From: a virus
DNA: 64,000 bases
Virus record (IMG/VR): IMGVR_UViG_3300024503_000015
Span: 206,182 to 270,181 of that record
Reading direction: 5' to 3' (one strand)
Part shown: in pieces, positions 1 to 64,000 of the stretch
How positions within the stretch are numbered: the first letter of the stretch is position 1
Layout of the letters: each line of letters starts with the position of its first letter
Made by a program: the position numbers and the translations under genes
The notes under the pieces: generated by a model
What the model was told of the DNA's origin: nothing
Databases searched by the model: none
Seen by the model: only the letters and a program-made list of their open reading frames with translations

Positions 1-880
1 GTCCGCCTGGATGATCTGCTAAGTTTAGCACACCAGTCATATCGCCGCCAGTTTTTAATACAACTTCTGCGGCACGTGGTGCTTGGTTACCTGTGGCGTT
101 TGCTGGCACATTTAAGTGACCAGTCATTGTGTCGCCTGTAATGTTTACATATTTGGAGTCGGCATAACCTTTGTTAATAGCAAAGGAATCTATGCTATAA
201 AGAGTTTCGTGCTGTGTGTTGAAACTATTAACAGCAGTTTGGAAATCTGTTTGATTAATAGGACTGCGTAAGCCGCCGATTAATTGATTACGTGCATCCA
301 GCGCATATTGTAATTTTGGTAATGGGTCGTCCTGTAATTTAGAACTTAATGTATCAATTTTAACGGAACCGTAACTGGTAATAGTACCAGTTGCCGCACT
401 AGTTGATAAGTTTGTTCCTGCGTTTGTATATACTAGAACATTGTCTACTGTGCCAGTTAACAATAGGGCAGAAGTAGTGTTAAATGAAGTATTGTCTGTG
501 GACGCGATTGTAACTCGTTGTCCAGGATCTAAATTGTGGTTTGCTGAAAGTGTAATAGTGGCAACGTTGCTACTTCTTGATACACTAACAATATCAAAGG
601 TTTCTTGCTCGGAATAATCAAACTGGATAGTACCGTTAGGACTGAAAAAGTCTTTGAATACTAAACTAGTACCAATAGAATTAACTACTGGAATCTTATT
701 ACCTTGTCCTACTAATGTATCAGGAGTATCGCTAAGGTCAGTGAACTTTAAAAATCCGCCTTGACCGAAAACAGCATATAACTCTTGGAAGTTTTCATTC
801 GTTTTTCTAAACGCTTCACGGATACTATCACCAGTTCCGTCATTACCTGATACGCCGATGTCGACTATTTTACGTGCCAT
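1..880 (-). CDS. tail fibre protein, N-terminal part (gene runs off window start)
   Basis: Open minus frame from ATG 880-878 (GGAG RBS upstream) to the window edge. Translation MARKIVDIGVSGNDGTGDSIREAFRKTNENFQELY... carries phage tail-fibre repeat motifs (GDTMTGHLNV, GGDMTGVLNL). Absent from the ORF track because there is no stop in the window. Confidence 0.6.
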   Translation of the reverse strand, partial: MARKIVDIGVSGNDGTGDSIREAFRKTNENFQELYAVFGQGGFLKFTDLSDTPDTLVGQGNKIPVVNSIGTSLVFKDFFSPNGTIQFDYSEQETFDIVSVSRSSNVATITLSANHNLDPGQRVTIASTDNTSFNTTSALLLTGTVDNVLVYTNAGTNLSTSAATGTITSYGSVKIDTLSSKLQDDPLPKLQYALDARNQLIGGLRSPINQTDFQTAVNSFNTQHETLYSIDSFAINKGYADSKYVNITGDTMTGHLNVPANATGNQAPRAAEVVLKTGGDMTGVLNLADHPGG

Positions 881-950
881 TGAATACTCCAAAAAAGACT
901 TTGTATCCAATATTTAGCAGATAATTTTATAACCTTAATGTAAATAACTG

Positions 951-1238
951 ATGTTCATACGTATAGATACAGAAAAAAGTCAGCATACACGAACTAGTAA
1001 ACTTGGTCGTGAGCATACTTATGAACGTAAAAAAACTATTGTAGTCCTGCGCTGTGATAACTGCGGTGAAACATTTACTAGGACTAAAGGATCAATGGAT
1101 CCTAATAGGTTAAACAATAATTTCTTTCACTGTTGCCCTAGTTGCGATCCTAAGAGATTTGCACAGAAAAAAGGTGCAGAACGCAAAATCATATGGGATA
1201 AGACTGTTTCGAGCCTGGATGATATTAGTAAACTATAA
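951..1238 (+). CDS. hypothetical protein with CxxC...CxxC zinc-ribbon-like motif
   Basis: 95 aa ORF with CDNCGE and CCPSCD pairs. Confidence 0.3.
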   Translation: MFIRIDTEKSQHTRTSKLGREHTYERKKTIVVLRCDNCGETFTRTKGSMDPNRLNNNFFHCCPSCDPKRFAQKKGAERKIIWDKTVSSLDDISKL

Positions 1239-1242
1239 ATAT
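1235..1242 (+). promoter_or_regulatory. T4-type late promoter motif TATAAATA
   Basis: Exact TATAAATA ~20 nt upstream of ATG 1264. Confidence 0.45.
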
Positions 1243-1263
1243 TTGCTCATGGAGGACACTAGA

Positions 1264-1482
1264 ATGTTGTCATTATTAAAAAAACTATTTGGCGGTAAGT
1301 CTCAAGAAACCGTAGCAGAAGCACCATACAAGGTTGAAGCACCTAAAGTGGAAGAAACTAAAGTAGAAGCACCTGCTCCAGTTGCTGAGGCACCTAAAGC
1401 AGAAGCACCTAAGAAAAAGGCCGCTGGCCGTAAACCAGCAGCCGCAAAAAAGGCTCCTGCTAAGAAAGCCCCTAAGAAGTAA
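1264..1482 (+). CDS. histone H1-like / KAP-repeat lysine-alanine-rich DNA-binding protein
   Basis: Internal ATG 1264 preceded by GGAGGA RBS and a TATAAATA motif. Product consists of AEAPK/AAKKAPAKK repeats. Confidence 0.5.
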   Translation: MLSLLKKLFGGKSQETVAEAPYKVEAPKVEETKVEAPAPVAEAPKAEAPKKKAAGRKPAAAKKAPAKKAPKK

Positions 1483-2599
1483 TCGCTTGTTTGTGTAGTG
1501 CAAACGAGGCTAGATTTTTAGCCTTGCTTTCGCACATAATATCAAACTGATCCCAAAAACTCAGTGCCCATTCGTTCACTGCTGTGTTCCAGTAGAAGTT
1601 CGAATGTGCTCTGAGTTTTGCTTTTTTGTGTCCACTTTCCATTAGTGAAAGTAGGGAGGGAGCGGAGTCTGTGGCATGGCCATTAAGATGCTCTTCCCGT
1701 GAAACACTATAATGTATGACAGGGCGCACACCACGCCAACTATCGATAATCCTTTTAACACGGTCGTCAGTTGCTTCAATATATTCTCCAGTATTAATCC
1801 AATGATGGTGTATGTCTAGCACCAAAGCGAGATCTTTGGCAAGTTCGAGGCTTGAGTCGATTCCCCAGGTGATTTCGTCATTTTCGATGGTGATGCAGTT
1901 TCTTGCTTCGGGGGAAAGTCTCGGGAGGGCACTTTTAATACCGGCTGGACCGGCTCTACCGGCGATGTGGACGTTGATCTTAAAGTCCTGAAATCTTTTA
2001 CCATACCCCATCCATCTCGCCATATCCGCATGATACTCAAACTCCTCTATAGAACGCTGAACAATATCAGGATTGTCGCTTGCCAACACAGTAAATTGAC
2101 CAGGATGAAAACTGAGACGAACGTTGCGGGAACGAGCAATATCTCCCACTTCTGCAAAATGTTTTTGGGCGTATGTCTGCACATCATTTTCACGCCAAAA
2201 CCAGCACCAAGTAGGCTCAGTGTAGACAGGAAGAATATCACTGCTAAGGCGTACCATACGTAAGTCATCATCTAATTGCCCTACCCTTTCTACTAATAAT
2301 TTAGTTGAGTTGATATTTTGTTCAAGCAAAGACCACAATTTTTCAACAGCCACATCTTTGGTTTGACGGTTAAGCCAAGCCACAGTTGTTGCTCCTGTAT
2401 TGTATTTCTTACATTCATCTTTGGGTTTAATACCGTCTACTTGATCTGGACGGTCGATCCATTTACAGGCAAAGCCAATACGTTTGTTCACAAAACTCTC
2501 GATAAAGTTACGATAATATATTATAGCATCGTTACTGCCAGTTGTCAACAATGATTTGGTCCTGGACATCTTCGGGATTTGGTGTTCCGTGGAACGCAA
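1472..2599 (-). CDS. uvdE: UV damage endonuclease UvdE
   Basis: Motifs VRLSSDILP, RLSFHPGQFTVLAS, NVHIAG, IENDE, LDIHHHW and FDIMCESKAKNLASFAL match the UvdE/UvsE TIM-barrel family. Start may be the internal ATG at 2569. Confidence 0.85.
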   Translation of the reverse strand: MRSTEHQIPKMSRTKSLLTTGSNDAIIYYRNFIESFVNKRIGFACKWIDRPDQVDGIKPKDECKKYNTGATTVAWLNRQTKDVAVEKLWSLLEQNINSTKLLVERVGQLDDDLRMVRLSSDILPVYTEPTWCWFWRENDVQTYAQKHFAEVGDIARSRNVRLSFHPGQFTVLASDNPDIVQRSIEEFEYHADMARWMGYGKRFQDFKINVHIAGRAGPAGIKSALPRLSPEARNCITIENDEITWGIDSSLELAKDLALVLDIHHHWINTGEYIEATDDRVKRIIDSWRGVRPVIHYSVSREEHLNGHATDSAPSLLSLMESGHKKAKLRAHSNFYWNTAVNEWALSFWDQFDIMCESKAKNLASFALHKQAITS

Positions 2600-3227
2600 T
2601 TACGCTACAATCCGGGTTCATAGACGGGCTACGCACCGTCTTAAACACGTTTTTACCCTGAACCCTAATCAACTCTTCCCGCTGTCTTATTTCCCACTTG
2701 TAGCTCTGTATCCAAGTTTCAGGGAAAAATTTTATAATACTTTTGTGTGACTGCCAAATCCAATCTTGATCACCTGGGAACTTTTTGGTTAACGCTGGAT
2801 TGTTTTCCAAATCGTCCCAAATATTGCTGAAATGGTTACTGGGCCAACGCAGTACAGCACTACCTAATTTTGGTGGCACACGTCTAAACACTCTGCCTAC
2901 ATCTTCCAAACCAACAAAATTTCCAGGCAGGTACGAAACCAATTTGTCTATATTACCTACAATAACCATATCCAAATCAAAGAACAAATTTACATCACCG
3001 TCTGGAAAATGTCCTTGTTTAAAGATATATGGTTTCCACCACCAACCAGAAAACAGTCCTTTGGGCAAGGGTTTAATTTTAATTGCAGGATTTAAGTTTG
3101 TAGGATCTTCAGTAAAGCAATAAAAATCAAAAGGCACAGTTAAGTGCCTTGAGACCATATTGTAAAGTTTGTTTACATATTCCGGACCGTACTTTGTACC
3201 GTGTTTTAAACTAATGACGTTTAGCAT
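2532..3227 (-). CDS. putative glycosyltransferase (DXD motif)
   Basis: N-terminal KHGTKYGPEYVNKLYNMVSRH and DLDMVIV DxD-like motif. Family not resolved. Confidence 0.4.
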   Translation of the reverse strand: MLNVISLKHGTKYGPEYVNKLYNMVSRHLTVPFDFYCFTEDPTNLNPAIKIKPLPKGLFSGWWWKPYIFKQGHFPDGDVNLFFDLDMVIVGNIDKLVSYLPGNFVGLEDVGRVFRRVPPKLGSAVLRWPSNHFSNIWDDLENNPALTKKFPGDQDWIWQSHKSIIKFFPETWIQSYKWEIRQREELIRVQGKNVFKTVRSPSMNPDCSVIAFHGTPNPEDVQDQIIVDNWQ

Positions 3228-3377
3228 TACCAGTGCCTTATTACACCCGCTACAATGAATATGTTAGTTATTATATAAGTCAATACAATAACAGTTCGAA
3301 TCAATGCAATCCTGTCCGCTTCTTGTTTGGTAACACCGGCTTTCTCTCCTAGTGCCTTGGCCCATAGTCTCCAAAAC

Positions 3378-3935
3378 TTACGTACCATCTTTATAAAAAA
3401 CACTACGACTCTTAGGAGTTTCCCACCATTCGATGCTGTGAACTTTGACGCCTAATTTTTTCATTTTGACATCAACTAATTCTGCCATCCAACTACTTAG
3501 GTGTTCCGATGTTGGAACAAAGTCTACTACCATAAATCCTTCGTAGTATTCTTGTTCAGGACCAGACATATTAGCATAATAGATTGGATGAATATGCCAA
3601 CCTGCAACGTATTCGGTTTCTGGAACATACACTGGAATTAGCTCGACTTTTTCTCCCAGCATCTTAGTAAACAGCGGATCGTTTTTATCAATAATAAATT
3701 GATGATCAATATAAGTGTTGATCCATTTCTTTAGCCATTCTAAATGTCTAAAGTCAGTGACCATTCCAGTTTTATCTAATCCGTCGCCTGTTAAATGAAC
3801 CTGCATTTTACCTTCGTGTCCATGTAAATGTCTGCAAGCACATTTCAAGTCTGCCGCATATTCGCCGTTTAGTGTTTGTGTATGAACACGATGTCCATAA
3901 CAAAATTCAAATGTTTTATCAATGATCCAAGTCAT
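3378..3935 (-). CDS. queD: 6-pyruvoyl-tetrahydropterin synthase / QueD-like protein
   Basis: FEFCYGHRVH and CRHLHGHEG match the QueD/PTPS zinc-ligand and Cys motif. Longer than bacterial QueD. Confidence 0.6.
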   Translation of the reverse strand: MTWIIDKTFEFCYGHRVHTQTLNGEYAADLKCACRHLHGHEGKMQVHLTGDGLDKTGMVTDFRHLEWLKKWINTYIDHQFIIDKNDPLFTKMLGEKVELIPVYVPETEYVAGWHIHPIYYANMSGPEQEYYEGFMVVDFVPTSEHLSSWMAELVDVKMKKLGVKVHSIEWWETPKSRSVFYKDGT

Positions 3936-4025
3936 CTCTTGCCCTTTTTAAGTTAAGTTTGATGACACGCAGAGTATTTAAAGAGGGGTGAGCGTCTAGT
4001 CCTCTATTGATACAGTATATAGGTA

Positions 4026-4664
4026 TTACATTATACTGTCAATAGTTTTGAATTTAACATTTGCCAAAAGCCAACTACTGGGCATCTGCCATTCTGTATT
4101 GTTAAAAACTACAAAGTACTTATCGGGGAAACATTCAAACACGCGAGCAATCTGGTATATCCAATACCTTGGATCCACTGCGGGTTTAGTAGCATCTGCA
4201 TAGTTAGCAGTATCTTTGTAAATGTTATTGACAAACTGTGTTGGGCTGTGTAGATCAAAACCAAATAAGTTTACATGGTCGTCTAGCATAGCGGCTAACA
4301 AAACAGCATACGGACCACTGCCCCATTGAAAAGGCTCGTCAGGTCTAGTAGTGCCCTGGTAAGGCAAGTCTGGTAATATTTTTACAGGATTGTTTTTGTA
4401 GAAGTGTGCCCAATCTTTTCTAGTATAGATTGTGCCAGCAAAGTGGCTATCCAGTGCTTCTTGTACCATACGTCTGTCTACACAGACTAAATGGTCGACT
4501 GAGTAGTCTCTATGTATGGCGTTACAGCCAACTTTAGTTTCTGTAAGTGAATTTAAATCTAAATGTTTTCTGGATTCGCCGTTGCCAAATACAGATATCA
4601 TCTTCCGCCAATATAACCGAACGGCTCCCAAGTACCAGGAGTACCGCTCATTACGCAGATCCAT
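4026..4664 (-). CDS. putative GT42-like (CstII-type sialyltransferase-like) glycosyltransferase
   Basis: ISVFGNGES, VCVDRR and GFDLHSPTQFVNNIYKD resemble the CstII IAGNGPS / CNQF / GIDFY motifs. Real start is probably an internal Met. Confidence 0.4.
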   Translation of the reverse strand: MDLRNERYSWYLGAVRLYWRKMISVFGNGESRKHLDLNSLTETKVGCNAIHRDYSVDHLVCVDRRMVQEALDSHFAGTIYTRKDWAHFYKNNPVKILPDLPYQGTTRPDEPFQWGSGPYAVLLAAMLDDHVNLFGFDLHSPTQFVNNIYKDTANYADATKPAVDPRYWIYQIARVFECFPDKYFVVFNNTEWQMPSSWLLANVKFKTIDSIM

Positions 4665-6211
4665 CCAACGTAACTAGTTCTTACTGGACTGCTATTCCAA
4701 ATGATATCGCCTTTGTTCCAGGCTTTTTCTGTAGGAGCACCTACGCCGTGTGCAAAGCGTTTACCATTGATAACCATCATTCCGTCTACGCTGAATGCCG
4801 CATCTTCTTGTGGGTTGGTAATGTTTACACTTAGTTGTCCATAGATGTTTACATTTCTAGTTGTATTATTTTTGTCACCGATACGGATACTGCCAGCGTT
4901 ATCTACTTCAAAGTCTTCGCCAATGCCAAACTTATCTGCTGTAATACCACTGCTGGATAATCTTAATGTGCCCGAGCCGTCTTTGATTGTTACAGAATTG
5001 TTAATTGTAACTACGCTGTCTTGTACAGTAATGCTGTCTGACAAGTTTACTGTTCCAGCAACATCTAATGATGTCAGTGTGCCTAAACGAGTAAGACTAG
5101 AGTTAACAACGCTAACTCCTAGGTCAGTTCTGTTTAATACACTCTTACCGTCGATCCAGAATTCTTTGTTAATTGCTAATTCAAGACTTTCTGAAGAATA
5201 GATTCTGTCAGGGTTTGGAAGCATAATAAACTGACGTGTACCACCTTCGCCCTTCCATTGCATACCCTTGCCAAAAATACTGTTATCCTTACTGGCTATA
5301 AATTCTATTGGACTAGTTTTTTCGATTCTGATGTCAGATACAATGCTGTCTACTTCTAATCTGCCGTGAACTTTGACTATTGCGCCTTTGCTCTTAGCAT
5401 TGCCAAACTCTGTAGTGTTTCCTGATACTGTAATACGTCTTGTGTTATCGGTAACAATACTGAAACTGTTACTGCCCCAAGTACCTACAAAACCCACTGA
5501 GTCTTGATCCGCACCTAAAATTACTTCTACATTATTGTCAACGGCACTGATAACTGCGTTTGGTTCTTCTGTATTGACACCTAGTCTTCCTAGGGCATTA
5601 ACAAAAACTGTGTCACCTAGGTTTGTTTCGCCTGTAACACGTAGTTCTTCTAAAGGACCCACTGTGCGTAGGTTACTGTCACGTACTGAATTACCTAATC
5701 TTGTGCGCTCTAAAACATCTGTGCCTTCAATTTGATACTTAGAACCTTTGTATAAATCAATAGATTCTGTGCTGAAAATTCTTTTTGGGTTTGCTTTAAA
5801 AACAAACTGATAACTTACATCTGGGCTGTCCCATTGCAAGCCTTTACCATCTAAATCGCTGAGTTGTCTGCTGGCAAAAGAAATGGATTTTGTAAATGAT
5901 TCTAGGCTTTGTTCTGAAATAACATTCTTAACTAACAGCGTATCTGCTTCTAATTTGCCGTTAACTTTTAAGTTAGCAAATTCGCTAGTACCTGCGGCAA
6001 CAATTTTTCCAGCGCCAAGAACGCCTTCTACGTGAATGTTTCCGCTAATTCTGTCAGCACTTAATACGCCAACCTGTACACCTTTATCTGTAACAATCAT
6101 CTGCTCACGTGTAGCAGTATCAGAAATGCCCTTAGATAGTGTGCCACCGTTAGCGGCTGATTTTAGTGCGTCACCTAAATCTTGAAGAATTTTGTCGATG
6201 TTTGAGCTCAT
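4598..6211 (-). CDS. tail fibre protein with internal tandem duplication
   Basis: Start trimmed to ATG 6211 (MSSNIDKILQDLGDAL, an N-terminus shared with the other fibre genes). Two ~100 aa repeats (GKGLQW.../GKGMQW...). Beta-rich C-terminus GTPGTWEPFGYIGG. Confidence 0.6.
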   Translation of the reverse strand: MSSNIDKILQDLGDALKSAANGGTLSKGISDTATREQMIVTDKGVQVGVLSADRISGNIHVEGVLGAGKIVAAGTSEFANLKVNGKLEADTLLVKNVISEQSLESFTKSISFASRQLSDLDGKGLQWDSPDVSYQFVFKANPKRIFSTESIDLYKGSKYQIEGTDVLERTRLGNSVRDSNLRTVGPLEELRVTGETNLGDTVFVNALGRLGVNTEEPNAVISAVDNNVEVILGADQDSVGFVGTWGSNSFSIVTDNTRRITVSGNTTEFGNAKSKGAIVKVHGRLEVDSIVSDIRIEKTSPIEFIASKDNSIFGKGMQWKGEGGTRQFIMLPNPDRIYSSESLELAINKEFWIDGKSVLNRTDLGVSVVNSSLTRLGTLTSLDVAGTVNLSDSITVQDSVVTINNSVTIKDGSGTLRLSSSGITADKFGIGEDFEVDNAGSIRIGDKNNTTRNVNIYGQLSVNITNPQEDAAFSVDGMMVINGKRFAHGVGAPTEKAWNKGDIIWNSSPVRTSYVGWICVMSGTPGTWEPFGYIGGR

Positions 6212-6218
6212 AGTGTAG

Positions 6219-6226
6219 TATTTATA
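6219..6226 (-). promoter_or_regulatory. T4-type late promoter motif TATAAATA (minus strand)
   Basis: Exact motif immediately upstream of the tail fibre start at 6211. Confidence 0.4.
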
Positions 6227-6274
6227 TAGAATCCAACATAGCATAAATATTGGTAACACAGGAATATACCTAAA

Positions 6275-8209
6275 ATGCCAGCAGCCTTTTACGATTTTTT
6301 TAGAAAAATAAGATTTAGACCCAGCGAAAGCGTTACAACTATCCCCAACGCAATTACTGTAGATACTGAAATTGAAGCAGACAGCGTCACGGATACTGCT
6401 ACCATTGTTGCTGGGCAGAATATTGCATTTAGCATTGAGGATAGTTCCACAGCAACGCCTGGACAGACAACTGATACCATTACAATTCATGGTCCAGATT
6501 ATCAAACTTATGTACCGTTAGGCACAACAAAGTTACGTTTAGAGCGCGACCTAGGCGCAGAGACTAGCGATATCGAATTATATCCAGATCCACTAAGTCC
6601 AATTCTTATTACTAGAACTGGCGCAAATCAGATTACAATTGGTTCTAACAGTCCTAGTTTACCATTTAGCCAAGAACAAATTGAAGATTTATCTGCTTCA
6701 CTTTTGACTAACGGAACACATACAGAGTTAACAGTTACCTATCAGGATTCCGTTACTTTGCCATCGACATTTGCTCAAAATGCAACTAGCGGCTCGGGCA
6801 TTAATGCTGTATTCAATATTTCAATTATTAACAATACCTATGTGGCCAGCGTTAGCAATGGTGGTACTGGTTTTGCCGCAGGTAATACCGTAACAGTCTA
6901 TGGAACTAATTTCCCAGGCGGATTGAATCCGGCCAACAATGTAACAATTACTGTAGGCTCTGTTGATGGTAGCGGAACAATTTTAACTATTACTTCTGCA
7001 ACAGGAACTCCAATAGCATCAGATAACATAGATTTGGCTGTTACATCTACACTACAAAATGTTACAAGCCGCGGTGCAACAACTACATCAGCAATTACGA
7101 TTAGTAATGCTACAGGCAGTAGTAATACATCTACTGGCGCATTAAAATTAACCGCCGGCGGCCTTGCTGTATTTGAAAATGCTAACATTGGTGGGTATGT
7201 AAAAGCAACAACATTTGAAAGTACTCAGACAACTGGTACTGCTCCATTTACTGTGGCTAGCACTACCGCTGTGGCAAATTTACAAGCCGCCACTGCAAGT
7301 AAATGGCATACTGCTCGTACAGTTACATTCACAGGCGATGTAACAGGTTCATTCAGCATCGATGGATCGGCAGATGTTACTAGCGTAGCATTAACAGTTG
7401 GCAGTGATACAGTTGCACTTGGTACAGATACTACAGGTAACTATGTTGCTACAGCCGGAGTAAGCGGTAACGGTCTATCAGGAAGTTCGAGTTCAGAAGG
7501 TGGAACATTTACAGTTAGTTCAAATGCTACTGCAAACAACACAGCATCAACTATTGTATTCCGTGATACTAACGGCGACTTTAGTGCAGGCACAATTACA
7601 GCCACAGCGTTTACAGGACCAGCAAGTCAGGTAGCATTAACAGCAACATCGACTAATGCCGCACACTATCTAACATTTGTCGATACAACCACAGGTAACG
7701 AAAATATTAGAACTGATGTAGACTTAGCCTACAATCCTAGCACAAATGTTCTTACAGCAGGGACATTCAGTGGTATTATCAGTGGTAGTACAGTCAGTGC
7801 AAGTAGTACACTTAGCATTGGCACTAGCACAATTGAAACGGTTTCAGTTAACCCAGCGGCACTTACTGGCGCAACAACATTAGATTGCAAAACAAATAGT
7901 GTGTTTTACTATTCCTCTAATGCAGCCGCAAACTGGACACTGAACTTCCGTGGTGACGGAAGTACAACAATGAATACATTCTTAACCACAGGACAGAGTG
8001 TAACAGTAGTATTGCTAGCCACACAAGGCGGCACAGCATACTATCCAACAGCGTTTACTGTCGATGGATCTGCCGTTACTCCTAAATGGTTAGGCGGTGC
8101 CGCACCGACAGGCGGTAATGCTAGTAGCATTGACTCATATTCATTTACAATTATTAAAACAGCCGCAAGTACATATACAATTATTGCTAGTCAGGCTAGA
8201 TTTGCTTAA
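6275..8209 (+). CDS. Ser/Thr/Gly-rich fibrous structural or adhesin-like protein
   Basis: 644 aa low-complexity S/T/G/A-rich protein with a distinct C-terminal domain. Divergent from the fibre gene. Confidence 0.45.
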   Translation: MPAAFYDFFRKIRFRPSESVTTIPNAITVDTEIEADSVTDTATIVAGQNIAFSIEDSSTATPGQTTDTITIHGPDYQTYVPLGTTKLRLERDLGAETSDIELYPDPLSPILITRTGANQITIGSNSPSLPFSQEQIEDLSASLLTNGTHTELTVTYQDSVTLPSTFAQNATSGSGINAVFNISIINNTYVASVSNGGTGFAAGNTVTVYGTNFPGGLNPANNVTITVGSVDGSGTILTITSATGTPIASDNIDLAVTSTLQNVTSRGATTTSAITISNATGSSNTSTGALKLTAGGLAVFENANIGGYVKATTFESTQTTGTAPFTVASTTAVANLQAATASKWHTARTVTFTGDVTGSFSIDGSADVTSVALTVGSDTVALGTDTTGNYVATAGVSGNGLSGSSSSEGGTFTVSSNATANNTASTIVFRDTNGDFSAGTITATAFTGPASQVALTATSTNAAHYLTFVDTTTGNENIRTDVDLAYNPSTNVLTAGTFSGIISGSTVSASSTLSIGTSTIETVSVNPAALTGATTLDCKTNSVFYYSSNAAANWTLNFRGDGSTTMNTFLTTGQSVTVVLLATQGGTAYYPTAFTVDGSAVTPKWLGGAAPTGGNASSIDSYSFTIIKTAASTYTIIASQARFA

Positions 8210-8218
8210 GGTTTAACA

Positions 8219-10300
8219 ATGCCATTATTAACTACATTAGGTAGCGCAGGCGTACAATCATATGGAACTTCTGGAATACAGCCGGGAGGAAGTTTGTACT
8301 TTGTTGGCGGCAGTCAGTACTTAACATTTTCGGGAACTAGTTTAACCTACGGTACGGCAAACTTTACCATAGAGTTTTGGTGGAAACCAATTACTAATTT
8401 GACTGGTATTAAAGTTTTATATGCTCAATGGTTTGGTAACAATAATTATCTTTGGATTTATCAACGTGATGGCCAAATTGTATTTGCCACAGTAGGCGGC
8501 GCCATTCGAGCATTTGGTGGAACATTGACATTAAACACTTGGAATCATATTGCTTTAGTTCGAAACAGTGGTAGTGCTAGATTGTTCGTAAACGGTGTAG
8601 CCTATGCTTCTGCAACCTGTACTAATAACTATGCTACTAATACAACATATAATCCGTGTGTGGGGCAATGGTATCCGGGCAATAGTACTTACCCAGCATT
8701 GGGTTACTTAACCAATTTAAGAATTTCTAAGAGTGCGTTATACACTACAGGATTTACTCCTAGCAAAGTTCCTTTTACTAGAACAAGTCAGGGTGCAACC
8801 GCATCTCTATTATTAAATGTAAAATCTAGTGGAACATTTACTACTGATAGTTCAGCCAATGCGATAGCAGTGACAAACAATCTTGTAACATATATTGCTG
8901 AATCTCCATATACTGAAAATTATGTAACGCCGCCAACAGTAACAGTAGTATCTGCTACAGTAACTCCATCTACTCTTACAGGCAGCGAGGGTAGTGCAAT
9001 TACGTTTACTATTGCTGGAACAAACGTTACAGATGGAACATACTACTATACAATTGAACAAGCATCCGGTAGTACAGCAATTACTACATCTGATTTTACC
9101 TCTGCATCCTTGTCTGGTACATTTACAATGACCAGCAATAGCGGATCATTTAATATAACACCTGCAAAGGATTTATTTACAGAAGGTACCGAAACGTTTT
9201 CTGTTGCAGTAAGACAAACATCGATTACAGGAACAATTATTGGCGCCAGTGATGAAATAACTATAACAGATATTTCTATTACACCAACATTAACACCTGA
9301 CGCGGCAACTGTAAACGAAGGAAGTAGTGTATCGTTCACCGCAGCCAATGTTGGCCCAGACGGAACATACTACTGGACAACATCTGGTATTAGTGCAGGC
9401 GATGTAACTGCTACTAGCGGCTCATTTACAATAAGCGGTAGTACTGGTGGAATAGAAAACGGCACGGGCACATTTAGCATCACTACGTCTTCGGATAGAA
9501 CAACCGAAGGATCTGAAACTATGAACGTACAAGTTCGAAGTGGCAGTACTAGCGGAACTATTATTGTATCAACTAGTGTAACGATACTTGATACCTCATT
9601 GACACCATTTACTTCATTTACTGCCAATAGTACTATTGCAGAAATGGCAGGCAACATATCCGGGTATGCTACATCGACTACATTACAAGTAGGAAACCTT
9701 GGGCCTGCTGGAACATATTATTATACATTTAATAACGTATCTGGAACACTATTGACCACAGATATTTCTACAGGAAGTCTATCAGGATCTTTCACAACAA
9801 CTTCATTAAATCAAACAACTACATTAACTATCGGTGCGGCCTCTGATACTGTAGCAGAAACTAATAGTGTCCAAGTGTTTACAGTTCAAATTAGAGAAGG
9901 TTCTATATCAGGAACAGTATTAGTAACTAGTGGACAGATAATATTATACGATTCATCGATGACAATTTCTGCAGTTTCTCCGAACCCTGCTAGTGAAGGT
10001 AACGGATTAAACATTACAGTAACTACACCATTATCGTCTCCTAACGGAATGGTTCAAGGAACATATTGGTTAACATTTGAAAGCACCAGCTCTGCTGTAG
10101 CCGCAGACGTTAGCGGACTACCGTATTCGTTTAATATTACCAGCCAAGGAAACTATTTTATTAACGGTATAGTTTCTATTCGTGCCACGGACGGAGCAGA
10201 AGCCGCAGAAACATTTAGAATTGGTGTGAGACAAGGGTCCACTACCGGAACCCTTGTTGGACTAAGTCCTGTGATTACAATTAACGCTAGTGCTACTTAA
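8219..10300 (+). CDS. LamG/ConA-like lectin domain protein with five ~95 aa tandem beta-sandwich repeats
   Basis: N-terminus FTIEFWWKP...TWNHIALVRNSGSARLFVNGV is LamG-like. Followed by 5 repeats of ...GTYYYT...SGSFT...TEGSETF.V.VR.GS.SGT... Confidence 0.5.
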   Translation: MPLLTTLGSAGVQSYGTSGIQPGGSLYFVGGSQYLTFSGTSLTYGTANFTIEFWWKPITNLTGIKVLYAQWFGNNNYLWIYQRDGQIVFATVGGAIRAFGGTLTLNTWNHIALVRNSGSARLFVNGVAYASATCTNNYATNTTYNPCVGQWYPGNSTYPALGYLTNLRISKSALYTTGFTPSKVPFTRTSQGATASLLLNVKSSGTFTTDSSANAIAVTNNLVTYIAESPYTENYVTPPTVTVVSATVTPSTLTGSEGSAITFTIAGTNVTDGTYYYTIEQASGSTAITTSDFTSASLSGTFTMTSNSGSFNITPAKDLFTEGTETFSVAVRQTSITGTIIGASDEITITDISITPTLTPDAATVNEGSSVSFTAANVGPDGTYYWTTSGISAGDVTATSGSFTISGSTGGIENGTGTFSITTSSDRTTEGSETMNVQVRSGSTSGTIIVSTSVTILDTSLTPFTSFTANSTIAEMAGNISGYATSTTLQVGNLGPAGTYYYTFNNVSGTLLTTDISTGSLSGSFTTTSLNQTTTLTIGAASDTVAETNSVQVFTVQIREGSISGTVLVTSGQIILYDSSMTISAVSPNPASEGNGLNITVTTPLSSPNGMVQGTYWLTFESTSSAVAADVSGLPYSFNITSQGNYFINGIVSIRATDGAEAAETFRIGVRQGSTTGTLVGLSPVITINASAT

Positions 10301-11493
10301 GAACTAGCCTTAAGAAGAATAATCTCTTCGTTAATGCGTCCATTCATACGAGCCTCTGTAGCATTAATCTCGTCTAAGAACTTACGCAACTGCACCTTAC
10401 CAGCGGCTTTGAACTCTTTCATCTTTTCCTCTGGCTTACGCACAGTCTTCATAATGCTGAGTGTTTCGCTAAAGCCGGTAATTGTGGTGCCTTTAACACC
10501 TAATTCCATATATTCGTTGGCAACATACTTGCCCAACTTACGGCTCTTAGTGTTATAAACCCACAACTCCTTGCTACCGATAATGTCAGTAGGATTAATT
10601 GACACCAATTTCAATGGCTCGTCAGTTTTCTTGTACTTGAGTTTAGCAACAAGTTTGTCAACACTGACTGCTTTCTTAGCACGAGGAGCACGATTCACTT
10701 TGGCTTCCTGCATTAACATAGTACAGGCGTTTTGAATCTCCTGCAAAAATGTAATGAAGTTACGAATCTGCTTTTTGCTACGATGACTGTAACCTTCTTT
10801 CAACTGTTCGTCTGCTTTACCGCTGGCAAGCTCTTCTAGTTCTGCCAAATCGCGAGCATAAAAGTCACGAATGATACGAGCGTGTGCGGCTTTGGCCTGC
10901 TGGCTCTTCAACAAATTAAGAACCTTAAATGCTTTTGGATCAAAGTTTTCCGGATCGATTTGAAACGACTCATAGGCCTTTTCAATTTCTTCAGTCATAT
11001 TCAGCGCAACTTCACGCAGACGTTCTTGAATGCTAGGAGTGTACACTTCTTTTTTGACTTCAACTTTTTCTTCGCCCTCGGTATCGTCTTTGCCTTCGAG
11101 GATTACATTGACAATGGCATTACGCAACCAAGCGGCGGTGTCCTTGCCGCTGTTAAAGTCTGCACGTTGCGGAGTCATACCACGTAACAGACAGTGAGCA
11201 ATGGCGCCCATTGTGGTGCTGATACGATTGTCTTTGACTTTCTTAATAGCAACAATGTCTTCTTTAGCACAGCCTGCATCAGTCATCCACTTAACAATAA
11301 TTGGCTTGTAAGTTTTAATGTCGCTTTCTAAACGATAGTAGTCCATGCTACTACGAAAGTGTTTATGGAACTTGTCGGCATCCCAAGATTCGCAACCTTC
11401 CCAATTTGGGCTAGTATCTTTGACTGCACGAGTGCGGTGTGCAATAACTTGCTTTTTGGTTACACGGGTTTTGGTTGCTGTCTTAGTAGCCAT
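10297..11493 (-). CDS. hypothetical protein (basic N-terminus, charged central region)
   Basis: 398 aa ORF with coherent codon usage. Confidence 0.5.
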   Translation of the reverse strand: MATKTATKTRVTKKQVIAHRTRAVKDTSPNWEGCESWDADKFHKHFRSSMDYYRLESDIKTYKPIIVKWMTDAGCAKEDIVAIKKVKDNRISTTMGAIAHCLLRGMTPQRADFNSGKDTAAWLRNAIVNVILEGKDDTEGEEKVEVKKEVYTPSIQERLREVALNMTEEIEKAYESFQIDPENFDPKAFKVLNLLKSQQAKAAHARIIRDFYARDLAELEELASGKADEQLKEGYSHRSKKQIRNFITFLQEIQNACTMLMQEAKVNRAPRAKKAVSVDKLVAKLKYKKTDEPLKLVSINPTDIIGSKELWVYNTKSRKLGKYVANEYMELGVKGTTITGFSETLSIMKTVRKPEEKMKEFKAAGKVQLRKFLDEINATEARMNGRINEEIILLKASS

Positions 11494-11533
11494 TTTTGCT
11501 CCTGTTAATTAACTTAATAAACATATTATATAG

Positions 11534-11824
11534 TCACTCTTCCGAAATGTCAACTCCGCTCCAATACAGAACAAACCAATCCAAATCCTTTTTATTCTTA
11601 AACCAAAATTGGGTATAGCTCATTCTGCGAGCTCTTTTGGGCCAAATATACGTCTTAAACGTATTGTAACACCAATTACTTATATTTTGGTAAGTAGATT
11701 CGCTAAACGGTTCTTCAAACCCGTCCCATTCCGGAAAGAGTTCTTGTTGTCCACTTTGGGTAACATAATAAACGTCAGCAGTCCAAAACCCGTCTCTTTT
11801 GTCGATTCGGAACTGTGGTTTCAT
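11534..11824 (-). CDS. hypothetical protein
   Basis: 96 aa ORF in operon context. Confidence 0.4.
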   Translation of the reverse strand: MKPQFRIDKRDGFWTADVYYVTQSGQQELFPEWDGFEEPFSESTYQNISNWCYNTFKTYIWPKRARRMSYTQFWFKNKKDLDWFVLYWSGVDISEE

Positions 11825-12129
11825 TACAACATGAAATTTATTTTTTGGATGTTCTCAAACTTAAAACTACGCCAATTGCCAATTACGGTATCCCAAACTG
11901 TACAAAGAACTTCTGAAGTTTTTGGGTTCTCTACTGTAGGGCAAATGCCTTCTTTAAGAGTACACTTCATTTCTCTCAGTGTGCCATCAGTTTTTTTGAA
12001 TGTTACTTCCACTGTGTCGTGCATACGTAGAACGTTAATCAACCATTCGCGAAATGACTTGCGTTCATCTTCTGTGGCAGTAGCATACCAATCACTTTGA
12101 AACTCTACTAAATCTGTTACCTGTGTCAT
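11824..12129 (-). CDS. hypothetical protein
   Basis: 101 aa ORF tightly packed with neighbours. Confidence 0.45.
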   Translation of the reverse strand: MTQVTDLVEFQSDWYATATEDERKSFREWLINVLRMHDTVEVTFKKTDGTLREMKCTLKEGICPTVENPKTSEVLCTVWDTVIGNWRSFKFENIQKINFML

Positions 12130-12130
12130 A

Positions 12131-12694
12131 TTAAAACTCCAAATCTGCGGCTAATACATATCTAAATTCTTTACTCTGTGGAGGAGTTGGTCTGTGATAT
12201 ATCTTGCCAGGATATATTAACCAATGATTCTGCACAGGCTCTATGGTGATTCGTTCTGGCTGACCGACACCGTTAGGGGCAAACTCTGTACCACTTGACT
12301 TATAGTCTGCATCGGTGGGTATCTTTAAATACCAAATGCCTGATACAGTAGTTTTCCCTTCGGTATAATGGTGCGTGTGCCAAAGATTATCTCGATCCTC
12401 GGTAATTTCATTGTTAGTCATGAAACTCCAAGCCATTAATTGATTAATCTTTACTTCTTTACCTAAATACATAAACACACTAAAGATAAAACTCATTCTA
12501 AATTTCATCCAAAGCGGGTCAGGCAATCCAAATAAATTAACCTGTGTTTGATACTTGGGACTGTTTTTAAAATACTGTCCAGAATTTACAATGTCTGTAA
12601 TTCGTTGTATAGCATCGGCCTGGTCTTGTTCTGTAATTACAGAACTAAAATTATATTTTTCAAATTGCCCAGTATGGTCTACGTATGTGGTCAT
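12131..12694 (-). CDS. hypothetical protein, possible cupin/oxygenase-like
   Basis: WHTHHYTEG and IYHRP His-rich motifs. Weak assignment. Confidence 0.4.
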
Positions 12695-13314
12695 TCACGT
12701 TTCTCAATTACTTTATCTGCAAGTCCATATTCAACAGCCTGTTGTGCAGATAAGAATGTATCAAACTTCATGTCGCCAAACATTTCGTCATAGGTTTTAC
12801 CTGCCGTATTGTGTTTAACATACAATTCAGTTAGACGTTTGTTGATACGCTGACTTTCCTCGTAAGTACGTTTAGCATCTTCGAACTGTAGTTCTTGTAC
12901 GTGTACGCTACCACGTGTGCCAGGAGTTCCTGAACTAACACGATGAATCATTGTGCGACTTTCTGGCAATACAAATCGTTTACCTTTTGCACCAGCAGAC
13001 GCTAGGAATGATCCCATACTTGCGGCCTGCCCAACTACGTAAGTGGCAACATCTGGTTTGATAAACTGCATGGTATCGTAAATAGCCAGTCCCGCAGTTA
13101 CACTTCCACCAGGACTGTTAATAAACAGACTAATGTCTTTTTCGCTATTCTCACTTTCGAGGAATAGCAGTTGTGCCACAATCACACTGGCTGAATGTTC
13201 ATTGACGTCGGTGTCTAACATAATTACACGATCCTTTAATAGACGTGAATAAATGTCATAGGCACGTTCGCCTTTGTTTGTGGACTCTACTACCATTGGC
13301 ACCAAATGTGGCAT
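12691..13314 (-). CDS. clpP: ATP-dependent Clp protease proteolytic subunit ClpP
   Basis: Canonical ClpP with [14 protein letters not shown], catalytic Ser in GQAASMGSF and His in MIHRVSSG. Confidence 0.85.
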
Positions 13315-13315
13315 C

Positions 13316-13600
13316 TTATTCTACCTTTTCGTAAGTTTGTTCAAAAATATCTGGCTTGCAGGCATAGAACTCGCCCTGCACTCCTTTAATAATCCAATCG
13401 CCTTCGGTGGCAATATGTTTAACTGTTAAACCTATACCGTCTTCTAATGTGCGTATTTCTGCTTCGGCTGGATCATTGTTATGTTCTTTGCGAATGTTGC
13501 CTAGAGATTCTCCGCAGAATTCTTCTAACTGTGCAACAGATTCGTCTGTGTAAAAAAATTGTACAGCCTCGATAATCACAGGCTTCTTACGAAATTTCAT
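13316..13600 (-). CDS. hypothetical protein
   Basis: 94 aa ORF. Confidence 0.45.
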
Positions 13601-14303
13601 TATGTTCCTTTGCTAACGTAAAATTAAAAAGTTTATAAAAATACAATTGATCTATCCTGTCAACTTCATAGAAGGTATCAAACGCAACTTCAGTCTTGTC
13701 AACAACTAACTGCTTAAACATCTCCAATAAAGGATTATCGCTGGCTACTTCGATGTTGTATAGATAACGGTCATCTGTAAACCAAAAACGATTAATATTT
13801 CGCTTCTGTTGTCTGCTAGAAGTAGTCTTCAAATACTTTAATTTTAGTTGACTCTTAACAGGCTTACCCATACCACGAATTATACGTGGAACATCTGTGG
13901 TGTTATATTGTTTTTTGAAATCATCGTATATCATATCTTCTTCGTAAAAGTAAGGAAGTTTATAATATATACCTAGGTCTTTGCCTTCGCAGGTATGAAT
14001 ACGATTTTCTAACAAATAGCAAACACGACTTCTAAAGTCACTGATATTTCTAGCATTAGTAAGATTAGACCAAAAGTATTTCTTACCGTAATATTTTCTA
14101 ATCTTTTCGGCTAATGTTCTAGTTTCATCTTTGATATTATTTTTTACACGGTCGTCTTCCATGGAATAAAAAGAACCTGGATTTCCCTCCATAAGTTCTT
14201 TTAGACTTACAGACAACACCAGTGGATCTTCTTGAAACTCCGTGGCTTTTTCTTTATAAGTTGCGGAAAAAATATTATCAAGATCTGAAACTACAACGTT
14301 CAT
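13587..14303 (-). CDS. hypothetical protein
   Basis: 238 aa ORF. Confidence 0.5.
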   Translation of the reverse strand: MNVVVSDLDNIFSATYKEKATEFQEDPLVLSVSLKELMEGNPGSFYSMEDDRVKNNIKDETRTLAEKIRKYYGKKYFWSNLTNARNISDFRSRVCYLLENRIHTCEGKDLGIYYKLPYFYEEDMIYDDFKKQYNTTDVPRIIRGMGKPVKSQLKLKYLKTTSSRQQKRNINRFWFTDDRYLYNIEVASDNPLLEMFKQLVVDKTEVAFDTFYEVDRIDQLYFYKLFNFTLAKEHNEIS

Positions 14304-14539
14304 TATCTGCCCTCTGTATATTTTTGACCTTTTGGTCCGTTACTAATAAAATCCATTCCGGCCATACGACCTTCGTAAACTCTGCCATTCCAGTTCATTA
14401 ATAGTTTAACACTTTTGTTCATTACCACAGTTAAGTTACGACCTTCATTGAATGCCATAACATCTGCTTGAACAACTCTACCCGAACTTTCCTGTTTAAC
14501 TTCGCAGGTAGCATCGTATCTCACTTTAATATTACTCAT
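14303..14539 (-). CDS. hypothetical protein
   Basis: 78 aa ORF. Start overlaps the upstream stop. Confidence 0.4.
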   Translation of the reverse strand: MSNIKVRYDATCEVKQESSGRVVQADVMAFNEGRNLTVVMNKSVKLLMNWNGRVYEGRMAGMDFISNGPKGQKYTEGR

Positions 14540-14925
14540 GGCGCACTCTGTACTTGTTCTGATTCGGATTCATATTTGCCAGCAATGGCTTCTAATAAAT
14601 CAAAGTTTTCTTCTGCACGTTGAATTGCTTCATATGCTTTCTTCAGTGCGGGATTATTTTCTGCGGCATATTTTCTGGCCTGTTGCTTACTACGCTGTTC
14701 ACGTGCCCACTCTAACAAACTTTCTGCTTCTTGTGTAAGTTCAACAGTGGCATAATTCATGTTTAGTTGTTGCCATGAATTGCCATCGTTGACTTCCATA
14801 GCACTCGTGTTAGGGTTATACCGCAACATACCTGCACCACTGGAGCCAGGACTAATATAGTTACTGCTGGGCTGGCCACCAGATACAGTAACAAATCTTC
14901 CACTAGAATTAATACCTTTAATCAT
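14536..14925 (-). CDS. hypothetical protein
   Basis: 129 aa ORF. Confidence 0.45.
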   Translation of the reverse strand: MIKGINSSGRFVTVSGGQPSSNYISPGSSGAGMLRYNPNTSAMEVNDGNSWQQLNMNYATVELTQEAESLLEWAREQRSKQQARKYAAENNPALKKAYEAIQRAEENFDLLEAIAGKYESESEQVQSAP

Positions 14926-15347
14926 TTATACTCCTTATCTAATTCTACATTAGTTAGTCCAGCCACTGTTTGAAATTTATCCCATGCCGCCTTGGCCGCG
15001 GGATTAGTAGCCAACTCACTGCTAGGCAAAACTGTTTCTAACCAAATCTCTGGGCGACGACTTGGATGTGCGCCAAACTTTCTTGGCTGGTGCATTTTAC
15101 CCGAATCATACAATTCGATGCTAATATCACGAAACTGTTGTTCGTTATGATAACCAGTCCATTCTGGGTTACTCCAGATACTGCCCGCACTACGACCACC
15201 GCCGTAGCCTTCCCAAATATTGCCCCATTGTTCATCGTTATGCGGATCAAAGTCCGTACGAGTAATGAGAACAAGAACATCATTGATATCTACAACACCA
15301 TCAACAATGTCTCGAACACAACGGCTATAACTTAATCCAACTTTCAT
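14922..15347 (-). CDS. hypothetical protein
   Basis: 141 aa ORF. Confidence 0.45.
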   Translation of the reverse strand: MKVGLSYSRCVRDIVDGVVDINDVLVLITRTDFDPHNDEQWGNIWEGYGGGRSAGSIWSNPEWTGYHNEQQFRDISIELYDSGKMHQPRKFGAHPSRRPEIWLETVLPSSELATNPAAKAAWDKFQTVAGLTNVELDKEYK

Positions 15348-16234
15348 TATACTTCCAATACTATGTTAGGGTTCCAGCCACTATCTTCGCTGTAACCATC
15401 TGATTCGTAACCACGTGGATTACACACAACTCTTGTTTCACCAATCATATAATCAAAACAATGATGAGTGTGACCGTGTACCCACAGTTTGATTTGTGGA
15501 CGATCCAAGATGAACTCACTCAAATCACTGTGGTAAGCACCGTTCATTAGTGTTTCACCTCTGTACTGTTCGTGTACACTTTGGAAACTCGGCGAATGAT
15601 GTCCTACTACAACAAACTTTTCGTCAGGGCGTTCTGCTACTACATTTTTGATGTAGCCAAGCATATGACGATGACGGATAACAGTATCATGTGGCTTAAG
15701 GTTAGTGTAACCTTCTTCTTCCTTTTTGATAACACGAAAGTCATTCATCATATCCCGCACAGCATGGAGTGTCAAAGGATCACCTTTGTTCATGTCAGTC
15801 CACAATGTACCACCAATAAATGTTACATCATCAATTTTCTTTGAGCCTGCCTCCAAGAAGTAGACATTAGGGAACTGAGCGCACTCCTCAGATAGTACAG
15901 TAAGTGTACGATTCCATTTACCGTGATAGAATTCATGGTTACCCGCTACGTAAATTGTATTTGGGAATTGGAAACTGCAACGTTTCAAAAAGTCACGAAA
16001 GCGAGCTACCCTTTGTTGTTTACGTCCAAGGTCAGCAAACGCACCATACTCGTAGATGCTGGGCACAACAGGATGGTCGTAGAGTTCCTCTGCAATCATA
16101 ATATCGCCGGCAAGAATAAGCACATCGTAATCCTGATCATTTTGGATATTGATGTCGCTAAACTCTAAATGGAGATCTGACACAAGTTTAATTTTCATAC
16201 TAGTATTATACTTGAAATGTACCGATTCTGTCAA
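15347..16234 (-). CDS. calcineurin-like metallophosphoesterase
   Basis: Motifs VSDLHLEF, LAGDIM, GNHEFY and GHTHH. Confidence 0.7.
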   Translation of the reverse strand: MTESVHFKYNTSMKIKLVSDLHLEFSDINIQNDQDYDVLILAGDIMIAEELYDHPVVPSIYEYGAFADLGRKQQRVARFRDFLKRCSFQFPNTIYVAGNHEFYHGKWNRTLTVLSEECAQFPNVYFLEAGSKKIDDVTFIGGTLWTDMNKGDPLTLHAVRDMMNDFRVIKKEEEGYTNLKPHDTVIRHRHMLGYIKNVVAERPDEKFVVVGHHSPSFQSVHEQYRGETLMNGAYHSDLSEFILDRPQIKLWVHGHTHHCFDYMIGETRVVCNPRGYESDGYSEDSGWNPNIVLEV

Positions 16235-16691
16235 TGCTATTGCCCCATTTTAATATAAAAAATGTAGCATCTTGAGCAGTTAGTTTGGCTGTTATAGCAT
16301 AATCGGTATGATAGTTCATTGGAGCCATATGTCTATGCCATATAGGAGTTTCTACAGCGTGACTCATAACCCATTTACCCGATTCGCTTTCCTGCCATTC
16401 TAATAATGGTTGTGCGGCATACAGGTCTGGATCTTCCACATCTCCCATTTTAAATCGATGTACAATTAGTTCTTTGAACTCTACAACCTTGTCATCGATT
16501 AAATTATATTGATGTTTGTAATGACCCGGAGGATTATTATTGTAATTGTTTGGAGTGGGCATAGTTACAGGCCAATTAAAACGGCCACTTATTGTTCCCA
16601 TTTTCTTCCTGCCATTTTCGAACAGACTCAGCAAGTTCTTCTCTAGTACGTAATTTAACGTTTTCTTCAACAACAGTACCGTCATCTTCAC
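16206..16691 (-). CDS. hypothetical protein
   Basis: 161 aa ORF. Start may be downstream to avoid overlap. Confidence 0.4.
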   Translation of the reverse strand: MKMTVLLLKKTLNYVLEKNLLSLFENGRKKMGTISGRFNWPVTMPTPNNYNNNPPGHYKHQYNLIDDKVVEFKELIVHRFKMGDVEDPDLYAAQPLLEWQESESGKWVMSHAVETPIWHRHMAPMNYHTDYAITAKLTAQDATFFILKWGNSIDRIGTFQV

Positions 16692-17115
16692 AGAGACTGA
16701 CTTGGAAAGGAGCGTCGATAACTAGGTAGTCATCTTCAACTTGCCAATCATGATTGCCTTCAAACAACCAAGCCGCACCACTGCGCTCGTCGTCATCGTC
16801 TGGATCGCCTTCTAGGTAACACTCTTTAATTTGTTCTTGCTCTTCTTCAGTGATATCATCGCTAAATTCAAACCAACAAGCGTGTTGGTCATCTAATTCA
16901 GACCCCCAACCGCAGTCTGTCTTAGCGTGTGCTTGAGCATCGCCTTCTAAAGGCAAGTTACAATCCATGTCTTCTTCAACAAACCCTTGACCCCAACGAT
17001 AGTGATCATCGATGTTGAACCAACTAATTGAACCATCCGCATTTTCGCGGTACATTTCAATGTGCCAGCAGATACTTTTCTTTTCTAACGGTTTGATCAG
17101 ATATACTTTGCTCAT
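16576..17115 (-). CDS. hypothetical acidic protein
   Basis: 179 aa, D/E-rich. Confidence 0.45.
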   Translation of the reverse strand: MSKVYLIKPLEKKSICWHIEMYRENADGSISWFNIDDHYRWGQGFVEEDMDCNLPLEGDAQAHAKTDCGWGSELDDQHACWFEFSDDITEEEQEQIKECYLEGDPDDDDERSGAAWLFEGNHDWQVEDDYLVIDAPFQVSLCEDDGTVVEENVKLRTREELAESVRKWQEENGNNKWPF

Positions 17116-17118
17116 TCT

Positions 17119-17340
17119 TCAACTCCGAAATGTTCTTGCCACATACGCTTGGGTTCGCTGATTATTGGTTGCCTTGCCATGAAACCATTCAGATTCTACC
17201 ATTGCATCCAACACCATTCGTTCCATCAACTCTACATACTTTTCTGCGTATGCTTGACTATACGGCATTGCTGTAGTTTCGTTTTGCTTGACAGCATAGA
17301 TACGAGCCTGTTGCTCAAGTTGTTGAATTCGTTCGTTCAT
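17119..17340 (-). CDS. hypothetical protein
   Basis: 73 aa ORF. Confidence 0.4.
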   Translation of the reverse strand: MNERIQQLEQQARIYAVKQNETTAMPYSQAYAEKYVELMERMVLDAMVESEWFHGKATNNQRTQAYVARTFRS

Positions 17341-17948
17341 TCTTCGTCCTTAAAGTCAATAACATTACCGTCTTCATCTGCACAGATGATGCGTACAGTT
17401 TCGCCGTCTTCGTTTTTAATCTCAATAGGACCCCAAATCCACCATTCAGTTTCATCTTGATACCATGAATCTTCGCGATCTTCTAAATCGTAAATGCTAT
17501 TCTCGTCGATAAACTCTTGCAGTTCTTCTTCCTCTTCTTCTGTTAGGCCATCAAACTCGATATCATACCAGCAACCACCGTCGTCCATACTGATAAGTTC
17601 AACTTCTTCAATATTATTGTATGAGCAGTCTAGCATATTGATGCTGTCTTTTCGGCCATCGCCTCCAGGAACTTCTGTAAATTCAAATTCTGGAGGATTG
17701 TCGTCACTGGTTTCTACTGACCATTCTCCCCAACGGAATCCATTGGTGGTAGTAATTCTGCCTTTACCTTCTCGTTGAACCCAAAATTCAACTTCTTGTA
17801 CACTCTTTTTGTAATAAGTTCTTACTGTCCAGGTTGCCATGCTACTTCTCCTTAAAGTTCTAAACCGTTTTGTTTGGCATAATCCTCGGGTGATTGACGT
17901 TTTTTCTGATACTCTGCTTCGTGCATATCGCATAGCGTACGAATCCAT
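17337..17948 (-). CDS. hypothetical acidic protein
   Basis: 203 aa with a D/E-rich C-terminus. Confidence 0.45.
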   Translation of the reverse strand: MDSYAMRYARSRVSEKTSITRGLCQTKRFRTLRRSSMATWTVRTYYKKSVQEVEFWVQREGKGRITTTNGFRWGEWSVETSDDNPPEFEFTEVPGGDGRKDSINMLDCSYNNIEEVELISMDDGGCWYDIEFDGLTEEEEEELQEFIDENSIYDLEDREDSWYQDETEWWIWGPIEIKNEDGETVRIICADEDGNVIDFKDEE

Positions 17949-18334
17949 CCGCCATCTCTACGTTTGCCAGGAGCACAACATTCTTCGCAACAAGAGTCTG
18001 CCCAGGATTCTGCCATGGTAACCATGCCGTGAATGTATTCGTCACCGCCTTGATAATAGAAACGAAGCCCGCCAAACTTTTCTTTAATTTGTTCTACAAC
18101 TACCTGCGGAATAAGTTCACGAGCAGGTTCTTTTTTATTTTCAACGTCCCAATCGTGTTGCTTCTTTGCCCAATCAATCCTGCCCTGTATATTGGCACAG
18201 AGATTTTCTAGGATAGGCCACCAACCTTTACCTACAGCAAATCCGCCGTAGCGTTCCGCAAACATTAATGGAAATCTTTCTTCCATACGTTTAGCAAAGG
18301 CTTCGTATTCGTTATACTCTTGATCTTCTGTCAT
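17852..18334 (-). CDS. hypothetical protein (Cys-rich C-terminus)
   Basis: 160 aa with a CCEECCAPG motif. Confidence 0.45.
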   Translation of the reverse strand: MTEDQEYNEYEAFAKRMEERFPLMFAERYGGFAVGKGWWPILENLCANIQGRIDWAKKQHDWDVENKKEPARELIPQVVVEQIKEKFGGLRFYYQGGDEYIHGMVTMAESWADSCCEECCAPGKRRDGGWIRTLCDMHEAEYQKKRQSPEDYAKQNGLEL

Positions 18335-18585
18335 TTTATATCATCCGAGGTTTCAGGGAAATGGCTAATAATTAAATCTAATGCTTCAATGGTACGCATA
18401 TTGATTACAACATCTTCAGGGTGTAACCAATAGCCGTCTGGATTTGATTCTGTTTTAGGATTCTTTTTCCATTGACGTAATTCTTTTTTCAAGTAAGCAC
18501 GATAGTCTTTTAGATTAAGACTAGTAATTCGATCCGCAGTTTCGCCATCAATCCATTGATAAGGTTTATGCTTTGCTTTACTCAC
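18331..18585 (-). CDS. hypothetical protein
   Basis: 84 aa ORF. Confidence 0.4.
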   Translation of the reverse strand: MSKAKHKPYQWIDGETADRITSLNLKDYRAYLKKELRQWKKNPKTESNPDGYWLHPEDVVINMRTIEALDLIISHFPETSDDIK

Positions 18586-18887
18586 GACTTCAGTCCTTCT
18601 AACGTTTGACGTTTGGCTTCTTCTTTGACTTCTTGTTTATGAATTGTCTGCAATCCGCGAAACATTTCTTCGACTACATGAATAATAGCATTCTTACCGT
18701 CTTCAGTTAAGTGACTGTATTCAGGACTTACAGTACTTTCGTGCCAGACTCTACCGTTTTGGCTAAGTTCTAGTAATGCTCCATAGAGCATATCCTTGTG
18801 CATACTTCTGCGGATATCAAATTTTCTCGCCACTTTGGAACCCTCTAAAATGTAAGAAGCGCGGAAAGCGTAAAGAGTAACTTCCAT
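18582..18887 (-). CDS. hypothetical protein (start uncertain)
   Basis: The track ORF overlaps the ligase 3' end. Trimmed to an internal Met. Confidence 0.3.
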   Translation of the reverse strand: MEVTLYAFRASYILEGSKVARKFDIRRSMHKDMLYGALLELSQNGRVWHESTVSPEYSHLTEDGKNAIIHVVEEMFRGLQTIHKQEVKEEAKRQTLEGLKS

Positions 18888-20139
18888 CCTGGTTTTGTGT
18901 GATAGCGTCAGCACGTACCTCAACGATTTTGCCAACCACCTCTTCACGACCGGACCAATAAGCATCGCGATCAGCATCAGTAAAACCGCTACCAACATTA
19001 ACAATGATATCACGTCCATCGTCTCTGCCTTCGCAAACAAAAGCGCCAAGTTTTCCGACATTTTTACCTGTTCCTTCTTCTACTGCTGTAACAGCCAATG
19101 ACACTTCGATAAATGGCTTTAGTTTAAGCCAAGCCACACTACGTTTACATTCATATCCAGCATTAGGATCTTTGATCATAATACCTTCGTAACCGCCATC
19201 GATTGCCTTTTGATTAATTTCTTTGAAACGTTTTTTACCTGCATCAGTATCGAGATCGACAAGTTCGTGTCCAACAACTGCTACATTAGGTAACGCATCT
19301 TTATGTTTCTTGTGCCAGTAGTAGACCATATCGCTACGATCCGATTGGCTTTTATCCCAAGAGCCTTGTTCAAAGTTTGACAAAGGTAGTACGTCAAACA
19401 AATTAAGTACAGCATCATCGCTTTGTACATCACTCTTGCGGTGTACCTGCTTCATCAAATCTTGGAAACTGCTAGACATAACTTCGCCGTCTAGCACCAA
19501 ATCATATGGCGGAGGATCTTGTTTAACTACTGCACTAATCTGCTCTGCTATGTGAGGAAAATTGACAAGCTCTTTGCCGTTACGACTAAACATATCAACA
19601 CGCCCGTCGGCCCTGACGATAGTAATAACTCGTACTCCATCAAGTTTGACTTCGATAAGTTTCTTTCCAACCACCTTAGCCTCATGATTTGCGCTATCGT
19701 GAGCGAGCTGGCAACTAAACACAGGCACACTATAGTGAGCATATTTCTTCTCCACAACTTTGTTGATTGTTTTTTCGCTTACGCCACAACGCAAGTCTTT
19801 AATAAGGATACGACGATACCAGCCATTCCACTGTTTCTTAGTGGCTGACTTTATCATTGTTTGAATCATATCCCTCGCTGTATTACCGGTGACATTGCGA
19901 GTGACAAAGCCAGTAATAGCGAGAGTAAAACTGCCCCAGTCTAAGCCTGGACCGTCTGCATCTGTTTTCTCTGGGATTTGTTTAAGTCCAAAGGTAATCA
20001 TTGGATCTAATGCAAGACGCACACCTTCGAAGAATTCGTTGTTACCTGCCTCCGCTTGTGCAAGAATGATTGCTTCTTTGTTCAAACGACTAGGATGATC
20101 TTCTAGTGTACTAATAACATTTTGGCATGGATCGCTCAC
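18817..20139 (-). CDS. ATP-dependent DNA ligase
   Basis: KxDG adenylation motif in IEVKLDGVRV, plus downstream nucleotidyltransferase and OB-fold motifs. Confidence 0.85.
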   Translation of the reverse strand: MSDPCQNVISTLEDHPSRLNKEAIILAQAEAGNNEFFEGVRLALDPMITFGLKQIPEKTDADGPGLDWGSFTLAITGFVTRNVTGNTARDMIQTMIKSATKKQWNGWYRRILIKDLRCGVSEKTINKVVEKKYAHYSVPVFSCQLAHDSANHEAKVVGKKLIEVKLDGVRVITIVRADGRVDMFSRNGKELVNFPHIAEQISAVVKQDPPPYDLVLDGEVMSSSFQDLMKQVHRKSDVQSDDAVLNLFDVLPLSNFEQGSWDKSQSDRSDMVYYWHKKHKDALPNVAVVGHELVDLDTDAGKKRFKEINQKAIDGGYEGIMIKDPNAGYECKRSVAWLKLKPFIEVSLAVTAVEEGTGKNVGKLGAFVCEGRDDGRDIIVNVGSGFTDADRDAYWSGREEVVGKIVEVRADAITQNQDGSYSLRFPRFLHFRGFQSGEKI

Positions 20140-20171
20140 AATATCTCCTAAAATTTAACTATGCTATTATT

Positions 20172-20885
20172 TTACTGCCAAATTAACTCTTTGTCAATTG
20201 GTTTGACATAATTTAATTGGGTTTCAATGGATTTGGTTGTGTAATTTACACCGTGTGCTTTGACTCTGGCACGTATAGTTTGAGTCTCTCCAGTCTTACC
20301 TAGTGCAGACTTATTCAAAAAGTTTACCAAATGACCGCCATCTGTGACAGCATCGTGGGCATAGCAGTTAAGTTTTTTGACATATCTAGTATTAACATAT
20401 CTAATATTCAGTAAAATTGGCTCACCTACTACTCCGATATGCTCTTGTTTGGCAGTTTTGGACTCTGTGATAATACGTTTCTTTTCCATTTCTTTGAAAT
20501 ACAAACTAGGAACGCTGGCCAAAATACCAAAGTCTTTAAAAATTACTTCAGGTTTTTGAGTACTAGAAAACACTCGTTGCATATAGTCGTTGAGATTGTC
20601 TGCAATAACACCAAATGTCAGTCTACGATAATAATGTATAATAGCACTGGCTGTATCTGTATCTTCCTGAGTAACTTTGACCAGTACTTTATAATCTTTA
20701 TTCAAGTCCGGAACCATTTGATAACTCAAATGTTCTTTGCTATTCCAGCGTTCATCGCTGTCAGGATCTGCATTGGTAAAAGCACTAACGCTGGTATAGC
20801 CTTTAGTTCTAAAAATAGCACAGGCCATAGCCAAAACATTTTCAGCAGGCCATGTACGTTCATTTAATGGAGTAAAATCATTCAT
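20172..20885 (-). CDS. hypothetical protein
   Basis: 237 aa ORF. Confidence 0.5.
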   Translation of the reverse strand: MNDFTPLNERTWPAENVLAMACAIFRTKGYTSVSAFTNADPDSDERWNSKEHLSYQMVPDLNKDYKVLVKVTQEDTDTASAIIHYYRRLTFGVIADNLNDYMQRVFSSTQKPEVIFKDFGILASVPSLYFKEMEKKRIITESKTAKQEHIGVVGEPILLNIRYVNTRYVKKLNCYAHDAVTDGGHLVNFLNKSALGKTGETQTIRARVKAHGVNYTTKSIETQLNYVKPIDKELIWQ

Positions 20886-21123
20886 AATCGATCATCGTTT
20901 GTTGTTGAATAAGAATGTTTTTGCCTATTTCAAATAAGCCTACCCCGCCAATAAGGTCTTTAACGCTGGCGTGAATGTTTACTTCGCCATCTTTGTCTAT
21001 ACTGGCCATGACAAATTCTTCCATGCTACCTTCTTCGATACGCTTACGCACTTCTTCGATAACATCCAGCATATTTTCTTTGCGACGTTTTTCGTTGCGG
21101 TCGTTGATGTTAATTACTTCCAT
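20878..21123 (-). CDS. hypothetical protein
   Basis: 81 aa ORF. Confidence 0.4.
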   Translation of the reverse strand: MEVININDRNEKRRKENMLDVIEEVRKRIEEGSMEEFVMASIDKDGEVNIHASVKDLIGGVGLFEIGKNILIQQQTMIDYE

Positions 21124-21604
21124 TAGATTCTCCTTTATTACCCTTAAGATAATCTTTTTCTTTGTAAGTCTTAATCATGTGACAACGACAGCAGAGTGTT
21201 TGAATATTTTCTGCAACATCTTTACCACCATCGCTTTGACGTTCTAAGTGGTCGCCGTGCATTACACCACGCATACAACGTAATTTATGGAACGGATCTT
21301 CGATATCGTCAAACTGCGGATCAACACGAGGATCGTATCCACACTTCTCGCACACCCACCCACGATAGAATGTGTGTGGACGATCCGCTTTGCCCATACC
21401 ACCGTACTCTGTTAATTGCAGTTGGTGTTCACGACAGTAACCATCGCTACCAGGACCATCGAAGATTGTAAGGTCATTGTCACAATCTTCTAACTTACAT
21501 TTGCATTGTAAGCGATATTGTTCCTTAAGGATACTCTGTCCTTTGAGTTTATCCTTATTAGGATCTCTGAGCTTGGACATATTACCACAAGTCTTTCTTA
21601 GCAA
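21110..21604 (-). CDS. HNH endonuclease
   Basis: HGDHLERQSDGG...NIQTLCCRCHMIKT HNH motif, plus CxxC pairs. Confidence 0.6.
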   Translation of the reverse strand: MLRKTCGNMSKLRDPNKDKLKGQSILKEQYRLQCKCKLEDCDNDLTIFDGPGSDGYCREHQLQLTEYGGMGKADRPHTFYRGWVCEKCGYDPRVDPQFDDIEDPFHKLRCMRGVMHGDHLERQSDGGKDVAENIQTLCCRCHMIKTYKEKDYLKGNKGESNGSN

Positions 21605-22727
21605 CAGTAAAACCGTTGTTAGCAGAATATTCTGGTGTCTTCAATTTAGTACTCTTCTTAACCTGTGCAATCAAGAACGGAATACCTGTACGCATTTCTG
21701 AAGTAAAGCCACGCAATCCTGACTCTGCGTATGACTCTGGGTTGGCCTTCTTGTACCATTCTTCATAGGCCATCTTAACCTTATCCCAGAACGGACCGTT
21801 GGGGCCAAAGTCACCATCGAAGTATTCTTTTGTAAATGCCGCAAAGTCTAGCAAGTATTTGTCATCAACAGTAATGCCTTGTTCAAAACACAGATTAAAG
21901 TATTCGTATAACTGACGTGCTTCCTTAGGTTCTACAGGACGTTGTTGGTTTAAGTAAGTCCAGTACTGAGCAAACATACGGGTGACTTCCGGATCCTTAC
22001 GAGTCTTCAGACTCTTGCTCATAAGTGTGTCAGCCAACAAACTGAACGCACCAGGTTGGTCTTCGTCACCAAACTTGCTGTGTGTGGCAAACAAGCCAGC
22101 GGCCGCAAGATAATCGTTCTTCTTGGCTGTGTCAGTCCATTCGGTGTCATCTGCACCGTCAACCTTAGAGCCATAAACCATTTGCTTGTACTTGTCAATG
22201 AAGTCAAGTTCTTCTTTAGCATCGCCGTTTAACAAAATAAAGTTACGACGAATTTCTAATTTGTGTTTTACATTATACACAACCACTGGCACCATTGTTT
22301 GTGCTGTGCGTTCACCGAACACTTTGGTAAGAATAATGTAAAGAGTAATTGCGGTGTGCTGTCCGTCCCAGGCAATGTAATAACCAGGCTTGTCTTCGTC
22401 AATATAAACTTGAATAGCCATAGTCATTGTGCTACGGAAGTGTTGAAGAATGTTTAGAACATGTCGCAGATTAAGACTGCGTTGCATCGTGGAGTCAATT
22501 AGGATCTTGTCCATTGGCACCATGATTGCTTGGCACAACAGCAGGTCGGTAAAGGTTGTCCATTCTTTGTGACGACGTTTAAATTCGTCAACTACTCCGG
22601 TGAGTAGTCCAACAAACATAGGAGCGGTTTTGAGTGCTTCAGCCAAACGTTCTTGTAGAGTTACAAAATGGCTATCCGATTTGAGATATTGCTCGTTGAT
22701 AATCTGAGCATGGGTTTTTTGTGTCAT
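21582..22727 (-). CDS. DGQHR/ParB-like (DndB-like) nuclease-fold domain protein
   Basis: IAWDGQHTAITLYII matches the DGQHR/DUF262 core motif. Confidence 0.5.
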   Translation of the reverse strand: MTQKTHAQIINEQYLKSDSHFVTLQERLAEALKTAPMFVGLLTGVVDEFKRRHKEWTTFTDLLLCQAIMVPMDKILIDSTMQRSLNLRHVLNILQHFRSTMTMAIQVYIDEDKPGYYIAWDGQHTAITLYIILTKVFGERTAQTMVPVVVYNVKHKLEIRRNFILLNGDAKEELDFIDKYKQMVYGSKVDGADDTEWTDTAKKNDYLAAAGLFATHSKFGDEDQPGAFSLLADTLMSKSLKTRKDPEVTRMFAQYWTYLNQQRPVEPKEARQLYEYFNLCFEQGITVDDKYLLDFAAFTKEYFDGDFGPNGPFWDKVKMAYEEWYKKANPESYAESGLRGFTSEMRTGIPFLIAQVKKSTKLKTPEYSANNGFTVAKKDLW

Positions 22728-22822
22728 ATAATTTCCTTTCTAGGCCTTCTCTTGGCCACCTACACACAACATTATTATTGTGTATATGGAATATTATACA
22801 GTCAAATTATTTAAAAGTCAAG

Positions 22823-23038
22823 TCAAAGGCGGTATGTAATTCGGCCTTTGGACAAATCGTAAGGGCTCATTTCAATCCGAACTTTGTCGCCCAAGATGAT
22901 TTTGATTTTATTTTGGCGCAGTCGGCCATTAGTGTAGCAAGTAAGAACATGCCCATTTTCCAAAGTTACCCTAAACATATTGCTAGGTAATACTTCAGAA
23001 ATGGATCCTTCCATTTCTAATAAATCGCTTTTGCTCAT
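22823..23038 (-). CDS. infA: translation initiation factor IF-1
   Basis: 71 aa. [71 protein letters not shown] aligns along its full length with bacterial IF-1 (S1/OB fold). Confidence 0.85.
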
Positions 23039-23208
23039 TCTTTAGTAAAGATCATACGACCATCGGTTACGGAGATATGAATTTTATCTCCTTCTTTCCA
23101 TCCCATTTTTTCACAGATTTCAGGAGGAATTTTGAACATGACATTATCTGGATCTCCAGGTATGTCTTCGAATATTTCCTCTACCGTGTACGTTTTTGAT
23201 TCGTTCAT
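23035..23208 (-). CDS. small hypothetical protein, translationally coupled to infA
   Basis: 57 aa ORF ([18 protein letters not shown]...). Its stop overlaps the infA start as ATGA. Below the ORF-track size cutoff. Confidence 0.3.
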
Positions 23209-23247
23209 AATCCTTAGTTTATTATATTAGTTTAAAAATGTCAACTT

Positions 23248-25902
23248 TTAGTTTACCGATATATTGACATTTGGTGCAGGAAATATCCCCAAACGCACAT
23301 TCATAGTCAGCGCCGATTGGGTGTTAATAGTTATTGGTAATGATGCGGTATTACTGCTAACCGTCATTACTCCAGTTAATGGAACACTAACATCACCAGC
23401 CGCAAATGGATATGTTGCTACAGTAGTAGACCAACGAGCGTTAACTCCTGTATGTACATCAACTTGATTAGGAGTGGCTTCGTAAAAGACTGCTTCGTAA
23501 ACCATATTAGGTGAACCTAGTGTGCCAGATGTAGACGCTGTTCCCTCCCAGCGAACACGGAAAGTTCTGTTAGGTGCTGTGCCTTCTGCACCATAATAGA
23601 TTCGTTGACAACTATTGTCTGCAGAACTTATCATTATCTTTGGATAAGGAGGGTTAGTACCATTTAACTGACTCCAGTTTGATGAACCAGCACCAAATGT
23701 GATATATGTATTTGTTCCAATATAAATTGTATTGTATGTTGTACCACAGAATGTTACATTGAACGGCAGTGGAACAGTCCAGTATCCATCGTCTTGACTG
23801 CCAACAAAGGTCAACGCTCCAGGCACAGTAGGTGTTGAACTAGACAATGCTAGGGCACCTAATATACTATTTGTAATAACACTACTGGAACCGTTAGGTA
23901 AACCAGTAGTTAAGAATCTATTTCCGCTGTTAGGTCTTGTATCTAAAGTTATACCAGTAACTATAGCATCAGCAGTATAAACACCAGAGAACGCAGTAGT
24001 AGTCAATGAACCGGACGGCGCAGGCTTTGCTGTAATAATATAAGGAACCTGTGTACCATTAGCAACGTTAGTAGTAGTTAATGTTACTGTAGCAGTTTGA
24101 GTATTTGATACTGTTGAATCGTCTACTGCTAGACTAAATGTTGCGGCCTTATTATAACTGTTAAGAGTTTTCTTTCTTGGATATACTTGTCCACTGGTAG
24201 GTCTGTACCAGTTGTTTACTGTTGGGAAAGGTGTTGGATAATATCCACCGACTTCTTGACCTGGATGTCTTGTTCCTTGAAAGAACAACATCTTTCTACA
24301 ACTATTTGGATTGTAAGTAAACCCAGCATCTTTACCATCAAACGTTCCGCCGTTGGTACTTAATACTGTGTCTGTACTAATTGCGGCTATTAATGCACGA
24401 GCATCTGCCTGTGTCATACGAGGATATTTTTCTGCATAACAGGCAATTACACCTACGGTATTAGGACAACTCATACTAGTGCCAGGACACTTTTTAAAAT
24501 TATTATTAATTGAGTCAGATCCGCCTAATGCAGTAACTCTTGGATCAGTAGCGGCAGTCCCATCATACAACGATGCTCCACTATTCCAAACACTTTGAAC
24601 ACCAGAACCGGGTGCATATACATCAATGCGAGGACCGTAGTTACTAAATTCTGCTTTGTAGTCGCCGACCTCAATACCAGTCGAGGCGTAGATACTAGCA
24701 TTTGTTGCTTCGTTGTGTTGTCCTATTGCTCCGCTACAGATAATTTTTGTATCTTCTGTGCCACCATTTGCCGAGCCAGGACTACTACCTCGGTGAATAT
24801 AGTAACTAACTCCTCCGTAGACCATATAATTGTCATAGTCAGGACCTCCAGGAACATCTATATACCAATAACTATTTCCTGCGCTGGCTACAATGATGAC
24901 GCCTTCGCTCATCGCCTCAATCATATCTATATCCGTTGCGGAACTTTGTGTTGGCAATGCCGCACCAGTACGGATCCTAAATGTGTCTAAATCTGCTGTA
25001 GTCCATCCTGTACTAGGACGATTATATGTAACACCTCTATAATACACAGAACTAATGCTAGACTCTGTAATTCCATTTAAACGATATCCCCAACTGTTAT
25101 TCATAACTGTTGGATTTTTAACACCAGTCAACGGATTGATTGGTTTATTTTTATGAAATTCTCTTACATAATCTATGCTATCGTAGAATGTAATATTATA
25201 GATATTAGCATCGCGAGCAAACCCTTGTGTGTTACCTGCACAGTTTCCAGTAGTATGTCCACCATGTTCTTGTAATCGGTAACCCGGATAACTGTATTCG
25301 CCTGCCGCACCACCAGTTACTACAGGATTGTGTTGCTCCCAGTTGTATTCAACCATTCGGCTATAACCAGTACCATCTGGATTCTGTGCATATTCGTACA
25401 CAGTAGGGTACGGAGTTCCATCGTCCATAACAACTACGTCAACATTTTTACCACTGGCATCCATAATAATAGTTGCCGCTTGATTAACTGTGCCAGTAAT
25501 ACCCCAATTACTAATATCTGTTTTTCTGTTTAGTCGTAACAGGCCCCAGTTGATATCGACGCTGTCGCTGGCCACACGTTTGTCAAAGTTTGAACTAGTT
25601 TGAGTAAACCCGTCACAGCCGATAACCATACCAAGATCTGTATGATTTAATTCAACAGTAAAAACTCTAGGATCGTTTCTAACCTGTGCCGCTTCGTCAT
25701 AGGTCAACATATAATGTGTATTTCGACTAATAGGTCGTCTGTTAACACACTCTACCATTCGATCAGGAATGTATAAATTTCCGCTAGGTGTTTCCATATC
25801 TTTATAAAACTCTTCCGAGTCTTTAAAGTCTTTTAAGGTAACAATGTATTCTTTAAGACTTTGATCTTCTGGATTCCCTAGATGAGGAATTGGTGTTGTC
25901 AT
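23248..25902 (-). CDS. subtilisin-like (S8) peptidase fused to a Ser/Thr-rich fibre-like C-terminal region
   Basis: I9-like propeptide N-terminus. HGGHTTGNCAGN (His) and GTSMSCP (Ser) subtilase motifs. C-terminal ~350 aa is T/S-rich. Confidence 0.6.
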   Translation of the reverse strand: MTTPIPHLGNPEDQSLKEYIVTLKDFKDSEEFYKDMETPSGNLYIPDRMVECVNRRPISRNTHYMLTYDEAAQVRNDPRVFTVELNHTDLGMVIGCDGFTQTSSNFDKRVASDSVDINWGLLRLNRKTDISNWGITGTVNQAATIIMDASGKNVDVVVMDDGTPYPTVYEYAQNPDGTGYSRMVEYNWEQHNPVVTGGAAGEYSYPGYRLQEHGGHTTGNCAGNTQGFARDANIYNITFYDSIDYVREFHKNKPINPLTGVKNPTVMNNSWGYRLNGITESSISSVYYRGVTYNRPSTGWTTADLDTFRIRTGAALPTQSSATDIDMIEAMSEGVIIVASAGNSYWYIDVPGGPDYDNYMVYGGVSYYIHRGSSPGSANGGTEDTKIICSGAIGQHNEATNASIYASTGIEVGDYKAEFSNYGPRIDVYAPGSGVQSVWNSGASLYDGTAATDPRVTALGGSDSINNNFKKCPGTSMSCPNTVGVIACYAEKYPRMTQADARALIAAISTDTVLSTNGGTFDGKDAGFTYNPNSCRKMLFFQGTRHPGQEVGGYYPTPFPTVNNWYRPTSGQVYPRKKTLNSYNKAATFSLAVDDSTVSNTQTATVTLTTTNVANGTQVPYIITAKPAPSGSLTTTAFSGVYTADAIVTGITLDTRPNSGNRFLTTGLPNGSSSVITNSILGALALSSSTPTVPGALTFVGSQDDGYWTVPLPFNVTFCGTTYNTIYIGTNTYITFGAGSSNWSQLNGTNPPYPKIMISSADNSCQRIYYGAEGTAPNRTFRVRWEGTASTSGTLGSPNMVYEAVFYEATPNQVDVHTGVNARWSTTVATYPFAAGDVSVPLTGVMTVSSNTASLPITINTQSALTMNVRLGIFPAPNVNISVN

Positions 25903-25903
25903 A

Positions 25904-28063
25904 TTATGCTTCCAATTGTAGTAGTTTTACTGTAACAGTAATAGCCGCTGTTGAGCCGCTTCTGTTAACTACTTTAATTTGTATATCTGTAGTTGGACTA
26001 GATTCATCGTTATAGCCAAATACACCAGGAGTAAATGTTTGTGTTTGTGCTCCGGTAGTAATTACCTCAGCAATTACTCCACTACCTGGTACTGGATCAT
26101 CTGTAATTGCACGACTAGCATCTGCTGTACGTGCCGCAGAAGATGTATAAACAGTTACCCAAGCCGCCGCACTAGTTTGAATACTTAATAACGCATAACC
26201 ACTGAAGCCTGTAATTGTAGCATTAGCACTGGCTAAGTTTGCTATCGAAGAAGTAGTAACAGAACGTGTTGTTCTGGTCGATAGTGTACCACCGCCGCCC
26301 CCGCCACCAGTTGCATCGGTATCATTAACCCATGCACTACCATTCCATTTTAAAACTTGCCCAACACTTGGACTAGAAACAGTCACATCTGCCAGGTCAT
26401 TAATACTGGCCGTAGAAATATCTGTGCCACCACCTCCGCCGCTAATTGTTGTCCATGCCAATGTTCCTGAACCGTTTGTTGCTAGAACTTGTCCACTGGT
26501 TCCGTCTGTGGCTGGGAATGTGAACCCTGGAAATCTTGTTGTGCCGTTTTCTTTGAATACCCATGTAGGCTTGGTAATATCGTTGAACGTTTGAATATAG
26601 ATATCGTTCTCAGCATATAGCCCCCAACCAATAGTTGGACCTGCTAGGAATTCTTTCCAACCAACTGATGCTTGTCCATTGGCAGCACTGCCTGCATTAA
26701 TAATACCGTTGTTAGGTAGTGTTACTGAACCGTCTGTATTAAATGTAAAATCTTTAGTACCGTTTGTAGTTAATTTAACACCGGTATTATTTAAAATAAT
26801 TTTATTAGTATATGCGCTATGACTTACACCCCAGTTAAGTGTAATGCTACCTGCGGTATCGGCAACATTAATGGCAAACGGGTCGTTAGTATTTCTTGTA
26901 TATCCGTCCACAGCCAATGTACCGTTGTCAAATGCAATAGTGCCACCTGCTGGTAATGTTAGAGTACCATCGTCTCCAAATATCCAACCATGCACGGTTG
27001 CACCATAGTTACCAGTTGAAATCTTTACTGCCTTTAATCCATCGGAATCAGAATTAAAGCCAATGGTCGCCAAATCGAGACCGTTAGAAGATGTCCAGCC
27101 TACTAATATCTGAGAATTATTACCCGGTGCCGCAATATGTATTGATTCATTTAGTGCCTGAATCATCATCGTTCCGAGACTTGGGCTATAGTCGCCTAAC
27201 TTAGCAATTTTTAAATTAGTAGGAAAATCTAACGCACCGTCTGTACCAAATGACCAAGTATTAGTACTATTAGTAATCGAAGGAGTTGTGACGTCTGCAA
27301 ATTCTACGCTATCTGTTGTGTTTAAATTTTGATTAGGTGCATCTAACAAATCGTTATAACTTACACTCTGACCAATAGTTGCACTTAAAGTGGTAGCAGT
27401 TGCTTGACAGCGAACAGCGAAAGGAATCTGTTGCCAATCGGACGCTACAAAGGAGGCAAACGGATCAGTTACGCCACCGATGTAAACATACATATAATCT
27501 GTACAGATTGTAGCAACATCAACAACTCCATTGATATCGCTGTCAGAATAGTGGTTACCGCCAGTGTCTACGGTGGCGCCGCTGATATAACCATCAGCAT
27601 CTAATGTTGCAGAATACGTTGCTCTGATCCATCCATAGGGAACAGTTAGTTGTGTACCACCTAATACTGCCCATGCAAAAGCATCGATTAATTTAACATT
27701 TAAAGCGTTCCCCCATGTTCTGTCTTGTACTGGACCTGCTTTGGGATAGACTTCAACTGCTTGGTGTCCAGTAGGATCATAAACACCAGGAAGAATAACC
27801 TGTCCATTAGTAGTTGCTGATAGTTTGGCATCGCCAATATACACAGATCCAGAACCAACATATAAACTGTGCCAACGATTTGTAGGGCTACCTAAGTTGT
27901 ATGTTAAATCACTGTCTGGAACAATATTTTGTGATACTGCTGAAAAGTCACCTTCTGGAATTGTAGTGTACAATTCTCCGATCATTGTATCAATCTTTTT
28001 TAAGGCTGATCCTAACGGTTCTCTACTAATGCCGTCGCCTAAATTTAATGGTGTATATGCCAT
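25904..28063 (-). CDS. tail fibre-like structural protein with poly-Gly linkers
   Basis: N-terminus MAYTPLNLGDGISREPLGSALKKIDTMIGELY is related to the other fibre N-termini. Beta-rich with GGGGG / GGGGGGG runs. Confidence 0.5.
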   Translation of the reverse strand: MAYTPLNLGDGISREPLGSALKKIDTMIGELYTTIPEGDFSAVSQNIVPDSDLTYNLGSPTNRWHSLYVGSGSVYIGDAKLSATTNGQVILPGVYDPTGHQAVEVYPKAGPVQDRTWGNALNVKLIDAFAWAVLGGTQLTVPYGWIRATYSATLDADGYISGATVDTGGNHYSDSDINGVVDVATICTDYMYVYIGGVTDPFASFVASDWQQIPFAVRCQATATTLSATIGQSVSYNDLLDAPNQNLNTTDSVEFADVTTPSITNSTNTWSFGTDGALDFPTNLKIAKLGDYSPSLGTMMIQALNESIHIAAPGNNSQILVGWTSSNGLDLATIGFNSDSDGLKAVKISTGNYGATVHGWIFGDDGTLTLPAGGTIAFDNGTLAVDGYTRNTNDPFAINVADTAGSITLNWGVSHSAYTNKIILNNTGVKLTTNGTKDFTFNTDGSVTLPNNGIINAGSAANGQASVGWKEFLAGPTIGWGLYAENDIYIQTFNDITKPTWVFKENGTTRFPGFTFPATDGTSGQVLATNGSGTLAWTTISGGGGGTDISTASINDLADVTVSSPSVGQVLKWNGSAWVNDTDATGGGGGGGTLSTRTTRSVTTSSIANLASANATITGFSGYALLSIQTSAAAWVTVYTSSAARTADASRAITDDPVPGSGVIAEVITTGAQTQTFTPGVFGYNDESSPTTDIQIKVVNRSGSTAAITVTVKLLQLEA

Positions 28064-28114
28064 GGGAAATCCTCGCTTATCCTATATTTAGCGAGTTTTG
28101 GTATAGATACAATA

Positions 28115-28145
28115 GTCAAAAAAATACCCGCCGAAGCGGGTAAAG
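28115..28145 (-). terminator. rho-independent terminator
   Basis: ACCCGCTTCGGCGGGT hairpin followed by ATTTTTTT on the minus strand. Confidence 0.6.
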
Positions 28146-28153
28146 TTTGTAGT

Positions 28154-28747
28154 TTATTCGTCTTCCCAGGGTACAGGAATCCAACCTAGTTTAAGTAAAT
28201 CTGCTTCTATTTCTTCTGTAACAATGCCTTCGGGCACATATCCTGTACGCTTTTGCCATTGTTCATTAGTTTCTTTAGCATCGTACTCTTGATTAAGTCC
28301 GCCCATACCTGAACAGTACCAATCAATGTAATCACCTTCTTGACGCATATCTGCAACAATGCCGCCAGCACTACGCCAACTAGCACTCCACAAATCTTTG
28401 TCAGGATCTTGTCGCAGATAAGGAAACATTTCTTTACGAACAAAACGCATATTACACATAGCCGCATAAAGATTCTGTGCATAGGCATCGCTGTTACGAA
28501 CCTTGGCTAGAATCCAATCTGTACTACGTAGGTCGTATTCTAAATTATTTTCCTGCCATTCGGGGTTAGACATGTTTTCTTCGTCTTGTTCACGAAAGGT
28601 TTTAAAAAGATTTAAGTAATCTTCTCTAGGCTCTTTACCTTCTTCCGCACAACGTTCGATATATCCGTTTAATTGAAAACTATGACGCTCTGGGCTTGAG
28701 CTTATTTTAACGTTTGTATCCGGTGAATCCGAGTTTTCTGTAGGCAT
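28154..28747 (-). CDS. hypothetical protein
   Basis: 197 aa ORF followed by a strong terminator. Confidence 0.45.
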   Translation of the reverse strand: MPTENSDSPDTNVKISSSPERHSFQLNGYIERCAEEGKEPREDYLNLFKTFREQDEENMSNPEWQENNLEYDLRSTDWILAKVRNSDAYAQNLYAAMCNMRFVRKEMFPYLRQDPDKDLWSASWRSAGGIVADMRQEGDYIDWYCSGMGGLNQEYDAKETNEQWQKRTGYVPEGIVTEEIEADLLKLGWIPVPWEDE

Positions 28748-29240
28748 TACGCACTCCTATAGCCTGTCGTTTAGCATCTTCTAACGCATTGTGTTTTGCA
28801 TCCTGCGGCATTTCAGGATCTGCTAGTTCAAACAATGTACGTGTGTCACGCATTTCCCAGAAGTTCCAAGGATATGCACGACCTAATTTTTCGTAGATAT
28901 TCTGCAAAATCATTAAGTCAAAAGTAGCACCGTGACTCCAAAAATGACTGCACCCCCATGCTAGTGCATGAAACTGATTAATAACTTCATGGATTGGAAT
29001 ACGATCCCTTGGATCAAATGCTTCCTCCATGATGTTAGTATCCTGCTGATTCCACCATTTTAGTGTGTCGTCGCTTACAGTACAACCTAGAGCATCTTGG
29101 CTGTCTATCTCCACACGCAGATAAAGTTCTTTCATGGGTGCATTTGTAAACGGATCAAACCTTACTGCGCCCAAGGTAAGAATAGTTGCTGTAGTCTTTG
29201 TGTCAAGAGTTTCCAAGTCGACCATTAAGTGTTGTGCCAT
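28707..29240 (-). CDS. dexA: DEDDh 3'-5' exonuclease, DexA-like
   Basis: VDLETLDT and ILTLGAV (Exo I) and HNALEDAKRQA (Exo III H-x4-D) motifs. Confidence 0.6.
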   Translation of the reverse strand: MAQHLMVDLETLDTKTTATILTLGAVRFDPFTNAPMKELYLRVEIDSQDALGCTVSDDTLKWWNQQDTNIMEEAFDPRDRIPIHEVINQFHALAWGCSHFWSHGATFDLMILQNIYEKLGRAYPWNFWEMRDTRTLFELADPEMPQDAKHNALEDAKRQAIGVRNAYRKLGFTGYKR

Positions 29241-29243
29241 ATA

Positions 29244-29606
29244 TTATACCAGAATGAAAATGATTAAAAGATAACCTAGTTGATGAGCCATTTGATCTAG
29301 GCCTAAATGATTCCAAAATTCCTTAGTAGTAATATCTCTATTACCCCAATTCATTTTAGCCCAGTCTATGTGGTAGTGCATTATAAAATCTAACGCACCC
29401 ATAGCCAGTGCTACATTAAGATTGGCCACAGTTAGCACGACTACGGTTGTACCAAAGCCGTGTTTTAGACTGTGTTTAATGCCACGCCAGTCGAGATAAA
29501 TTCCTTTATGCTTGACCTCTTCGTCACTTTGATTAACAAAGTCAATGTACCAATGCTTAACCTGAAGTAAAGCCAATAGAATGAGTGCAATAGTTAGATA
29601 GTCCAT
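29244..29606 (-). CDS. hypothetical membrane protein
   Basis: 120 aa with several hydrophobic helices. Confidence 0.45.
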   Translation of the reverse strand: MDYLTIALILLALLQVKHWYIDFVNQSDEEVKHKGIYLDWRGIKHSLKHGFGTTVVVLTVANLNVALAMGALDFIMHYHIDWAKMNWGNRDITTKEFWNHLGLDQMAHQLGYLLIIFILV

Positions 29607-29644
29607 GCTTATGATTATACTATCTTATTAATGTAAAGTCAAGT

Positions 29645-29830
29645 TTACTTCTTGGGTTTATCGTTCGATTCGTCCAAATCGTAGTATTCGTTTTTCATTA
29701 TTGCTTCATCAAACTTTTCTGCATCTGTCTTTTTATTTTTTCGAAAAATGTTATCGTAATTATTACGATAGTTGTCAGTGACTCCTTTGGTTTGAATAGA
29801 GTCGCCTGTGATGTCGTTTCTTGCTACCAT
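29645..29830 (-). CDS. small hypothetical protein
   Basis: 61 aa ORF. Confidence 0.3.
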   Translation of the reverse strand: MVARNDITGDSIQTKGVTDNYRNNYDNIFRKNKKTDAEKFDEAIMKNEYYDLDESNDKPKK

Positions 29831-29866
29831 ACCACACTCCTTAAAAGTATAGTTATCTGGAGAAGG

Positions 29867-30325
29867 TCAAGTTCTCCAGATTTCCTTAAAGCCTTCGTCT
29901 TCGGTTGGCATTTCAAAAGTATCAATCATGCTACGCATAACTGAATCTGGAATGTTCTTGCCTGGACGACTGGCTAAACGTCGATCCAATTCTTCCTTTT
30001 TAGGAGTTGGAAATACCACAGCAATATGTTCATAGTTAGGCAACATATTGAACTTACGCTTACGGCTCTTAATCGAAACACTGGTCTGATCCCAGATGAT
30101 ATCTAAATTATTTGCCTTACAAATTTCGACTTGGTTAGCCATCAACTTTACGGCAATAGGCATATATTCATCAAAAACTTCGTTGTAGGTTTTACCCATT
30201 TTTTCAGCGTATTCTTCCACAAACTTATCTGTGCTAACCACAGGAATATCCTTAGCCCAGTCTTGATTCTTAATCCAAGTGCTCTTACCTGCACCTGGCA
30301 CTCCGATTAATTGATAACACTTCAT
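29867..30325 (-). CDS. pseT: polynucleotide 5'-kinase (T4 Pnk kinase domain only)
   Basis: LIGVPGAGKSTW P-loop, DIIWDQTSVSIKSRKR and IPDSVMRSMIDTFEMP align with the T4 Pnkp kinase domain. No HAD phosphatase domain is present. Confidence 0.8.
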   Translation of the reverse strand: MKCYQLIGVPGAGKSTWIKNQDWAKDIPVVSTDKFVEEYAEKMGKTYNEVFDEYMPIAVKLMANQVEICKANNLDIIWDQTSVSIKSRKRKFNMLPNYEHIAVVFPTPKKEELDRRLASRPGKNIPDSVMRSMIDTFEMPTEDEGFKEIWRT

Positions 30326-30582
30326 GGTTGAAAGTTGTCCCTTCCTTTTGTATGCTTACTGATTTCGGCTAAGGTTGCCCTTAGCATTTGAATTTCCATT
30401 GCGGCTTCTTCTAACAAGTTAGCAATCTTGTCGGGCTTACCTTCTGTGACTGCTAACCTGCCAGGAATCTGCCTACGTATCTCTGCTCGTTTATACAAGC
30501 GGAACACTAGGCTTTGCTCTGCTACAGGCAAATGACTTTCATCTTCACATCTCATACTGTCTCCATATAGTTGCGTACCCAA
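30322..30582 (-). CDS. hypothetical protein
   Basis: 86 aa ORF between the kinase and ligase genes. Confidence 0.4.
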   Translation of the reverse strand: MGTQLYGDSMRCEDESHLPVAEQSLVFRLYKRAEIRRQIPGRLAVTEGKPDKIANLLEEAAMEIQMLRATLAEISKHTKGRDNFQP

Positions 30583-31436
30583 GATAAACGAGCTTGCTCG
30601 TCCATAGCAGTATACTCCTCAATGTTAGCACGGATAGCATCCACTAGTGGATAGTATTCTTCGTCTAAATTGTGCTTGATGTCTTTGTTCAAGTCTACTA
30701 ACTTGTCTGTGCGTGGATTGCGAGCAACCCACTTTGAAGTCAAGTAGTAAGGTGACTTGATCTTAGAACCAACGCCGTCCTTAGTATAGAATACAAAACC
30801 TTCGTGCTTAACAGTCTTTACTAGAGCCTTTAACTCGCCTACTGTAGTAGTAAAGATATCCACAGGGAGGCATCCAAGATGCTTGCCCAAAGGTTCTAGC
30901 GTAAACTTTTCGTAGTATAACTTACCGTTCCAGTCTTTGTGACGGAATCCGATAAAGTACAGTCCAGGTTCTTCAGGTATGATGTGTGGGTCAGTTGGAT
31001 GAACGCACTCAAACATAAAAGTAAAATCTGGGGCACATCTTAGTACATCACGGAAGTTATCAGTGATATATTCCTTTGCCATATCGACAAACTCGCCTGA
31101 AGTAGAACCTGTTGTTGAAACTAGGATATCTCCATTGTGCCAAGTCATAGCAACCATAAAGCCGTTAACTTTACGAAGTGCTGTGATCTCAGTATCGTCG
31201 GATAGCACTGGTGCTTCCTTTTCAATACCATAGTTATAGATCTTTGTGAATGGTCGTTGTACTACATTAAACTCAGAGTCTACAATAGTACCTCGACATT
31301 CGGCGATGTATTCGTTCCACAAGTTATCGTAGAACACTTTCTTCTTGTACTTTAGCACATAGATACCATCGCCACATTCTTTCATGTTGACTAGGTTACT
31401 AGTGTTTACATACTCCTTCAATTCATCTTTAAACAT
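30552..31436 (-). CDS. rnlA: RNA ligase, T4 Rnl1 (RnlA) family
   Basis: Start trimmed to MFKDEL. ECRGTIV, LRKVNGFMV (KxNG motif I) and FMFECVHPTD parallel T4 Rnl1 ECRGIMF / TKEDGS / FEFVAPTN. Confidence 0.8.
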   Translation of the reverse strand: MFKDELKEYVNTSNLVNMKECGDGIYVLKYKKKVFYDNLWNEYIAECRGTIVDSEFNVVQRPFTKIYNYGIEKEAPVLSDDTEITALRKVNGFMVAMTWHNGDILVSTTGSTSGEFVDMAKEYITDNFRDVLRCAPDFTFMFECVHPTDPHIIPEEPGLYFIGFRHKDWNGKLYYEKFTLEPLGKHLGCLPVDIFTTTVGELKALVKTVKHEGFVFYTKDGVGSKIKSPYYLTSKWVARNPRTDKLVDLNKDIKHNLDEEYYPLVDAIRANIEEYTAMDEQARLSWVRNYMETV

Positions 31437-31977
31437 GATGACCCTTAATTTCGTTGTTTTTAATTCTGCCAATCGCATATTCCATTGACACAACAATCTC
31501 ACCGGTTGAATCCATACCTACATCGAATGCACGATACTTTTCTAATCCACTAACACCTCCGTGTAAGTGACCATGAAAATGTAATGCTCCTCTGTGCATT
31601 TGATCCCACTCAGCAATCGGATAGTGAAACATGACAATCTTGTGACCATCATATGTAATATCCAAATACTCGTGTACTTCTGCAAACGCACCACGGAACG
31701 TTTCGTCCATCAATGTCTTACGGTCATGATTTCCTCTAATTAAAATCTTTGTGCCATTCAAACGCTTTACCATTCTACCAGCATCACTACCTGACATGAA
31801 CGCTACATCGCCTAAGATGTAGACTGTGTCTTCAGGTTTGACTTTATGGTTCCATTCTTCGGCCATGGCGTTGTTCATATATGCAACGTCGTCTTTAAAT
31901 CGTGCTCTCGTCACTGGACAGAACTTCATGATGTTCTTATGTCCAAAGTGTAAGTCGCTTGTAATCCATGTTTTCAT
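31429..31977 (-). CDS. calcineurin-like metallophosphoesterase (candidate RNA 2',3'-end healing phosphatase)
   Basis: Start trimmed to MKTWITSDLHFGH. GDVAF, GNHD and GHLHGG motifs. Overlaps the rnlA start by 8 nt. Confidence 0.7.
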   Translation of the reverse strand: MKTWITSDLHFGHKNIMKFCPVTRARFKDDVAYMNNAMAEEWNHKVKPEDTVYILGDVAFMSGSDAGRMVKRLNGTKILIRGNHDRKTLMDETFRGAFAEVHEYLDITYDGHKIVMFHYPIAEWDQMHRGALHFHGHLHGGVSGLEKYRAFDVGMDSTGEIVVSMEYAIGRIKNNEIKGHHV

Positions 31978-32057
31978 TTTTTCGCTCTTCTTTCTTGTTA
32001 TATTATACAGCCAAAAGAACGCCCTGTCAACTCTCGAAGACAGGGCAAATGTTGTTT

Positions 32058-32525
32058 TTATACAACGGGCTTGTATGTGCGCCAATCGTCGATGTTGGGC
32101 TTTTCGTCCGCATCGTAGGTCCAACCCAAGGCTCGCATCATTCTGTGCTTAACGAGCAGATTAGGGCTTCTAAACCGCCCTGTATCCTGAAAGCCCAGCA
32201 TTACGCCTACTTCGCATACAGCACCGCTACGACAAATTCCAGCAAAACAATGAACAACAACGTTCATTTTGTTATCCAAAGCGTGTTGTAAAAGAGCCAC
32301 AAGTTGATTGGCTTGTTCTTGACTACACTTCATTGCTTCGTCGTCTACGTGGTCGTTTTCCTCCACGTCCAAAAATTCAAAGTTATGAATTTCCTTGAAC
32401 TTATGGGCAGGAGTAGGACGCCAGCTCGCCGGGTCAACGATACTAATCAGCATACTATTTTCGCCTGCTTCGTGATGAAATCTTTTTGGGATATCATCGG
32501 CGGCTACATTTTCAATCCAAGGCAT
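32058..32525 (-). CDS. Cys-based protein-tyrosine / dual-specificity phosphatase
   Basis: HCFAGICRSG CX5R P-loop. Confidence 0.7.
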   Translation of the reverse strand: MPWIENVAADDIPKRFHHEAGENSMLISIVDPASWRPTPAHKFKEIHNFEFLDVEENDHVDDEAMKCSQEQANQLVALLQHALDNKMNVVVHCFAGICRSGAVCEVGVMLGFQDTGRFRSPNLLVKHRMMRALGWTYDADEKPNIDDWRTYKPVV

Positions 32526-32534
32526 AATGCCTCC

Positions 32535-32903
32535 TTATTTTTTCATTGCTTCCATCATTCCGAAAAGTTCAGCCCATTGTTCACTAGGCTTTTGACCTTC
32601 GTTAAGATTCATAATAGCAAGAAAATCCTTGTAGTTTTCTGGAACCTTGAAATAGATGTTAGCATAAGTGCAGTCAAATGAGTCGTCCTCATCATGACTG
32701 TACCAAGGATGTTCTGACATTTCATCAAAAACATCTTCGTAGTCTTCACGGTTACCACCACCATTACGTGTATGAACAACAATGTAACCTTCATCCATAT
32801 AGACATTACGGAAACGACCAAAGTCGCTTGCAGTTTTGCCTAGAATTTCAAGTAACTTTCCGCTATCGGGATTCATGCCAAATATCATGTTGTACATTGA
32901 CAT
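32535..32903 (-). CDS. hypothetical protein
   Basis: 122 aa ORF. Confidence 0.45.
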   Translation of the reverse strand: MSMYNMIFGMNPDSGKLLEILGKTASDFGRFRNVYMDEGYIVVHTRNGGGNREDYEDVFDEMSEHPWYSHDEDDSFDCTYANIYFKVPENYKDFLAIMNLNEGQKPSEQWAELFGMMEAMKK

Positions 32904-32905
32904 AA

Positions 32906-33277
32906 TTACTCCTTTACAAAATCAACTCTTTCACTGTAATAGCCATTCGATTGACCTAGCCAACGAATGTCCACATAACCCTTGCGAGTTGCAAACTTGT
33001 AGAAAGTCCATGTGTAAGACTCGTATGCTTCGAAGTCGGCTGGGCTTTCGCCATCAACTTCTTCTGCTATTAGAATCTCTGAACCTACTAAGTCCTGCAA
33101 ATCGCCGACTATGCTTTCTATGCTTACGCTTTCGCAACAGTCTTGCTCGTGATACATACGATAGCGTTCGCCATCTGTGGTTTCAAAAACGATCTCGTCG
33201 CCACTCTCGTTGATGTTGGACAAAGTCTTGCCCTTCAACACATCAACGTTACAATATTCTCTGTCCCAATATCCCAT
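32906..33277 (-). CDS. hypothetical protein
   Basis: 123 aa ORF. Confidence 0.45.
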   Translation of the reverse strand: MGYWDREYCNVDVLKGKTLSNINESGDEIVFETTDGERYRMYHEQDCCESVSIESIVGDLQDLVGSEILIAEEVDGESPADFEAYESYTWTFYKFATRKGYVDIRWLGQSNGYYSERVDFVKE

Positions 33278-33286
33278 GATATCTCC

Positions 33287-33505
33287 TTACTGCTTTCGCC
33301 GTTTCATCCAGGTGTAATCTACACCGTCTGGACACTTTCCATCTACAATGCTGTCAGCACCAAACATGCCAACAATTTCGTATTCGCTACTTTTGATAGT
33401 TACAAATACTGCCAATGTTTTTGCCCAATCCATTGCTGGGCCAAGATTATCAAAATCTCGTTCGTAAACATTCTTGTTTACATCTTTCCATATTACTTTA
33501 TACAT
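33287..33505 (-). CDS. hypothetical protein
   Basis: 72 aa ORF. Confidence 0.4.
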   Translation of the reverse strand: MYKVIWKDVNKNVYERDFDNLGPAMDWAKTLAVFVTIKSSEYEIVGMFGADSIVDGKCPDGVDYTWMKRRKQ

Positions 33506-33541
33506 TCAATTATTATATCTTCACTTCAATATTTTGTCAAT

Positions 33542-33616
33542 TGGTCCCGCTACTACGAATCGAACGTAGACTTACTCTTTAGGAGAGAGTCGTTCTATCC
33601 ATTGAACTATAGCGAG
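33542..33616 (-). tRNA. tRNA-Arg (anticodon CCT)
   Basis: Hand-folded cloverleaf. Acceptor CTCGCTA/TAGCGGG, T-arm CTACG-TTCGATT-CGTAG, anticodon loop CTCCTAA, encoded CCA. Confidence 0.6.
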
Positions 33617-33626
33617 GGAGGGAATT

Positions 33627-33734
33627 TGGTGTGACCGGGAGGGTTCGAACCTCCAAGGACGGCATATCGCCTAGTCCCGACCCACGGAGTGTTTCACAAC
33701 AGTCCTGGAGCTCTGCCTATTCGCTCACGGTCAC
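33627..33734 (-). tRNA. atypical 108 nt tRNA-like gene with ~50 nt structured insert in the anticodon/variable region
   Basis: Perfect acceptor GTGACCG/CGGTCAC, D-arm, T-arm GGAGG-TTCGAAC-CCTCC and CCA. Middle has AGGAC...GTCCT enclosing GNRA-capped hairpins. No canonical anticodon loop. Confidence 0.35.
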
Positions 33735-33765
33735 ATACTAAGTATATAACCTTTTCAGCAGTTTG

Positions 33766-34221
33766 TCAACGGGTTATGAGGTATTCGTAGTTCACTGTGT
33801 TGTCGTTTTCTTGCAACACACAGGCACCATTTCTGATATGGAACTTGTAGGCCATTTCAGTTTTTGGGCTAAGTGTTACAAAACGATTAACAGTTGGGAA
33901 AAGTTCTTTTATTTGATCCACTACACCAAAAAGTAGCTCTGCGGCCGCACCCGGCGCATAACTCCAAATTGTATAGAAGATTGCTGTAGTTGGTTCTGTG
34001 GGTGTTTTAGCCAAATCTTCAACAGTTGTTGGCACAAAATCGTGCAGACTAACACAGACCATTGCACGTGGTTTTTCGCCTTCTACAGTGGTGGCGACAA
34101 ATCTGCTACCGCTAACACGAAATTCTTTGGGAATTTCTGGACGTACTGGATCATCCTTGATATAGTCAAGTAATGGATTAGTAGTTTCTCTGATTAATGT
34201 TAGCATATAACTATTTAGCAT
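33766..34221 (-). CDS. hypothetical protein embedded in tRNA array
   Basis: 151 aa ORF between tRNA genes. Confidence 0.45.
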   Translation of the reverse strand: MLNSYMLTLIRETTNPLLDYIKDDPVRPEIPKEFRVSGSRFVATTVEGEKPRAMVCVSLHDFVPTTVEDLAKTPTEPTTAIFYTIWSYAPGAAAELLFGVVDQIKELFPTVNRFVTLSPKTEMAYKFHIRNGACVLQENDNTVNYEYLITR

Positions 34222-34244
34222 TTAGTGGGCAGATTATGGTGTTA

Positions 34245-34319
34245 TGGTGGTAACGGTGAGATTCGAACTCACACCTTGCTCCGTATGAAGGAGGTGCACG
34301 ACCATTATGCTACGTTACC
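34245..34319 (-). tRNA. tRNA-Met (anticodon CAT; Met or lysidine-Ile not distinguishable)
   Basis: Acceptor GGTAACG/CGTTACC, T-arm GTGAG-TTCGAAT-CTCAC, anticodon loop TTCATAC, CCA. Confidence 0.6.
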
Positions 34320-34858
34320 AGATTATTAGTAAGATGTCCCGAGAGTTTTGGTTTGGGTAAGGCCATCCGACGGTGCGATTCGTCCCTCTCTTTGTCTAGC
34401 CCAACATGAAGTTCTTGTAGTCTCAATCCGCTCACCTTGCACCGGCGCTTGATACATATACTCTACAGCATTAAAGTTTATAACTTCAATTAACAAAAAC
34501 TTCCGATCTTTGTTAACTCCTTGCGGATGCTTTTAGAACCTTAACTACTTACTAATAAAAGGGGTGGAGAGAGAAAGGCAAGTAATAGACTGGACAATGT
34601 ACAAGCGGGCTCTATAAAGATACCCTTAACAAGTCACAAGGCGCAAAGCACAGGGACCTGTATATTTCCAGTTAGCAACTCACAAAGTCGATTAATATAT
34701 AGAACTGGTTCACACAAGCACGAAACGTTTTCAAGACGTTTTGCCAGTAGTTGATGTTCGGTCTCTATAAGAGATCAAACCTTAGGCATGTAGCCTAAGT
34801 CTGTCTATCCTAATCTCCTTCTCTACTCCAGGCTCGGGCTTTCGCCTTTGCCAAAACT

Positions 34859-34932
34859 TGGTTGCGGGACCTGGAATCGAACCAGGATCTAGAGCTTATG
34901 AGACTCTTGAGTTACCGTTTCTCTATCCCGCG
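34859..34932 (-). tRNA. tRNA-Met (anticodon CAT) with C1-A72 mismatch, initiator-like
   Basis: Acceptor CGCGGGA/TCCCGCA with an unpaired 1-72, anticodon stem-loop AGAGT-CTCATAA-GCTCT, T-arm CCTGG-TTCGATT-CCAGG, CCA. Confidence 0.55.
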
Positions 34933-35269
34933 ATAACTTTATAGGTGCTCTCTGTTCGACTCGAACGAAACCTGCTGAGCTCCTTATCTTCCTGGCACTT
35001 TCGGTGGGTAGTCGACTTAGCACCTAACTCGTGTTATCCAGTGTAGTTCAGCTCAGAGAGCATTTATAAAGTGTCTAGCCACTCCCACCACAGGAGCCCT
35101 AAACCGAGCTGTTACTCTGTCCACTAGCCTTTCCATTTAGACGGTGCTGAGGTCCGCCTTTGTGATTTCTCAAGTCGCTTTAAACAAGCCTTGCGGTAGA
35201 TCCAATGCACCGAGCCATTAAGGTGTAGCAATTACCTAACTCTATCACGCTGAGTTAACGCGGGGTCTG

Positions 35270-35842
35270 TTACAGTAAACCTTCTGCTTGCAGAACTGCT
35301 TCTGTTTTGTCAGACAATTGGATAGTTGTCTGAACATTTAACTCTAGGATTTCATCCTGAAGTTTTTGTTTCTGCTTTTTAGCAGTTGCCACTCTACGAC
35401 GGAATCCGTCTAGATCTTCACGAGTGAGCACACTAGTGTCTACTGTGTCGTTGTAGCCATAGATGCTACGACGGTTTTCGCTTTTGTCGTTACGGATCTT
35501 GTCCAAACGACCTGCTACAACCTTTGCGCTTTCGCGAACGGTCTTACTAGCCAATCCGTTGTAGAATTGGATTTGTTTTTCTAGATGTGCAACATCGGCC
35601 AATCTAGTGTCGATTCTAACTTCTGTGTTAGCACCGCTGACACTTTTACGAATCTCGTAAAGTGCTTCCACTAACGCATCTCTGCGTGTAAGGTTGTCGC
35701 AGAGTGTTCCTGCAACTTTGGAAATTTCTTGTTCCGCTTCTTGGAACTCGTTGATTTTTACTGTGGTCTCAAACTGGAAACCTTTGACGGTATCGTTGAT
35801 ACTGTTCTGAAGTGCATTTGCCTTACGTAGGGAGATATTCAT
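35270..35842 (-). CDS. hypothetical coiled-coil protein
   Basis: Trimmed to ATG 35842 so it does not overlap tRNA-Gly. Confidence 0.45.
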   Translation of the reverse strand: MNISLRKANALQNSINDTVKGFQFETTVKINEFQEAEQEISKVAGTLCDNLTRRDALVEALYEIRKSVSGANTEVRIDTRLADVAHLEKQIQFYNGLASKTVRESAKVVAGRLDKIRNDKSENRRSIYGYNDTVDTSVLTREDLDGFRRRVATAKKQKQKLQDEILELNVQTTIQLSDKTEAVLQAEGLL

Positions 35843-35908
35843 TTGTTTTTCCTTTAATGTTTCTATTATACAATCTTTTAAATCTAAATCAATGCCTTTT
35901 GGCAAAAC

Positions 35909-35984
35909 TGGAGCGGGAGACGAGGTTCGAACTCGCGACATTTACCTTGGCAAGGTAATGCTCTACCAACTGAGCTACTCCCGC
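35909..35984 (-). tRNA. tRNA-Gly (GCC)
   Basis: GCGGGAG/CTCCCGC, D-arm GCTCAGTTGGTAGAGC, anticodon TTACC-TTGCCAA-GGTAA, CCA. Confidence 0.7.
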
Positions 35985-36032
35985 ATATGAAGAACCTAAG
36001 GCAAAGTTTATAACTTATCCAAAGGCCATATA

Positions 36033-36108
36033 TGGTACACGGTACGGGAATCGAACCCGTCTTACTGACGTGAAAGGCCAGTGTCCTAAACCGATAGACG
36101 AACCGTGC
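36033..36108 (-). tRNA. tRNA-Glu (TTC)
   Basis: Acceptor GCACGGT/ACCGTGT, anticodon loop CTTTCAC, T-arm ACGGG-TTCGATT-CCCGT, CCA. Confidence 0.65.
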
Positions 36109-36114
36109 ATTACT

Positions 36115-36190
36115 TGGCTCCCCAGGGTGGGATCGAACCACCGACACCCTGATTAACAGTCAGGTGCTACTACCGCTGAGCTACTAGGGA
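36115..36190 (-). tRNA. tRNA-Asn (GTT)
   Basis: TCCCTAG/CTGGGGA, anticodon loop CTGTTAA, T-arm GGTGG-TTCGATC-CCACC, CCA. Confidence 0.7.
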
Positions 36191-36197
36191 ATAAACT

Positions 36198-36272
36198 TGG
36201 TACCTGGTGACAGTTTCGAACTGCCGACCCTCTCGGTGTAAACGAGACGCTCTACCACTGAGCTAACCAGGC
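36198..36272 (-). tRNA. tRNA-Val (TAC)
   Basis: GCCTGGT/ACCAGGT, anticodon loop TTTACAC, CCA. Confidence 0.7.
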
Positions 36273-36282
36273 AAACTAACAT

Positions 36283-36359
<77 letters not shown>

Positions 36360-36364
36360 AATGA

Positions 36365-36440
36365 TGGAGCGGGAGGCGAGAGTTGAACTCGTCTATTTCA
36401 GTTTGGAAGACTGACGTGTAACCACAAACACTTCACCCGC
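36365..36440 (-). tRNA. tRNA-Gly (TCC)
   Basis: GCGGGTG/CTCCCGC (one mismatch), anticodon TCAGT-CTTCCAA-ACTGA, CCA. Confidence 0.6.
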
Positions 36441-36446
36441 ATATTT

Positions 36447-36530
36447 TGGTGCCCCAGGAGAGACTCGAACTCTCACGGCTCTCGCCACTGGCTTCTAAGA
36501 CCAGCGTGTCTACCATTCCACCACCAGGGC
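36447..36530 (-). tRNA. tRNA-Leu (TAG), type II
   Basis: Anticodon loop CTTAGAA, 13 nt variable arm, T-arm GAGAG-TTCGAGT-CTCTC, CCA. Confidence 0.65.
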
Positions 36531-36531
36531 A

Positions 36532-37335
36532 TTAACTGACAATACTATTTAAGTATTCCTGAATTGTCGTTGCAATTTTTTCTTGCACAGACAATTTAAT
36601 TTTTGCATTCTCACCATTAGCACTCATATACTGTTTTCCGTATTCAGTACAATCTATACCAGTGTGCATAAACTCTTTAAAAATTTCTGAGTTGTCAGGA
36701 TTAGGATCTCCAAACCTAACAGTCGTCCATTTAATATTTTGAGAATCTAAAAACTTAATTAACATATTGTAACCATTTCTATGTCTACGAATATGCCAAT
36801 CTTTGCTTTGACTTTTTTGAAAAGCAATACCGTTTAATCGCTTTTTATGAACTTCAATTGGATATCTATCTGGATTCCATTCTCCGTCTACATAATTTTC
36901 ACGTTCAAATACATATCGTTGATTGTTATATTTGAAACTGTGTGCTATATGACTAAACGTGTAATCTGTAACTAATACATGATCCGGTTTAGGATTCTCT
37001 GCTAGGTACTGTTTTAATCTTTTGTGATGACCTATAAAATGTCCACCGTTAATAGATATATTAACTACATTGGAAACATTTAAGAAATTAGGCCATGCGG
37101 CTTTTTGTTCTTCTTCCCATAGATAATGCCAAACAACATTTTCCATATTGCCATTGGGCATAGGTGTTGTAACATTGTTTTCTTTTCTATGTTTTAGATA
37201 CCATTTAAAAACACTTCTAAAATCATTATGGAAACGTAGACTCCAAGTCCTCGGAGCATCGTCGTTGACTATGTCACCAGCCAAACAATTATTGCCATTA
37301 CTTTGGCAATCTCCTAAAATTAAAAGTGTTTTCAT
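36532..37335 (-). CDS. hypothetical protein embedded in tRNA array
   Basis: 267 aa ORF. LLILGDCQSNG N-terminus, possibly SGNH-like. Confidence 0.5.
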   Translation of the reverse strand: MKTLLILGDCQSNGNNCLAGDIVNDDAPRTWSLRFHNDFRSVFKWYLKHRKENNVTTPMPNGNMENVVWHYLWEEEQKAAWPNFLNVSNVVNISINGGHFIGHHKRLKQYLAENPKPDHVLVTDYTFSHIAHSFKYNNQRYVFERENYVDGEWNPDRYPIEVHKKRLNGIAFQKSQSKDWHIRRHRNGYNMLIKFLDSQNIKWTTVRFGDPNPDNSEIFKEFMHTGIDCTEYGKQYMSANGENAKIKLSVQEKIATTIQEYLNSIVS

Positions 37336-37349
37336 ATTAATAGTTATCT

Positions 37350-37426
37350 TGGCGCACCGTAGGGGACTTGAACCCCTGGCCTCCGACGTGACAGGCCGGC
37401 GCTCTGACCAACTGAGCTAACGGTGC
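37350..37426 (-). tRNA. tRNA-Asp (GTC)
   Basis: GCACCGT/ACGGTGC, anticodon CCGGC-CTGTCAC-GTCGG, T-arm AGGGG-TTCAAGT-CCCCT, CCA. Confidence 0.7.
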
Positions 37427-37564
37427 AAATTCTATTCTGAAACACACTAACCAACTACCAGAAGCATTTATAATGCCGTTATTCGGTTCGAGCTAATGTG
37501 TTTTAGAATAGTGCTAACGCTGAGATTATACGTTAGCCAATAGTGCCTCTAGCATTATAGTCAG

Positions 37565-37798
37565 CCTTGCGAGCCAACCTTCTCTAGACATCCACATAAG
37601 CCATTACTGTACCTATGTCCACTATCAGCATCGCCGTTTTTAAAGACAGGCAGTAGTCTTGTCGCCATATGCTATTCTACGCTATCTACTCCGTTGACCT
37701 TGCGAGCCATTCAGCGGCGCTAACCACTTACGAAACTTCCAGCATAAACAGATTTCACCTTGCGAGCTACGTCTGACTCGATTACCTTGCGGCTCGAG
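37565..37798. repeat. four dispersed copies of CCTTGCGAGC(C) motif in an ORF-free spacer
   Basis: Copies at 37565, 37698, 37758 and 37785. Related CCTTGCGG copies at 34521, 35180 and 38183. Confidence 0.5.
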
Positions 37799-37844
37799 TA
37801 TTAGATGCTTTTCACATATGACCGAGGCAGTCTTTGCATTTTAT

Positions 37845-37916
37845 AATCGATAGTTGGGATCGAACCAACAGTCCATTGCTTAAGAGGCAATTGCGTTACC
37901 ATTACGCTATATCAAA
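37845..37916 (-). tRNA. tRNA-Lys (CTT)
   Basis: Anticodon ATTGC-CTCTTAA-GCAAT, T-arm GTTGG-TTCGATC-CCAAC. No encoded CCA. First acceptor pair weak. Confidence 0.55.
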
Positions 37917-38566
37917 CCTACCGCGATGAGCTGCCTCTGTTGCTCAATAACCTTTTGGATTACTGAATACAACTCACCACATACCTTTTGTCTCGCGGAC
38001 TACTCAGTGATATTTCACGATCAATGTCCTGCATCAAAACAGTCCACTAACCATTAATATTGCATACAAGCCCTTAGGAGCGACCCCTTGGACAAATACA
38101 CTACCCTTTCTCATACCAATTCGCAAGTTGGTTTTGTTAGGAAGTCAGCACCACCCGTTACTTTTCATGCACCCTGGTTCCCTTGCGGGCCAGTCGATAC
38201 ACATTCTTTCCCTAACACTTGCTTCATTGTTACATCCACCGGTCTTCTCAGTGAACGCTACCTCGCGGTAGTGAGCAGGCTTGTTTACATGAACCATTAC
38301 TGGCGGAGTTGCGTAGGCTTACCTCCTTTGGGTTGATCACTCAACTTATTCTTCGTCAACGGCGAACCGCCAACAGGATAATAAACTACCCTTAAATTTT
38401 TACCATTAAAAAATAACATTACACCCTATGGGATGAAACGTATTTCTGAGTGGAGTTCGATTCTCCTCATAAGCCATTGTTCACGGTTTTCTCAGAAGGG
38501 TAAGATGGCCTTATCCTTCATAAGTCTATGCGTCCATAGACGATACCCGTCAATGCTATTTCTTAA

Positions 38567-38652
38567 TGGTGGATGCGGCTGGAGTCGAACCAGCAGTGCC
38601 GTAAGGCGGCGGATTTACAGTCCACTGGGGTTACCAATTTTCCTACACATCC
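38567..38652 (-). tRNA. tRNA-Tyr (GTA), type II
   Basis: GGATGTG/CGCATCC, anticodon GTGGA-CTGTAAA-TCCGC, long variable arm, CCA. Confidence 0.6.
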
Positions 38653-38739
38653 ATATCTGCTTGAAATTTTTAAAGAACTAGGTTAATTTCTTAACTAGTC
38701 TCTATTGTATATGAACTTTAGAAACTAGTCAAGACATTT

Positions 38740-38834
38740 TGGCAGTGAGTAAGGGATTCGAACCCTTGATCCCCGTTTTTGCAGGAATGCCTTCTTAGCA
38801 GGAAGGTGCCTTCGACCAGCTCGGCCAACTCACT
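38740..38834 (-). tRNA. tRNA-Ser (GCT), type II
   Basis: AGTGAGT/ACTCACT, anticodon CCTTC-CTGCTAA-GAAGG, long variable arm, CCA. Confidence 0.65.
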
Positions 38835-38878
38835 ATATTTGTATTATACGATCAACTGTTAAACAAGTCAACACCTTT

Positions 38879-38968
38879 TGGCCGAAGCGGTGAGATTCGA
38901 ACTCACGGACCCTTTCGGATCGTCTGTTTTCAAGACAGGTGCAATAAACCGGACTCTGCCACGCTTCG
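38879..38968 (-). tRNA. tRNA-Ser (TGA), type II
   Basis: CGAAGCG/CGCTTCG, anticodon CCTGT-CTTGAAA-ACAGA, long variable arm, CCA. Confidence 0.65.
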
Positions 38969-39014
38969 TTGTTTTACTTGTATAATTCGTTGTAGATAGA
39001 ATCTGCTACAAATG

Positions 39015-39092
39015 TGGTACCCCTGCTCCGATTCGAACGGAGAGAACTTCTCCTTTTGAGAGAGACGACTTTACCAATTTGTCCACAGGGGT
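39015..39092 (-). tRNA. tRNA with anticodon CAA (Leu-decoding) but short type-I variable loop
   Basis: ACCCCTG/CAGGGGT, anticodon TCTCT-CTCAAAA-GGAGA, 6 nt variable loop, CCA. Identity uncertain. Confidence 0.45.
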
Positions 39093-39097
39093 ATATC

Positions 39098-39171
39098 TGG
39101 TGCTCAAGGAAAGAATCGAACTTTCGATTGTGTCGTACCAAGACACTGGTATACCATTTACCTACAAGAGC
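39098..39171 (-). tRNA. tRNA-Thr (GGT)
   Basis: Anticodon GTGTC-TTGGTAC-GACAC. Acceptor stem has two U-U mismatches. CCA. Confidence 0.5.
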
Positions 39172-39173
39172 CT

Positions 39174-39245
39174 TGGCGCCTCTGAGTAGATTCGAACTAC
39201 TATAACCTGGTTTAGAAGACCTGGCACTGCTCCATCAGCAGAGGC
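39174..39245 (-). tRNA. tRNA-Arg (TCT)
   Basis: GCCTCTG/CAGAGGC, anticodon loop CTTCTAA with one A-A mismatch in the stem, CCA. Confidence 0.5.
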
Positions 39246-39246
39246 A

Positions 39247-39323
39247 TGGTACCCTTGGTTGGATTCGAACCTACACACAACGGATTTTAAATCCATTCGC
39301 ATTACCAATTAGCGTACAAGGGC
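39247..39323 (-). tRNA. tRNA with anticodon TAA (Leu-decoding) but type-I architecture
   Basis: GCCCTTG/CAAGGGT, anticodon ATGGA-TTTAAAA-TCCGT, 5 nt variable loop, CCA. Confidence 0.45.
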
Positions 39324-39330
39324 ATAATTA

Positions 39331-39406
39331 TGGTGCCGCCCCTTGGGATCGAACCAAGTTCCTCGGTGCTTCAAACCGGTGCAATGACCACATTTGCTAA
39401 AGCGGC
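39331..39406 (-). tRNA. tRNA-Phe (GAA)
   Basis: GCCGCTT/GGGCGGC (G-U pairs), anticodon loop TTGAAGC, T-arm CTTGG-TTCGATC-CCAAG, CCA. Confidence 0.6.
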
Positions 39407-39412
39407 GATATT

Positions 39413-39487
39413 TGGGGTGAAGCCGGGAATCGAACCCTGCCTTACTGTTTCACAGACAGCCGTGCGGACCACTACACTAGCAACACC
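39413..39487 (-). tRNA. tRNA-His (GTG) with extra 5' G-1
   Basis: G-1:C73 pair, anticodon GCTGT-CTGTGAA-ACAGT. Acceptor has two U-U mismatches. Confidence 0.6.
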
Positions 39488-39489
39488 AT

Positions 39490-39566
39490 TGGCCGGCCCT
39501 GAGAGACTCGAACTCCCAACCTCCAGTTTCGAAGACTGGCACTCTAATCCATTGAGTTAAGGACCG
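39490..39566 (-). tRNA. tRNA-Arg (TCG)
   Basis: CGGTCCT/AGGGCCG, anticodon CCAGT-CTTCGAA-ACTGG, CCA. Confidence 0.6.
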
Positions 39567-39573
39567 TTAAAAT

Positions 39574-39647
39574 TGGCAGGCCTACCAGGACTCGAACCTG
39601 GAACGACTGAGTCAAAGTCAGTTGTGTTACCATTACACCATAGGCCA
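39574..39647 (-). tRNA. tRNA-Gln (TTG)
   Basis: Anticodon ACTGA-CTTTGAC-TCAGT, T-arm CCAGG-TTCGAGT-CCTGG, weak 1-72 pair, CCA. Confidence 0.6.
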
Positions 39648-39873
39648 ACAGATTGAATTTGTAAGTAGTTGCCCCATCGTTATAGCAACCATTCACCCAT
39701 GTATATAAAGCCGGCTGGGACTCGGTACGTCACTTGGGATACTAGTCCAGTTAGCAACCAATCTGCAGGGATCTTCCGATCCCCCGGGAGTTGAACCCGT
39801 CCCCTTTTACTATTAAGGTAGTTCGAACTTACCTACAATAGCGTGACATTCTCTTGCTGACACTTACAAAACT

Positions 39874-39946
39874 TGGTGCCCCAGGATGGAATCGAACCAC
39901 CACACCCTGCTTACAAAACAGGACCTCTACCACTAAGGATACAAGG
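39874..39946 (-). tRNA. tRNA-Thr (TGT)
   Basis: GCCCTTG/CTGGGGC, anticodon CCTGT-TTTGTAA-GCAGG, CCA. Confidence 0.6.
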
Positions 39947-39953
39947 GCAAAAT

Positions 39954-40031
39954 TGGTCTCCACGGTACGATTCGAACGTACAGCCTCCTGACTCCAGATC
40001 AGGCCGTCTACCAGATTGACATTACGCAGAG
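39954..40031 (-). tRNA. tRNA of uncertain identity (loop TCTGGAG, C at position 33)
   Basis: Good acceptor CTCTGCG/CGTGGAG and T-arm GTACG-TTCGAAT-CGTAC with CCA. Anticodon loop is non-canonical. Confidence 0.35.
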
Positions 40032-40041
40032 ATAAAAATAA

Positions 40042-40117
40042 TTGCGACCGAAGGACTCGAACCTTCGCGGTAATCTAGAATGCCCCGGCAAGGCCGGTTA
40101 ACCCACCATTGTCGCAA
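40042..40117 (-). tRNA. tRNA-like element whose anticodon arm is replaced by a 5 bp/3 nt hairpin
   Basis: Perfect acceptor TTGCGAC/GTCGCAA, D-arm and T-arm CGAAGG-TTCGAGT-CCTTCG. Middle CCGGC-CTT-GCCGG hairpin. No CCA. Confidence 0.35.
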
Positions 40118-40120
40118 ATT

Positions 40121-40195
40121 TGGTGGAGGCCGAGGAAATCGAATCCTTCTAGACATCTTCCTTGCAAGGGAAGACCGTAGCCCACTACTGCCCCC
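40121..40195 (-). tRNA. tRNA-Ala-like (TGC) with truncated D-arm and degenerate T-arm
   Basis: Anticodon CTTCC-CTTGCAA-GGAAG, T-loop TTCGATT with a stem mismatch, D region only 12 nt, CCA. Confidence 0.35.
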
Positions 40196-40280
40196 AAATT
40201 GGTGTTAGTTTCTATACCACCCATTGAAACTAACAAACATTGAGAGAACATGGATGAACCCACAAGATCTCTATTTGCTC

Positions 40281-40355
40281 TGGTATAGCGTACGGGGATC
40301 GAACCCGCCTAGTCACCTTGAAAGGGTGATGACCTCCCCAGAAGTCGAACGCTAT
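40281..40355 (-). tRNA. tRNA-Glu (TTC), second copy
   Basis: ATAGCGT/ACGCTAT, anticodon TCACC-CTTTCAA-GGTGA, CCA. Confidence 0.55.
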
Positions 40356-40361
40356 GTAAAT

Positions 40362-40435
40362 TGGTTCCTGGACCGAGAATTGAACTCAGAATGACCGGTT
40401 ATCAGCCGATTGTTATACCATTTAACTATCCAGGA
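40362..40435 (-). tRNA. tRNA-Ile (GAT)
   Basis: TCCTGGA/TCCAGGA, anticodon ATCGG-CTGATAA-CCGGT, CCA. Confidence 0.65.
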
Positions 40436-40617
40436 ATAATACTATACAAAAAGAAACTAACGACAATGCGCTATGCACCCAGAGTCTATAGTTCCTGGCT
40501 GTGGTTAGTTTGTTTTTATACACTACCATATGGAAGCACTCTTATGCCTTTTTCGTCATAAGATGGTGGCCCGTCCTTACTACTGACGCTATGCGACCAG
40601 TTAAGAATGCTTTCATA

Positions 40618-40692
40618 TGGTAGGGGCACAGAGAATCGAACTCTGATTTACGGGTTAAAAGCCCGCTACTTTAACCATTAAGTTATACCCCC
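40618..40692 (-). tRNA. tRNA-Lys (TTT)
   Basis: GGGGGTA/TGCCCCT, anticodon GCGGG-CTTTTAA-CCCGT, CCA. Confidence 0.65.
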
Positions 40693-40695
40693 ATA

Positions 40696-40771
40696 TGGTC
40701 CCTGCTGTGAGATTCGAACTCACACCTCATTGATTAAGAGTCAAGTGCGCTACCATTGACGCTAAACAGGG
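40696..40771 (-). tRNA. tRNA-Lys (CTT), second copy
   Basis: CCCTGTT/AGCAGGG, anticodon loop CTCTTAA, T-arm GTGAG-TTCGAAT-CTCAC, CCA. Confidence 0.5.
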
Positions 40772-40942
40772 TTGTACGTATTGATTTGATTTTACGTGCC
40801 AACCCTAGACCATACGGGAGATCTAGAGTGACACTAACGTTTAGCACGTTTCATGCTACTCTCCTTTTAATATTTTTTCAAAACTTGATACAACACGAAC
40901 ATTATAACTAACACTACAAGTACTGCCATAATATTCTCCTTA

Positions 40943-41032
40943 TGGTCCCCCGTTGAGGAATCGAACCTCATCCTGGACCTTATCTAGATTAATCGGTTAT
41001 AAGCCGACCTGCTCTCCATGAGCTAACGGGGG
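40943..41032 (-). tRNA. type II (long variable arm) tRNA with anticodon TAT
   Basis: Perfect acceptor CCCCCGT/ACGGGGG, anticodon GTCGG-CTTATAA-CCGAT, ~21 nt variable arm, CCA. Confidence 0.45.
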
Positions 41033-41040
41033 ATATAACC

Positions 41041-41118
41041 TGGAGCAACGGGTCAGATTTGAACTGACGGTTTTACGGATTTGCAATCCGTTGCATTGGG
41101 CCTCTCTGCCACCGTTGC
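41041..41118 (-). tRNA. tRNA-Cys (GCA)
   Basis: GCAACGG/CCGTTGC, anticodon ACGGA-TTGCAAA-TCCGT, T-arm GTCAG-TTCAAAT-CTGAC, CCA. Confidence 0.65.
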
Positions 41119-41123
41119 ATTAT

Positions 41124-41198
41124 TGGCGTACCCCCAGGGACTCGAACCCCGACTAGCAGTTTTGGAGACTGTCGTGCTGCCATTAACACTAGGGATAC
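41124..41198 (-). tRNA. tRNA-Trp (CCA)
   Basis: GTATCCC/GGGGTAC, anticodon loop CTCCAAA, CCA. Confidence 0.65.
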
Positions 41199-41203
41199 AT
41201 AAC

Positions 41204-41282
41204 ACTCTCTTTCGAAAGTGTGTATTAAAGCATACTACTCATCGGCTACTGCCATTTGATTGTTCGGCAGTATGCTTTAATA
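41204..41282. repeat. palindrome plus 15 bp perfect inverted repeat (nested hairpin) at tRNA-array boundary
   Basis: CTTTCGAAAG palindrome. GTATTAAAGCATACT...AGTATGCTTTAATAC enclosing inner stem TACTGCC/GGCAGTA. Confidence 0.5.
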
Positions 41283-41398
41283 CGCTACCTTTTTACACAT
41301 TCTAGTTATCGCCTAGAACTTACCATCCGGTAGGCCGCCCACATTAAGCCCATGTTTTACGTGCAGGCAGGGTCGCGTTCCCTATAACACGTTTGAGA

Positions 41399-41569
41399 TT
41401 AGTCTTGCTCTACGAGCTCAACTTCTCTCTTGTAAAGTGCTGTGTGATAAGCACGAGCACGATTAAACTTTTCTTCGATGAGTTTTTCAAAAGCATCGTC
41501 GTCCAGTTCATGCTCACTTAGCACTTTGGCACTTTTCTGTTTTCTAAAATCTTCAAAATTCATTTTCAT
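41399..41569 (-). CDS. small hypothetical protein
   Basis: 56 aa ORF (MKMNFEDFRKQKSAKVLSEHELDDDAFEKL...) just past the tRNA array. Below the track cutoff. Confidence 0.2.
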   Translation of the reverse strand: MKMNFEDFRKQKSAKVLSEHELDDDAFEKLIEEKFNRARAYHTALYKREVELVEQD

Positions 41570-41584
41570 TTCCAAATCTTACAA

Positions 41585-41620
41585 AACAAAAAACCCTGGG
41601 TTTTTAGTCCAGGGTTCTTA
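41585..41620 (-). terminator. rho-independent terminator
   Basis: CCCTGG...CCAGGG hairpin followed by TTTTTTGTTTTG on the minus strand. Confidence 0.6.
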
Positions 41621-41642
41621 AAAGTTATTGTGTATGTTACTG

Positions 41643-41804
41643 TTAACTTACACGATCCTCCAAGAACCCTACGATAATCTCAGGTGTACGATCATTACCT
41701 AGACCTAGCCCGACATTACTAAACTGTGACCAATAGGCGGACATACATGCCGGCGCTTTGGCTTGTTTAGATATCGTTTGTCTATGTAAACTAATCGTTT
41801 GCAT
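41643..41804 (-). CDS. small hypothetical protein
   Basis: 53 aa ORF directly upstream of a minus-strand terminator. Confidence 0.2.
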   Translation of the reverse strand: MQTISLHRQTISKQAKAPACMSAYWSQFSNVGLGLGNDRTPEIIVGFLEDRVS

Positions 41805-42041
41805 TTTGTTTCTCTTTTTCTTACCTTCTTAAAAGTTGTAGCGGAATTGCTACTGTCTTTGTATTGTAATGCCTTTCAACATCTTTGTCAACATCTTTTT
41901 GTCTTTTTTGGACAACCTAATGTTTTGTGGAAAGTGATTGCTTTACAATATTTGTATTATATGAGTATTTATAAAACTTGTCAATACCTATGTTGAAATG
42001 TGGCGATTTTGCAACATTTTGAAAACCGCCACACTTTTGTA

Positions 42042-42560
42042 TTAACCGTTTAGTACTTTTGCTAGACTATTGATCACTGCGGCAATACGTCCGATGTCAC
42101 GAAGTTGTTCTACGGTGTAGCCTTCCTTCTTCAATGTTTCGTAGTGCGCCTTAACACAGAAATGACACTTGCCAACAATACTTGCGGCAAGACTGTATGC
42201 TTCAAAGCGAGCCTTGGTAGTTCCGCCATGGCTTGCGATAGCGTTCATGCGTAACTGTGCTGGCAAGCCCTTTAGTTGCTCATCGTCTGCCATCTCAACA
42301 TATGGATACCAAACGTTGTTCTGTGCCATAATTGAACCAGCGGTCATCGCGGCATCACGTTCTTTTTCGTCTGTGATGTTGCTCATGATGAAACTAATCA
42401 ATTTTCCATTGCCGGTGCTCATAGCCGCGGCCAATGCACAACCTTCTGCTTCTACAACATCTGATAGTGTACTACGCTTGATTACTGCATCCAGATTTAG
42501 TTTTGTGTCCTTGGCGTATTCTGGTAAACCTTCTTTTAATTGATCAACCCATTGTGTCAT
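42042..42560 (-). CDS. ahpD: alkylhydroperoxidase AhpD (carboxymuconolactone decarboxylase family)
   Basis: KCHFCVKAH CxxCxxxH catalytic motif. Confidence 0.8.
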   Translation of the reverse strand: MTQWVDQLKEGLPEYAKDTKLNLDAVIKRSTLSDVVEAEGCALAAAMSTGNGKLISFIMSNITDEKERDAAMTAGSIMAQNNVWYPYVEMADDEQLKGLPAQLRMNAIASHGGTTKARFEAYSLAASIVGKCHFCVKAHYETLKKEGYTVEQLRDIGRIAAVINSLAKVLNG

Positions 42561-42994
42561 AGTGTGTCTCCTTTAGTTGCTTTGGCTATGCTTTTATAGC
42601 CTTTGTAAGTTGGGTGTACGTGATCCGGGCTAGTTTCGTGCTTTCTAGCATCTATTACAAAGTCCTTGTATTTTTCTGCTACTGCAAGAACTGCCCGTCT
42701 CTTATCGTCCTTGATATTAGGTACAATCCAATAAACACGAGTGGCGTCTACTAGTTGTCTTAGACTGTCTAGTTCCTCCACTGTGTTTATTTTTGCTGTA
42801 TCGTTTGACCCTAGACTAATGATTACATTTTTTGCCTGTGTAGTGCCCTGAGTGTGTAACACATGACGATTAACATAGTCATAACTGTTAATGCCACTCT
42901 TAGCACGAGTAACACATTCTGTACGAACTTGTCCTACTCCTACTGCTAGGCTATCGCCTAGGATTAAACAATCAAGCATAATTGATCCTATCAA
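42557..42994 (-). CDS. SGNH/GDSL hydrolase
   Basis: LILGDSLAVG block I and DHVHP DxxH block V. Confidence 0.55.
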   Translation of the reverse strand: MIGSIMLDCLILGDSLAVGVGQVRTECVTRAKSGINSYDYVNRHVLHTQGTTQAKNVIISLGSNDTAKINTVEELDSLRQLVDATRVYWIVPNIKDDKRRAVLAVAEKYKDFVIDARKHETSPDHVHPTYKGYKSIAKATKGDTL

Positions 42995-43530
42995 AGAGTT
43001 TCGCCGCCTACTGTACGGTTACAAGCGCACAACTCACCAGTTTGTAGCGCATCAAGAATACGTAAAGTTTCTTCTGGGCTACGACCAACGTTCAAGTTGT
43101 TGACAGTAACGTGCTGGATAACGTTCTCTGGGTCAACAATAAATGTAGCACGTAGAGCCGCACCTGCTGGAGCATAAAATACACCCAACTGCTCAATCAA
43201 TGACAACTCGCCACGCTGTGTGTCTGCAAATTGTGTATGTGTAATTTTCTGTAAGTCTGGGTGTGCTTTTTGCCATGCGATTTTACAAAACTCGTTATCT
43301 GTGCTACCTGTTAGCAATACTGCGTCACGGTCAGCAAAGTCACCTGCTAGTTTATCGTAGGCTACAATCTCTGTAGGGCAAACGAATGTGAAGTCCTTTG
43401 GGTAGTAAACGATTACTTTCCACTTGCCAGCAAAACTTTCATCTGTAATGTCAAAGAAAGCATCTTCTGGTTGTCCTGGCTTAACACCAGTAATTGCGAA
43501 TTTTTCTAATTTATGTCCAACTGTTTTCAT
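42991..43530 (-). CDS. ahpC: peroxiredoxin AhpC/Prx
   Basis: FTFVCPTE peroxidatic Cys motif and C-terminal GELCAC resolving Cys. Confidence 0.85.
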   Translation of the reverse strand: MKTVGHKLEKFAITGVKPGQPEDAFFDITDESFAGKWKVIVYYPKDFTFVCPTEIVAYDKLAGDFADRDAVLLTGSTDNEFCKIAWQKAHPDLQKITHTQFADTQRGELSLIEQLGVFYAPAGAALRATFIVDPENVIQHVTVNNLNVGRSPEETLRILDALQTGELCACNRTVGGETL

Positions 43531-43659
43531 TTGTTTCTCCTTGTGTGTGTTTGAAAACTATAACAACTCTTCGTTGTATGTGTATATTATATATCCTATT
43601 AAAATGCAAAATCAATAGGTTTTTCCAATAATTATTTTAATAACGCTTATAGGTTTTTT

Positions 43660-43695
43660 CAATAACAAAAGGGCCCGAAGGCCCTTTATTAATTT
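43660..43695. terminator. bidirectional terminator hairpin GGGCCCGAAGGCCC
   Basis: GC hairpin with T-runs on both strands. Same hairpin recurs at 52114. Confidence 0.55.
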
Positions 43696-43703
43696 TGGTT
43701 TGA

Positions 43704-44264
43704 TTAGAAACCGTACTTGTAACCAACACTTACTACGTTACTGTTGATATCACCTTCCTGGCGATCAAATCCAAGAAAGGCTGTACCATTTTTAGTAACA
43801 CCGTAGTCAGCACCAATTCTCCAAGTGCGTGTCATGTAGTTGTCGCCACTGGAGAAACCAGTACGATAACGATAACCAGCTCTTAGACCAAAACGATCAT
43901 TAACTGCAATCTTAACACCTGGTTCAACAGAGTAGTAATCGAAACGATTACCAACTTGCCATTTCTCACCGACTGCACCGCGAACATATCCGCTTAGTTT
44001 GTCTGTAATACCAACTGTTGGAGTAACACCAACTTCTAGTTTACTAGAGTTTGCACCGTTACCATTTGTGTACATGTTTTCACCTTTTAGGTCAACACCA
44101 ACATTTGATGCGGCTTGTGTACCGATAGTAAACTCATAACCTTGTTGGTTGGCTCCTGTGCCACGTGGATCTTCGAATTTATATTCCAATCCAACTACGT
44201 TACCTGCCGCAGAAGCGACACCGGCAACAGCGGCAAACAGAGTTGCAATAACAAATTTTTTCAT
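43704..44264 (-). CDS. outer-membrane beta-barrel protein with signal peptide
   Basis: Signal peptide MKKFVIATLFAAVAGVASA. Alternating amphipathic beta-strands and a C-terminal aromatic (YKYGF). Confidence 0.6.
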   Translation of the reverse strand: MKKFVIATLFAAVAGVASAAGNVVGLEYKFEDPRGTGANQQGYEFTIGTQAASNVGVDLKGENMYTNGNGANSSKLEVGVTPTVGITDKLSGYVRGAVGEKWQVGNRFDYYSVEPGVKIAVNDRFGLRAGYRYRTGFSSGDNYMTRTWRIGADYGVTKNGTAFLGFDRQEGDINSNVVSVGYKYGF

Positions 44265-44399
44265 TTTAAATTTTCCTTATGTGTAAACCGTACGGCAAAT
44301 TTACATACCTTCCGTACGGCAATTAAAAGCGATTATACTAAATCACTTTGTATAGTATATATAAGTGTAAATCAGTAGTCAATATATTTTAGTGCCAAA

Positions 44400-44939
44400 T
44401 CAACTATATTCAAACGGTGTACTTGGGTGTCCATAGTCGACATGTAAATTGGATCCTTTAGTGTCATCGTATTGTGTGTAGTACGACTCGTTTGGTTTAA
44501 CTTCTCTCCAATCATCATACTTGAGTTGGGCGAACGTTACTTGTTTCCTATCCAAAAGATCACAAATAATAAATGTACTAGTACATCTACCTTGAATGTA
44601 TTTCATAGGACCGTGCTTGTATTCGTTAGCCAACAATGCTTTGTGCATTTCGCTATGAGGTCTAAACATAATTCTAGTAATACCTAACTTTTGGTTACGT
44701 AGTCTAAATTTATCTATTAACGTGAGTTCGGAGATTTGAGCATTGTTTTCATCGTCGACACGTAATAGTACGTTCTTGACTTTAATGCTACCTTTTGTAT
44801 GACTGTTGTCTGGTGTTTCCTTGGTGCTCCAAGCAACTGTACAGTCTACGTGATTGACATATAATGTCTCCCCATGAAATTTTAAGACCCACATAGGTAT
44901 GGTCTGATCTTCTAAGTGTTTTTTGTTAAAATGGAACAC
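44400..44939 (-). CDS. hypothetical protein
   Basis: 179 aa ORF. Confidence 0.45.
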   Translation of the reverse strand: MFHFNKKHLEDQTIPMWVLKFHGETLYVNHVDCTVAWSTKETPDNSHTKGSIKVKNVLLRVDDENNAQISELTLIDKFRLRNQKLGITRIMFRPHSEMHKALLANEYKHGPMKYIQGRCTSTFIICDLLDRKQVTFAQLKYDDWREVKPNESYYTQYDDTKGSNLHVDYGHPSTPFEYS

Positions 44940-45020
44940 TAGGTCCTTACAAGCATATTCAATCTATTTCATTTTCGTTTCCTTTAGTTAAAGGGGGACT
45001 TTCACCCCCCGTGTTTTTAT

Positions 45021-45779
45021 TTACGCAAATATTTCTAATGCAGTACCGCATTCTGAACAGAACTTAGCGTGAGCTTTATTCTGCTTGCCGCAAGTTACGC
45101 ATTTTGGTTTGGCTTTAACTGTCACTGCCTTTTCAACAGGTTTGTTATCTCCCAAGTCGCCTACTAGTCTCAGCACAATATTGTGTACTGTAGATTCTAG
45201 TGCGCCAACTGTGACATGTTGGAATGACTGAGTGGACTTGCTACCTGGAACAGTAATGCCGGTTTCATTTTTAAAACTTGCGGCACTTGCTGTTACATTC
45301 ATACTGTTAAGACTGGCATTGGTAGAGTAAGTAGCACCCATCGGGCTTGCCCAATCTCCTGTACTACCACTAATACCCCTAGTAAGAGTAGTTGAGCTCC
45401 AAGTAGGAATGTTTAGAATAGGGCGTGGAATTTCAAATTGATATTCAACACGGATTAACCCGTCTTCTAGTTTGATACCACGTGGACCATCTTCAATTGC
45501 ACTTGTGCGTTCGATAAACTTAAACTTGTTACCTTCGGAGAGATTGCCGTTTTTAATCCAACGCTCTAAGTCGACAGTCCGACCCGGGTCAATGACCAAT
45601 CCGCCAGGGACGACATTCTCTCCGTCGATAAACACATTTACGACAGCACGAGTTGTATTAAGATTTTTGAGTAAGATACTATATTCGCTAGCGAACGGAA
45701 TATAGACTGTGTCCTTGAATTCACGGAGCACTTTGCCTTTTGATTTGATAGAGGCTACTAGTTTTTGATTATACATCAT
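45021..45779 (-). CDS. hypothetical protein with C-terminal zinc ribbon
   Basis: C-terminal CVTCGK...CSECG motif. TATAAATA motif upstream on the minus strand. Confidence 0.5.
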   Translation of the reverse strand: MMYNQKLVASIKSKGKVLREFKDTVYIPFASEYSILLKNLNTTRAVVNVFIDGENVVPGGLVIDPGRTVDLERWIKNGNLSEGNKFKFIERTSAIEDGPRGIKLEDGLIRVEYQFEIPRPILNIPTWSSTTLTRGISGSTGDWASPMGATYSTNASLNSMNVTASAASFKNETGITVPGSKSTQSFQHVTVGALESTVHNIVLRLVGDLGDNKPVEKAVTVKAKPKCVTCGKQNKAHAKFCSECGTALEIFA

Positions 45780-45855
45780 GGTTCTTCCTTTTTACGGCGT
45801 ACACTCTAAACGCCTAGTTATTAAAGAGTGTTAGTGTAGGACCACCCTACAAATT

Positions 45856-45863
45856 TATTTATA
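45856..45863 (-). promoter_or_regulatory. T4-type late promoter motif TATAAATA (minus strand)
   Basis: Exact motif ~75 nt upstream of the gene starting at 45779. Confidence 0.35.
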
Positions 45864-46083
45864 TCGGCACTTCGATCAGTTGAAAAATTCTCCAATCTCT
45901 GCGATCAGCCACTTTTTTCTTCTTGTTCTCTTCCTGAACATACTTCAAGAAGCTCTGTGCCTGTTCCATAGTACCGTAGAAGATGTCATTACCGTAAGCA
46001 TAAGTTCCTACCGAGCCGGTTTCGCCTTCCCAGTAATGTCCTACTGCGTAGTTAAACTGTTTTGCTTGTTTCTTCTTTGCCAT
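45859..46083 (-). CDS. hypothetical protein
   Basis: 74 aa ORF. Confidence 0.4.
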   Translation of the reverse strand: MAKKKQAKQFNYAVGHYWEGETGSVGTYAYGNDIFYGTMEQAQSFLKYVQEENKKKKVADRRDWRIFQLIEVPI

Positions 46084-46300
46084 GATTGTCTTTCATATAT
46101 GGCGGAATCTTTTCAGATTCTTCTTGTGTCATAAACCGTTGTGGTTCATGTGCCCAATGTGGCATCCATGACCAACCCCACGACTTCCAATATTTGGCAA
46201 CTAAGTTATTAGCGATAAGAATACCGCCTAGGATTATCAAGAATCCTAAAACTGTTAAAACTGATCCGGCTAAAAATACTGCCGCCTGATCCATATCCAT
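46052..46300 (-). CDS. hypothetical membrane protein
   Basis: 82 aa with an N-terminal transmembrane helix. Confidence 0.4.
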   Translation of the reverse strand: MDMDQAAVFLAGSVLTVLGFLIILGGILIANNLVAKYWKSWGWSWMPHWAHEPQRFMTQEESEKIPPYMKDNHGKEETSKTV

Positions 46301-46321
46301 ACTACTTCTCTTTCTTAAAAA

Positions 46322-46395
46322 TGGTGCGCTAGACAGGAATCGAACCTGCTATCGGGAGTTTAGAAGTCCCTGCCTATCCATTGAGCTTCAAGCGC
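46322..46395 (-). tRNA. isolated tRNA, best fold gives anticodon CTA (amber-suppressor-like); alternative register TCT
   Basis: Acceptor GCGCTTG/CTAGCGC, T-arm GCAGG-TTCGATT-CCTGT, CCA. Anticodon stem GGGA/TCCC with loop TTCTAAA. Confidence 0.4.
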
Positions 46396-46396
46396 A

Positions 46397-46606
46397 TTAT
46401 CGTTCCCAAATTGTAGTCATGTTGAGCCAACGTGCTACGGGTTTAACTACCAGCGGAATCATTAAGCAAAGAATCCAAACCATTTGGATGTATTCTGCTT
46501 CTGTAAATTTGTAGGCAATGTTAGCAAAGCCAACTACTAGATAAATGGCGGACAGCCAAAAGAGGTAATGTCCGCCACTGCGTTGCCAAAGTAAACGTTT
46601 TAACAT
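46397..46606 (-). CDS. hypothetical membrane protein
   Basis: 69 aa with two predicted transmembrane segments. Confidence 0.4.
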   Translation of the reverse strand: MLKRLLWQRSGGHYLFWLSAIYLVVGFANIAYKFTEAEYIQMVWILCLMIPLVVKPVARWLNMTTIWER

Positions 46607-46607
46607 A

Positions 46608-47408
46608 TTACTTACCGTTGGTAGTAACAGTAGGAGTTACAACACCGTTGATAACCAAAGTTTGACCTTTGAAGTTGGCAATAGCATCGGGCAACTTACG
46701 CATGGCTTCTGCTTCTGCCTCCGCCTTCAACAATGGAATTGCCATCGGATTGGCCTGCATCGATTCGTTACGTTTCTTAGCAGTAGCAACTTTGACTTCT
46801 TCGGTCTTGTACTCGTTCTTGGCTTTGACCAATTCGTTGGCGCTGGCTACAACAGAGTCTGCAGGCACAATGTTACGAATAAGAACTTGTCCAATTACAA
46901 TAGTACCATCCAACTTTTCTTCAGCCAGTGTACGAGTAACTTGTTCTTTGATTTCAGTTTCCATTGCTTGACGTGCATCACCCATTTCCAATGCTTCATA
47001 CTTACGTGCGGCTTTGTAGATAGCATTACGTGAAGCATTAAAGATGTAATTATACATCAAGTAAACATCGCCATTATGACTAGCGTGGAATGATTTATTT
47101 TTTGTATTATAAATCTCGGCCACTTGTGCTTGATTGATATTATAAGTAACCAACGCATCAAAGTCCTTCATTGTGCTATTATCTTTAGCCAATGGAGTCA
47201 TGTCTTCAACTTTGACACTAATTTCCTTAGTTGGGAATGTAAGTACATCGCCGATAATAGTTTGGTTAAACGAACCAGGAAGCAATTCCTCATTCTTGAC
47301 CTGCTTGTCAAAACCGACACGGAGACCAACTTCACCAGTTTCGATACGAGTACAACCCGTTGCCAAAACTGCGGCGGCAAGAATAGAGAGAGTTAAAATA
47401 CGCTTCAT
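46608..47408 (-). CDS. SPFH/band-7 (stomatin-prohibitin-like) lipoprotein
   Basis: Signal peptide with lipobox-like LATGC. SPFH core followed by an AEAEAEA coiled coil. Confidence 0.7.
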   Translation of the reverse strand: MKRILTLSILAAAVLATGCTRIETGEVGLRVGFDKQVKNEELLPGSFNQTIIGDVLTFPTKEISVKVEDMTPLAKDNSTMKDFDALVTYNINQAQVAEIYNTKNKSFHASHNGDVYLMYNYIFNASRNAIYKAARKYEALEMGDARQAMETEIKEQVTRTLAEEKLDGTIVIGQVLIRNIVPADSVVASANELVKAKNEYKTEEVKVATAKKRNESMQANPMAIPLLKAEAEAEAMRKLPDAIANFKGQTLVINGVVTPTVTTNGK

Positions 47409-47590
47409 TGTTTTTCCTTAAAATAAAATTACGATTGCTGTCATCACCATTAGTGCTAACAGTGAAACAATTATACTATAGGCCAATGACTTTGTCAATG
47501 ACCAACGCTCCTTGCCCTCCATTTTCCTCCAGGTAGTAATACCTAAATGGATCAGGACGGCAAGGATTGCAAAGACTAGCCAAAGTCTAA

Positions 47591-48412
47591 TCATTGTGTT
47601 ACCTTAAGAGCGGCATCGACTGCGGCCTTAACAGCGGCATCCAACTGCTCTTGTGTGTAGGCTTCATCCTGGACAGGTGCTTTGAAAGCATCGTCTGGAT
47701 GTACGCCCAATTCACCAATAACTTCGTAGCGGCAAGCACGACCCTTAGACGCATTGTAGTCAGTAGGAATGCTTACAACATCACGTGGATTGATCTTAAG
47801 GATCACTGTACGTTCACCACCAAAGTGGTCCAAGTACTCACGTGAGCAGAAGTGCAGACCAGAACTACAAGTGTTTTCGGCCTTGTCGTCAACTTGGTTG
47901 CGCTCCATTTCAACAATCTGTCCAACAGAGTTATCCATTGTACCACTGTGGCAATCCTTATAGTCCTTACGAACTTTCTTGTATGCCAAGAAGTGACCGT
48001 CATTGGTAATTGGCAAATTACCCTTTTCCAAAAACTTGTACAGTTCTGTAACAGCACGATGACTTGGGTTGCTCATCAAGTTCTCCATAAACTGAACCAT
48101 AGGCTCAATTGGGAAACCATCTTGGTACATAGAAATAATTCTATCTGCCAATGTGTTGTGGAACTCTTGTCCCTTCCAGTAGAACTTGTCTCCTTGGATA
48201 GCGATGTTACCAGCACCATATTCGAGCACAATTTTCTTTGGCTCAATTACTTCCTGTACTGTGTCCCAGTCACCTGTCTTAATTGCTTCTTTGACTTTCT
48301 CATAGGCAATATGAGTAGAAGTAATTGTATGTGGATTGTTGTTAATTACAACAACAATATTTTTGCCTTGAATCAAATATGGAAACATTTTAAACACCTT
48401 TCTGTGTGTCAA
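47591..48412 (-). CDS. rIIB: rIIB lysis-inhibition protein
   Basis: FMENLMSNPSHRAVTELYKF...CSSGLHFCSREYLDHFGG...INPRDVVSIPTDYNASKGRACRYEV parallels the T4 rIIB C-terminal half. Confidence 0.85.
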   Translation of the reverse strand: MTHRKVFKMFPYLIQGKNIVVVINNNPHTITSTHIAYEKVKEAIKTGDWDTVQEVIEPKKIVLEYGAGNIAIQGDKFYWKGQEFHNTLADRIISMYQDGFPIEPMVQFMENLMSNPSHRAVTELYKFLEKGNLPITNDGHFLAYKKVRKDYKDCHSGTMDNSVGQIVEMERNQVDDKAENTCSSGLHFCSREYLDHFGGERTVILKINPRDVVSIPTDYNASKGRACRYEVIGELGVHPDDAFKAPVQDEAYTQEQLDAAVKAAVDAALKVTQ

Positions 48413-50552
48413 TCAAATTAACGTACTCAGCAACTTCATGATTTGGCGCACTACGCAAGTATGCCAACAACGGATAACGCTTACTAATGGTTGCACATTC
48501 ATCAGTAAACTTCTGCACTTGAGCTTCTGGACTAAAGGTTACACCAGGAGCATAACGATTGCACAAACGCTTCAAACTTTGTTCACTGTACTTAATCTTT
48601 TCATAGCCCTTGAACTGTTTTACCAATTCAACATACGGACTATTTTTGTTAGTAACATTAAACATGATGCTTTCATTATACTGCAACAGGTTGAAATTGT
48701 CAACAGCCTGCAATACCAAACTCATAACAAGTTTATTATCAATTGGCTTGCTCAAAACACTAACAATGTGCTCTTCAATGTTGACCCAATTCTTTTGAGT
48801 CTTAATAAACTCAATGTCGCCTTTACGCACACCGTAGATTGTAGTCTTCAAACCAGTTAAACCACAGTCTTTCAAATCGTTGTAAAACTCTTTGACGTTG
48901 CTCATACCATACTTACTTTGAACTTCAAAACCGCTCAAAGGCAAGTAGTAGTAAGTAGTAGCATCATCAAAACTGTCAGCCTTACCAGCATCACGCCAAA
49001 CCATTTCGCGTTCACGATAGTAGCCACCTGTGCCACGTTCTTGCAAACACAAGATTGTAACGTTCTTTGCCAAACCAACTTGACGTTCTTTCTTCGACAA
49101 CGAACTGGCTTTTACAATACGATCCTCTGGAGGATTAGCAATAGCCTTAAAGAACGCCTTAGTGTTCATGACTTTGTCTTTGTTTAATTTATCTAAGACA
49201 AAGACTGTAGCACTATTGTCTGGCTTAGTTTCACGATAGTGGAACTTGGCACGTTCAAGGGCACCGATATTGGTATCATTAACGATAAACTGTACACGGT
49301 CCTCTACAGTAATGCCCCAGTAGGCAAACATATCGTAATGCCCTTGAGCGTTCTTGTTATCACTGTATTGTGTGTCAGCCTTACGGTTAGGATATGCCTT
49401 AGTGTGCTTGGCATAGTTAAAACCTCTGATAACGATGTTGTATTTCTTAGCAAGATCTTCAACACCCATTTTGAAAGTCTTAGTACCGCCGTAACGGCTG
49501 TCATCGAATGTAGACAGGTTAGTGTCTGCTACATACTTCTTAACCGCCGCTTGCCACAAACCATTATGATACTTCTTAGTCAAGAAGATAGCACGATCCC
49601 ACAGGTTAGGAATAGCATCTGCTTCTTTGGCTACGTGAACAGCCAACTGAGCATTTACTGCCTCTAACTTGCGCTTGATGGCATCTACAGTCTGAGGAAT
49701 GTATGACAAACCTTCACGGCTTGCTTGGAAGTCTAATTCGCCAATAGCAAAGTGCATTTCCAAACCACAGTTCAACAACAGGCGCAATTCGCCCATAGCC
49801 TGTTCTGTGTTAGGAACATCTATAGGATAGGCAATATTGCCCATGATGGCTACAGCACGACGGTGTCCGTCTGTGTATGAGTGAACGCCTGGAATGATAT
49901 CCTTAGCATCATATTCTACATCACGGAAACGGAAGTCGCTGACACCGCTGATAACTGGGCGCAGAGCAAAATAAGTGTAGACATATCGTGCTTCTTCTTG
50001 GAACTTACTAAAGTCCCAACGGTCACTGACTGAGAATTTAACTTCGACACCGTCGGGTTCGCTGGTTTGTTCTTCACCCATCTTGGCAATACTAGGCACA
50101 CCTGCTTCGTTAATAAAAGCAGAGTAAACACCTTTAACGCCGTCTTTGATTGCGGTTACCGTGAAGTTATCTGTATAACTAAAAGGACTCTTAGAACCCA
50201 AACCTAATGCGCCGATAAAATCGTTGCTGTTGGTCTTAGTACTTTCAAAGTATGTGGTATAGATGTTTGTAACTTGTTCGTGGCTCAAACCAGTACCATA
50301 GTCACGAATACTAAACCAAGGTTCCAATTGGTTGGGCAAGTGTACATCAAAAGGAGTATCTTGTTTGCCTGCGGCAGTATGGCTATCTACTGCGTTACAA
50401 CTCAGTTCACGGATGATAGCACGGATCTTGTTAGCATACAAGCCTGAACTCAAAATGTTAAATGCCTTAGCAGAGTTGCGAATACGGAACTCGCCCACTT
50501 CACTTACATTACTCAAAATTGCTTCGTTTTGCGGAGCATTGTTAATAATCAT
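48390..50552 (-). CDS. rIIA: rIIA protein (GHKL ATPase-like N-terminus)
   Basis: Start trimmed to MIINN. AKAFNILSSGLYANKIRAIIRELSCNAVDS, DYGTGLSH and GALGLGSKSPFSYTD match the T4 rIIA N-terminus. Confidence 0.85.
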   Translation of the reverse strand: MIINNAPQNEAILSNVSEVGEFRIRNSAKAFNILSSGLYANKIRAIIRELSCNAVDSHTAAGKQDTPFDVHLPNQLEPWFSIRDYGTGLSHEQVTNIYTTYFESTKTNSNDFIGALGLGSKSPFSYTDNFTVTAIKDGVKGVYSAFINEAGVPSIAKMGEEQTSEPDGVEVKFSVSDRWDFSKFQEEARYVYTYFALRPVISGVSDFRFRDVEYDAKDIIPGVHSYTDGHRRAVAIMGNIAYPIDVPNTEQAMGELRLLLNCGLEMHFAIGELDFQASREGLSYIPQTVDAIKRKLEAVNAQLAVHVAKEADAIPNLWDRAIFLTKKYHNGLWQAAVKKYVADTNLSTFDDSRYGGTKTFKMGVEDLAKKYNIVIRGFNYAKHTKAYPNRKADTQYSDNKNAQGHYDMFAYWGITVEDRVQFIVNDTNIGALERAKFHYRETKPDNSATVFVLDKLNKDKVMNTKAFFKAIANPPEDRIVKASSLSKKERQVGLAKNVTILCLQERGTGGYYREREMVWRDAGKADSFDDATTYYYLPLSGFEVQSKYGMSNVKEFYNDLKDCGLTGLKTTIYGVRKGDIEFIKTQKNWVNIEEHIVSVLSKPIDNKLVMSLVLQAVDNFNLLQYNESIMFNVTNKNSPYVELVKQFKGYEKIKYSEQSLKRLCNRYAPGVTFSPEAQVQKFTDECATISKRYPLLAYLRSAPNHEVAEYVNLIDTQKGV

Positions 50553-50660
50553 CTTTAGCCTTTCTGCGCCTAGTTGTTTACTGTATGTGTATATTATAGC
50601 AAATGAACTGTGGTCTGTCAACTGTCGATGAGTCCAAAATATGAACCCATCGACACAAGA

Positions 50661-50852
50661 TTAACCAATTTGATCTATGCGGGCTCTCCAATAGATCTCA
50701 TAAGTGCCTTGATTACAGGCTTCTGCGTAGGTTTCGGCCTCTTCGCGGGTAGTGAAGAATTTGGTTTCTTCTGGGCAAGGACGCTGTCCCCATCCTGCTT
50801 CGTACTCAGTTACGGTGACTTTGTACAGGGTGCTAACTCTAACTTCGGACAT
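50661..50852 (-). CDS. hypothetical protein
   Basis: 63 aa ORF. Confidence 0.4.
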   Translation of the reverse strand: MSEVRVSTLYKVTVTEYEAGWGQRPCPEETKFFTTREEAETYAEACNQGTYEIYWRARIDQIG

Positions 50853-50947
50853 TTTGGGCTCCTTTCTTACTAGGCTTTTAGTATAAGCGATCTAGTAAGA
50901 AATGTCAATCGTAAAAAAGGTGTTGTATTTCTACAACACCCTTGCGC

Positions 50948-52027
50948 TTAAAAAGCGTCCCAGTAAGAGTAAGTCTTCTCTTTAACTTTGGTAAGGATAA
51001 GGCTTGCACCTTCCTTGTTAGTGAACACGTACTTGGTACCATTGTCATCAATCTTCTTCAACTCGTCCGGAGTGAATCGGATACCCTGCCAATCCCAATC
51101 TTCGTCACCAGTTTCTTCGTCACGTTCAATAACCTTGTAAGAAATGTTGACATTCTTGTTAAGAGGATTGCCTTCCCATTCCTTGTCTTCAAAATTGTTT
51201 TCTTTGACTTCTTCGCCATTGATAACCAACTTGATTGCATAACGAGAAGTCGAACCGTATTCTGGTTTGGCATTCAGCATAGTCATTGCTTCCTGCGGAG
51301 TTTCGTCGAAACGATTCATTTCTTCAACCAATGCCTTCAGCATGTCAAAGTTGAATTGGTCAAACGTACCAGCAATACCTACAATCTTTTCAATGTGTTC
51401 TTTGTTTTGAAGATTGTCCATGCAGTATTCACGAATGAAGTCTGCATCCAAGCCCTTATACTCAAGGCTGTAATAAACACGACCAGGACGATTACGCATA
51501 TGGCTATTAACACGCCATTTGTCGTTACAAGTAAGCACAAACAACTTTTTGGTTGGGTACACACCGTCCAGCAGAGTCAGCATCTGTTCTTGCTCGTGTT
51601 CATCATAGACTTTTTCAAATTCATCAAACACTACAATTACAGGTTGTTCAATACTTTGAATGAACGCATTGAATTGGTCTCCACACCAAGGAGCATTGAT
51701 TACAATAGTAGGAATACCTTTGTCATATCCCTTGACAGAAAGCATCTTAGCCAATAGTGTTTTGCCAGAACCTTTTTCACCAGTAAGCATTACGCCAGTA
51801 GTACTGGGACGATCCTCAAACGCATAAAGAATACGGTCGGCACGTTTGTTTGTATCGCCGTAAATCTTGCCTTTGATTTCGAACTTGTCAATTGTTTCAA
51901 GAAACAACTGCCCAGACATCTCGTCCTTTTTAACGACATAGTTACCAGCCGGCAACTTCTCTTGAATATCAAGTGCTTCTTTTTTGGATACTCGGTAAGT
52001 GCTACCTTGCTTTAGGAAATAGGTCAT
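50948..52027 (-). CDS. AAA+ ATPase
   Basis: Walker A GEKGSGKT and Walker B VVFDEFEK. Confidence 0.6.
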   Translation of the reverse strand: MTYFLKQGSTYRVSKKEALDIQEKLPAGNYVVKKDEMSGQLFLETIDKFEIKGKIYGDTNKRADRILYAFEDRPSTTGVMLTGEKGSGKTLLAKMLSVKGYDKGIPTIVINAPWCGDQFNAFIQSIEQPVIVVFDEFEKVYDEHEQEQMLTLLDGVYPTKKLFVLTCNDKWRVNSHMRNRPGRVYYSLEYKGLDADFIREYCMDNLQNKEHIEKIVGIAGTFDQFNFDMLKALVEEMNRFDETPQEAMTMLNAKPEYGSTSRYAIKLVINGEEVKENNFEDKEWEGNPLNKNVNISYKVIERDEETGDEDWDWQGIRFTPDELKKIDDNGTKYVFTNKEGASLILTKVKEKTYSYWDAF

Positions 52028-52104
52028 GTGATCTTTCTATGAAATAAAACTGCGATACTGTGTATTATAGGCTCGGACAGGGCATCTGTCAATGTGTTTG
52101 GTAA

Positions 52105-52135
52105 AATAAAAAAGGGCCCGAAGGCCCTTTGGTTG
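52105..52135 (-). terminator. rho-independent terminator (second copy of GGGCCCGAAGGCCC hairpin)
   Basis: Hairpin followed by TTTTTTATTTT on the minus strand. Confidence 0.55.
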
Positions 52136-52395
52136 TTTGGGTTACAAGGTAAGTCCTACCCCGGAGTTGCAGTTTCTTAGGCTGCTACTAGACCATTGTC
52201 GGCTGTGAAGCCTTCAACAGTGAAGTACTCAAATGTAGATGCGTTTGCATTTACTAGTTTTGCTTGATTTACGGTCATCGCCTACCGTGTTGCCGTCTCT
52301 ACTATCTACCCCTGTCGAAACCATGGCAGGCCCATCATAAAAACACAATACCAAAGTAAATTTACAATGAATACCAAAGTAAATTTATGTCCTTA

Positions 52396-52435
52396 TGGTG
52401 GACCTGGCGGGAGTCGAACCCGCGTCCAGAAGTCC
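52396..52435 (-). other. tRNA 3'-half-like minihelix (T-arm + acceptor + CCA) lacking D and anticodon arms
   Basis: GCGGG-TTCGACT-CCCGC T-arm, then CAGGTCC-A-CCA, with a complementary GGACTTC only 5 nt upstream. Confidence 0.3.
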
Positions 52436-52463
52436 TTCGCTTTGAAGGGATTACAACAATTCT

Positions 52464-53042
52464 TTAAACGCCTGCCTTTGCTAATGTGCCAAATATCCAA
52501 GGTTTTGGATCTAAGTCAATTGTCCAAGATGTCGGTTCATTTCTCATATCTTTTTTGTACACAATATTTATTTGGTCGTGTGTTAGTTTGACTAAGAAGC
52601 CGTCTGTTAATTGTTTTAGATTAGCCTTAACTGTTGCGTAATCTACAAAGGCAACAGCGAATGTTCCTTTAATTTGGACTATCATTAAATGATTAAAAAC
52701 TTTGTCTAGTGTAGTTCTTTGATTCTTACTTTCGTAAACATTTTTTAATTTAAGACTGATTGTCTTTTTAGGAGTTCCTGACTTTGCGTAGAACAAAGGT
52801 TCGTTGCCAGTTTTAACTTCTACGTCGCCATTGGTCCAATCGGTAAATTTTATATCGTAATCGCGAACGTCAGTCCACTCGATGTTCTTTTTATGATTAG
52901 ATAATTGCATTGCCGCAATAATGAATTTTTCTTTCATCATTCGATTTGTGGATTCATTTAATACTGTCTGATGACAGATGTTATTACAAGCATCTGAAAA
53001 CTTGTCAATATCTACCCAATCTAAAAATTCATTGTACTGCAT
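52464..53042 (-). CDS. hypothetical protein
   Basis: 192 aa ORF. Confidence 0.5.
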   Translation of the reverse strand: MQYNEFLDWVDIDKFSDACNNICHQTVLNESTNRMMKEKFIIAAMQLSNHKKNIEWTDVRDYDIKFTDWTNGDVEVKTGNEPLFYAKSGTPKKTISLKLKNVYESKNQRTTLDKVFNHLMIVQIKGTFAVAFVDYATVKANLKQLTDGFLVKLTHDQINIVYKKDMRNEPTSWTIDLDPKPWIFGTLAKAGV

Positions 53043-53136
53043 TGTTATTCGCCATCTGGAAATTTATCGTGCCAGTCCATGATCCACCAAATGACCCAAC
53101 CGACCACTGCGGCGATAATTAACCAGAACAGCAACG

Positions 53137-53322
53137 TCATAATAAATCTAAGTCCTTCTTAAATTTTTCAATTTCATCTTTAAGATGTAATTTTTCTTTT
53201 TTAAGATTACTTACTGCTTTGTCGTCTTGGTATCTATTAAACTCTTCTTGAATTAAACGATCCAATTCGTCGTGCTTCTTTTGTAAATGCTTAATGTGGT
53301 GTTGAATTTTTTCACGATCCAT
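53137..53322 (-). CDS. small coiled-coil protein
   Basis: 61 aa, heptad-rich. Confidence 0.35.
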   Translation of the reverse strand: MDREKIQHHIKHLQKKHDELDRLIQEEFNRYQDDKAVSNLKKEKLHLKDEIEKFKKDLDLL

Positions 53323-53521
53323 TGCTACTCCTATTCATTGCATTTCTAATTATATCAAGTTCGCTTTTTAAACGACTGCGTTCTCGATTTATATACTCAA
53401 CGCTTTCCTGTAACAGTCGAACCTGCTCTTGAAGTTGTCGAACCTGTTGCTCCAGCGGAAGAAGATTTGGATCTTTTTCATGTACATGAATCTTTACTTC
53501 TTCACTGTATGCTGGAATCAT
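53312..53521 (-). CDS. small coiled-coil protein
   Basis: 69 aa, heptad-rich. Confidence 0.35.
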   Translation of the reverse strand: MIPAYSEEVKIHVHEKDPNLLPLEQQVRQLQEQVRLLQESVEYINRERSRLKSELDIIRNAMNRSSNGS

Positions 53522-53901
53522 TGTGCTACTTCCTCTTTTGCTGGCTCTTCTGCCGGTGCTTCTGTATTTACTTCAGGCTTAGGAGCTCTTGCTTCAAATC
53601 CACTGAGTAAGTTGGCTCTTGCAGTTTGGACTATTGTATCTAATTCTGCATCACTAACACGACCTCTAGTAAATTCTTTTAGTACATCAGCAAAGGCCGC
53701 CCCAACTACTGCGGCAATATCTGCTACTGTACCAATTGGCTTGCCTTCATTATGTTTTACTAATACTGCGGTTCTGCCATAGATGAAATGCTGAATGTCG
53801 CGATCCAATGTTACTAGTACATCTGGTGTAGGATCGTTCATTAACTCCTTGAGCATATGAGCGAATGTTGCTACATCGCGTTTGATTTCTTTTTTATCCA
53901 T
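53518..53901 (-). CDS. hypothetical protein
   Basis: 127 aa ORF. Confidence 0.45.
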   Translation of the reverse strand: MDKKEIKRDVATFAHMLKELMNDPTPDVLVTLDRDIQHFIYGRTAVLVKHNEGKPIGTVADIAAVVGAAFADVLKEFTRGRVSDAELDTIVQTARANLLSGFEARAPKPEVNTEAPAEEPAKEEVAQ

Positions 53902-54101
53902 TACTTACCTGCGGATTCTTTACGTTCGTTCTTTACTGCGGTTACATCGTTACGAACTTCTTTACATAGTTTGGCTAACTCTTGTAAGTGCTTGCGAACA
54001 CGAGTACCTGCGGCATTAACACCCTTGTCATAGAACTTTTCAAAGTCACCTTCTGCGGCTTCGATTAGTTTTGAAAAATCTTGAAATCTGTTTGTTGCCA
54101 T
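53901..54101 (-). CDS. small hypothetical protein
   Basis: Trimmed to the internal ATG preceded by GGAG (MATNRFQDFSKLIEAAEG...). Confidence 0.4.
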   Translation of the reverse strand: MATNRFQDFSKLIEAAEGDFEKFYDKGVNAAGTRVRKHLQELAKLCKEVRNDVTAVKNERKESAGK

Positions 54102-54291
54102 AATGTTTCTCCTTGTTATTATGTTTATTACTTTTAGCCAACTTGGCTGGGCTTTTCTGGCCGTGTAGTACAGAATTGACACTCTGGATCCTTGCACGGT
54201 TCTTCTAGCCACTTATTACACAACTCGCAAAAATACGCATCGTACTTGTTGCTATATTGTTTCTCACTTTCACAGACAGGACACTTATAAC

Positions 54292-55128
54292 TTATGTCCA
54301 TAATCCGTGCCTCACTTTGATTAGGCGAATCATCATAGCCTCATCTTCTTTTTCATAGTCTGCTTCGATTTTACGAAGTAACTTGTGTGCTTTATCGCTC
54401 ATCTTTCTAAGTTCAGGAGTCTTGTCATTACTGAAACTTAATTTGCCACCGTTGGCTAAACGTGCGGCTTCACAGTAAGCAGTCCAGCCACTTGCTTCCA
54501 TCGGCTCTGGACGATTACGATATACCTGTGTCCACCATGTGTACAAGTCTAAGATTTCCTGCGCTTTGACTGCCTGCGGAGTAAGTTCGCCAAGGTTCTT
54601 ACTGTCTGGTCCAACTTCGTCTTCTTTCCAACGTAGATTACGTTGCCATTCAAGGTTGTCAAGTCCGGCTTGAGGACAACGCCAAGTGCGCCATCTGAAC
54701 CAACCAGTAGCCCAAAACGGTGCTTTGTATTTTTCTCTTTCACTCTTGTCACTCCATGCTATGTGCCACCAGGCTAGTTCAACCTCGACAAAATCTTGAA
54801 GTTCATTAAAGAGACAAGGTAAAAAACGATTACCAACATCGTGCCAATCACCGGGCTTGATATCACGAGGATGAGCGGTAAGGGCATGAGTTTTAGTAAC
54901 CCAACGGTTGTTAATGTAATATTTGAGAGCATGTAGTTTATCCGGAATAAAAAATACAACTGTTTGTAAATGATCCAATCCTTCTTCTGCTAACCACCAA
55001 CGGATAGGATACGCGGCTTTAGCACGAGATTCCCACTCGTCCCACTCTTCGCTAGTCCCACACTTTAGTTTAGTAGTACCACGAAGCCAATCTGCAAATT
55101 TTGAACAAGTCCAATAATGATTACGCAT
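54292..55128 (-). CDS. hypothetical Trp-rich protein
   Basis: 278 aa ORF. Confidence 0.5.
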   Translation of the reverse strand: MRNHYWTCSKFADWLRGTTKLKCGTSEEWDEWESRAKAAYPIRWWLAEEGLDHLQTVVFFIPDKLHALKYYINNRWVTKTHALTAHPRDIKPGDWHDVGNRFLPCLFNELQDFVEVELAWWHIAWSDKSEREKYKAPFWATGWFRWRTWRCPQAGLDNLEWQRNLRWKEDEVGPDSKNLGELTPQAVKAQEILDLYTWWTQVYRNRPEPMEASGWTAYCEAARLANGGKLSFSNDKTPELRKMSDKAHKLLRKIEADYEKEDEAMMIRLIKVRHGLWT

Positions 55129-55266
55129 TTTAATCTATCTTATCTATTCCGTAGAGTTGCATGAAGCCGACCTTGTACACCGAAAACTCTATTGCCTCAC
55201 TTAGTGTAGCAAACGTTCTCGATGAAAGTGTTCCAGCAGTCATGTAGTATCTTACCTTATACATCA

Positions 55267-55830
55267 CTATACTATATGATCCGCTACCCCAAAGTCAACC
55301 ACTTCTTGTGCAGTTAGGTAAACATCGCTGGCTGGTAGTAGTTTTGCTTTAACTCTACTTTTAACCAAGCCTGTTGTTTCGGTTAGAATTGTTATCATCT
55401 TTTCATTTAACAATTCGGTTTCTTTCATTTCTGCTTTTAGGTCGTGATACTTAGCATCCATTCCGGATGTAAATTGGTGACACATAAAACTAGTATTACT
55501 AGCCGCATAACGATGCTTTTTATCACCGCAGGCAAAAATTAAAAATGCCGCACTCATGACAGCACCAATTCCAATAGTTCTTACAATATGTGGACTGCTA
55601 CGCATTACATCAATTAACGCTAGAGCCTGATACAAATCTCCGCCCGTGCTGTTAATATACAAGGTCAAAGTTCTACCTTCGCCTTGTAAATTTTCATAGA
55701 GAATCCATTTGATGGCTTCGCCTACTGTATCTTCATCTATCTCTCCATTCAAATAAAAAGTAGAATTTTCCAGTAATCTAAGATCAATTCTATCTTCCGC
55801 ATTGAACTCATCAATTTTTTTCATTTTCAC
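55267..55830 (-). CDS. divergent ClpP-like serine protease (second Clp paralog)
   Basis: Clp-fold motifs INSTGGDLYQALALIDV, Ser in GAVMSAAF and His in FMCHQF. Diverged from canonical ClpP. Confidence 0.6.
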   Translation of the reverse strand: MKMKKIDEFNAEDRIDLRLLENSTFYLNGEIDEDTVGEAIKWILYENLQGEGRTLTLYINSTGGDLYQALALIDVMRSSPHIVRTIGIGAVMSAAFLIFACGDKKHRYAASNTSFMCHQFTSGMDAKYHDLKAEMKETELLNEKMITILTETTGLVKSRVKAKLLPASDVYLTAQEVVDFGVADHIV

Positions 55831-56114
55831 TCCGGTATATATTGTCCAAAGCCGTTCTCTTGGAAGTGTGTGTATACGGCATCTTTATCTATTTCATCTA
55901 ATGCTTTTACTTCTTGTGCAAATGTATTAATGTTAATAGTTCCGTTTGAACTTTTAGAACTTTTTAACATTTGGAGTATATCTGCTAAATGGCCTAATCT
56001 TTCCAATCCAACATCTACTTCTCCATCTTCAAATAACTTGTATGCCCTTTCGGCATGGTCCGAGCAATACTCAAACATAGATGCTTCGAACTTCTGAACG
56101 TGTGCTTGTGACAT
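55827..56114 (-). CDS. hypothetical protein
   Basis: 95 aa ORF. Confidence 0.4.
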   Translation of the reverse strand: MSQAHVQKFEASMFEYCSDHAERAYKLFEDGEVDVGLERLGHLADILQMLKSSKSSNGTININTFAQEVKALDEIDKDAVYTHFQENGFGQYIPE

Positions 56115-56220
56115 GATTCCTTACTTTATTAAGTGCTACTATTATAACACATTTATTTAACCTGTCAAATACTTATCTACTCAGTTAACATAAATACACG
56201 TATAAAGAGCGGAGCGTAAA

Positions 56221-56502
56221 ATGGGTGATATATTCAAAATAATTGGTGATTTGGGTATGCCGGTAGCGGCGGCATTGGCAGGTGGATACTTTGTTTACCT
56301 AACAATCAAATTACTACTACAAGGTGTTTTGGGAAGTATCAAAGGTATGGCCGGTATTATTACTGCGTTAGACAATCGTGTAAAAACAATGAACCACGAT
56401 GTTGTACGTATTGATACTATTGTGTCCAACGCATTAGGTTTACGCCCTGACGTAGATCGTATTGCTAGAGCAGATGGTAAGAACGATGCTAGACGAGACT
56501 AA
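56221..56502 (+). CDS. small membrane protein (holin-like topology)
   Basis: 93 aa with two hydrophobic helices and a charged C-terminus. CATAAATA motif ~25 nt upstream. Confidence 0.4.
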   Translation: MGDIFKIIGDLGMPVAAALAGGYFVYLTIKLLLQGVLGSIKGMAGIITALDNRVKTMNHDVVRIDTIVSNALGLRPDVDRIARADGKNDARRD

Positions 56503-56656
56503 TACAAAATTACAAGATGCAATTATAACGTTGCATGACATAGCCAGACTAATTGAACAAGAAGTTGGCCGAGGTAACCTTAGTGACGATATTAGAAACT
56601 GTGCTAATAGAGTCAATGTATTGATTAAGGAAAGAGTCGAAAATGCTGTATGTTGA
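56462..56656 (+). CDS. small hypothetical protein
   Basis: 64 aa ORF overlapping its neighbours in the plus-strand block. Confidence 0.3.
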   Translation: MLEQMVRTMLDETNTKLQDAIITLHDIARLIEQEVGRGNLSDDIRNCANRVNVLIKERVENAVC

Positions 56657-56840
56657 TTACAGTTGGGATTTAAATCCTAGCGGTATCATATTCGATGAAG
56701 AACTTGATATTGATAAGTTAGGTTGGAAGCACGGCGATTGCTTTAGAATTACCAACGTTAATGGTAAGGCAATGCTGGTTAAAATGCACCCAGTAGAGCA
56801 ATTTGTAAAAGGATACCCAGTAAATGTTCAAGAAGAATAA
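56643..56840 (+). CDS. small hypothetical protein
   Basis: 65 aa ORF. Confidence 0.3.
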   Translation: MLYVDYSWDLNPSGIIFDEELDIDKLGWKHGDCFRITNVNGKAMLVKMHPVEQFVKGYPVNVQEE

Positions 56841-56924
56841 ATGGCAGTTGTGGTATGATGCACAACCCCAACACATCAAAGATTGGATGGATCAGCCAAG
56901 AGCAATTTGGTATGACAGCGATAT

Positions 56925-57359
56925 GTGGAAGGCTGGCATTACTGGATTAGTTGTTGGTTTAATAATAGGGATGATTATATAATGGATGTCGTAGAGTTAG
57001 TCAATAAGTATGGGTTTCCAATCGTTATGGCGGTTGGTATGGGTTTCATTATCAAATACGTTTGGGAATGGGCCACAAAAGAAGTTAAGCCAGTTATCAG
57101 CGATGCTAATACTGTGTTGATTGCTCTTATCGACCGTATCCGTATGCTAGACAATGACTTGATTCGTCTTAACCAAAAAGTTAATACAGTCTTACACCTA
57201 CGTGGTAAGATGATTGAATCGGATCGTGTTATGGAAACTGCACTTGTAGAAGCACAGGCTAACAAGAAGTTCCACGAAGCAATGGAAGAAGCAGACAAGA
57301 TTGGCGCAAAGAAAGTTGACCCGGACGATAAAAAGACTGCGGCCGCTGGCGAGAGTTAA
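56925..57359 (+). CDS. membrane-anchored coiled-coil protein (i-spanin-like topology)
   Basis: N-terminal transmembrane helix FPIVMAVGMGFII, then coiled coil. Real start probably the internal MDVVEL. Confidence 0.4.
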   Translation: MEGWHYWISCWFNNRDDYIMDVVELVNKYGFPIVMAVGMGFIIKYVWEWATKEVKPVISDANTVLIALIDRIRMLDNDLIRLNQKVNTVLHLRGKMIESDRVMETALVEAQANKKFHEAMEEADKIGAKKVDPDDKKTAAAGES

Positions 57360-57361
57360 TA

Positions 57362-58066
57362 ATGTCAACAATTATAGCCACCTTGGTGATGGTTCAAATC
57401 ACCATAGCCTGTGTTACCCTTTATCTTCATAGAGGACAAACACACAGAGCAGTAACATTCCATCCAGCAGTAAATCACTTCATGCGTTTTTGGCTTTGGC
57501 TTACAACAGGTATGGTTACCAAGCAATGGGTAGCAATACATCGCAAACATCATCAAGCCAGCGATACAGATTTAGATCCGCACAGTCCACAAGTTTACGG
57601 TATTAAAACTGTGCTATTCAAAGGCTGGAGTTTATATCACTCTGCCAGTAAAGATACCGCAATGGTTGAAAAGTTAGGAGTAGGTACTCCTGATGATTGG
57701 CTAGAGCGTAATGTTTACACCCTACACAGCCGCCTTGGAATTCTCTTAATGTTAGTCATAGACTTATTGTTCTTTGGTCCTTGGGGTATTCTTGTGTGGG
57801 GCATTCAAATGATATGGATTCCATTCTGGGCCGCTGGTGTTATTAATGGACTGGCACATTGGTGGGGATATCGTAATACTGACACCAAAGACACTAGCCG
57901 TAACTTATGGCCTTGGGCTATTTGGATCGGTGGTGAGGAACTACATAACAATCATCATGCCGATGGGGCCAATGCTAGTTTCCGTCAACGTTGGTTTGAA
58001 TTAGATATCGGTTGGATCTATATTAAGGTACTACGCTTCTTTAACCTTGCACAGGTTAGGAATTAA
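57362..58066 (+). CDS. membrane fatty-acid (acyl-CoA/acyl-lipid delta-9-like) desaturase
   Basis: Three His boxes HRGQTH, HRKHH and HNNHH, with multiple transmembrane helices. Confidence 0.8.
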   Translation: MSTIIATLVMVQITIACVTLYLHRGQTHRAVTFHPAVNHFMRFWLWLTTGMVTKQWVAIHRKHHQASDTDLDPHSPQVYGIKTVLFKGWSLYHSASKDTAMVEKLGVGTPDDWLERNVYTLHSRLGILLMLVIDLLFFGPWGILVWGIQMIWIPFWAAGVINGLAHWWGYRNTDTKDTSRNLWPWAIWIGGEELHNNHHADGANASFRQRWFELDIGWIYIKVLRFFNLAQVRN

Positions 58067-58805
58067 CAGCAATAAACTCTGCTTCAGGAATACGTGTCTT
58101 AGTATTCTTACTTCCTAGTACTACTACAATTCTGCGTCCTATTTCTGTATCCAACATCATTACTATGCAACCTCCACTGGCTCTTATGTAGCCAGTTTTG
58201 CTGACAATAAATTCATGACGCTTGCCAATAATTGGATTAGTATTATTAAAGATAAACCACTTTTTCTTTATCTTAATTTTAACCTGCGGTGTGCGTGATG
58301 CTTCAATAATCTCTGCGTAGTTCTTTGCCGCTAGAACTAGTTTAATTAAATCAGTGGCTGTGCTTACATTAAACACACTAAGCCCTGTAGGTTCGACATA
58401 CTTTGTGTCGTGCATACCTAACAGATGTGCTTTAGTATTCATTGCTCTAACACAGGCATCCTTACCATTAGGATAGTATTGACACAGTAGATCAGCCGCT
58501 TTGTTGTCGCTGTGTACTAATGCTAGTTGTATTGTTTCGGCTCGGGTATACTTACCGATTTGTTCATCTAAGTTTTGATTAGCATCTAACACAACCATTG
58601 CCGTCATTAGTTTAGTAATGCTGGCAATACTACGCTGTTGATCTATGTTTTCGCTTTGAATAATTCTGCCGGATTCATCGGCCACGAGCCAGCTCTGAGC
58701 GGTGATAGACAGAGGTTTGGCAGTGGCGGCGCTTGTTTGCCCATGATGTAAAAAGGCAAAAAATACCAATATAGATATAACTCTACACATCTGTCTATTG
58801 TACAC
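58056..58805 (-). CDS. D-alanyl-D-alanine carboxypeptidase (S11, PBP5/DacA-like) with signal peptide
   Basis: SITK (SxxK), SDN and KTG motifs. N-terminal signal peptide. Confidence 0.8.
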   Translation of the reverse strand: MYNRQMCRVISILVFFAFLHHGQTSAATAKPLSITAQSWLVADESGRIIQSENIDQQRSIASITKLMTAMVVLDANQNLDEQIGKYTRAETIQLALVHSDNKAADLLCQYYPNGKDACVRAMNTKAHLLGMHDTKYVEPTGLSVFNVSTATDLIKLVLAAKNYAEIIEASRTPQVKIKIKKKWFIFNNTNPIIGKRHEFIVSKTGYIRASGGCIVMMLDTEIGRRIVVVLGSKNTKTRIPEAEFIAVNS

Positions 58806-58826
58806 TCTGCTATAATCTCTGTCAAA

Positions 58827-60878
58827 TTATTTTTCATGTGCTATGAATTCACCATTCCAATTATCTGGAAGGTTCTGTTCTTTCATAAACTCGCAACGTT
58901 CAATCCAGATTTTGTAGTACTTGTCCATTTGTCCACCAAAGTTGCCTTTTAGTTTTTTACACATAGCGGCTGCTTCGTCGAACTTCTTTTGTTTATACAA
59001 GGCATGCATCAACTCGTGCTGTACTTTATCTTTACTGTAATCTTCACCTTTGGTTCTTAATGCTGTATAGATTAAGTCTGCTACAGTTTTGCCTTTAGGT
59101 TGTAAGTTATCTAGCATTAGATAGAAGAAGTCATCTTTAGTACGGTTGTAAGTTTCAGCACCGATGATACATAACACGCCATAGGCCTTACAACGTGCTT
59201 CTAAACGAGCGGCGGTTGAAACCATGTCACCTAAGATGTCGTAACTATGTCTGTCAGTTGATCCCATCTCACCAATAAAGCCAATACCTGAGTTACAACC
59301 CCAACCCATTGCGGCTGGTGGTAAGCCTTGTGCTTCCATTAGTTTAGTATACTCATCAACAGCATCTAACATCTGTAAACCAACAGCAACAATAGTACGG
59401 GCATGATTAGGATCTTCAATCGGAGCACCGTGTATGTGCATACTTGCGTCACCTACATACTTTATGACCATACCCTTGTTGTCCATGATAGGCTGACTAA
59501 TAGCATCCATGTAACCGTTCATATACTTGCCTAATCCAGCAACATCATCACCGTAGTGTTCTCCAATGGGTGTAAAGCCACGCAAGTCACTGAACATAAC
59601 GGATACGTCTTTACGCACACCACGCTTGATTAGGTCTGGATCTTTTTGTAGCATTTCTACTACTTCCTTACTACAGTATCCAGCGAACTGTTTCTTAATT
59701 GCCTGTTTCTGTAAAAACTCGCTTATAAACTTAACGCCATAACAATGAAGAGCAACGATAATAAGGCCAAACGCGATCGCAGTCGCGTCTCCCAAGACGA
59801 GCCAATTATTGAAAGCGTAGATAGTACCAGGAACGATGGCACCAACAATAACCACAGTAGCACCAATGCCAACATAAGTCCACCTCGATAAGAAAATTAA
59901 TAATATGCCAAGTGATACTAATGCTAAAATTTCAACCCCGTCGGCATAGTCGGGACGTTGAATAACAATGCCGTTAACCATTGTACCAATTACTGCGGCC
60001 TGCACTTCGTGAGGAAATACAGCACCTTTGCTTGTCGGTAACGGATTACTAATACCAGCGGCAGTAGGACCTACAATAACGACGGCGCCACCTAAATCTT
60101 TTGGAAGTTTAACAGCACTAACGCTATGAGCTTCTTGGCTCCAATCGATCCAAATTCTTCCTAAACTATCTGTAGCAATAGGACCAAACTTTGGAATACG
60201 CATTTTCTCAACGCCGCCTTCAAAAAGTTTTACTTGGAAGGTAGAGTCTCCTGCGGCGACTCTAAGTGTCTCTAAACTCAATGCTGGATATAATTTGCCG
60301 TCTACAGTAACAATTAACGGCATGCGGCGATTAACACCATCTACTTCTGGAAGTGTTCCTGTAATGCCAACACCTGCGGCATTTTGTTCTAGTTGAGGAA
60401 CGTTGGCGATTAGTCCCGGGTATTGAATAATTTGATCTAGATGTTCTGGACCTAGTACAGCCGATCCTGGAACACGTGGTGTATTCTTTGTTTTCTGTGC
60501 TGGCGCACTTCCTAGTACTACAGGGAACTCTTTTAGAGTTTGTCCTAGCGCACCATCTCCACCAGTACGATCTGTCTCTGGCATAAGAACATTAAGTACA
60601 ACAAGTCCTGCATTTCTTTGGTATAGTTCCTTCACAAGTTTAGCATATTCTGCTCTTGGTAAGGGCCACTGACCATATTTGTCTAACGTGGCTTCGTCGA
60701 TATTTACAGTAACTATGTTGTTAACTGTAACTTCTTTACTTGTAATTAATGTGTCAAAATAACGTAGTCTTACGCTTTCAACAAATGTAGGATCTGCAAC
60801 TCTGACACCAACAACTAGTGCTAGAGTTAGTAAAGCAGTCCATGGACTTACTAGTATTTTTTTGAATTGTATTTTCAT
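58827..60878 (-). CDS. CHASE2 sensor domain fused to class III adenylate/guanylate cyclase
   Basis: N-terminal transmembrane plus periplasmic CHASE2-like region and further transmembrane helices. Cyclase core FSDLRGFTPIGE...GDASMHIHG. Extra C-terminal ~100 aa. Confidence 0.8.
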   Translation of the reverse strand: MKIQFKKILVSPWTALLTLALVVGVRVADPTFVESVRLRYFDTLITSKEVTVNNIVTVNIDEATLDKYGQWPLPRAEYAKLVKELYQRNAGLVVLNVLMPETDRTGGDGALGQTLKEFPVVLGSAPAQKTKNTPRVPGSAVLGPEHLDQIIQYPGLIANVPQLEQNAAGVGITGTLPEVDGVNRRMPLIVTVDGKLYPALSLETLRVAAGDSTFQVKLFEGGVEKMRIPKFGPIATDSLGRIWIDWSQEAHSVSAVKLPKDLGGAVVIVGPTAAGISNPLPTSKGAVFPHEVQAAVIGTMVNGIVIQRPDYADGVEILALVSLGILLIFLSRWTYVGIGATVVIVGAIVPGTIYAFNNWLVLGDATAIAFGLIIVALHCYGVKFISEFLQKQAIKKQFAGYCSKEVVEMLQKDPDLIKRGVRKDVSVMFSDLRGFTPIGEHYGDDVAGLGKYMNGYMDAISQPIMDNKGMVIKYVGDASMHIHGAPIEDPNHARTIVAVGLQMLDAVDEYTKLMEAQGLPPAAMGWGCNSGIGFIGEMGSTDRHSYDILGDMVSTAARLEARCKAYGVLCIIGAETYNRTKDDFFYLMLDNLQPKGKTVADLIYTALRTKGEDYSKDKVQHELMHALYKQKKFDEAAAMCKKLKGNFGGQMDKYYKIWIERCEFMKEQNLPDNWNGEFIAHEK

Positions 60879-61411
60879 TTTTTAAATCCTGGCTTTGGTA
60901 AGTGGTTGCGGCCGTAACTAATTCTACTGCCTATAATTTGTTCTAATGCTGTATGTAAGGCTTGTCCTGATAAATGTTTACGCAACCATTTTTCTGCTAA
61001 GTTGTTAATAATCTTTTCATTAGCGTGTGCAAAGCCGCCTTTACTTTTAGCGTGTACATAAGCGTGATATGCTTCGTGGGCCGCAACAGCAACGTCTCGT
61101 GCCGCGGTGCTGTCTAGATTTGGTAAGTTGATACTGCCAACGCCGTCGCCTGTATCCCTAAACATTGGATCTCCGCTACTCTGGTAGACATAATACATTC
61201 CAGGACCTAATTCGTCATCATCGTCAGTTACTCTATCTCTACCTAGAATATTTCTAACTACATCATATGCTGTCCAAAGCGTGGCTGCAGGTTCTCTGCT
61301 TAATTTTGTAGTTGGAAGCATTATTTTATCTTCAGGATCGAAGTCACCATATCTTGCTTTTAAATCGGCGTCACTTGCTTCTGCTTCTTTTATAAATTCT
61401 TTTGCTCTCAT
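60875..61411 (-). CDS. putative HExxH zinc metallopeptidase
   Basis: AAHEAYHAYVH motif. Start trimmed to MRAKEF. Confidence 0.4.
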   Translation of the reverse strand: MRAKEFIKEAEASDADLKARYGDFDPEDKIMLPTTKLSREPAATLWTAYDVVRNILGRDRVTDDDDELGPGMYYVYQSSGDPMFRDTGDGVGSINLPNLDSTAARDVAVAAHEAYHAYVHAKSKGGFAHANEKIINNLAEKWLRKHLSGQALHTALEQIIGSRISYGRNHLPKPGFKK

Positions 61412-61569
61412 GATCTTGGTGCCGCGCCGTTTCGAGTAGCAGGATCCCATGAGTGGCAACCCTTGGGTCGTCCGTCTTTGTCGCAAAATGCTATTCCGGC
61501 GCAGCCTGCTAAGGTTGTAATAATTGCTAATATTAAGATGTTTTTCAGCATCCAATATTTAGTTAGATT

Positions 61570-63963
61570 TTATTGGCGAACAACTGTGCTACAACCCGCT
61601 GGATTTGTACAACTTTGAATGATGCTAAATGATTTGCCGCCTGTTTGTTGCAGGTCAACACTGGCTGGGCCACCTGCGTTAGTTACATCAATAACTGCTC
61701 TGTTAGCAGTATTTCCTGTTTGTGTCACTAGTGCTGAGTTGTTATTTCCTGTTAGTGTAATATCAGCGAAATGGCCAGCACCGCCAGACTGTGTAGTGTT
61801 TACAGTATTAATATCGCCTGTAACTTTACTGAACAATATGTGATTACCGGTTTGTGTATGATTTACAGTATTACCATTTCCTTGTATTTTAGTTTCAGCA
61901 TAATTTGAACCACTAGCATTTGACTGATTAGTAGTTATGTTATTGCCCCACCCAGGCACTTCTTGCTTTAAGTAGTTACTGCCAGTTTGAGTATTATTAA
62001 CAATATTGTTGTTTCCTTCTAAGGTAAATTCGATTTTGTTCTTAGTACCACTTTGTGTAATAGTTACATTATTGTTAGTACCGTATGTTTGTGTGATGTA
62101 CAATTCGTTATTGTAGTTTTGTGTACCGTTGTTCCAAGTATTAATTCTAGTTTGTTTAACATCTATATCTGCTGGAGGAACGTATGAGCCACCGCTACCT
62201 ATAACTTGATCACCAGGCGCATTTGTTTGTGTAATTGTTCCACCTTCAACTACTGGTCCTAATAAAACTGTTGTACCCGACACGTCAACTACTGCGCTGT
62301 TAGAATAAACAAATCCACTAGTGTCAATTGTATTTGTTTCAGTAATCCACCCTGTAGTAAATGCAGAGTTAGGTACGTTCATACGGCCTGCACCGTAGTC
62401 CCATTGAAAACGTAGTCCATAGCCGCCGGTGTCGTTCCAGTACCATGCTTCAAAATTATAAGTCTGTCCTGCTACTATGTCTATCCAGCCAGACGCTGTA
62501 TAGCCACCTATACTCTGAAGTTGGAATGTAGATCTATCGTTGATAACTGTTTGTCCGTTTACACTCATAACAAATCCGTCATCGCTGTTGCTATAGAAGT
62601 ATAATCTATATACAGTACCTGCAGGATAATTTTGTGTCGTCGGAGCAGTAATCGTTCCGTTGAATCTAACTAAGGTACCAGTGTCCATATTTGGAAAACT
62701 GCCGTTAGTCGGAACATAAACTCCGTTACTAGTTGTACCAATACTAACAGGCTGTCCACCAGGTGGCATATCAGGTACACGATATGGCCCTAACCAGTTT
62801 TTAATACAACCTAACCAACCGCAGTTATAAGTGTAAGGATCGAATTTGTAGACTTTATAGTTTAATCCCTGCTGTATGTTTTGTGTTGTAGTTGTTGCTG
62901 TGCCGTTTGCTTCTATGGTGCTGCCATTAACGCCGGTTGTAGTAACTGTATTAATTGGTGTTGTAGTTGTTGTCAGAACACCGTTTACAATTTTTGTAGT
63001 TACTACGTTAGACGCAACCTTAGTTTGATATACTGCTTCAGTACCATTTGTACTTGTGCTAGTTCCGTCGCTGTAAGTTGTTGTAGTTACAGGTGTGCGA
63101 TAAACAGTAGTTGTATTACCATTAACCACAGTTCTAGTTGTATAAGTTACACTAGTTCCTGTTACTGTAGGAGTCGGAGCAGGAGCCGCACCGGCAGTTG
63201 CGCCCGTGCCAGCATTGGTCACTGACATTGTGTTATTATATCCACCAGCAGTACCACTAGTAGTACCACCAGTAGCACTAGGGCCGCCACCGTTAGCGTT
63301 AGCAACTAAGCCAACTGTACTCGAACCAGGCACTCCATCGCTGTTAACGATACAGGCATTTGATCCGCCCCATGCACCTTGACAAGCACCGAACCCTGGA
63401 TTTGATACCCAACCTTGTGCTGTTATATTATTATAAGGCCCAAACTCCGGGTTATACAATAAGTTGCCGCCGCCATTAAGTTGGAATGTAGGAGCACGAT
63501 ACCAAGGACCATAATCACCTGCCCAGTAACTTCCATCAATACCGTACATACTGACTGTGGCATAGGCTACTTGGCTTGCTTGTGCCGCAGTAAGCGTTGC
63601 ACTGATAGTTACTGTAGTCCAAGGTACCGCAGTATCAATACAAGGATTACCACACACAGCATTTGGGTTTGGTAAGTTAGCAGAGTTAGTTGAGTTTACG
63701 CTAGTGATTAATCCACCACTGCTGTTATAGAACTGTATCTTTACGTTAGCCGTATCACTTTGTCCTGCACGGCCGCCGCCGTTGTGTGCTAGTACACTCA
63801 TTGTAAATGTACCGCCTTGTTGCATATTACTATCAAACACTACTTGTTGACTAATTGTAGTAGTAACATAAGCAGTAGCAATAGCATTATAAGTCACAGC
63901 CTGACTATGTGCGCTAATGCACACAGTTAAAAACACAAGGAACTGTAATAAACGTTTTATCAT
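61570..63963 (-). CDS. secreted PA14-domain protein, Thr/Gly/Asn-rich
   Basis: Signal peptide MIKRLLQFLVFLTVCISAHSQA. PA14-like block GTVYRLYFYSNSDDGFVMSVNGQTVINDRS...GLRFQWDYG. Confidence 0.6.
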   Translation of the reverse strand: MIKRLLQFLVFLTVCISAHSQAVTYNAIATAYVTTTISQQVVFDSNMQQGGTFTMSVLAHNGGGRAGQSDTANVKIQFYNSSGGLITSVNSTNSANLPNPNAVCGNPCIDTAVPWTTVTISATLTAAQASQVAYATVSMYGIDGSYWAGDYGPWYRAPTFQLNGGGNLLYNPEFGPYNNITAQGWVSNPGFGACQGAWGGSNACIVNSDGVPGSSTVGLVANANGGGPSATGGTTSGTAGGYNNTMSVTNAGTGATAGAAPAPTPTVTGTSVTYTTRTVVNGNTTTVYRTPVTTTTYSDGTSTSTNGTEAVYQTKVASNVVTTKIVNGVLTTTTTPINTVTTTGVNGSTIEANGTATTTTQNIQQGLNYKVYKFDPYTYNCGWLGCIKNWLGPYRVPDMPPGGQPVSIGTTSNGVYVPTNGSFPNMDTGTLVRFNGTITAPTTQNYPAGTVYRLYFYSNSDDGFVMSVNGQTVINDRSTFQLQSIGGYTASGWIDIVAGQTYNFEAWYWNDTGGYGLRFQWDYGAGRMNVPNSAFTTGWITETNTIDTSGFVYSNSAVVDVSGTTVLLGPVVEGGTITQTNAPGDQVIGSGGSYVPPADIDVKQTRINTWNNGTQNYNNELYITQTYGTNNNVTITQSGTKNKIEFTLEGNNNIVNNTQTGSNYLKQEVPGWGNNITTNQSNASGSNYAETKIQGNGNTVNHTQTGNHILFSKVTGDINTVNTTQSGGAGHFADITLTGNNNSALVTQTGNTANRAVIDVTNAGGPASVDLQQTGGKSFSIIQSCTNPAGCSTVVRQ

Positions 63964-64000
63964 TTTTGTATCAAGATAATAATAGTATTACCTCCCTGAT

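Follow-up and report, generated by a model that had tools for sequence, protein, structure and literature searches.

Does the group of small minus-strand genes at 29867-32525, close to a phage tRNA array, encode an apparatus for healing and sealing broken RNA ends, and which of its proteins would take which step? We examined these genes within the window (the whole 64,000-nt stretch of phage DNA analyzed here) and compared them with their relatives in other phages. What we observed directly are the gene structure, a match to the promoter consensus, the family and fold assignments, the conserved catalytic residues, and the conserved linkage of the genes. On sequence grounds, we put at about two in three the probability that the locus is an early-expressed operon for RNA end healing and end sealing, whose separate proteins would do the job of T4 Pnkp and Rnl1. 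Its substrate would probably be cut tRNAs or other RNAs.

Gene structure of the operon

All genes of the module lie on the minus strand. A σ70 consensus promoter (32002..32030, minus strand; TTGACA, 17 nt, TATAAT; 12 of 12 positions matching) is followed 25 nt downstream by the start codon of a metallophosphoesterase (MPE) gene. Behind this promoter, four translationally coupled genes are arranged in the order MPE, ligase, 77-aa protein, and kinase, with successive overlaps of 8, 4, and 4 nt. The 8-nt overlap joins the MPE stop to the ligase start, and ATGA overlaps flank the 77-aa ORF on both its ligase side and its kinase side. A preliminary description of this DNA had counted three adjacent, overlapping genes; the adjacency and the overlap hold, but the genes number four, the 77-aa ORF (30555..30322) having been missed. 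A gene for a Cys-phosphatase with a CX5R motif, which had been said to follow the others, is indeed present, but it comes first in transcription order and forms its own transcription unit, separated from the operon by a hairpin and the consensus promoter. This hairpin (32020..32047, minus strand; −19.5 kcal/mol, z = −3.76 versus shuffles), a 9-bp stem followed by GUUCUUUUGG, probably serves the upstream CX5R gene as an intrinsic terminator, and the −35 hexamer of the operon promoter falls within its 3′ arm. At the other end, a 61-aa ORF (29645..29830, minus strand), 100% conserved in the close relatives L007-L010, lies after the kinase gene and before the next promoter found by our promoter scan (29642..29614, minus strand); it is possibly the last gene of the transcript. 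The region as a whole is a run of small early genes with a strong promoter for each.

The 77-aa protein (30322..30555, minus strand) has the conserved core RLRKRAEIRRQI...EGKPDxIAxLLEEAAxEIExL, and the annotation of relatives also calls its gene. The family comprises 1381 representative clusters in a library of 1.8 billion proteins, and the protein had no match in Pfam, PHROG, NCBIfam, or the PDB. Kinship with the small ORFs at the same position in phages ACP17 and Ceto was rejected (hhalign probability 0.2% for both). The family is also not a constant companion of the ligase, since its homologues in Caulobacter BL47, Limnohabitans DC31, and Myxococcus Mx1 are surrounded by unrelated genes or genes of DNA metabolism.

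Upstream of the CX5R gene, with the nearest tRNA 1.0 kb away, lies the main array of 31 tRNA genes with an embedded GOLLD RNA (33542..41198, minus strand; ARAGORN, Rfam). The same programs identified a further tRNA with a CTA anticodon (46322-46395) and a tmRNA (~52107-52549), again on the minus strand. The proximity of the tRNAs had been recognized before, but their number, given as about 35, is 32 by ARAGORN and 31 by Rfam, plus the one tmRNA. Pfam scans of 29 other window ORFs revealed no additional RNA-repair genes; scanning the window ORFs did yield a separate ATP-dependent DNA ligase (18817-20139). Searches of the window for Rnl2, HD_4, the HD domain of HD-Pnk, a NinI-like phosphatase, and the alternative AAA_33 kinase subfamily returned nothing beyond the known genes, and the Hen1 and PNKP_ligase proteins of Xanthomonas phage XacN1 found no match there. 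The 3-kb region had no megablast match among 50,697 phage records, and the jumbo phage of this stretch is known from metagenomes only.

Kinase and ligase

The 152-aa kinase (29867..30325, minus strand) is a polynucleotide kinase–like P-loop protein of the AAA_33 family (PF13671, E 9e-17), with further profile matches to phrog_505 'polynucleotide kinase' (7.5e-9) and TIGR04075, the bacterial Pnkp kinase region (4.3e-7). Its nine PDB profile matches with E-values no higher than ~0.01, namely L-seryl-tRNA(Sec) kinase (PSTK), Capnocytophaga Pnkp1, T4 Pnk, Clostridium thermocellum Pnk, and mammalian PNKP, are all polynucleotide or tRNA kinases. An AlphaFold model (pLDDT 89.7) superimposed in Foldseek on the C. 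thermocellum Pnkp kinase (4gp7) with a TM score of 0.77 and on T4 Pnkp (2ia5) with 0.72; PNKP, fungal Trl1-type kinases, and PSTK were also among the top matches. A role as PSTK, the top sequence match, was rejected because the C-terminal tRNA-binding domain of PSTK is absent and the context is one of RNA repair. By sequence and model, the protein is no more distant from the kinases of C. thermocellum Pnkp and mammalian PNKP than from T4 Pnk.

The residues of the Walker A motif (GxxxxGK[ST]; G8-VPGAGKS-T16) vary little or not at all among 28 homologues. HMMER aligns the invariant Asp33 with the catalytic Asp35 of T4, which activates the 5′-OH, and with the corresponding Asp of Capnocytophaga Pnkp1. 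The lid arginines R116 and R120, likewise invariant, align with the Arg122/Arg126 region of T4. In T4, Arg38, three residues past the catalytic Asp, contacts the 3′-phosphate of the acceptor nucleotide; its equivalent is absent here, the position being Val36, invariant in the kinase family. The "standalone T4 Pnk kinase domain" of the preliminary description thus stands alone as claimed, but T4 Pnk is not its special kin. We propose, from sequence, that the protein is an RNA 5′-OH kinase.

As had been stated earlier, a fused C-terminal HAD (DxDxT) 3′-phosphatase domain is absent, the protein stopping at residue 152. The HAD domain of T4 PseT, used as query against the 64-kb window, gave a best tblastn E-value of 3.2, no phmmer match, and no ORF with DxDxT. 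The window thus has no detectable HAD phosphatase; our HAD, HD, and 2H phosphatase searches covered these 64 kb of a genome of ~330-370 kb. The concern that the kinase ORF might be a truncated pseudogene of a full Pnkp is answered by its family: because the best 120 of 6643 homologues are all 152-160 aa long, the kinase is not a truncated Pnkp.

Three independent settings, all of RNA repair, harbor relatives of the kinase. The gene lies directly downstream of a full-length Rnl1 in Caulobacter phage Cr30 (41% identical) and in cyanophage BUCT-ZZ01; in Campylobacter phage CP21 (CP21_070), the kinase is fused to an HD domain, the HD-Pnk architecture; and in XacN1, it adjoins Hen1 and a protein with a PNKP_ligase domain. 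One 83%-identical kinase adjoins rIIB, not a ligase.

The ligase (30552..31436, minus strand; 294 aa from ATG) is an Rnl1-type ATP-dependent RNA ligase. It matches phrog_562, the T4 gp63/Rnl1 family, at 2.8e-50 and TIGR02308 at 6.7e-8 (32 bits versus an equivalog cut-off of 242). PF09511 did not match the window ligase, though it is recorded for many relatives at ~70% identity. Among solved structures, the family profile found only T4 Rnl1 (2c5u/5tt6/9do4; 7.5e-9); single-sequence phmmer against the PDB found nothing, so the family profile was required. Motif I is K89-VNG, and R48, K65, K89, E143, E212-G213, K225, and K227 are invariant. In alignment with T4 Rnl1, they correspond to the motif I Lys, Arg54, Lys75, Glu159, Glu227-Gly228, Lys240, and Lys242, the essential residues of its nucleotidyltransferase motifs. 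The earlier assignment to the Rnl1 family is supported. An equivalent of T4 Lys119, in the motif Ia region, is missing: the position is Thr109, within an invariant TTGST segment. The T4_Rnl1_C domain (PF20819), which is linked to tRNA specificity, is matched in the Rnl1 of Cr30 but not in this ligase, for which Pfam gave no match at all, and a search of the window with the T4 C-domain was also empty; in its place, the protein ends in a conserved tail of its own of ~60 aa. The ligase has two hypervariable patches, which intragenic recombination swaps between phages that are nearly identical in other respects.

The metallophosphoesterase, gene linkage, and proposed 3′-end healing

The MPE (31429..31977, minus strand; 182 aa from ATG) belongs to the aq_1665-like phrog_547 family (8e-55) and matches PF00149 (2.6e-7; 31.7 bits versus a cut-off of 21.5). 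Its binuclear metal motifs (DxH, GD, GNH[DE], H, and GHxH) are complete as D8/H10, G56-D57, G82-N83-H84-D85, H118, and G136-H137/H139, all invariant in 31 sequences. With these motifs, the protein fits the earlier description as a calcineurin-type metallophosphoesterase; its gene is translationally coupled to that of the ligase. Its structural match is the Aquifex orphan aq_1665 rather than the lambda phosphatase–like domain of Pnkp; the earlier description had compared the phosphatase role with that in bacterial Pnkp/Hen1. We propose, from sequence and setting, that the MPE is the enzyme that heals 2′,3′-cyclic phosphate or 3′-phosphate ends.

The CX5R protein (32058..32525, minus strand; 155 aa) is a cysteine (HCX5RS) phosphatase of dual-specificity type. 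It exceeds the cut-off of PF22785 (29.1 bits versus 27) and falls short of that of PF00782 (6.2e-7; 29.7 bits versus 33.5). H92, C93, R99, and S100 of its motif HCFAGICRSG are invariant, and the DSPs and PTPs that it matches in the PDB align with it only in the P-loop region. It is a possible accessory 3′/2′-phosphomonoesterase, and its place in the module is uncertain. In BUCT-ZZ01, a homologue lies 6 kb from the Rnl1-kinase-MPE group.

In the preferred reading, the MPE would turn a cyclic or 3′-phosphate end into a 3′-OH, perhaps assisted by the upstream CX5R phosphatase in monoester removal; the kinase would phosphorylate the 5′-OH; and the ligase, via Lys89-AMP, would join the 3′-OH to the 5′-phosphate. 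Each of these activities, the RNA substrate, and any part played by the 77-aa protein are what we infer from the observed features.

The set of ligase, MPE, and kinase is found again in ~80 related contigs of jumbo phages, arranged in no fewer than five gene orders. We counted linkage in the 22 related loci that have 5 kb or more of flanking sequence on each side. The MPE and the 77-aa gene each lie no more than 5 kb from the ligase in all 22; the CX5R gene does so in 20 and the kinase in 16. Six gene orders occur among these loci, and the 77-aa gene is mostly downstream of the ligase. Homologues of the ligase occur in 766 cultured-phage records and those of the MPE in 1656, and the two lie close together in every locus inspected. 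In ACP17, RSP15, Ceto, phi92, PaoP5, and BUCT-ZZ01, no more than ~3 kb separates an MPE homologue from that of the ligase, and all but the last of these also have an AAA_33 kinase beside the ligase. The unrelated lineages showing the linkage include Demerecviridae, Stephanstirmvirinae, Pakpunavirus, Busanvirus, and the T4-like Cr30 and BUCT-ZZ01. Because the set recurs in so many related and unrelated phages, a joint healing-and-sealing role is well supported by context. The arrangement as separate proteins, noted earlier as not the one seen in T4, does differ from T4 but is common in large phages rather than unusual.

An alternative that we regard as unlikely would leave RNA healing and sealing to the kinase and ligase, assign the 3′-phosphatase step to the CX5R protein or to an HAD, HD, or 2H enzyme elsewhere in the genome, and make the MPE an end-trimming nuclease or a cyclic-nucleotide phosphodiesterase. 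Closest to the MPE are phosphodiesterases, pyrophosphatases, or nucleases (MJ0936, LpxH, YfcE, Mre11/SbcD, and the Pseudomonas putida nuclease MPE) rather than the Pnkp phosphatase, and it weakly matches PdeM, a ligase-associated nuclease of DNA repair (NCBIfam, 3.7e-5). The close linkage of the CX5R gene and the presence of HD_4 proteins in matching neighborhoods of locus L014, ACP17, RSP15, and phiN3 point the same way. Against this, the MPE is translationally coupled to the ligase and is its most constant neighbor, in all 22 loci and all inspected cultured phages, and the window contains no HD, HAD, or 2H gene. Moreover, other binuclear MPEs, those of C. thermocellum Pnkp and lambda phosphatase, are known 2′,3′-cyclic phosphodiesterases (PMC3675462).

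A more specific form of 3′ healing, which we consider doubtful, would divide it between two enzymes, the aq_1665-like MPE opening the 2′,3′-cyclic phosphate and the CX5R protein removing the monoester, with the variable patches of the ligase reflecting an arms race with the host or shifting RNA-substrate specificity. If true, this would provide a first function for an MPE family present in more than 1600 phage genomes and for orphan aq_1665.

It is quite improbable that the module acts on DNA ends (5′-OH/3′-phosphate nicks or gaps) in replication or repair. T4 Pnkp and mammalian PNKP do act on DNA too, the PdeM match again concerns DNA repair, and homologues of the 77-aa protein elsewhere sit amid DNA-metabolism genes (5′-3′ exonuclease, endonuclease VII). 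However, the ligase matches the Rnl1 family of RNA ligases only, the window has its own ATP-dependent DNA ligase, and the module lies beside a tRNA array, with tRNAs present in 49 of the 80 related loci. Mere inherited synteny of unrelated early genes without a common pathway is very improbable: most of the 80 loci do belong to one jumbo-phage clade (ligases 66-72% identical), and the small early genes of the region all have strong promoters of their own, but the linkage persists through repeated reordering inside the clade and recurs in unrelated lineages, some with a nonorthologous AAA_33 kinase.

The points that speak against the preferred healing-and-sealing operon itself are the PdeM match, the missing equivalents of Arg38 and Lys119, the missing Rnl1 C-domain, and the location of the kinase away from the ligase in 6 of the 22 loci.

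Relation to known RNA repair systems

It is now recognized that defenses that cleave tRNA, among them PrrC, RloC, PARIS, Cas13, retron effectors, and Schlafens, are common. To our knowledge, T4 Pnkp (PseT) and Rnl1 (RnlA) are the sole well-studied phage answer based on repair. The operon shares with T4 an Rnl1-family ligase, a kinase of the polynucleotide kinase fold, the location of healing and sealing genes on one strand (in T4, rnlA and pseT are 1.4 kb apart), and the presumed purpose of reversing host RNA cleavage. It differs in that the 152-aa kinase stands on its own and has neither an HAD DxDxT domain nor an Arg38 equivalent, the candidate phosphatase is a binuclear MPE, and the ligase has neither T4_Rnl1_C nor a counterpart of Lys119.

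C. thermocellum Pnkp/Hen1 (PMC3675462) likewise combines a P-loop polynucleotide kinase, to which our kinase is closest in fold, with a binuclear MPE for 3′-end healing. There the three activities are fused, the ligase is of the PNKP_ligase type, and Hen1 methyltransferase is the partner, whereas the present operon has separate proteins and a ligase of the Rnl1 type, and the window contains no Hen1. The Runella slithyformis HD-Pnk and ligase cluster (Munir and Shuman 2017, as cited in PMC6097658) resembles the operon in its Pnk-type kinase, metal-dependent phosphoesterase, and overlapping ligase ORF, but there an HD domain fused to the kinase serves as the phosphoesterase; in the window, the MPE is unfused and HD genes are absent. 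For jumbo phages, Iyer et al. 2021 (PMC7824862) already predict RNA repair by Rnl1/Rnl2 ligases with polynucleotide kinases and phosphatases, calcineurin-like phosphatases among them. The healing-and-sealing idea is therefore not new, and nothing that we observed contradicts current understanding. The available text of that paper does not describe the particular operon studied here, its 77-aa partner, the aq_1665-like family of MPEs, or the linkage of the CX5R gene.

Aquifex aeolicus aq_1665 (PDB 1xm7) is a structural-genomics protein without assigned function and gives no functional guidance. The cultured phages Cr30, BUCT-ZZ01, ACP17, RSP15, Vibrio phage Ceto, phi92, and PaoP5 have a homologous MPE and ligase, with an AAA_33 kinase adjoining the ligase and often with tRNA, NAD-salvage, or nucleotide-metabolism genes close by. 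Cr30 and BUCT-ZZ01 differ in having a full-length Rnl1 that retains its C-terminal domain, and the other five in having a different AAA_33 subfamily. The searchable literature holds no biochemical study of these Rnl1/kinase/MPE groups, several of which occur in tractable phages (phi92, PaoP5, Ceto, Cr30, and ACP17). If the proposed activities were shown, thousands of phage "ATPase," "phosphoesterase," and "hypothetical" genes could be annotated, and the co-travel of repair genes with large tRNA arrays would be explained. Beside the T4 pair, the operon would then represent a different and apparently far more widespread solution, built from a stand-alone kinase, a small aq_1665-like MPE, and a short Rnl1.

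Layout and transcription of the operon

The module occupies 29867-32525 on the minus strand, exactly as placed by the preliminary description, which had recognized three overlapping genes together with a cysteine phosphatase gene. All of these genes are present and the overlaps are real, but a 77-aa ORF had been overlooked, bringing the overlapping genes to four, and the phosphatase gene forms a separate upstream transcription unit. This 155-aa CX5R phosphatase gene (32525..32058), with a good AAGGAGG ribosome-binding site in front, comes first in transcription order. It is followed by a stable hairpin (32047..32020; -19.5 kcal/mol, z = -3.8) with a U-rich run after it, and by the operon promoter, a sigma-70 consensus sequence (TTGACA-17-TATAAT; 32030..32002; 12/12 matches) whose -35 box sits within the 3′ arm of the hairpin. 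Four mutually overlapping genes then encode a 182-aa binuclear metallophosphoesterase (MPE; 31977..31429), a 294-aa Rnl1-type ligase (31436..30552, overlapping the MPE gene by 8 nt), the 77-aa protein (30555..30322), and a 152-aa polynucleotide-kinase-like protein (30325..29867), the last two each joined to the preceding gene by an ATGA overlap. A 61-aa ORF on the same strand lies between the kinase gene and the next strong promoter (29642..29614). Gene callers report the same 182-, 77-, 152-, and 61-aa genes on near-identical metagenomic contigs. A short way downstream of the operon, in a position kept in close relatives, is a gene for an Rv2179c-like 3′-5′ exoribonuclease (28707-29240, minus strand; PF16473, 5e-38).

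Within 4.2 kb of the minus strand there are four sigma-70 consensus promoters with 11-12/12 matches (33769-33741, 33540-33512, 32030-32002, and 29642-29614), each heading a short block of small genes. Their near-perfect or perfect match to the consensus suggests that unmodified host RNA polymerase transcribes these blocks strongly and early.

The tRNA array contains a full-length GOLLD RNA (37517-37980, minus strand; Rfam RF02032, 207 bits against a gathering score of 150, model positions 1-416), which encloses tRNA-Lys(ctt) (37844-37917), lies only ~5 kb from the operon, and fits a freshwater jumbo phage. An isolated tRNA 5 kb past the main array (46322-46395, minus strand; Rfam tRNA score 38 bits) carries a CTA anticodon, predicted to decode the amber stop codon, and is labeled 'Pyl' by ARAGORN. 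A phage-encoded tmRNA at ~52107-52549 (minus strand) is hit by two models, Betaproteobacteria tmRNA (RF01850, 129 bits) and permuted tmRNA (RF04321, 138 bits); ARAGORN gives ANASTFEYFTVEGFTADNGLVAA as its tag peptide. Taken with the best relatives among cultured phages, which are Acidovorax, Variovorax, and Ralstonia phages, the tmRNA matches hint at a betaproteobacterial host. A 683-aa phage protein (58827-60878, minus strand) has both a CHASE2 sensor domain (7e-37) and an adenylate/guanylate cyclase domain (8e-14).

Family assignments and conserved residues

The ligase matches PHROG 562, the T4 gp63/Rnl1 family, at 2.8e-50, and T4 Rnl1 is the only PDB match of its family profile (7.5e-9, spanning the nucleotidyltransferase domain), in agreement with the Rnl1-family assignment made from the sequence at the outset. 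Its match to TIGR02308 (6.7e-8) is far under the equivalog cut-off. Lys89 of motif I is invariant, as are the residues equivalent to T4 Arg54, Lys75, Glu159, Glu227-Gly228, Lys240, and Lys242; the T4 Lys119 position holds Thr. In place of the T4_Rnl1_C domain the protein ends in a different, highly conserved tail of ~60 aa. The Rnl1-only matches, the conserved motifs, and the absence of T4_Rnl1_C thus identify a short Rnl1-type ligase, a type also found in 766 cultured-phage records. A separate ATP-dependent DNA ligase is encoded 10 kb away (18817-20139, minus strand).

The module had been described as recombined; within it, the ligase core is an intragenic mosaic. The window and L008, a contig from a close relative, share 90-100% nucleotide identity across 6 kb, except in the ligase core (window 31310-30736), where identity is only 52-76%. 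Across the clade, two hypervariable patches (residues 121-135 and 166-210) have 32-45% pairwise identity, compared with 72-97% in the rest of the ligase. Because divergence is confined to the core in otherwise near-identical phages, the core must be exchanged by intragenic recombination.

The kinase matches Pfam AAA_33 (9e-17), the PHROG annotated 'polynucleotide kinase' (7.5e-9), and the NCBIfam models for L-seryl-tRNA(Sec) kinase (PSTK) and for the kinase region of bacterial Pnkp. At E values up to about 0.01, its family profile retrieved from the PDB only PSTK, Capnocytophaga Pnkp1, T4 Pnk, C. thermocellum Pnk, and mammalian PNKP. AlphaFold modeled the protein with high confidence (pLDDT 89.7); in Foldseek the model came closest to PNKP, the C. 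thermocellum Pnkp kinase (TM 0.77), fungal Trl1-type kinases, PSTK, and T4 Pnkp (TM 0.72). The family shows no variation in the P-loop, at Asp33 (the counterpart of T4 Asp35 in the alignment), or at two arginines of the lid; the T4 Arg38 position likewise always holds Val. The kinase had been proposed to stand alone, with no HAD phosphatase. Both points held: the best 120 of 6643 homologues are all 152-160 aa, so that it is no truncated Pnkp, and no T4-type HAD domain is detectable within the 64-kb window.

All five binuclear-metal motifs of the MPE are invariant, and its family, phrog_547, has 1656 cultured-phage records. The likeness to bacterial Pnkp/Hen1 that had been drawn for this protein stands as an analogy at the superfamily level but does not extend to a family relationship. 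In the CX5R protein an HCxAGxCRSGA loop is invariant, and the score exceeds the Pfam cut-off for the DSP-PTPase family PF22785; solved structures match this protein only in the P-loop region. The 77-aa protein has a conserved, helical core, both basic and acidic, with no match in Pfam, PHROG, NCBIfam, or the PDB, and is one of a large, unannotated family of small proteins (1381 representative clusters). In the unrelated phages Caulobacter BL47, Limnohabitans DC31, and Myxococcus Mx1, homologues sharing 52-63% identity in the conserved core are encoded without an RNA ligase close by; the DC31 gene is flanked by a 5′-3′ exonuclease-like gene and an endonuclease VII gene. The 77-aa protein is thus only a putative participant in the module.

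Gene linkage within and beyond the clade

The clade of the window is abundant and found only in metagenomes; its contigs reach 330-370 kb, which marks it as one of jumbo phages. We retrieved 80 IMG/VR loci through the ligase and counted neighbors in the 22 whose flanks were each at least 5 kb long. The MPE and 77-aa genes lay no more than 5 kb from the ligase gene in 22/22 loci, the CX5R gene in 20/22, and the kinase gene in 16/22, always on the strand of the ligase and in six different orders. That the linkage outlasts such re-ordering points to a functional connection. Of these genes the kinase gene is the most mobile, and one 83% identical copy adjoins rIIB instead.

Similar linkage occurs in unrelated phages. 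In the T4-like Caulobacter phage Cr30, a full-length Rnl1 is directly followed by a kinase 41% identical to that of the window. The freshwater cyanophage BUCT-ZZ01 encodes, on one strand, Rnl1, the same kinase, an MPE homologue 0.85 kb downstream, and a CX5R homologue 6 kb further. Ligase and MPE homologues also lie close together in Acidovorax ACP17, Ralstonia RSP15, Vibrio phage Ceto, phi92, and Pseudomonas PaoP5, where the AAA_33 kinase adjoining the ligase belongs to a different subfamily; apparently, non-orthologous kinases have displaced one another in a fixed functional slot.

Proposed function and known systems

Family and fold assignments, conserved catalytic residues, and gene linkage are direct observations, and the module they describe is most likely one for RNA end healing and sealing. 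We infer its enzymatic activities, substrate, and order of steps. The MPE would remove 2′,3′-cyclic or 3′-phosphates, the kinase would phosphorylate 5′-OH ends, and the Rnl1-type ligase would join the ends, with expression predicted to be early, from a host-type promoter, beside the 32-tRNA array. The MPE is the weakest link of this reading, because no characterized relative is an RNA-end phosphatase; the 3′-end step could be shared or taken over by the CX5R phosphatase, or by an enzyme encoded outside the window.

Such healing and sealing has precedent in outline: for jumbo phages, Iyer et al. 2021 (PMC7824862) already described RNA repair in which Rnl1/Rnl2 ligases are teamed with polynucleotide kinases and phosphatases. 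Our literature searches found no biochemical work on this trio, which is widespread, already predicted in outline, and uncharacterized.

In T4 itself, rnlA and pseT are 1.4 kb apart on one strand. Campylobacter phage CP21 encodes the kinase as a fusion with an HD domain, the HD-Pnk end-healing architecture characterized in Runella (PMC6097658). In the jumbo Xanthomonas phage XacN1 (locus positions 7977-11051), a homologous stand-alone kinase 37% identical to that of the window precedes, in order, a protein with Hen1_N and methyltransferase domains and a PNKP_ligase-domain protein that carries the record annotation 'metallophosphoesterase'; the three are in effect a split Pnkp/Hen1 system.

Follow-up and report, generated by a model that had tools for sequence, protein, structure and literature searches.

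Phage tRNA islands have been reported to contain GOLLD RNA with tRNAs inside its linker (PMC12286853, PMC6582537), and phage tRNAs have been described as counter-defence (PMC10264068, PMC11555353). Charging of leucine tRNAs by LeuRS relies on A73 and the tRNA core and does not need the anticodon arm (PMC2377443). Here, we describe a 7.7-kb single-strand tRNA array at positions 33542-41198 of a 64,000-nucleotide stretch of viral DNA (IMG/VR record IMGVR_UViG_3300024503_000015, positions 206,182 to 270,181; referred to here as the window). Unless otherwise stated, tRNAs were called by ARAGORN, bit values are Rfam scores, and features given with coordinates lie on the minus strand.

tRNA gene content and codon usage

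ARAGORN with default settings detected 31 tRNA genes in the array, all on the minus strand, and 30 of them scored 36 to 71 bits with the Rfam tRNA model (gathering score, 29 bits). Laxer filters added a 31st Rfam match (39958-40030; 31.6 bits), and a relaxed ARAGORN search added tRNA-Ala(UGC) (40121-40195), a second tRNA-Pro(UGG) (39954-40029), and a 108-nt tRNA-like element (33627-33734). The array thus totals 31 solid genes, 2 marginal genes (Ala-UGC and Arg-UCU at 39174-39245), and 2 tRNA-like elements, in line with the approximately 35 tRNA genes claimed in the initial annotation. Its statements that most genes encode CCA and that most amino acids are covered were borne out: CCA is encoded by all tRNA genes but one, and coverage is 20 of 20 amino acids, provided that the atypical Ala is counted. 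In the covariance-model searches, none of the atypical members that it named fell below threshold or received a different anticodon.

The array starts with tRNA-Trp(CCA) (41124-41198; 48 bits) and ends with tRNA-Arg(CCU) (33542-33616; 61.3 bits). Genes of ordinary form between these two include Cys(GCA) (41041-41118; 59.7 bits), Lys(UUU) (40618-40692; 70.5 bits), Ile(GAU) (40362-40435; 61.7 bits), Arg(UCG) (39490-39566; 63 bits), Phe(GAA) (39331-39406; 45.2 bits), Asp(GUC) (37350-37426; 71 bits), Pro(UGG) with C1-G72 (36283-36359; 66.3 bits), Val(UAC) (36198-36272; 64.2 bits), Asn(GUU) (36115-36190; 57.1 bits), and Gly(GCC) (35909-35984; 71 bits), as well as the class II tRNAs Ser(UGA) (38879-38968; 49.4 bits), Ser(GCU) (38740-38834; 54.4 bits), and Tyr(GUA) (38567-38652; 47.3 bits). 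Judged from the sequences, the discriminator bases (U73 in Gly and Cys; G73 in Ser, Asp, Asn, Gln, and Trp; C73 with G-1 in His; A73 in Leu) fit bacterial identity rules. Duplicate Glu(UUC) and Lys(CUU) genes had been noted, and two of each are present. The Glu copies (36033-36108, 54.7 bits; 40281-40355, A73, 44.5 bits) are only 68% identical, indicating an old duplication. One Lys(CUU) is free-standing and carries CCA (40696-40771; 57.7 bits); the other (37844-37917) lies inside a GOLLD RNA and is not a free-standing gene.

For the most part, the anticodon set assigns a single U34 tRNA to each four-codon box and adds tRNAs for two-codon sets that end in A/U. It suits the codon usage of this phage (G+C content, 40%), which favours A/U-ending codons matching the U34 tRNAs. 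The commonest Arg codon, CGT, accounts for 49% of Arg codons and the array has no ACG tRNA; thus, the tRNA set is not fully self-sufficient.

Leucine tRNAs with short variable arms

Two type I tRNAs with Leu anticodons, recognized previously by hand folding, were confirmed. Leu(CAA) (39015-39092; 78 nt; 54.8 bits) has A1-U72, A73, and a 4-nt variable loop, and Leu(UAA) (39247-39323; 77 nt; 55.6 bits) has G1:U72 and A73. The third, Leu(UAG) (36447-36530; 84 nt; A73; 55.1 bits), is class II; the related contigs L001 and L002 have class I orthologs of 77 nt. Such comparisons indicate that variable arms are gained or lost within orthologous tRNAs. The L001 ortholog of Leu(CAA) has an 11-nt unpaired variable region, which we read as an intermediate form. 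A Leu(UAA) ortholog in contig L014 is nearly identical, and several relatives have Leu-UAA genes of 77 nt. A length of at most 81 nt was found for 25 of 37 related Leu-CAA genes and for 51 of 158 unique Leu tRNAs of related contigs, all 51 of which have A73. The class I Leu-UAG of L001 matches 253 cultured-phage records, one of which, checked directly, is a 74-nt tRNA-Leu-TAG of Vibrio phage JSF10. The short-arm UAA and CAA tRNAs would then be true Leu tRNAs that have lost the long variable arm and kept A73.

A widespread class of long-arm tRNA(UAU)

The type II tRNA with anticodon TAT was likewise confirmed (40943-41032; 90 nt; 45.9 bits). Its acceptor/T branch is canonical (7/5), with C1-G72 and A73, and in its 21-nt variable region the stem AUC/GGU closes the loop UAGAUAA. 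An identical copy is present in a related contig (L087), and 20 of the 22 UAU tRNAs of protein-anchored relatives are 90 to 94 nt long. This long-arm class is widespread, with members in >100 viral contigs and in numerous bacterial genomes. Its motif is an extra stem that closes the 7-nt loop YAGAUWA, in which GAU occupies the anticodon position; the UAU tRNAs of protein-anchored relatives include 11 distinct sequences, and every one of these contains it.

The family comprises 188 unique sequences with a covarying variable-arm stem. Pairing holds at 91% of stem positions (53% in shuffles), and the covariation score of 0.869 (0.166 in shuffles) was reached by 0 of 500 shuffles, with slid controls at 0.10 to 0.20. 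The canonical 7/5 layout of acceptor and T arms fits 140 of 141 family members. We found no published description of the anticodon-like extra hairpin apart from "allo-tRNA-UAU," which probably overlaps this class. A candidate role for the hairpin is perhaps that of an IleRS identity mimic. The long-arm tRNA(UAU) would decode AUA as Ile, with no requirement for lysidine synthesis.

Standard genetic code

Codon reassignment, which the unusual tRNAs had been taken to suggest, was not borne out. In codon-level alignments with relatives carrying the same tRNA types, a comparison that records long-term protein evolution, the substitution profile of ATA was like that of ATT and ATC (Ile, 34%; Val, 24%; Leu, 21%), and those of TTA and TTG were like that of CTN (61 to 66% Leu). 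Reading TAG as sense lengthened no real gene. The window uses the standard code. Low-level ambiguous decoding may occur alongside it, with which profiles shaped over long-term protein evolution, in relatives with the same tRNA types, would be compatible.

Other atypical tRNAs and tRNA-like elements

Both reported CAU tRNAs are present. The initiator-like one (34859-34932; 60 bits) has C1xA72, A11:U24, and A73, and of the three G-C pairs in the anticodon stem it keeps only one; its ortholog in L002 shares these features, and it would serve as an initiator-type tRNA. The other (34245-34319; 62.6 bits) is of the elongator type, and its acceptor sequence GGUAACG is like that of Escherichia coli tRNA-Met, a resemblance that favours a Met rather than an Ile2 assignment.

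The paired acceptor-stem U-U mismatches previously seen in Thr and His tRNAs were confirmed as tandem U:U pairs. In Thr(GGU) (39098-39171; 57.4 bits), these are U5:U68 and U6:U67; the L002 gene has the same acceptor stem and an anticodon stem that differs with compensation, and U:U pairs occur in 10 of 28 related Thr-GGU genes. His(GUG) (39413-39487; encoded G-1, C73; 36.1 bits) has U4:U69, U5:U68, and a weak T-stem, and differs from its L001 counterpart at one position over 74 nt. Single U:U pairs are present in Thr(UGU) (U6:U67; 39874-39948; 51.9 bits), the acceptor stem of Gly(UCC) (36365-36440; 40.5 bits), and Gln(UUG) (U1:U72; 39574-39647; 64.6 bits), and 26 of 36 related Gln tRNAs have U1:U72. 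The U:U pairs would be tolerated, lineage-specific features. In Arg(UCU) (39174-39245; 72 nt; without an Rfam match), the D-arm is reduced and the anticodon stem contains an A:A mismatch. Only four positions distinguish this gene from the L001 copy, and they make up two compensatory T-stem pairs; the 72-nt form occurs in five relatives.

The only Ala tRNA of the window, Ala(UGC) (40121-40195), was detected by relaxed ARAGORN only and had no Rfam match, even with laxer filters. It has G3:U70, A73, and CCA, and folds with a weak T-stem and a D-arm of 4 bp plus a tetraloop. This gene is possibly a decaying copy. L083, the closest syntenic relative, has a canonical Ala tRNA in addition to an ortholog of it. 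That ortholog differs by compensatory changes in the D-stem and anticodon stem, which argue for conservation, and the window itself has no canonical Ala. Decay may apply to the second, divergent Pro(UGG) (39954-40029; relaxed ARAGORN; 31.6 bits with lax filters only), which has C33 and is replaced by a canonical Pro-UGG at the same position in L083, and to the neighbouring element at 40033-40112. The latter, identified from sequence and folding, has an acceptor-like stem and a good T-arm, lacks CCA and a 7-nt anticodon loop, and had no homologs by nhmmer; it is possibly a decayed copy.

The 108-nt element (33627-33734; relaxed ARAGORN and folding) is a tRNA mimic that lacks an anticodon. It has D- and T-arms, a long variable arm, and a 7-bp acceptor with A73 and CCA, and in place of the anticodon arm it forms a long stem that ends in a GUGA tetraloop. 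Orthologs were found in at least 12 loci, with conserved ends, compensatory acceptor changes, and a middle hairpin that varies in sequence and length.

The U:U pairs, 72-nt Arg-UCU, atypical Ala, and long-arm UAU recur in relatives with 50 to 75% protein identity, and stems near the odd features show compensatory changes (orthologs in L001, L002, and L083). These comparisons point to conserved variants rather than decay. Of the rapid turnover proposed in the initial annotation, turnover as such is supported for the array: tRNA gene order and content vary across related phage contigs, variable arms have come or gone within orthologous tRNAs, and the canonical Ala of L083 is missing from the window. 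This does not extend to the odd features as signs of rapid decay. The noncanonical tRNAs are probably functional under the standard code.

GOLLD and other structured RNAs

A GOLLD RNA of approximately 900 nt occupies 37517-38430 (Rfam RF02032 and nhmmer). Its 3' domain (37517-37980) matched the full RF02032 model (positions 1 to 416) at 207.2 bits (threshold, 150 bits), and the contiguous 5' domain (37981 to about 38430) is conserved in relatives. Searches with nhmmer located the 3' domain at 25 related loci, where it is likewise contiguous with the 5' part. The Lys(CUU) cloverleaf at 37844-37917 (62.5 bits) lies in the GOLLD linker, lacks CCA, and has a weak A/U acceptor stem. At this position, a homologous cloverleaf occurs in 23 of the 25 relatives, with anticodon CUU, GUU, UCU, UUU, UAU, or UAG. 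This second Lys(CUU) would be a structural cloverleaf of the linker.

The remaining gaps in the array would be further conserved structured RNAs, and alignments indicate at least three (A, B, and C) that are absent from Rfam. RNA C (39648-39873; about 215 nt; nhmmer and RNAalifold) is closed by a stem between its 5' and 3' ends and contains hairpins resembling T-arms, with matches in at least 14 related loci and compensatory changes in 30 of 50 pairs; no Rfam match was found at E ≤ 10. RNA B (34933-35269; nhmmer) has two modules, one of which (B1, about 35058-35240; nine sequences) shows 15 of 40 compensatory pairs and long invariant blocks by RNAalifold. For RNA A (34320-34858; nhmmer; A1, about 34555-34840; A2, about 34340-34550), 24 of 42 pairs in A1 were compensatory among 11 sequences (RNAalifold). 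RNAs A and B had no Rfam match, and none of the three had a BLAST match among cultured phages. The initial annotation mentioned neither GOLLD nor these other noncoding RNAs.

Open reading frames and promoter-like sites

Three open reading frames (ORFs) lie within the array. The product of 36532-37335 (267 aa) is 48 to 56% identical to homologs in L001 and L002 and had no Pfam or PHROG match. The ORF at 35270-35842 (about 190 to 223 aa) has homologs in 32 viral loci; its likely start codon is the ATG at 35842, which follows a promoter-like site (35892-35865). The third (33766-34221; 151 aa) weakly matches a malonyl-CoA decarboxylase C-terminal domain. Sequence reading also revealed two micro-ORFs in a spacer between tRNAs (40832-40927). 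Both have Shine-Dalgarno sequences, and their predicted products are a hydrophobic peptide of 20 aa (MAVLVVLVIMFVLYQVLKKY) and MKRAKR.

The coding strand has a modest excess of promoter-like sites (24, versus 14.4 ± 5.0 expected), the best of which stand before tRNAs. A predicted sigma70-like promoter (38871-38843) lies ahead of Ser(GCU), and a promoter-like site (38732-38704) lies ahead of Tyr(GUA). Another (33769-33741) precedes the tRNA mimic. Several sigma70-like promoters, as consensus matches, would drive polycistronic precursors, from which host RNase P and 3' processing would yield about 33 CCA-bearing tRNAs.

Genomic context and comparison with known islands

Approximately 1 kb downstream of the array, past two small ORFs (32535-33277), PHROG and Pfam matches define an RNA-repair cluster (29867-32525) composed of a kinase/ATPase like polynucleotide kinase (29867-30325), an Rnl1-type RNA ligase (30552-31502), a phosphoesterase (31429-32124), and a dual-specificity phosphatase (32058-32525). 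Outside the array are an amber-suppressor-type tRNA(CUA) with A73 and CCA (46322-46395; 38.4 bits) and, approximately 11 kb upstream, a permuted (two-piece) tmRNA gene (52086-52549; ARAGORN; tmRNA_permuted, 138 bits; beta_tmRNA, 129 bits). In addition to the Rnl1-type ligase, the window encodes rIIA, rIIB, and a DNA ligase. The closest rIIB proteins (about 48% identity) are those of jumbo phages PA5oct, XacN1, and Xoo-sp13, and no close DNA relative of the window was found among cultured phages.

We consider it likely, from these sequence comparisons, that the locus is a translation-support island of a large (jumbo-type) lytic phage, whose odd tRNAs are conserved, probably functional, and used with the standard code. 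Genomic context and published work on other phages suggest its likely job, which would be to sustain phage translation if the host tRNA pool is scarce or depleted or is cleaved by tRNA-targeting defences. Two of its features were known already: GOLLD with linker tRNAs in phage tRNA islands, and short-arm Leu tRNAs, which are annotated in cultured T5-like phages as well.

Detection and genomic context of the tRNA array

With default settings, ARAGORN predicted 31 tRNA genes at positions 33542 to 41198, all on the minus strand. Thirty of them scored 36 to 71 bits with the Rfam tRNA model (threshold, 29 bits), while tRNA-Arg(UCU) (39174 to 39245) was called by ARAGORN only and had no Rfam match. 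Laxer Rfam filters detected one extra tRNA (39958 to 40030; 31.6 bits), bringing the total to 31 tandem, same-strand tRNAs with at least 29 bits within 7.7 kb, as expected of a phage tRNA array. Relaxed ARAGORN settings added tRNA-Ala(UGC) (40121 to 40195), a second tRNA-Pro(UGG) (39954 to 40029), and a 108-nt tRNA-like element (33627 to 33734). A tRNA-shaped element without CCA was located at approximately 40033 to 40112, with no homolog detected by nhmmer in the related loci. Together with these additional elements, the 31 default predictions reproduced the count of about 35 genes in the initial annotation. All tRNAs but one encode CCA, in line with its statement that most do, and the discriminator bases obey bacterial identity rules.

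The initial annotation had also described several of these tRNAs as non-canonical. Every atypical tRNA that it named passed the covariance-model threshold with the anticodon originally assigned, so the observation stands, and its interpretation was partly supported. Specifically, two CAU tRNAs, one of which has a C1-A72 mismatch, were visible in the ARAGORN cloverleaves. Class I tRNAs (i.e., with a short variable loop) carrying Leu anticodons were present (CAA, 54.8 bits; UAA, 55.6 bits), as was a class II tRNA (i.e., with a long variable arm) with a UAU anticodon (40943 to 41032, minus strand; 45.9 bits). U:U mismatches occurred in the acceptor stems of tRNA-Thr(GGU) (57.4 bits) and tRNA-His (36.1 bits). 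Of the two duplications listed, that of tRNA-Glu(UUC) was recovered as two genes, whereas that of tRNA-Lys(CUU) is explained by a GOLLD RNA, the linker cloverleaf of which is the second copy.

The array lies in a phage genome. The window, with a G+C content of 40% throughout, encodes rIIA/rIIB, both an RNA ligase of the Rnl1 type and an ATP-dependent DNA ligase, and further proteins of phage families (PHROG matches), and its relatives are all IMG/VR viral contigs (up to 278 kb). The closest rIIB proteins (approximately 48% identity) are those of jumbo phages PA5oct, XacN1, Xoo-sp13, and RsoM2USA; at the DNA level, no similarity to cultured phages was found beyond single tRNAs. For comparison, we fetched 112 related loci from uncultured viral contigs (L001, L002, etc.) via three proteins encoded in or beside the array. 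The tRNA order in one of these loci (L083) is almost that of the window, and the gene content of the array varies between related contigs. Several tRNA blocks are preceded by sigma70-like promoter matches on the coding strand, and three ORFs inside the array had no informative match in Pfam or PHROG. An RNA-repair gene set (29867 to 32525, minus strand) follows approximately 1 kb downstream of the array, past two small ORFs. In addition to the Rnl1-type ligase, it encodes a kinase/ATPase matching polynucleotide kinase, a dual-specificity phosphatase, and a phosphoesterase. We classify the array as the translation-support island of a jumbo phage, a known kind of locus that here holds the known GOLLD RNA; because phage tRNA islands and GOLLD RNAs have both been recognized before, the array in itself is nothing out of the ordinary for such a phage.

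Some other features of the window were observed in passing. Two micro-ORFs with good Shine-Dalgarno sequences lie between tRNA genes (40832 to 40927, minus strand) and encode a 20-aa hydrophobic peptide (MAVLVVLVIMFVLYQVLKKY) and a 6-aa basic peptide (MKRAKR). A permuted (two-piece) tmRNA (52086 to 52549, minus strand; Rfam tmRNA_permuted, 138 bits; beta_tmRNA, 129 bits) was also called by ARAGORN, at 52086 to 52488; its predicted tag is unusually long (ANASTFEYFTVEGFTADNGLVAA), and a permuted tmRNA is likewise present in L002 (8222 to 8686). A 683-aa adenylate/guanylate cyclase with a CHASE2 domain (58827 to 60878, minus strand; Pfam CHASE2, 128 bits; Guanylate_cyc, 52 bits) represents a nucleotide cyclase linked to a sensor, which is unusual for a phage.

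Retention of atypical tRNAs in related viruses

Mismatched acceptor stems proved to be shared with relatives. The tRNA-His (G-1, C73, U4:U69, and U5:U68) differs from its L001 copy at one position over 74 nt. L002 shares the entire acceptor stem of tRNA-Thr(GGU), including U5:U68 and U6:U67, although its anticodon stem has changed with compensation. Among 1,455 unique CCA-ending tRNAs from the related loci, 89% have perfect acceptor stems; the commonest mismatch is U:U, concentrated in tRNA-Gln (U1:U72, 26 of 36), tRNA-His (10 of 30), and tRNA-Thr(GGU) (10 of 28). The U:U pairs are therefore inherited and isoacceptor specific, not random damage. Similarly, only four positions separate the 72-nt tRNA-Arg(UCU) from its L001 counterpart, and together they make up two compensatory pairs of the T-stem.

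The atypical tRNA-Ala(UGC) has the acceptor stem GGGGGCA/GGCCUCC with the G3:U70 pair of Ala tRNAs, A73, and a tetraloop D-arm. Its ortholog in L083 keeps G3:U70 and shows compensatory changes. L083 also has a canonical tRNA-Ala, located between tRNA-Asn and tRNA-Glu; since this gene is missing in the window, the atypical gene is the only tRNA-Ala there. Standard detectors miss two atypical tRNAs, including this one. The initiator-like CAU tRNA (34859 to 34932) has C1 opposite A72 and an A11:U24 pair (D-stem GAG/CUC), and only one of the three G-C pairs characteristic of initiators at positions 29 to 31:39 to 41 (A29-U41, G30-C40, and U31:G39); the L002 ortholog shares these features. Both Glu(UUC) tRNAs (36033 to 36108 and 40281 to 40355, minus strand) have A73, the discriminator of E. 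coli tRNA-Glu being G73. Because the two copies are 68% identical to each other and two Glu(UUC) genes also occur in L001 and L103, this duplication is old and maintained.

The Leu tRNAs vary in class. The window tRNAs with anticodons CAA (78 nt) and UAA have variable loops of 4 to 5 nt instead of a long arm; the L001 ortholog of the former has an unpaired 11-nt variable region. Conversely, the window tRNA-Leu(UAG) is class II (84 nt), whereas its L001 and L002 orthologs are class I (77 nt), with the same sequence except for AUUUU in place of the arm. Lengths of 81 nt or less were found for 51 of the 158 unique Leu tRNAs of related viral contigs, with all five anticodons seen being represented. 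A73 is present in all 51 of these, in 157 of the 158, and in both class I Leu tRNAs of the window. The class I tRNA-Leu(UAG) of L001 has matches in 253 records of cultured phages, most of them from T5-like phages of Salmonella, Escherichia, and Vibrio, and a 74-nt tRNA-Leu-TAG is annotated in Vibrio phage JSF10. Bacterial LeuRS relies on A73 and the tertiary core, and the anticodon arm is not needed for charging (PMC2377443); we thus regard the CAA and UAA tRNAs as Leu tRNAs that have lost the arm. Such arm loss departs from textbook rules but is frequent in phages, and databases already hold examples of it. Other class II tRNAs with unexpected anticodons were noted in relatives L091, L093, L094, L095, L096, L098, L100, and L104: an 86- to 87-nt CUU (Lys) tRNA with U73 and an anticodon stem matching that of Leu(UAA), an 89-nt Trp(CCA), an 82-nt Cys, an 83-nt Thr(CGU), and a 91-nt initiator-like CAU tRNA. 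In this phage group, variable arms seem to be gained and lost generally.

These comparisons bear on whether the atypical members are functionless pseudogenes or degenerating duplicates of a fast-evolving array. The absence of an Rfam match for Arg(UCU) and Ala, the low scores of tRNA-His (36 bits) and the second tRNA-Pro (31.6 bits), the element at 40033 to 40112 with neither CCA nor a detectable homolog, and the differing array content among relatives would all be compatible with decay. We nevertheless consider it highly unlikely, since the 72-nt Arg(UCU), the U:U-containing His and Thr(GGU), the atypical Ala, the class I Leu, and the class II UAU tRNAs are kept in relatives at 50 to 75% protein identity, with compensatory stem changes and unchanged anticodons, and since the sole tRNA-Ala retains G3:U70. 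Gene turnover, as suggested in the initial annotation, is thus supported by the differences in array content, but the oddities themselves are not products of decay: short-arm Leu tRNAs, acceptor stems with U:U, and reduced D-arms are all stably inherited.

A family of long-arm tRNAs with a UAU anticodon

The class II tRNA(UAU) has a variable region of 21 nt, compared with the 10 nt or more that define class II, and this region forms a stem-loop. In the relatives anchored by proteins, a set unbiased by any tRNA motif, 20 of the 22 UAU tRNAs are 90 to 94 nt long, and the other two, which are short, are GOLLD linker cloverleaves. All 11 distinct long UAU tRNAs in this set contain [C/U]AGAU[A/U]A in the extra region. 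A family pattern derived from this motif (TTATA...AGATWA...GGTTCRANYCC) matched at least 119 viral stretches; among the matches listed, 108 were tRNA-Ile(UAU) by ARAGORN (88 to 96 nt; 101 unique sequences). Loop conservation was judged from the unbiased set only, because the search pattern itself forced AGAUWA.

The extra arm is under clear structural selection. Its three loop-adjacent pairs are formed in 98 to 100% of 65 distinct arms, each by three to six pair types. In a gapless alignment of the arms, 91% of the cells are paired, compared with 53% in shuffles. The covariation score is 0.869 (shuffled, 0.166), a value reached by none of 500 shuffles, and slid registers give 0.10 to 0.20. The loop reads C-AGAU-U/A-A, mostly CAGAUUA and in a minority CAGAUAA. 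Kissing of this loop with the anticodon loop, for which AUAA and UUAU are complementary, was considered and left unsupported, given that CAGAUAA loops are the minority and that the association with nucleotide 32 looks phylogenetic. Elsewhere in the molecule, A73 serves as the discriminator in the window tRNA and in 138 of the 141 family members, and 1:72 is G:U in about half of the family. The acceptor/T layout is canonical 7/5 in 140 of the 141 members (49:65 pair possible); an 8:65 pair is possible in only 51, and the window sequence permits both.

The family is abundant in viral contigs and extends to cultured phages and bacterial chromosomes. The window tRNA itself had no BLAST match among cultured phages. 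Levilactobacillus phage ENFP1 has an annotated 91-nt tRNA-Ile with the extra arm ACAGC-AGAUG-GCUGU, and a partial match to the class II UAU tRNA was found in Lactobacillus phage LpeD. Among bacteria, Xanthomonas, Pseudoxanthomonas, Microbulbifer, Marinobacter, Ruegeria, Sulfitobacter, and Allomesorhizobium carry it as a single isolated gene on the chromosome, and in Pyrinomonadaceae and other Acidobacteriota it is part of tRNA arrays. A Sec-like D-arm marks the acidobacterial members, which probably correspond to the "allo-tRNA-UAU" group described by Mukai et al. (PMC5389517). We found no description of long-arm bacterial or phage tRNA-Ile(UAU) in the literature searched, and an earlier description in work on Lactobacillus tRNA-Ile(UAU) is conceivable. 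As far as we could find, therefore, the UAU family is widespread, structurally constrained, and apparently undescribed apart from its overlap with allo-tRNA-UAU.

Decoding of AUA and the genetic code

ATA accounts for 16% of the Ile codons in the window, where AUA has no decoder other than the class II tRNA(UAU) and no CAU tRNA of the lysidine type is evident. In E. coli, the Ile identity set comprises A73, C4:G69, U12:A23, C29:G41, A37, and A38. All of these nucleotides are present in the ARAGORN structure of the window UAU tRNA, although the set is not fully conserved in the family (L001 has G29:C41). The anticodon stem-loop also resembles that of the neighboring tRNA-Ile(GAU). From these features, together with the share of ATA and the lack of an evident lysidine-type CAU tRNA, the most likely role of this tRNA appears to be TilS-independent reading of AUA as Ile.

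A different assignment is conceivable, in which the class II UAU tRNA is charged by LeuRS or SerRS and the class I CAA and UAA tRNAs by a synthetase other than LeuRS, so that AUA, UUA, and UUG are altered or ambiguous. A73 and a long arm are common to Leu tRNAs, a nematode class II tRNA(UAU) was leucylated in vitro (PMC3333845), and allo-tRNAs likewise offer a precedent for charging by LeuRS or SerRS. We examined this by aligning the window ORFs to the related loci with tblastn and tallying the codons aligned opposite each window codon. ATA was replaced by Ile, Val, and Leu codons at 34, 24, and 21%, a profile indistinguishable from those of ATT (36, 23, and 16%) and ATC (34, 23, and 22%). Leu codons stood opposite TTA at 61% and TTG at 66%, compared with 60 to 69% for CTA, CTT, and CTG. 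AUA therefore behaves as Ile and UUA and UUG as Leu, in a tally that draws on relatives with the same tRNA types and measures long-term evolution, with which low-level decoding ambiguity would be compatible. On these profiles, we rejected AUA as Leu and UUA/UUG as non-Leu codons. The tRNAs themselves point the same way: the UAU tRNA carries the Ile identity nucleotides and an Ile(GAU)-like stem-loop and shows no particular similarity to the array's Leu tRNAs, and the class I and class II Leu tRNAs are clearly orthologous.

An amber-suppressor-type tRNA(CUA) (46322 to 46395, minus strand; ARAGORN; Rfam, 38 bits), with A73, CCA, and one acceptor U:U, lies 5 kb upstream of the array. Its presence, and the use of TAG for only 2 of the 60 stop codons in the window, could likewise be taken to favor recoding. 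However, none of the large ORFs in the window was lengthened when TAG was read as sense, and no ORF within the window requires TAG read-through; we thus rejected TAG recoding for the window. Possible purposes of the tRNA(CUA) are the recoding of late genes elsewhere in the genome and counterdefense. Taking both lines of evidence together, we regard recoding or specialized decoding as very improbable. The codon reassignment raised in the initial annotation found no support in the window: we observed no evidence of an altered genetic code, and non-canonical-looking phage tRNAs need not mean a new one.

Returning to AUA read as Ile, the extra hairpin may itself contribute to tRNA identity. Positions 3 to 5 of its 7-nt loop are G-A-U, i.e., the anticodon of the major tRNA-Ile, and its stem is approximately as long as an anticodon stem. 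On this basis, we propose with low confidence that the hairpin mimics the anticodon loop of the major tRNA-Ile; IleRS, or else another Ile-specific factor, may recognize the YAGAUWA loop as a surrogate identity element. The tRNA could then be charged with Ile via the extra loop, and its true anticodon, UAU, would read AUA without lysidine. The geometry of such mimicry is uncertain, as a long variable arm is usually directed away from the anticodon. If the proposal is true, phages and some bacteria (Xanthomonas, Microbulbifer, and Rhodobacterales) separate tRNA identity from decoding. The UAU class makes an old question testable, namely, how AUA is read as Ile with IleRS recognition kept and without lysidine.

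GOLLD RNA and other structured RNAs in the array

The GOLLD RNA (Rfam RF02032) at 37517 to 37980 scored 207.2 bits (threshold, 150) over all 416 model positions. A 5' block of approximately 430 nt upstream of the match is conserved contiguously in at least 14 related loci, giving a total of approximately 900 nt, and the 3' domain was found in 25 related loci; a conserved 3' domain with a larger and more variable 5' domain, approximately 800 nt or more in all, is typical of GOLLD. The window GOLLD can thus be classified, by its model match, as a new member of a known family. The Lys(CUU) cloverleaf (37844 to 37917) sits in the unstructured linker of the model, and a homologous cloverleaf occupies the same site in 23 of the 25 loci. 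It has covarying stems, a weak A/U-rich acceptor, and no CCA, and its anticodon varies among relatives (CUU, GUU, UCU, UUU, UAU, and UAG). Occurrence of GOLLD in phage and mycobacterial tRNA arrays, with an internal tRNA or pseudo-tRNA, has been published (PMC12286853, PMC6582537); retention of the cloverleaf with a varying anticodon was not found stated in the GOLLD literature examined.

The larger non-coding gaps of the array are all conserved at the DNA level in relatives and fold with compensatory changes. RNA C (39648 to 39873, minus strand; approximately 215 nt) lies between tRNA-Thr and tRNA-Gln, with compensatory changes at 30 of 50 pairs, and occurs in at least 14 related loci. RNAs A (34320 to 34858) and B (34933 to 35269) flank the initiator-like tRNA and consist of two modules each (A1 and A2; B1 and B2). 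On the minus strand, compensatory changes affect 24 of 42 pairs in A1 (approximately 34555 to 34840) and 15 of 40 in B1 (approximately 35058 to 35240), and both modules combine covariation with long invariant blocks (e.g., GAGAUGAGGAUAGAC and GGAUCUACCGCAAGG). The four modules are separate in other phages, often beside GOLLD and tRNA-Met, and are separate genes in view of their differing order between relatives. RNAs A, B, and C had no match in Rfam 15 at an E value of ≤10 and no BLAST match in cultured phages. YrlA (Y RNA), ROOL, and other Rfam families were rejected for the gaps and for the tRNA-like element at 33627 to 33734, with none matching at this E value; weak YrlA matches overlapped tandem tRNAs only.

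This 108-nt element (minus strand) is an anticodon-less tRNA mimic with orthologs in at least 12 related loci. Across the orthologs, the acceptor stem is preserved with compensatory changes, and A73, CCA, both the D- and T-arms, and a long variable arm are kept as well; tetraloop-capped hairpins that vary in sequence and length take the place of the anticodon arm. The mimic might be charged by an anticodon-independent synthetase of the LeuRS or SerRS type, or it might be a decoy.

Part of this RNA set may serve outside translation, either as decoys or sponges that engage synthetases or tRNA-targeting nucleases of the host or as the cargo or handles of GOLLD particles. Candidates are the linker cloverleaf, in which the fold is kept while the anticodon drifts and CCA is missing, the mimic, which keeps its tRNA ends and has lost its anticodon loop, and perhaps the class II UAU tRNA. 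Kretsch et al. suggested that GOLLD cages may hold tRNAs (PMC12286853). In the study by Mukai et al., six allo-tRNA-UAU variants were inactive as Ser suppressors, a translational role was doubted, and a non-translational one was proposed (PMC5389517). The free-standing UAU tRNA of the window, however, has a perfect anticodon loop (U33 and A37) and CCA and is the sole decoder of a codon in regular use. We judge non-translational roles to be somewhat unlikely, and unlikely, too, is the tentative joint reading that the class II tRNA(UAU) is a widespread, undescribed solution to AUA decoding and that RNAs A, B, and C and the mimic are new RNA classes. The island is in any case a compact source of new conserved structured RNAs beside GOLLD. 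Its most interesting component is the class II UAU family, and the structured RNAs that lack annotation deserve interest too, as does the anticodon-less mimic.

Comparison with known systems

The T4 Pnkp/Rnl1 pathway repairs cleaved tRNAs and counters the anticodon nuclease PrrC. As in T4, the window has genes for an Rnl1-type ligase together with a kinase-like protein and phosphoesterases, here beside the tRNAs. Unlike in T4, the predicted kinase and phosphatase functions are on separate, weakly matching proteins.

A bacterial tRNA-Ile(UAU), "Ile3," is reportedly present in Mycoplasma mobile, Bifidobacterium, and lactic acid bacteria. It resembles the tRNA studied here in that a UAU anticodon reads AUA without lysidine (PMC8450103); the window class has a covarying extra hairpin with an invariant AGAU, which the Ile3 tRNAs may or may not share. 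The nematode nev-tRNA-Ile(UAU) (PMC3333845, PMC4300185) also combines a class II body with a UAU anticodon. It is, however, eukaryotic, derived from tRNA-Leu, and leucylated, whereas AUA behaves as Ile in the window and the UAU tRNA is unlike the Leu tRNAs of the array. The allo-tRNA(UAU) of Mukai et al. 2017 (PMC5389517) is likewise bacterial or phage borne and unites a UAU anticodon with a long variable arm, and its Sec-like D-arm recurs in the acidobacterial genome matches to our family pattern. In contrast, the window tRNA has an ordinary D-arm, it and 140 of the 141 family members fit a 7/5 rather than an 8/4 or 9/3 layout, and A73 (138 of 141) replaces the G73 or U73 of Ser identity. On the basis of the 7/5 geometry and A73, we rejected the window UAU tRNA as an allo-tRNA. 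No mention of the conserved YAGAUWA loop was found in the main text of that paper, as far as it was consulted.

The window GOLLD agrees with published GOLLD RNAs in its full-length model match, its conserved 3' and variable 5' domains, its location in a tRNA array, and its linker tRNA. Cryo-EM of GOLLD env-38 revealed a 14-mer RNA nanocage (PMC12286853). The array as a whole resembles the tRNA clusters of large lytic phages (T5-like Demerecviridae and jumbo phages, e.g., Xanthomonas phage XacN1) in having dozens of same-strand tRNA genes, with small ORFs among them, and rIIA/rIIB and RNA-repair genes in the genome. In T5-like phages, class I tRNA-Leu(UAG) genes similar to those of the window's relatives have been annotated. 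Unlike the clusters of these large phages, the window array adds a GOLLD RNA, at least three further conserved non-coding RNAs, and an anticodon-less tRNA mimic.

Follow-up and report, generated by a model that had tools for sequence, protein, structure and literature searches.

Organization of the locus

The window, that is, the whole stretch of 64,000 nucleotides analysed here, comes from an uncultured huge phage of fresh water and includes a tRNA array; all 32 tRNAs of the window are encoded on the minus strand. The segment 34330–35270 had been described beforehand as free of ORFs of 60 amino acids or more on either strand, and this was found to hold; the longest ORFs there comprise 56 (34326–34496, minus strand) and 44 amino acids. 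A conserved ORF was not found in 34320–35270, and stop codons break all six frames in nearly all homologues of the four RNAs described below; as far as the sequences tell, none of these RNAs is protein-coding. The CAT tRNA noticed earlier within the segment is called tRNA-Met(CAU) by both ARAGORN and Rfam, its first acceptor pair being flagged as non-canonical by the Rfam tRNA model. Of the two tRNAs thought to delimit the segment, the left one is present (a second tRNA-Met), whereas on the right a 223-aa ORF has its stop codon at position 35270, and the first tRNA rightward of this position begins at 35909. For the flanking proteins of 223, 151 and 267 aa, Pfam and PHROGs scans offered no informative clue to function.

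The ORF-free 0.94 kb is likely to consist of four separate conserved structured RNA genes, designated A to D, and one tRNA, arranged head to tail (Table 1), and not to be spacer. The structured non-coding RNAs suspected in the preliminary description took the form of four discrete families, each with a covariation-supported fold on the tRNA strand.

Table 1. Coordinates of the RNA genes, the tRNAs and selected structural elements in the window.
Feature	Position	Strand	Description
tRNA-Met(CAU)	34245..34319	minus	G1-C72 pair; ARAGORN; Rfam 62.6 bits; downstream boundary of the cluster
RNA D	34323..34558	minus	about 236 nt; 12 helices, two pseudoknots; stops 3 nt short of tRNA-Met
RNA C	34565..34858	minus	about 294 nt; starts immediately past the tRNA-Met CCA
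RNA C, start of conserved stretch unpaired in the model	34629..34655	minus	UUG repeats 7 nt apart: CCCUGUGCUUUGCGCCUUGUGACUUGU
RNA C, helix S5	34753..34778	minus	optional hairpin holding the previously noted TCTCT-ATAA-GAGA
RNA C, helix S4	34781..34799	minus	previously noted hairpin; CUUAGGC-UACAU-GCCUAAG in RNA
tRNA-Met(CAU)	34859..34932	minus	C1xA72 mismatch, initiator-like; encoded CCA; ARAGORN; Rfam 60.0 bits
RNA B	34944..35061	minus	about 118 nt; tRNA-like; 8-bp acceptor stem GCUCUCUG/CAGAGAGC
RNA B, apical-loop palindrome	35010..35017	minus	AGUCGACU; putative kissing-loop dimerisation site
Flank helix around RNA B	35065..35071 / 34937..34943	minus	CUUUAUA/UAUAAAG; would extend the acceptor stem in the precursor
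RNA A	35071..35266	minus	about 196 nt; three pseudoknots; begins 3 nt past the stop codon of the 223-aa ORF
RNA A, A2 core	35071..35123	minus	invariant 3' domain; GGACAGAGUAACAGCUC-GGUUUAGGGCUCC-UGUGGUG-GGAGUGGCUAGACAC

The segment had also been called dense in hairpins. Both of the hairpins named, CTTAGGC-ATGTA-GCCTAAG (34781–34799) and TCTCT-ATA-AGAGA (34762–34774), are real, but they are minor parts of RNA C (helices S4 and S5), and a general richness in hairpins found no thermodynamic support. Against dinucleotide shuffles, the z-score of the 951-nt region was -0.99 for the minus and -1.30 for the plus strand, and that of RNA B alone was 0.09. Because z was close to -1 for the whole region on both strands and near zero for RNA B, minimum free energy folding was uninformative; the excess over chance appears in conservation and covariation among relatives, not in folding energy. 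The CCTTGCGG copies reported earlier are present at 34519–34526 and 35189–35196. The whole window holds four copies, all on the plus strand, against 0.74 expected (one of 100 shuffles reached four), and the remaining two lie in the region of the GOLLD RNA. In RNA the copies of the region read CCGCAAGG, which forms a GNRA hairpin in RNA D and part of two other helices in RNA A.

Conservation and placement of the four RNAs in related phages

Relatives were gathered by sequence similarity and represent one phage lineage, and the numbers of distinct copies counted in uncultured phage contigs (143 of RNA A, 106 of B, 81 of C and 56 of D) are therefore not independent events. With 56 to 143 distinct copies per family in related phage contigs, the segment is not the poorly conserved spacer that had been considered as an alternative. 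RNAalifold run on raw MAFFT alignments returned partial structures only, and the helices were set by hand with a custom covariation scan. The comparison revealed strong compensatory change in A, B, C and D alike. Compensatory changes together with invariant loop nucleotides in 56 to 143 diverged copies attest to purifying selection on the folds. Each of the RNAs evolves as a separate unit, has a closing helix of its own and, to judge from the alignments, has its fold kept by compensatory substitution.

Each RNA is also placed in the array like a tRNA gene. Flanking tRNAs are on the same strand in 164 of 164 cases for RNA A, 130 of 130 for B, 93 of 93 for C and 84 of 84 for D (471/471 in total), and spacers of 0–6 nt to a tRNA are common, mainly for copies of B and D (e.g. 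tSer<2>B<2>tAsp and tMet<-1>D<3>tArg). Searches of phage loci with blastn and nhmmer showed that the order of the modules is shuffled among relatives and that the units recur separately.

This last observation bears on whether A to D could be domains of one giant, GOLLD-like composite RNA of 0.94 kb with an embedded tRNA. In the window and its closest relatives (loci L002, L001 and L004) the parts indeed adjoin one another in a constant order, uninterrupted by promoters or terminators; the GOLLD RNA of the window likewise has an embedded tRNA-Lys, and all four CCGCAAGG copies fall in A, D and GOLLD. In most relatives, however, the parts are found apart, reordered or single: locus L006 has C, 679 nt and then A, B occurs alone between two tRNAs (L124, L048), and D occurs alone beside tRNAs (L131, L124). 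Since each part also has its own terminal helix, and the sole covarying helix between parts is the short one flanking RNA B at its junction with RNA A, a single composite RNA is very unlikely, and the four RNAs are treated below as separate genes.

RNAs A, D and C

At the 5' end of RNA A, the H-type pseudoknot X1/Y1 precedes a further pseudoknot, X2/Y2. Next come a middle domain, made up of Z1, Z2/Z3 and Z5, the last with the loop-to-linker pseudoknot X3, and then the 3' domain, which is conserved. The middle domain has alternative versions, to which the 5' pseudoknots and the 3' core are common. In a MAFFT alignment of 17 type-1 homologues (A7), 90.4% of the cells in paired columns can pair, compared with 78.0% after shuffling; 26 of the 50 pairs show changes on both sides, and covariation amounts to 0.366 against at most 0.084 for slid partners. 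The A2 core, with 143 distinct copies from 307 sources, is the invariant part; its exact pattern occurs in at least 120 metagenome contigs, and no match to it was found in 185,579 bacterial and archaeal species genomes. Two of its stems covary clearly, GUCUA/UAGAC being replaced by GUCCG/CGGAC, GUUUU/AAAAC or GUCUG/CAGAC, and CUCC/GGAG by CUCA/UGAG, CCUA/UAGG or CUUC/GAAG. The data also accommodate a pairing of the 5' GGAC with GUCU and do not separate it from the 3' UAGAC pairing, the only one of the two with compensatory changes. The core was also compared with HDV-like and other self-cleaving ribozymes, which were dismissed on account of a mismatching pairing scheme and the lack of an Rfam match. 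When the window was searched for complements of the conserved loops, only two 10-mers complementary to the RNA A loop CAUUGGAUCU were retrieved; both lie in coding sequence reading Asp-Pro-Met and were judged to be coincidence and not trans targets.

RNA D is closed by helix P1 of about 16 bp and contains the long-range helix PA. Helix P2 encloses P3 (a CC-GCAA-GG hairpin), P4 (with the loop CGGAA) and P5; P6, P8 and P9 complete the nested set, and P7 and P10 are the pseudoknot helices. The covariance model (R1) gave 36 matches, 29 of them distinct, and the search pattern gave two matches in its strict and 30 in its relaxed version. With the pseudoknots included, pairing reached 87.4% (62.8% shuffled), 63 of the 72 pairs were changed on both sides, and covariation was 0.671 against at most 0.124; as the alignment was fitted to the nested structure, the counts for nested pairs are inflated, and those for the pseudoknots are not. 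Neither pseudoknot helix is part of model R1; P10 is 89% paired, with four of its five pairs doubly changed, and P7 is 90% paired. The order of the pseudoknots resembles that of a group I intron, but sizes and motifs do not fit and an Rfam match is lacking, so that this assignment was rejected.

The fold of RNA C begins with hairpin S1 at the 5' end and is closed by the long helix S2; it further includes S3 (AUAGAC/GUCUAU), the hairpins S4 to S6 and the nested S7/S8. It was evaluated on a MAFFT alignment of 18 sequences (A6): pairing was 82.9% (69.6% shuffled), 42 of 54 pairs carried changes on both sides, and covariation was 0.446 against at most 0.166. Helix S4 appears in relatives as CUAAGGC/GCCUUAG, CUUUGGC/GCCAAAG, CUAUGGC/GCCAUAG and UUGUGGC/GCCGCAA, and S5 is present in the window and in loci L002, L004, L068, L037 and L005 but cleanly deleted in L001, L006, L007 and others. 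Two further UUG follow downstream of the stretch with UUG repeats, and the T-T-G columns are invariant in A6; the covariation scan found no consistent pairing partner for these repeats. A 5' pairing S0 (UUUUG/CAAAA) was dropped, as it overlaps S6 and its columns are mostly invariant, and so was helix S9 (AGGCC/GGCUU), which clashes with the better-supported S7. The likeness of GAGGAUAGAC to GAGGAAAGUC called RNase P RNA to mind; the helix is nested, however, the other conserved regions are absent and there is no Rfam match, and RNA C was not assigned to that class.

RNA B, a tRNA-like RNA with a palindromic loop

Besides its acceptor stem, RNA B has a T-arm with a 4-bp T-stem and the loop UUCGAGU (UUCGAUU also occurs among the copies), and thus shares with tRNAs a 12-bp acceptor/T stack and a UUCRA T-loop; both stems covary. 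In the place of the D-arm, helix H2 (7 bp) follows 1–2 nt (mostly 2) past the acceptor stem, and helices H3 to H5 form one long arm with a conserved 3' bulge, GGAAGAUAAGGAG. The covariation fold is accordingly a three-way junction with neither a D-arm nor a 7-nt anticodon loop, and neither ARAGORN nor RF00005 calls a tRNA at 34944–35061, even at E up to 10. Pairing in the MAFFT alignment of 36 sequences (A4) was 97.3%, compared with 84.8% shuffled; 23 of 30 pairs showed changes on both sides, with a covariation of 0.415 against at most 0.064. The covariance model (R2) recovered 68 copies from 100 sources. Its other matches in the window at E < 0.1 are weak and comprise four annotated tRNAs and an unannotated tRNA-like site (40121–40197); the matches to tRNAs run only through acceptor stem and T-arm. 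No copy of the RNA B motif appeared in 185,579 species genomes of bacteria and archaea, and nine contigs of bacterial MAGs in which the pattern turned up are attributed to chance, none of the nine scoring with the covariance model. RNA B has no encoded CCA but ACC-U after the stem, and the occurrence of CUC instead of ACC in about half of the copies speaks against aminoacylation. The pairs of the flank helix are kept in approximately 75–80% of 49 RNA B copies, with compensatory replacements such as CCAUAAGAAA/UUUCUUAUGG in locus L042.

The apical loop of RNA B contains a perfect palindrome of 6–10 nt in all 19 distinct loops found among the 68 copies. The palindromes themselves vary (AGUCGACU, GUCGAC, ACCGGU, UUCUAGAA, UCUAGA, UUCUGCAGAA); the longest one averages 7.4 nt, compared with 2.6 nt in shuffled loops, and predicted self-duplex energies range from -6.6 to -14.5 kcal/mol. 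The constant presence of a palindrome whose sequence shifts between lineages suggests a kissing-loop homodimer, and most likely two RNA B molecules would pair in this manner, exposing a tRNA-like head at each end. The arrangement is reminiscent of the dimerisation initiation site (DIS) of HIV-1, which likewise has a palindrome of at least 6 nt in a hairpin loop with unpaired purine flanks (CUA-AGUCGACU-AAC in RNA B) and in which self-complementarity is also kept while the palindrome differs by lineage; in RNA B, too, self-complementarity of at least 6 nt in the loop is retained despite sequence change. The DIS belongs to a retroviral genome, however, whereas RNA B is a tRNA-like phage RNA whose dimer is putative. 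If the kissing-loop reading is true, changing AGUCGACU to AGUCCACU should abolish the dimer.

The palindrome could in principle serve as a protein-binding site in DNA instead of a kissing loop in RNA. More broadly, the perfect inverted repeats, the resemblance of the RNA B palindromes to restriction sites (GTCGAC, TCTAGA, ACCGGT, CTGCAG) and the freedom from ORFs would all be expected if the region were a set of DNA-level signals, for instance an origin of replication, a packaging site or an operator array, with hairpins and palindromes that serve as protein-binding or cruciform sites. Such an explanation is nevertheless highly improbable. In paired columns G.U combinations outnumber A.C combinations by 461 to 91 on the tRNA strand (approximately 5:1), and this fivefold tolerance, seen on one strand only, argues against a signal in duplex DNA, where no asymmetry would be expected. 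Furthermore, covariation extends to the long-range and pseudoknot helices, all 471 flanking tRNAs agree in orientation with the RNAs, and the RNA B palindrome always occupies the apical loop of a covarying hairpin.

Comparison with known RNAs

A search of 34200–35400 against Rfam 15 with permissive filters and E up to 10 returned the two tRNAs and three chance-level matches of 15 to 16 bits. The families without a match there include ROOL, HEARO, raiA, OLE, RNase P, 6S, SRP, Y RNA and riboswitches, as well as self-cleaving ribozymes (HDV-like, hammerhead, twister) and group I and II introns. Twelve related loci yielded only tRNAs and GOLLD at the Rfam gathering thresholds, and blastn of the region against the 50,697 phage records of INPHARED, a collection of cultured phages, gave no match. 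Measured against Rfam 15, and not against the 8,495 unnamed candidates of the IMG/VR catalogue (PMC10690425), RNAs A to D appear to match no described RNA family.

The intron remnants put forward in the preliminary description are not supported by these searches or by the intergenic position of the elements, each of which has its own terminal closing helix. A wider version of that idea, in which the RNAs are what is left of decayed tRNA genes, mobile elements or self-splicing introns and persist through linkage alone, can appeal to the introns and homing endonucleases that occur in tRNA regions of phages, SegB in the tRNA cluster of T4 among them, and to the T-arm and acceptor stem of RNA B, with which descent from a tRNA gene is possible. 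But no group I, group II or other Rfam match appeared at E up to 10, the modules are not inserted in genes and contain no endonuclease ORF, and decay would not yield compensatory substitutions and invariant loops, so that remnants of this kind have hardly any likelihood.

GOLLD (RF02032) itself is found in the window at 37517–37980 (207 bits), 2.5 kb from the region, with an embedded tRNA-Lys, and it occurs alongside A to D in both the window and its relatives; the GOLLD model, which describes the conserved 3' domain, had no match in 34200–35400 at E up to 10. GOLLD and ROOL form RNA-only nanocages. At about 600 nt for ROOL and more than 800 nt for GOLLD, they differ from RNAs A to D with their 118 to 294 nt, and the only motif seen in common is the CC-GCAA-GG hairpin sequence. 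Both occur near tRNA islands in phages and prophages as large, ornate RNAs with pseudoknots; they were found via covariation and self-assemble as homo-oligomers (PMC12286853). Among A to D, on the other hand, oligomerisation is proposed for RNA B alone, by way of a simple kissing loop.

A parallel in placement is offered by bacteriophage T4. Its species 1 and 2 RNAs are excised from a tRNA precursor by host enzymes. In the T4 annotation, rnaD and rnaC, which correspond to these RNAs, follow tRNA-Arg with spacers of 1 nt and 6 nt, and rnaC has a T-arm. These small stable RNAs of T4 are encoded where its tRNA cluster ends, share the strand of the tRNAs and lie at distances of 1 to 6 nt from the tRNA and from one another. 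RNAs A to D show the same type of placement, namely within a tRNA cluster, on its strand and with tRNA-like spacing. The canonical T-arm of rnaC beside a terminal 5'/3' stem and its enlarged interior also recall RNA B. Homology was not detected, as the RNA B model scored rnaC at 7.6 bits (E = 8.5) and did not match rnaD, and RNA B differs in its 8+4 bp acceptor/T stack, three-way junction and palindromic apical loop; the T4 RNAs are smaller than RNAs A, C and D, of which A and D are pseudoknotted.

RNA B shares with the tRNA-like domain of tmRNA the succession of acceptor strand, short linker, long helix in place of the anticodon arm, T-arm and acceptor 3' strand, together with the absence of a D-stem. 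Its linker of 1–2 nt (mostly 2), however, leaves no analogue of the D-loop, and positions 3/70 are U-A in 36 of 36 sequences, not the G.U alanine identity pair of tmRNA. Neither ARAGORN nor Rfam reported a tmRNA match for RNA B, and no tag frame or pseudoknot was found in it; the real tmRNA of the window is at 52086–52549. The tRNA-like module of the bacterial Y RNA YrlA and the t-elements of plant mitochondria are reported to be non-tRNA transcripts which imitate the elbow or the acceptor region of tRNA (PMC4201824, PMC1920247) and are recognised by tRNA-processing or tRNA-modifying enzymes. In YrlA, which has no Rfam match in the region, a loop caps the tRNA-like part and the Ro-binding stem is made by the ends of the RNA, whereas the ends of RNA B form the acceptor stem; t-elements, unlike RNA B, are portions of mRNAs.

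Transcription and processing

On the minus strand from 35865 to 33769 no sigma-70-like promoter was found, and the only terminator-like match is helix S4, which is not followed by a U-tract. This hairpin, flagged by the scan, was rejected as an intrinsic terminator because its tail reads GUUUGAUCUC and it lies inside the covarying S2/S3. As no promoter-like or convincing terminator-like site is present on this strand inside the region, RNAs A to D would be made within a polycistronic tRNA precursor. The tRNA-processing machinery of the host would then free them: RNase P, by cutting at the 5' end of the downstream tRNAs and at RNA B, would generate the 3' end of the preceding RNA, and the 5' ends would arise when the 3' trailer of the upstream tRNA is processed. 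The excised RNAs would finally accumulate as stable trans-acting RNAs. Excision and accumulation are proposed by analogy with the route of the T4 species 1 and 2 RNAs and with the comparable tRNA-island position of GOLLD, and stable RNAs that are co-transcribed with tRNAs and excised by tRNA-processing enzymes are the most likely identity of A to D. Co-transcription with tRNAs is presumably not obligatory, since a promoter motif of the TGnTATAAT type directly precedes RNA C in many relatives.

It is also conceivable, though unlikely, that A to D act in cis only, as folding, processing or punctuation signals (t-elements) or as stabilisers in the maturation of the tRNA precursor. RNA B does possess the acceptor/T-arm half that RNase P and 3' processing enzymes recognise, the flank helix around it is like a processing stem, the modules abut tRNAs, and tRNA-like t-elements that define RNA ends are known from plant mitochondria (PMC1920247). 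The processing signals envisaged in the preliminary description are plausible for the tRNA-like RNA B and for none of the others, and the small RNAs it named are too modest a label for A, C and D, which are multi-helix folds of 196 to 294 nt (pseudoknotted in A and D). RNAs A, C and D, which contain as many as 12 helices, pseudoknots and unpaired invariant nucleotides by the dozen, are far larger and more complex than punctuation would require. Other tRNAs of the array, moreover, are 1 to 10 nt apart without such elements, RNA C often occurs with the promoter-like motif and far from any tRNA, and the lineage-variable palindrome of RNA B has no role in processing in cis. For RNAs excised and acting in trans, the pseudoknotted and highly conserved cores of A, C and D would indicate RNA-only or RNA–protein machines rather than antisense regulators, and the accompanying tRNAs, tmRNA and GOLLD point to translation or tRNA metabolism during infection.

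Possible roles in phage biology

We tentatively propose, as one possibility rather than the expected outcome, that the tRNA islands of huge freshwater phages encode a set of RNA machines in which RNA B is a two-headed tRNA mimic and A, C and D represent new classes. If so, the RNA B dimer might tether or sequester factors that bind the acceptor/T-arm, such as RNase P, the CCA-adding enzyme, EF-Tu or the tRNA-targeting nucleases of host defence, and A, C and D might be ribozymes, or assemblies of pseudoknotted RNA only, with tRNA or translation as their target during infection. Independently of this proposal, four further, unrelated and well-conserved folds are added to the niche of GOLLD and ROOL, beside a GOLLD RNA and in one window with a tmRNA, and this combination suggests that such islands are general depots of phage RNA machines and not patches for codon usage only. 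The length of the families, 118 to 294 nt, makes them amenable to direct study by structural and biochemical means. Should the RNAs prove to be processing punctuation only, they would explain how long mixed arrays are matured; should they instead influence tRNA processing, translation or anti-phage defence, a fresh line of inquiry would open into the takeover of host translation by huge phages.

Organization of the region and its conservation in related phages

All 32 tRNA genes of the window, as well as its tmRNA, are carried by the minus strand, and the region studied (34330-35270) is an ORF-free part of the tRNA array. As the preliminary description had stated, ORFs of 60 aa or more are absent from it, and the CAT tRNA claimed there is a tRNA-Met(CAU), the second of two. 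The region was said to lie between two tRNAs; this holds on one side, where the other tRNA-Met(CAU) is found, but the opposite border, at 35270, is where a 223-aa ORF has its stop codon. Other large-phage genes in the window encode a DNA ligase, a subtilase and a CHASE2-cyclase, the last a fusion of a CHASE2 sensor and an adenylate/guanylate cyclase domain. The two hairpins and the two CCTTGCGG copies reported earlier were located as described; however, "hairpin-rich" is no statistical signal on its own, since the region folded no better than shuffled sequence (z-scores of -0.99 for the minus and -1.30 for the plus strand). The proposed Rfam scan, run with permissive settings on 34200-35400, matched the two tRNAs and no other RNA family, and blastn of the region against 50,697 cultured-phage records gave zero matches.

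The region was compared with 111 related phage loci collected via two flanking proteins, and extra loci were added by pattern scans; the relatives of the window are IMG/VR contigs reaching 400 kb in length. The region splits into independently conserved units, the order of which varies between loci. Four RNA families with covarying helices (A to D) are kept in the related loci, and compensatory pair changes were found in all four, which bears out the earlier proposal of structured non-coding RNAs. Distinct copies numbered 143 for the A core, 106 for B, 81 for C and 56 for D (307 sources, 2.5 Mb). Flanking tRNAs lay on the same strand as the unit in 471 of 471 cases, often spaced as tightly as tRNAs are from each other (tSer<2>B<2>tAsp, tMet<-1>D<3>tArg). 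In 67 of the 106 copies of B, RNA A lies immediately before it, and the unit A-(B)-tRNA-Met recurs among the loci. The exact A-core pattern had no match in 185,579 genomes representing bacterial and archaeal species and occurred in at least 120 metagenome contigs. Nine MAG matches to a B pattern were dismissed as chance, since none scored with the B covariance model. Other array stretches without a called tRNA are also conserved as DNA in 22 to 41 related loci and probably hold further undescribed RNA modules.

Coordinates of the four RNAs and of other features in the window
Feature	Position	Strand	Remark
tRNA-Met(CAU)	34245-34319	-	tRNA call
RNA D	34323-34558	-	covariance model and 12 helices
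RNA C	34565-34858	-	starts right after tRNA CCA
Second tRNA-Met(CAU)	34859-34932	-	inside region
RNA B	34944-35061	-	MAFFT alignment and covariance model
RNA A	35071-35266	-	begins 3 nt past stop codon of 223-aa ORF
223-aa protein gene	35270-35941	-	
CCTTGCGG copies	34519-34526; 35189-35196; 37785-37792, 38181-38188		in D; in A; GOLLD
AGAUCCAAUG complements of RNA A loop	61163-61172, 19999-20008	-	within coding sequence
Nearest upstream promoter-like site	35892-35865	-	
Perfect sigma-70 consensus promoters	41984-41956, 33540-33512	-	first one upstream of array start
GOLLD RNA, full length	37517-37980	-	Rfam RF02032, 207 bits
tRNA-Lys(CUU)	37844-37917		embedded within GOLLD
586 nt upstream of GOLLD	37981-38566		conserved in 53 related loci; probably variable 5' half of GOLLD
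Conserved tRNA-free stretches of array	39648-39873, 40772-40942, 33617-33765, 38653-38739, 39949-40280		
Weak extra tRNA	39958-40030	-	RF00005, 31.6 bits, barely over threshold; not called by ARAGORN or window-wide Rfam scan
tRNA with anticodon CUA	46322-46395	-	amber suppressor, apart from main array; tRNA-Pyl in ARAGORN
Circularly permuted (two-piece) tmRNA	52086-52549	-	phage-encoded, tag ANASTFEYFTVEGFTADNGLVAA; ARAGORN, Rfam tmRNA_permuted and beta_tmRNA
CHASE2-cyclase ORF	58827-60878	-	

Structures of the four RNAs

The fold of RNA B was tested on 36 sequences that MAFFT had aligned without regard to structure; 97.3% of positions were paired and 23 of 30 pairs covaried. An acceptor stem of 8 bp is followed by a linker of 1-2 nt (mostly 2 nt) and the 7-bp helix H2 in the place of the D-arm; helices H3 to H5 form a single long arm, a 3' bulge (GGAAGAUAMGGAG) is conserved, and the T-stem has 4 bp and the loop UUCGAUU. 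RNA B is the "top half" of a tRNA upon a three-way junction. It was not called by the tRNA finders (ARAGORN, Rfam tRNA model), and no CCA is encoded, ACC or CUC following the acceptor stem. At E below 0.1, the five other weak matches of the B model in the window were tRNA-like sequences only (four annotated tRNAs and the unannotated site 40121-40197), running through the acceptor stem plus T-arm. In about three quarters of the copies the flanks lengthen the acceptor stem with compensatory changes (here CUUUAUA/UAUAAAG), and a second subtype differs in its T-arm.

The most informative feature of RNA B is its apical loop. Each of the 19 distinct loops contained a perfect palindrome, 6 to 10 nt long and differing by lineage (AGUCGACU, GUCGAC, ACCGGU, UUCUAGAA, UCUAGA, UUCUGCAGAA), and the longest averaged 7.4 nt as against 2.6 nt in shuffled loops. 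So short a palindrome cannot pair within the loop. Because it is kept though its sequence differs, and self-duplexes of -6.6 to -14.5 kcal/mol are predicted, it bears the signature of a putative kissing-loop homodimer.

The covariance model of RNA D, built on 16 sequences, recovered 36 copies, of which 29 are distinct. The fold is closed by a long helix (P1); it further has a long-range helix (PA), a three-hairpin domain, namely P3 (CC-GCAA-GG, GNRA), P4 (loop CGGAA) and P5, and the helices P6, P8 and P9. Pairing reached 87.4% of cells versus 62.8% in shuffles, and 63 of 72 pairs were changed on both sides; the covariation was 0.671, slid partners reaching no more than 0.124. Two pseudoknot helices absent from the model were also found, P7 (3' strand in the P9 loop), 90% paired, and P10 (crossing P8), with 4 of 5 pairs doubly changed. 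In this phage group, tRNA 3' trailers past CCA often read AGUUU(U)G (loci L053, L003, L041 and others; window 34852-34858), which may be a shared processing signal; the invariant motif AACCAAAAC of RNA D is complementary to it.

In an alignment of 18 RNA C sequences (MAFFT), helices S1 to S4 and S6 to S8 were supported, with 82.9% pairing (69.6% in shuffles), 42 of 54 pairs doubly changed and a covariation score of 0.446. The two hairpins of the preliminary description correspond to S4, which covaries, and S5, which is optional and missing from several relatives. A conserved stretch, unpaired in the model, contains invariant UUG triplets at 7-nt spacing, for which a search found no pairing partner. 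In many relatives a TGnTATAAT motif, not a tRNA, precedes RNA C. The 223-aa protein gene (loci L005-L032) lies within about 1 kb of a C copy, upstream or downstream of it, in nearly all loci collected via that protein; the protein is a candidate partner of C, or the proximity may reflect plain synteny.

In RNA A, seventeen type-1 homologues supported a pair of H-type pseudoknots at its 5' end, helices Z1, Z2/Z3 and Z5, the 3' core, and a third pseudoknot, in which the Z5 loop pairs with the linker. Pairing was 90.4% of cells (78.0% in shuffles), and 26 of 50 pairs were doubly changed (covariation score 0.366). In other lineages the middle domain is swapped, the 5' pseudoknots and 3' core being retained. 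The invariant loop CAUUGGAUCU has two perfect 10-nt complements (AGAUCCAAUG) in the window against about 0.06 expected; as both lie in coding sequence reading Asp-Pro-Met, they are probably coincidence.

Four copies of CCTTGCGG occur where 0.74 are expected, all on one strand and inside structured non-coding RNAs (RNA form CCGCAAGG). The copy in D forms a covarying GNRA hairpin; that in A belongs to two other helices.

Selection, transcription and processing

Stop codons interrupt all six frames of nearly all homologues, C and D have no three-base periodicity, and on the minus strand the paired columns contain 461 G.U and 91 A.C. Taken together, these sequence data argue that selection acts on the transcript of the tRNA strand and not on protein or DNA. 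No promoter-like site was found on the minus strand inside the region, and the single terminator-like match is helix S4 of RNA C, which lacks a U-tract. Given this absence of an internal promoter or convincing terminator, and the tRNA-like spacing, we propose that the whole run from A through B, tRNA-Met, C and D to the next tRNA-Met would form one precursor, which would be cut by RNase P and 3' processing enzymes. The tRNA strand carries two promoters that fit the sigma-70 consensus perfectly (TTGACA, 17 nt, TATAAT). Promoter-like sites have about twice the shuffle frequency (29 versus 16.5).

Relationship to known phage RNAs

The rnaD and rnaC of T4, behind tRNA-Arg with spacers of 1 nt and 6 nt, are a precedent. 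Like RNA B, rnaC has a T-arm; since the B model gives it just 7.6 bits, the likeness is best taken as analogy, not homology. GOLLD and ROOL are self-assembling phage RNAs near tRNA islands (PMC12286853) and provide a second precedent for A to D. The CUA tRNA of the window may hint at stop-codon recoding. Rfam 15 contains none of the four families, and no description of them was found in the searchable literature, the unnamed IMG/VR catalogue candidates aside. Elements of this kind, structured RNAs inside phage tRNA arrays, are already known; with the same catalogue candidates set aside, the folds of A to D and the tRNA mimic with its palindromic loop seem to be new.
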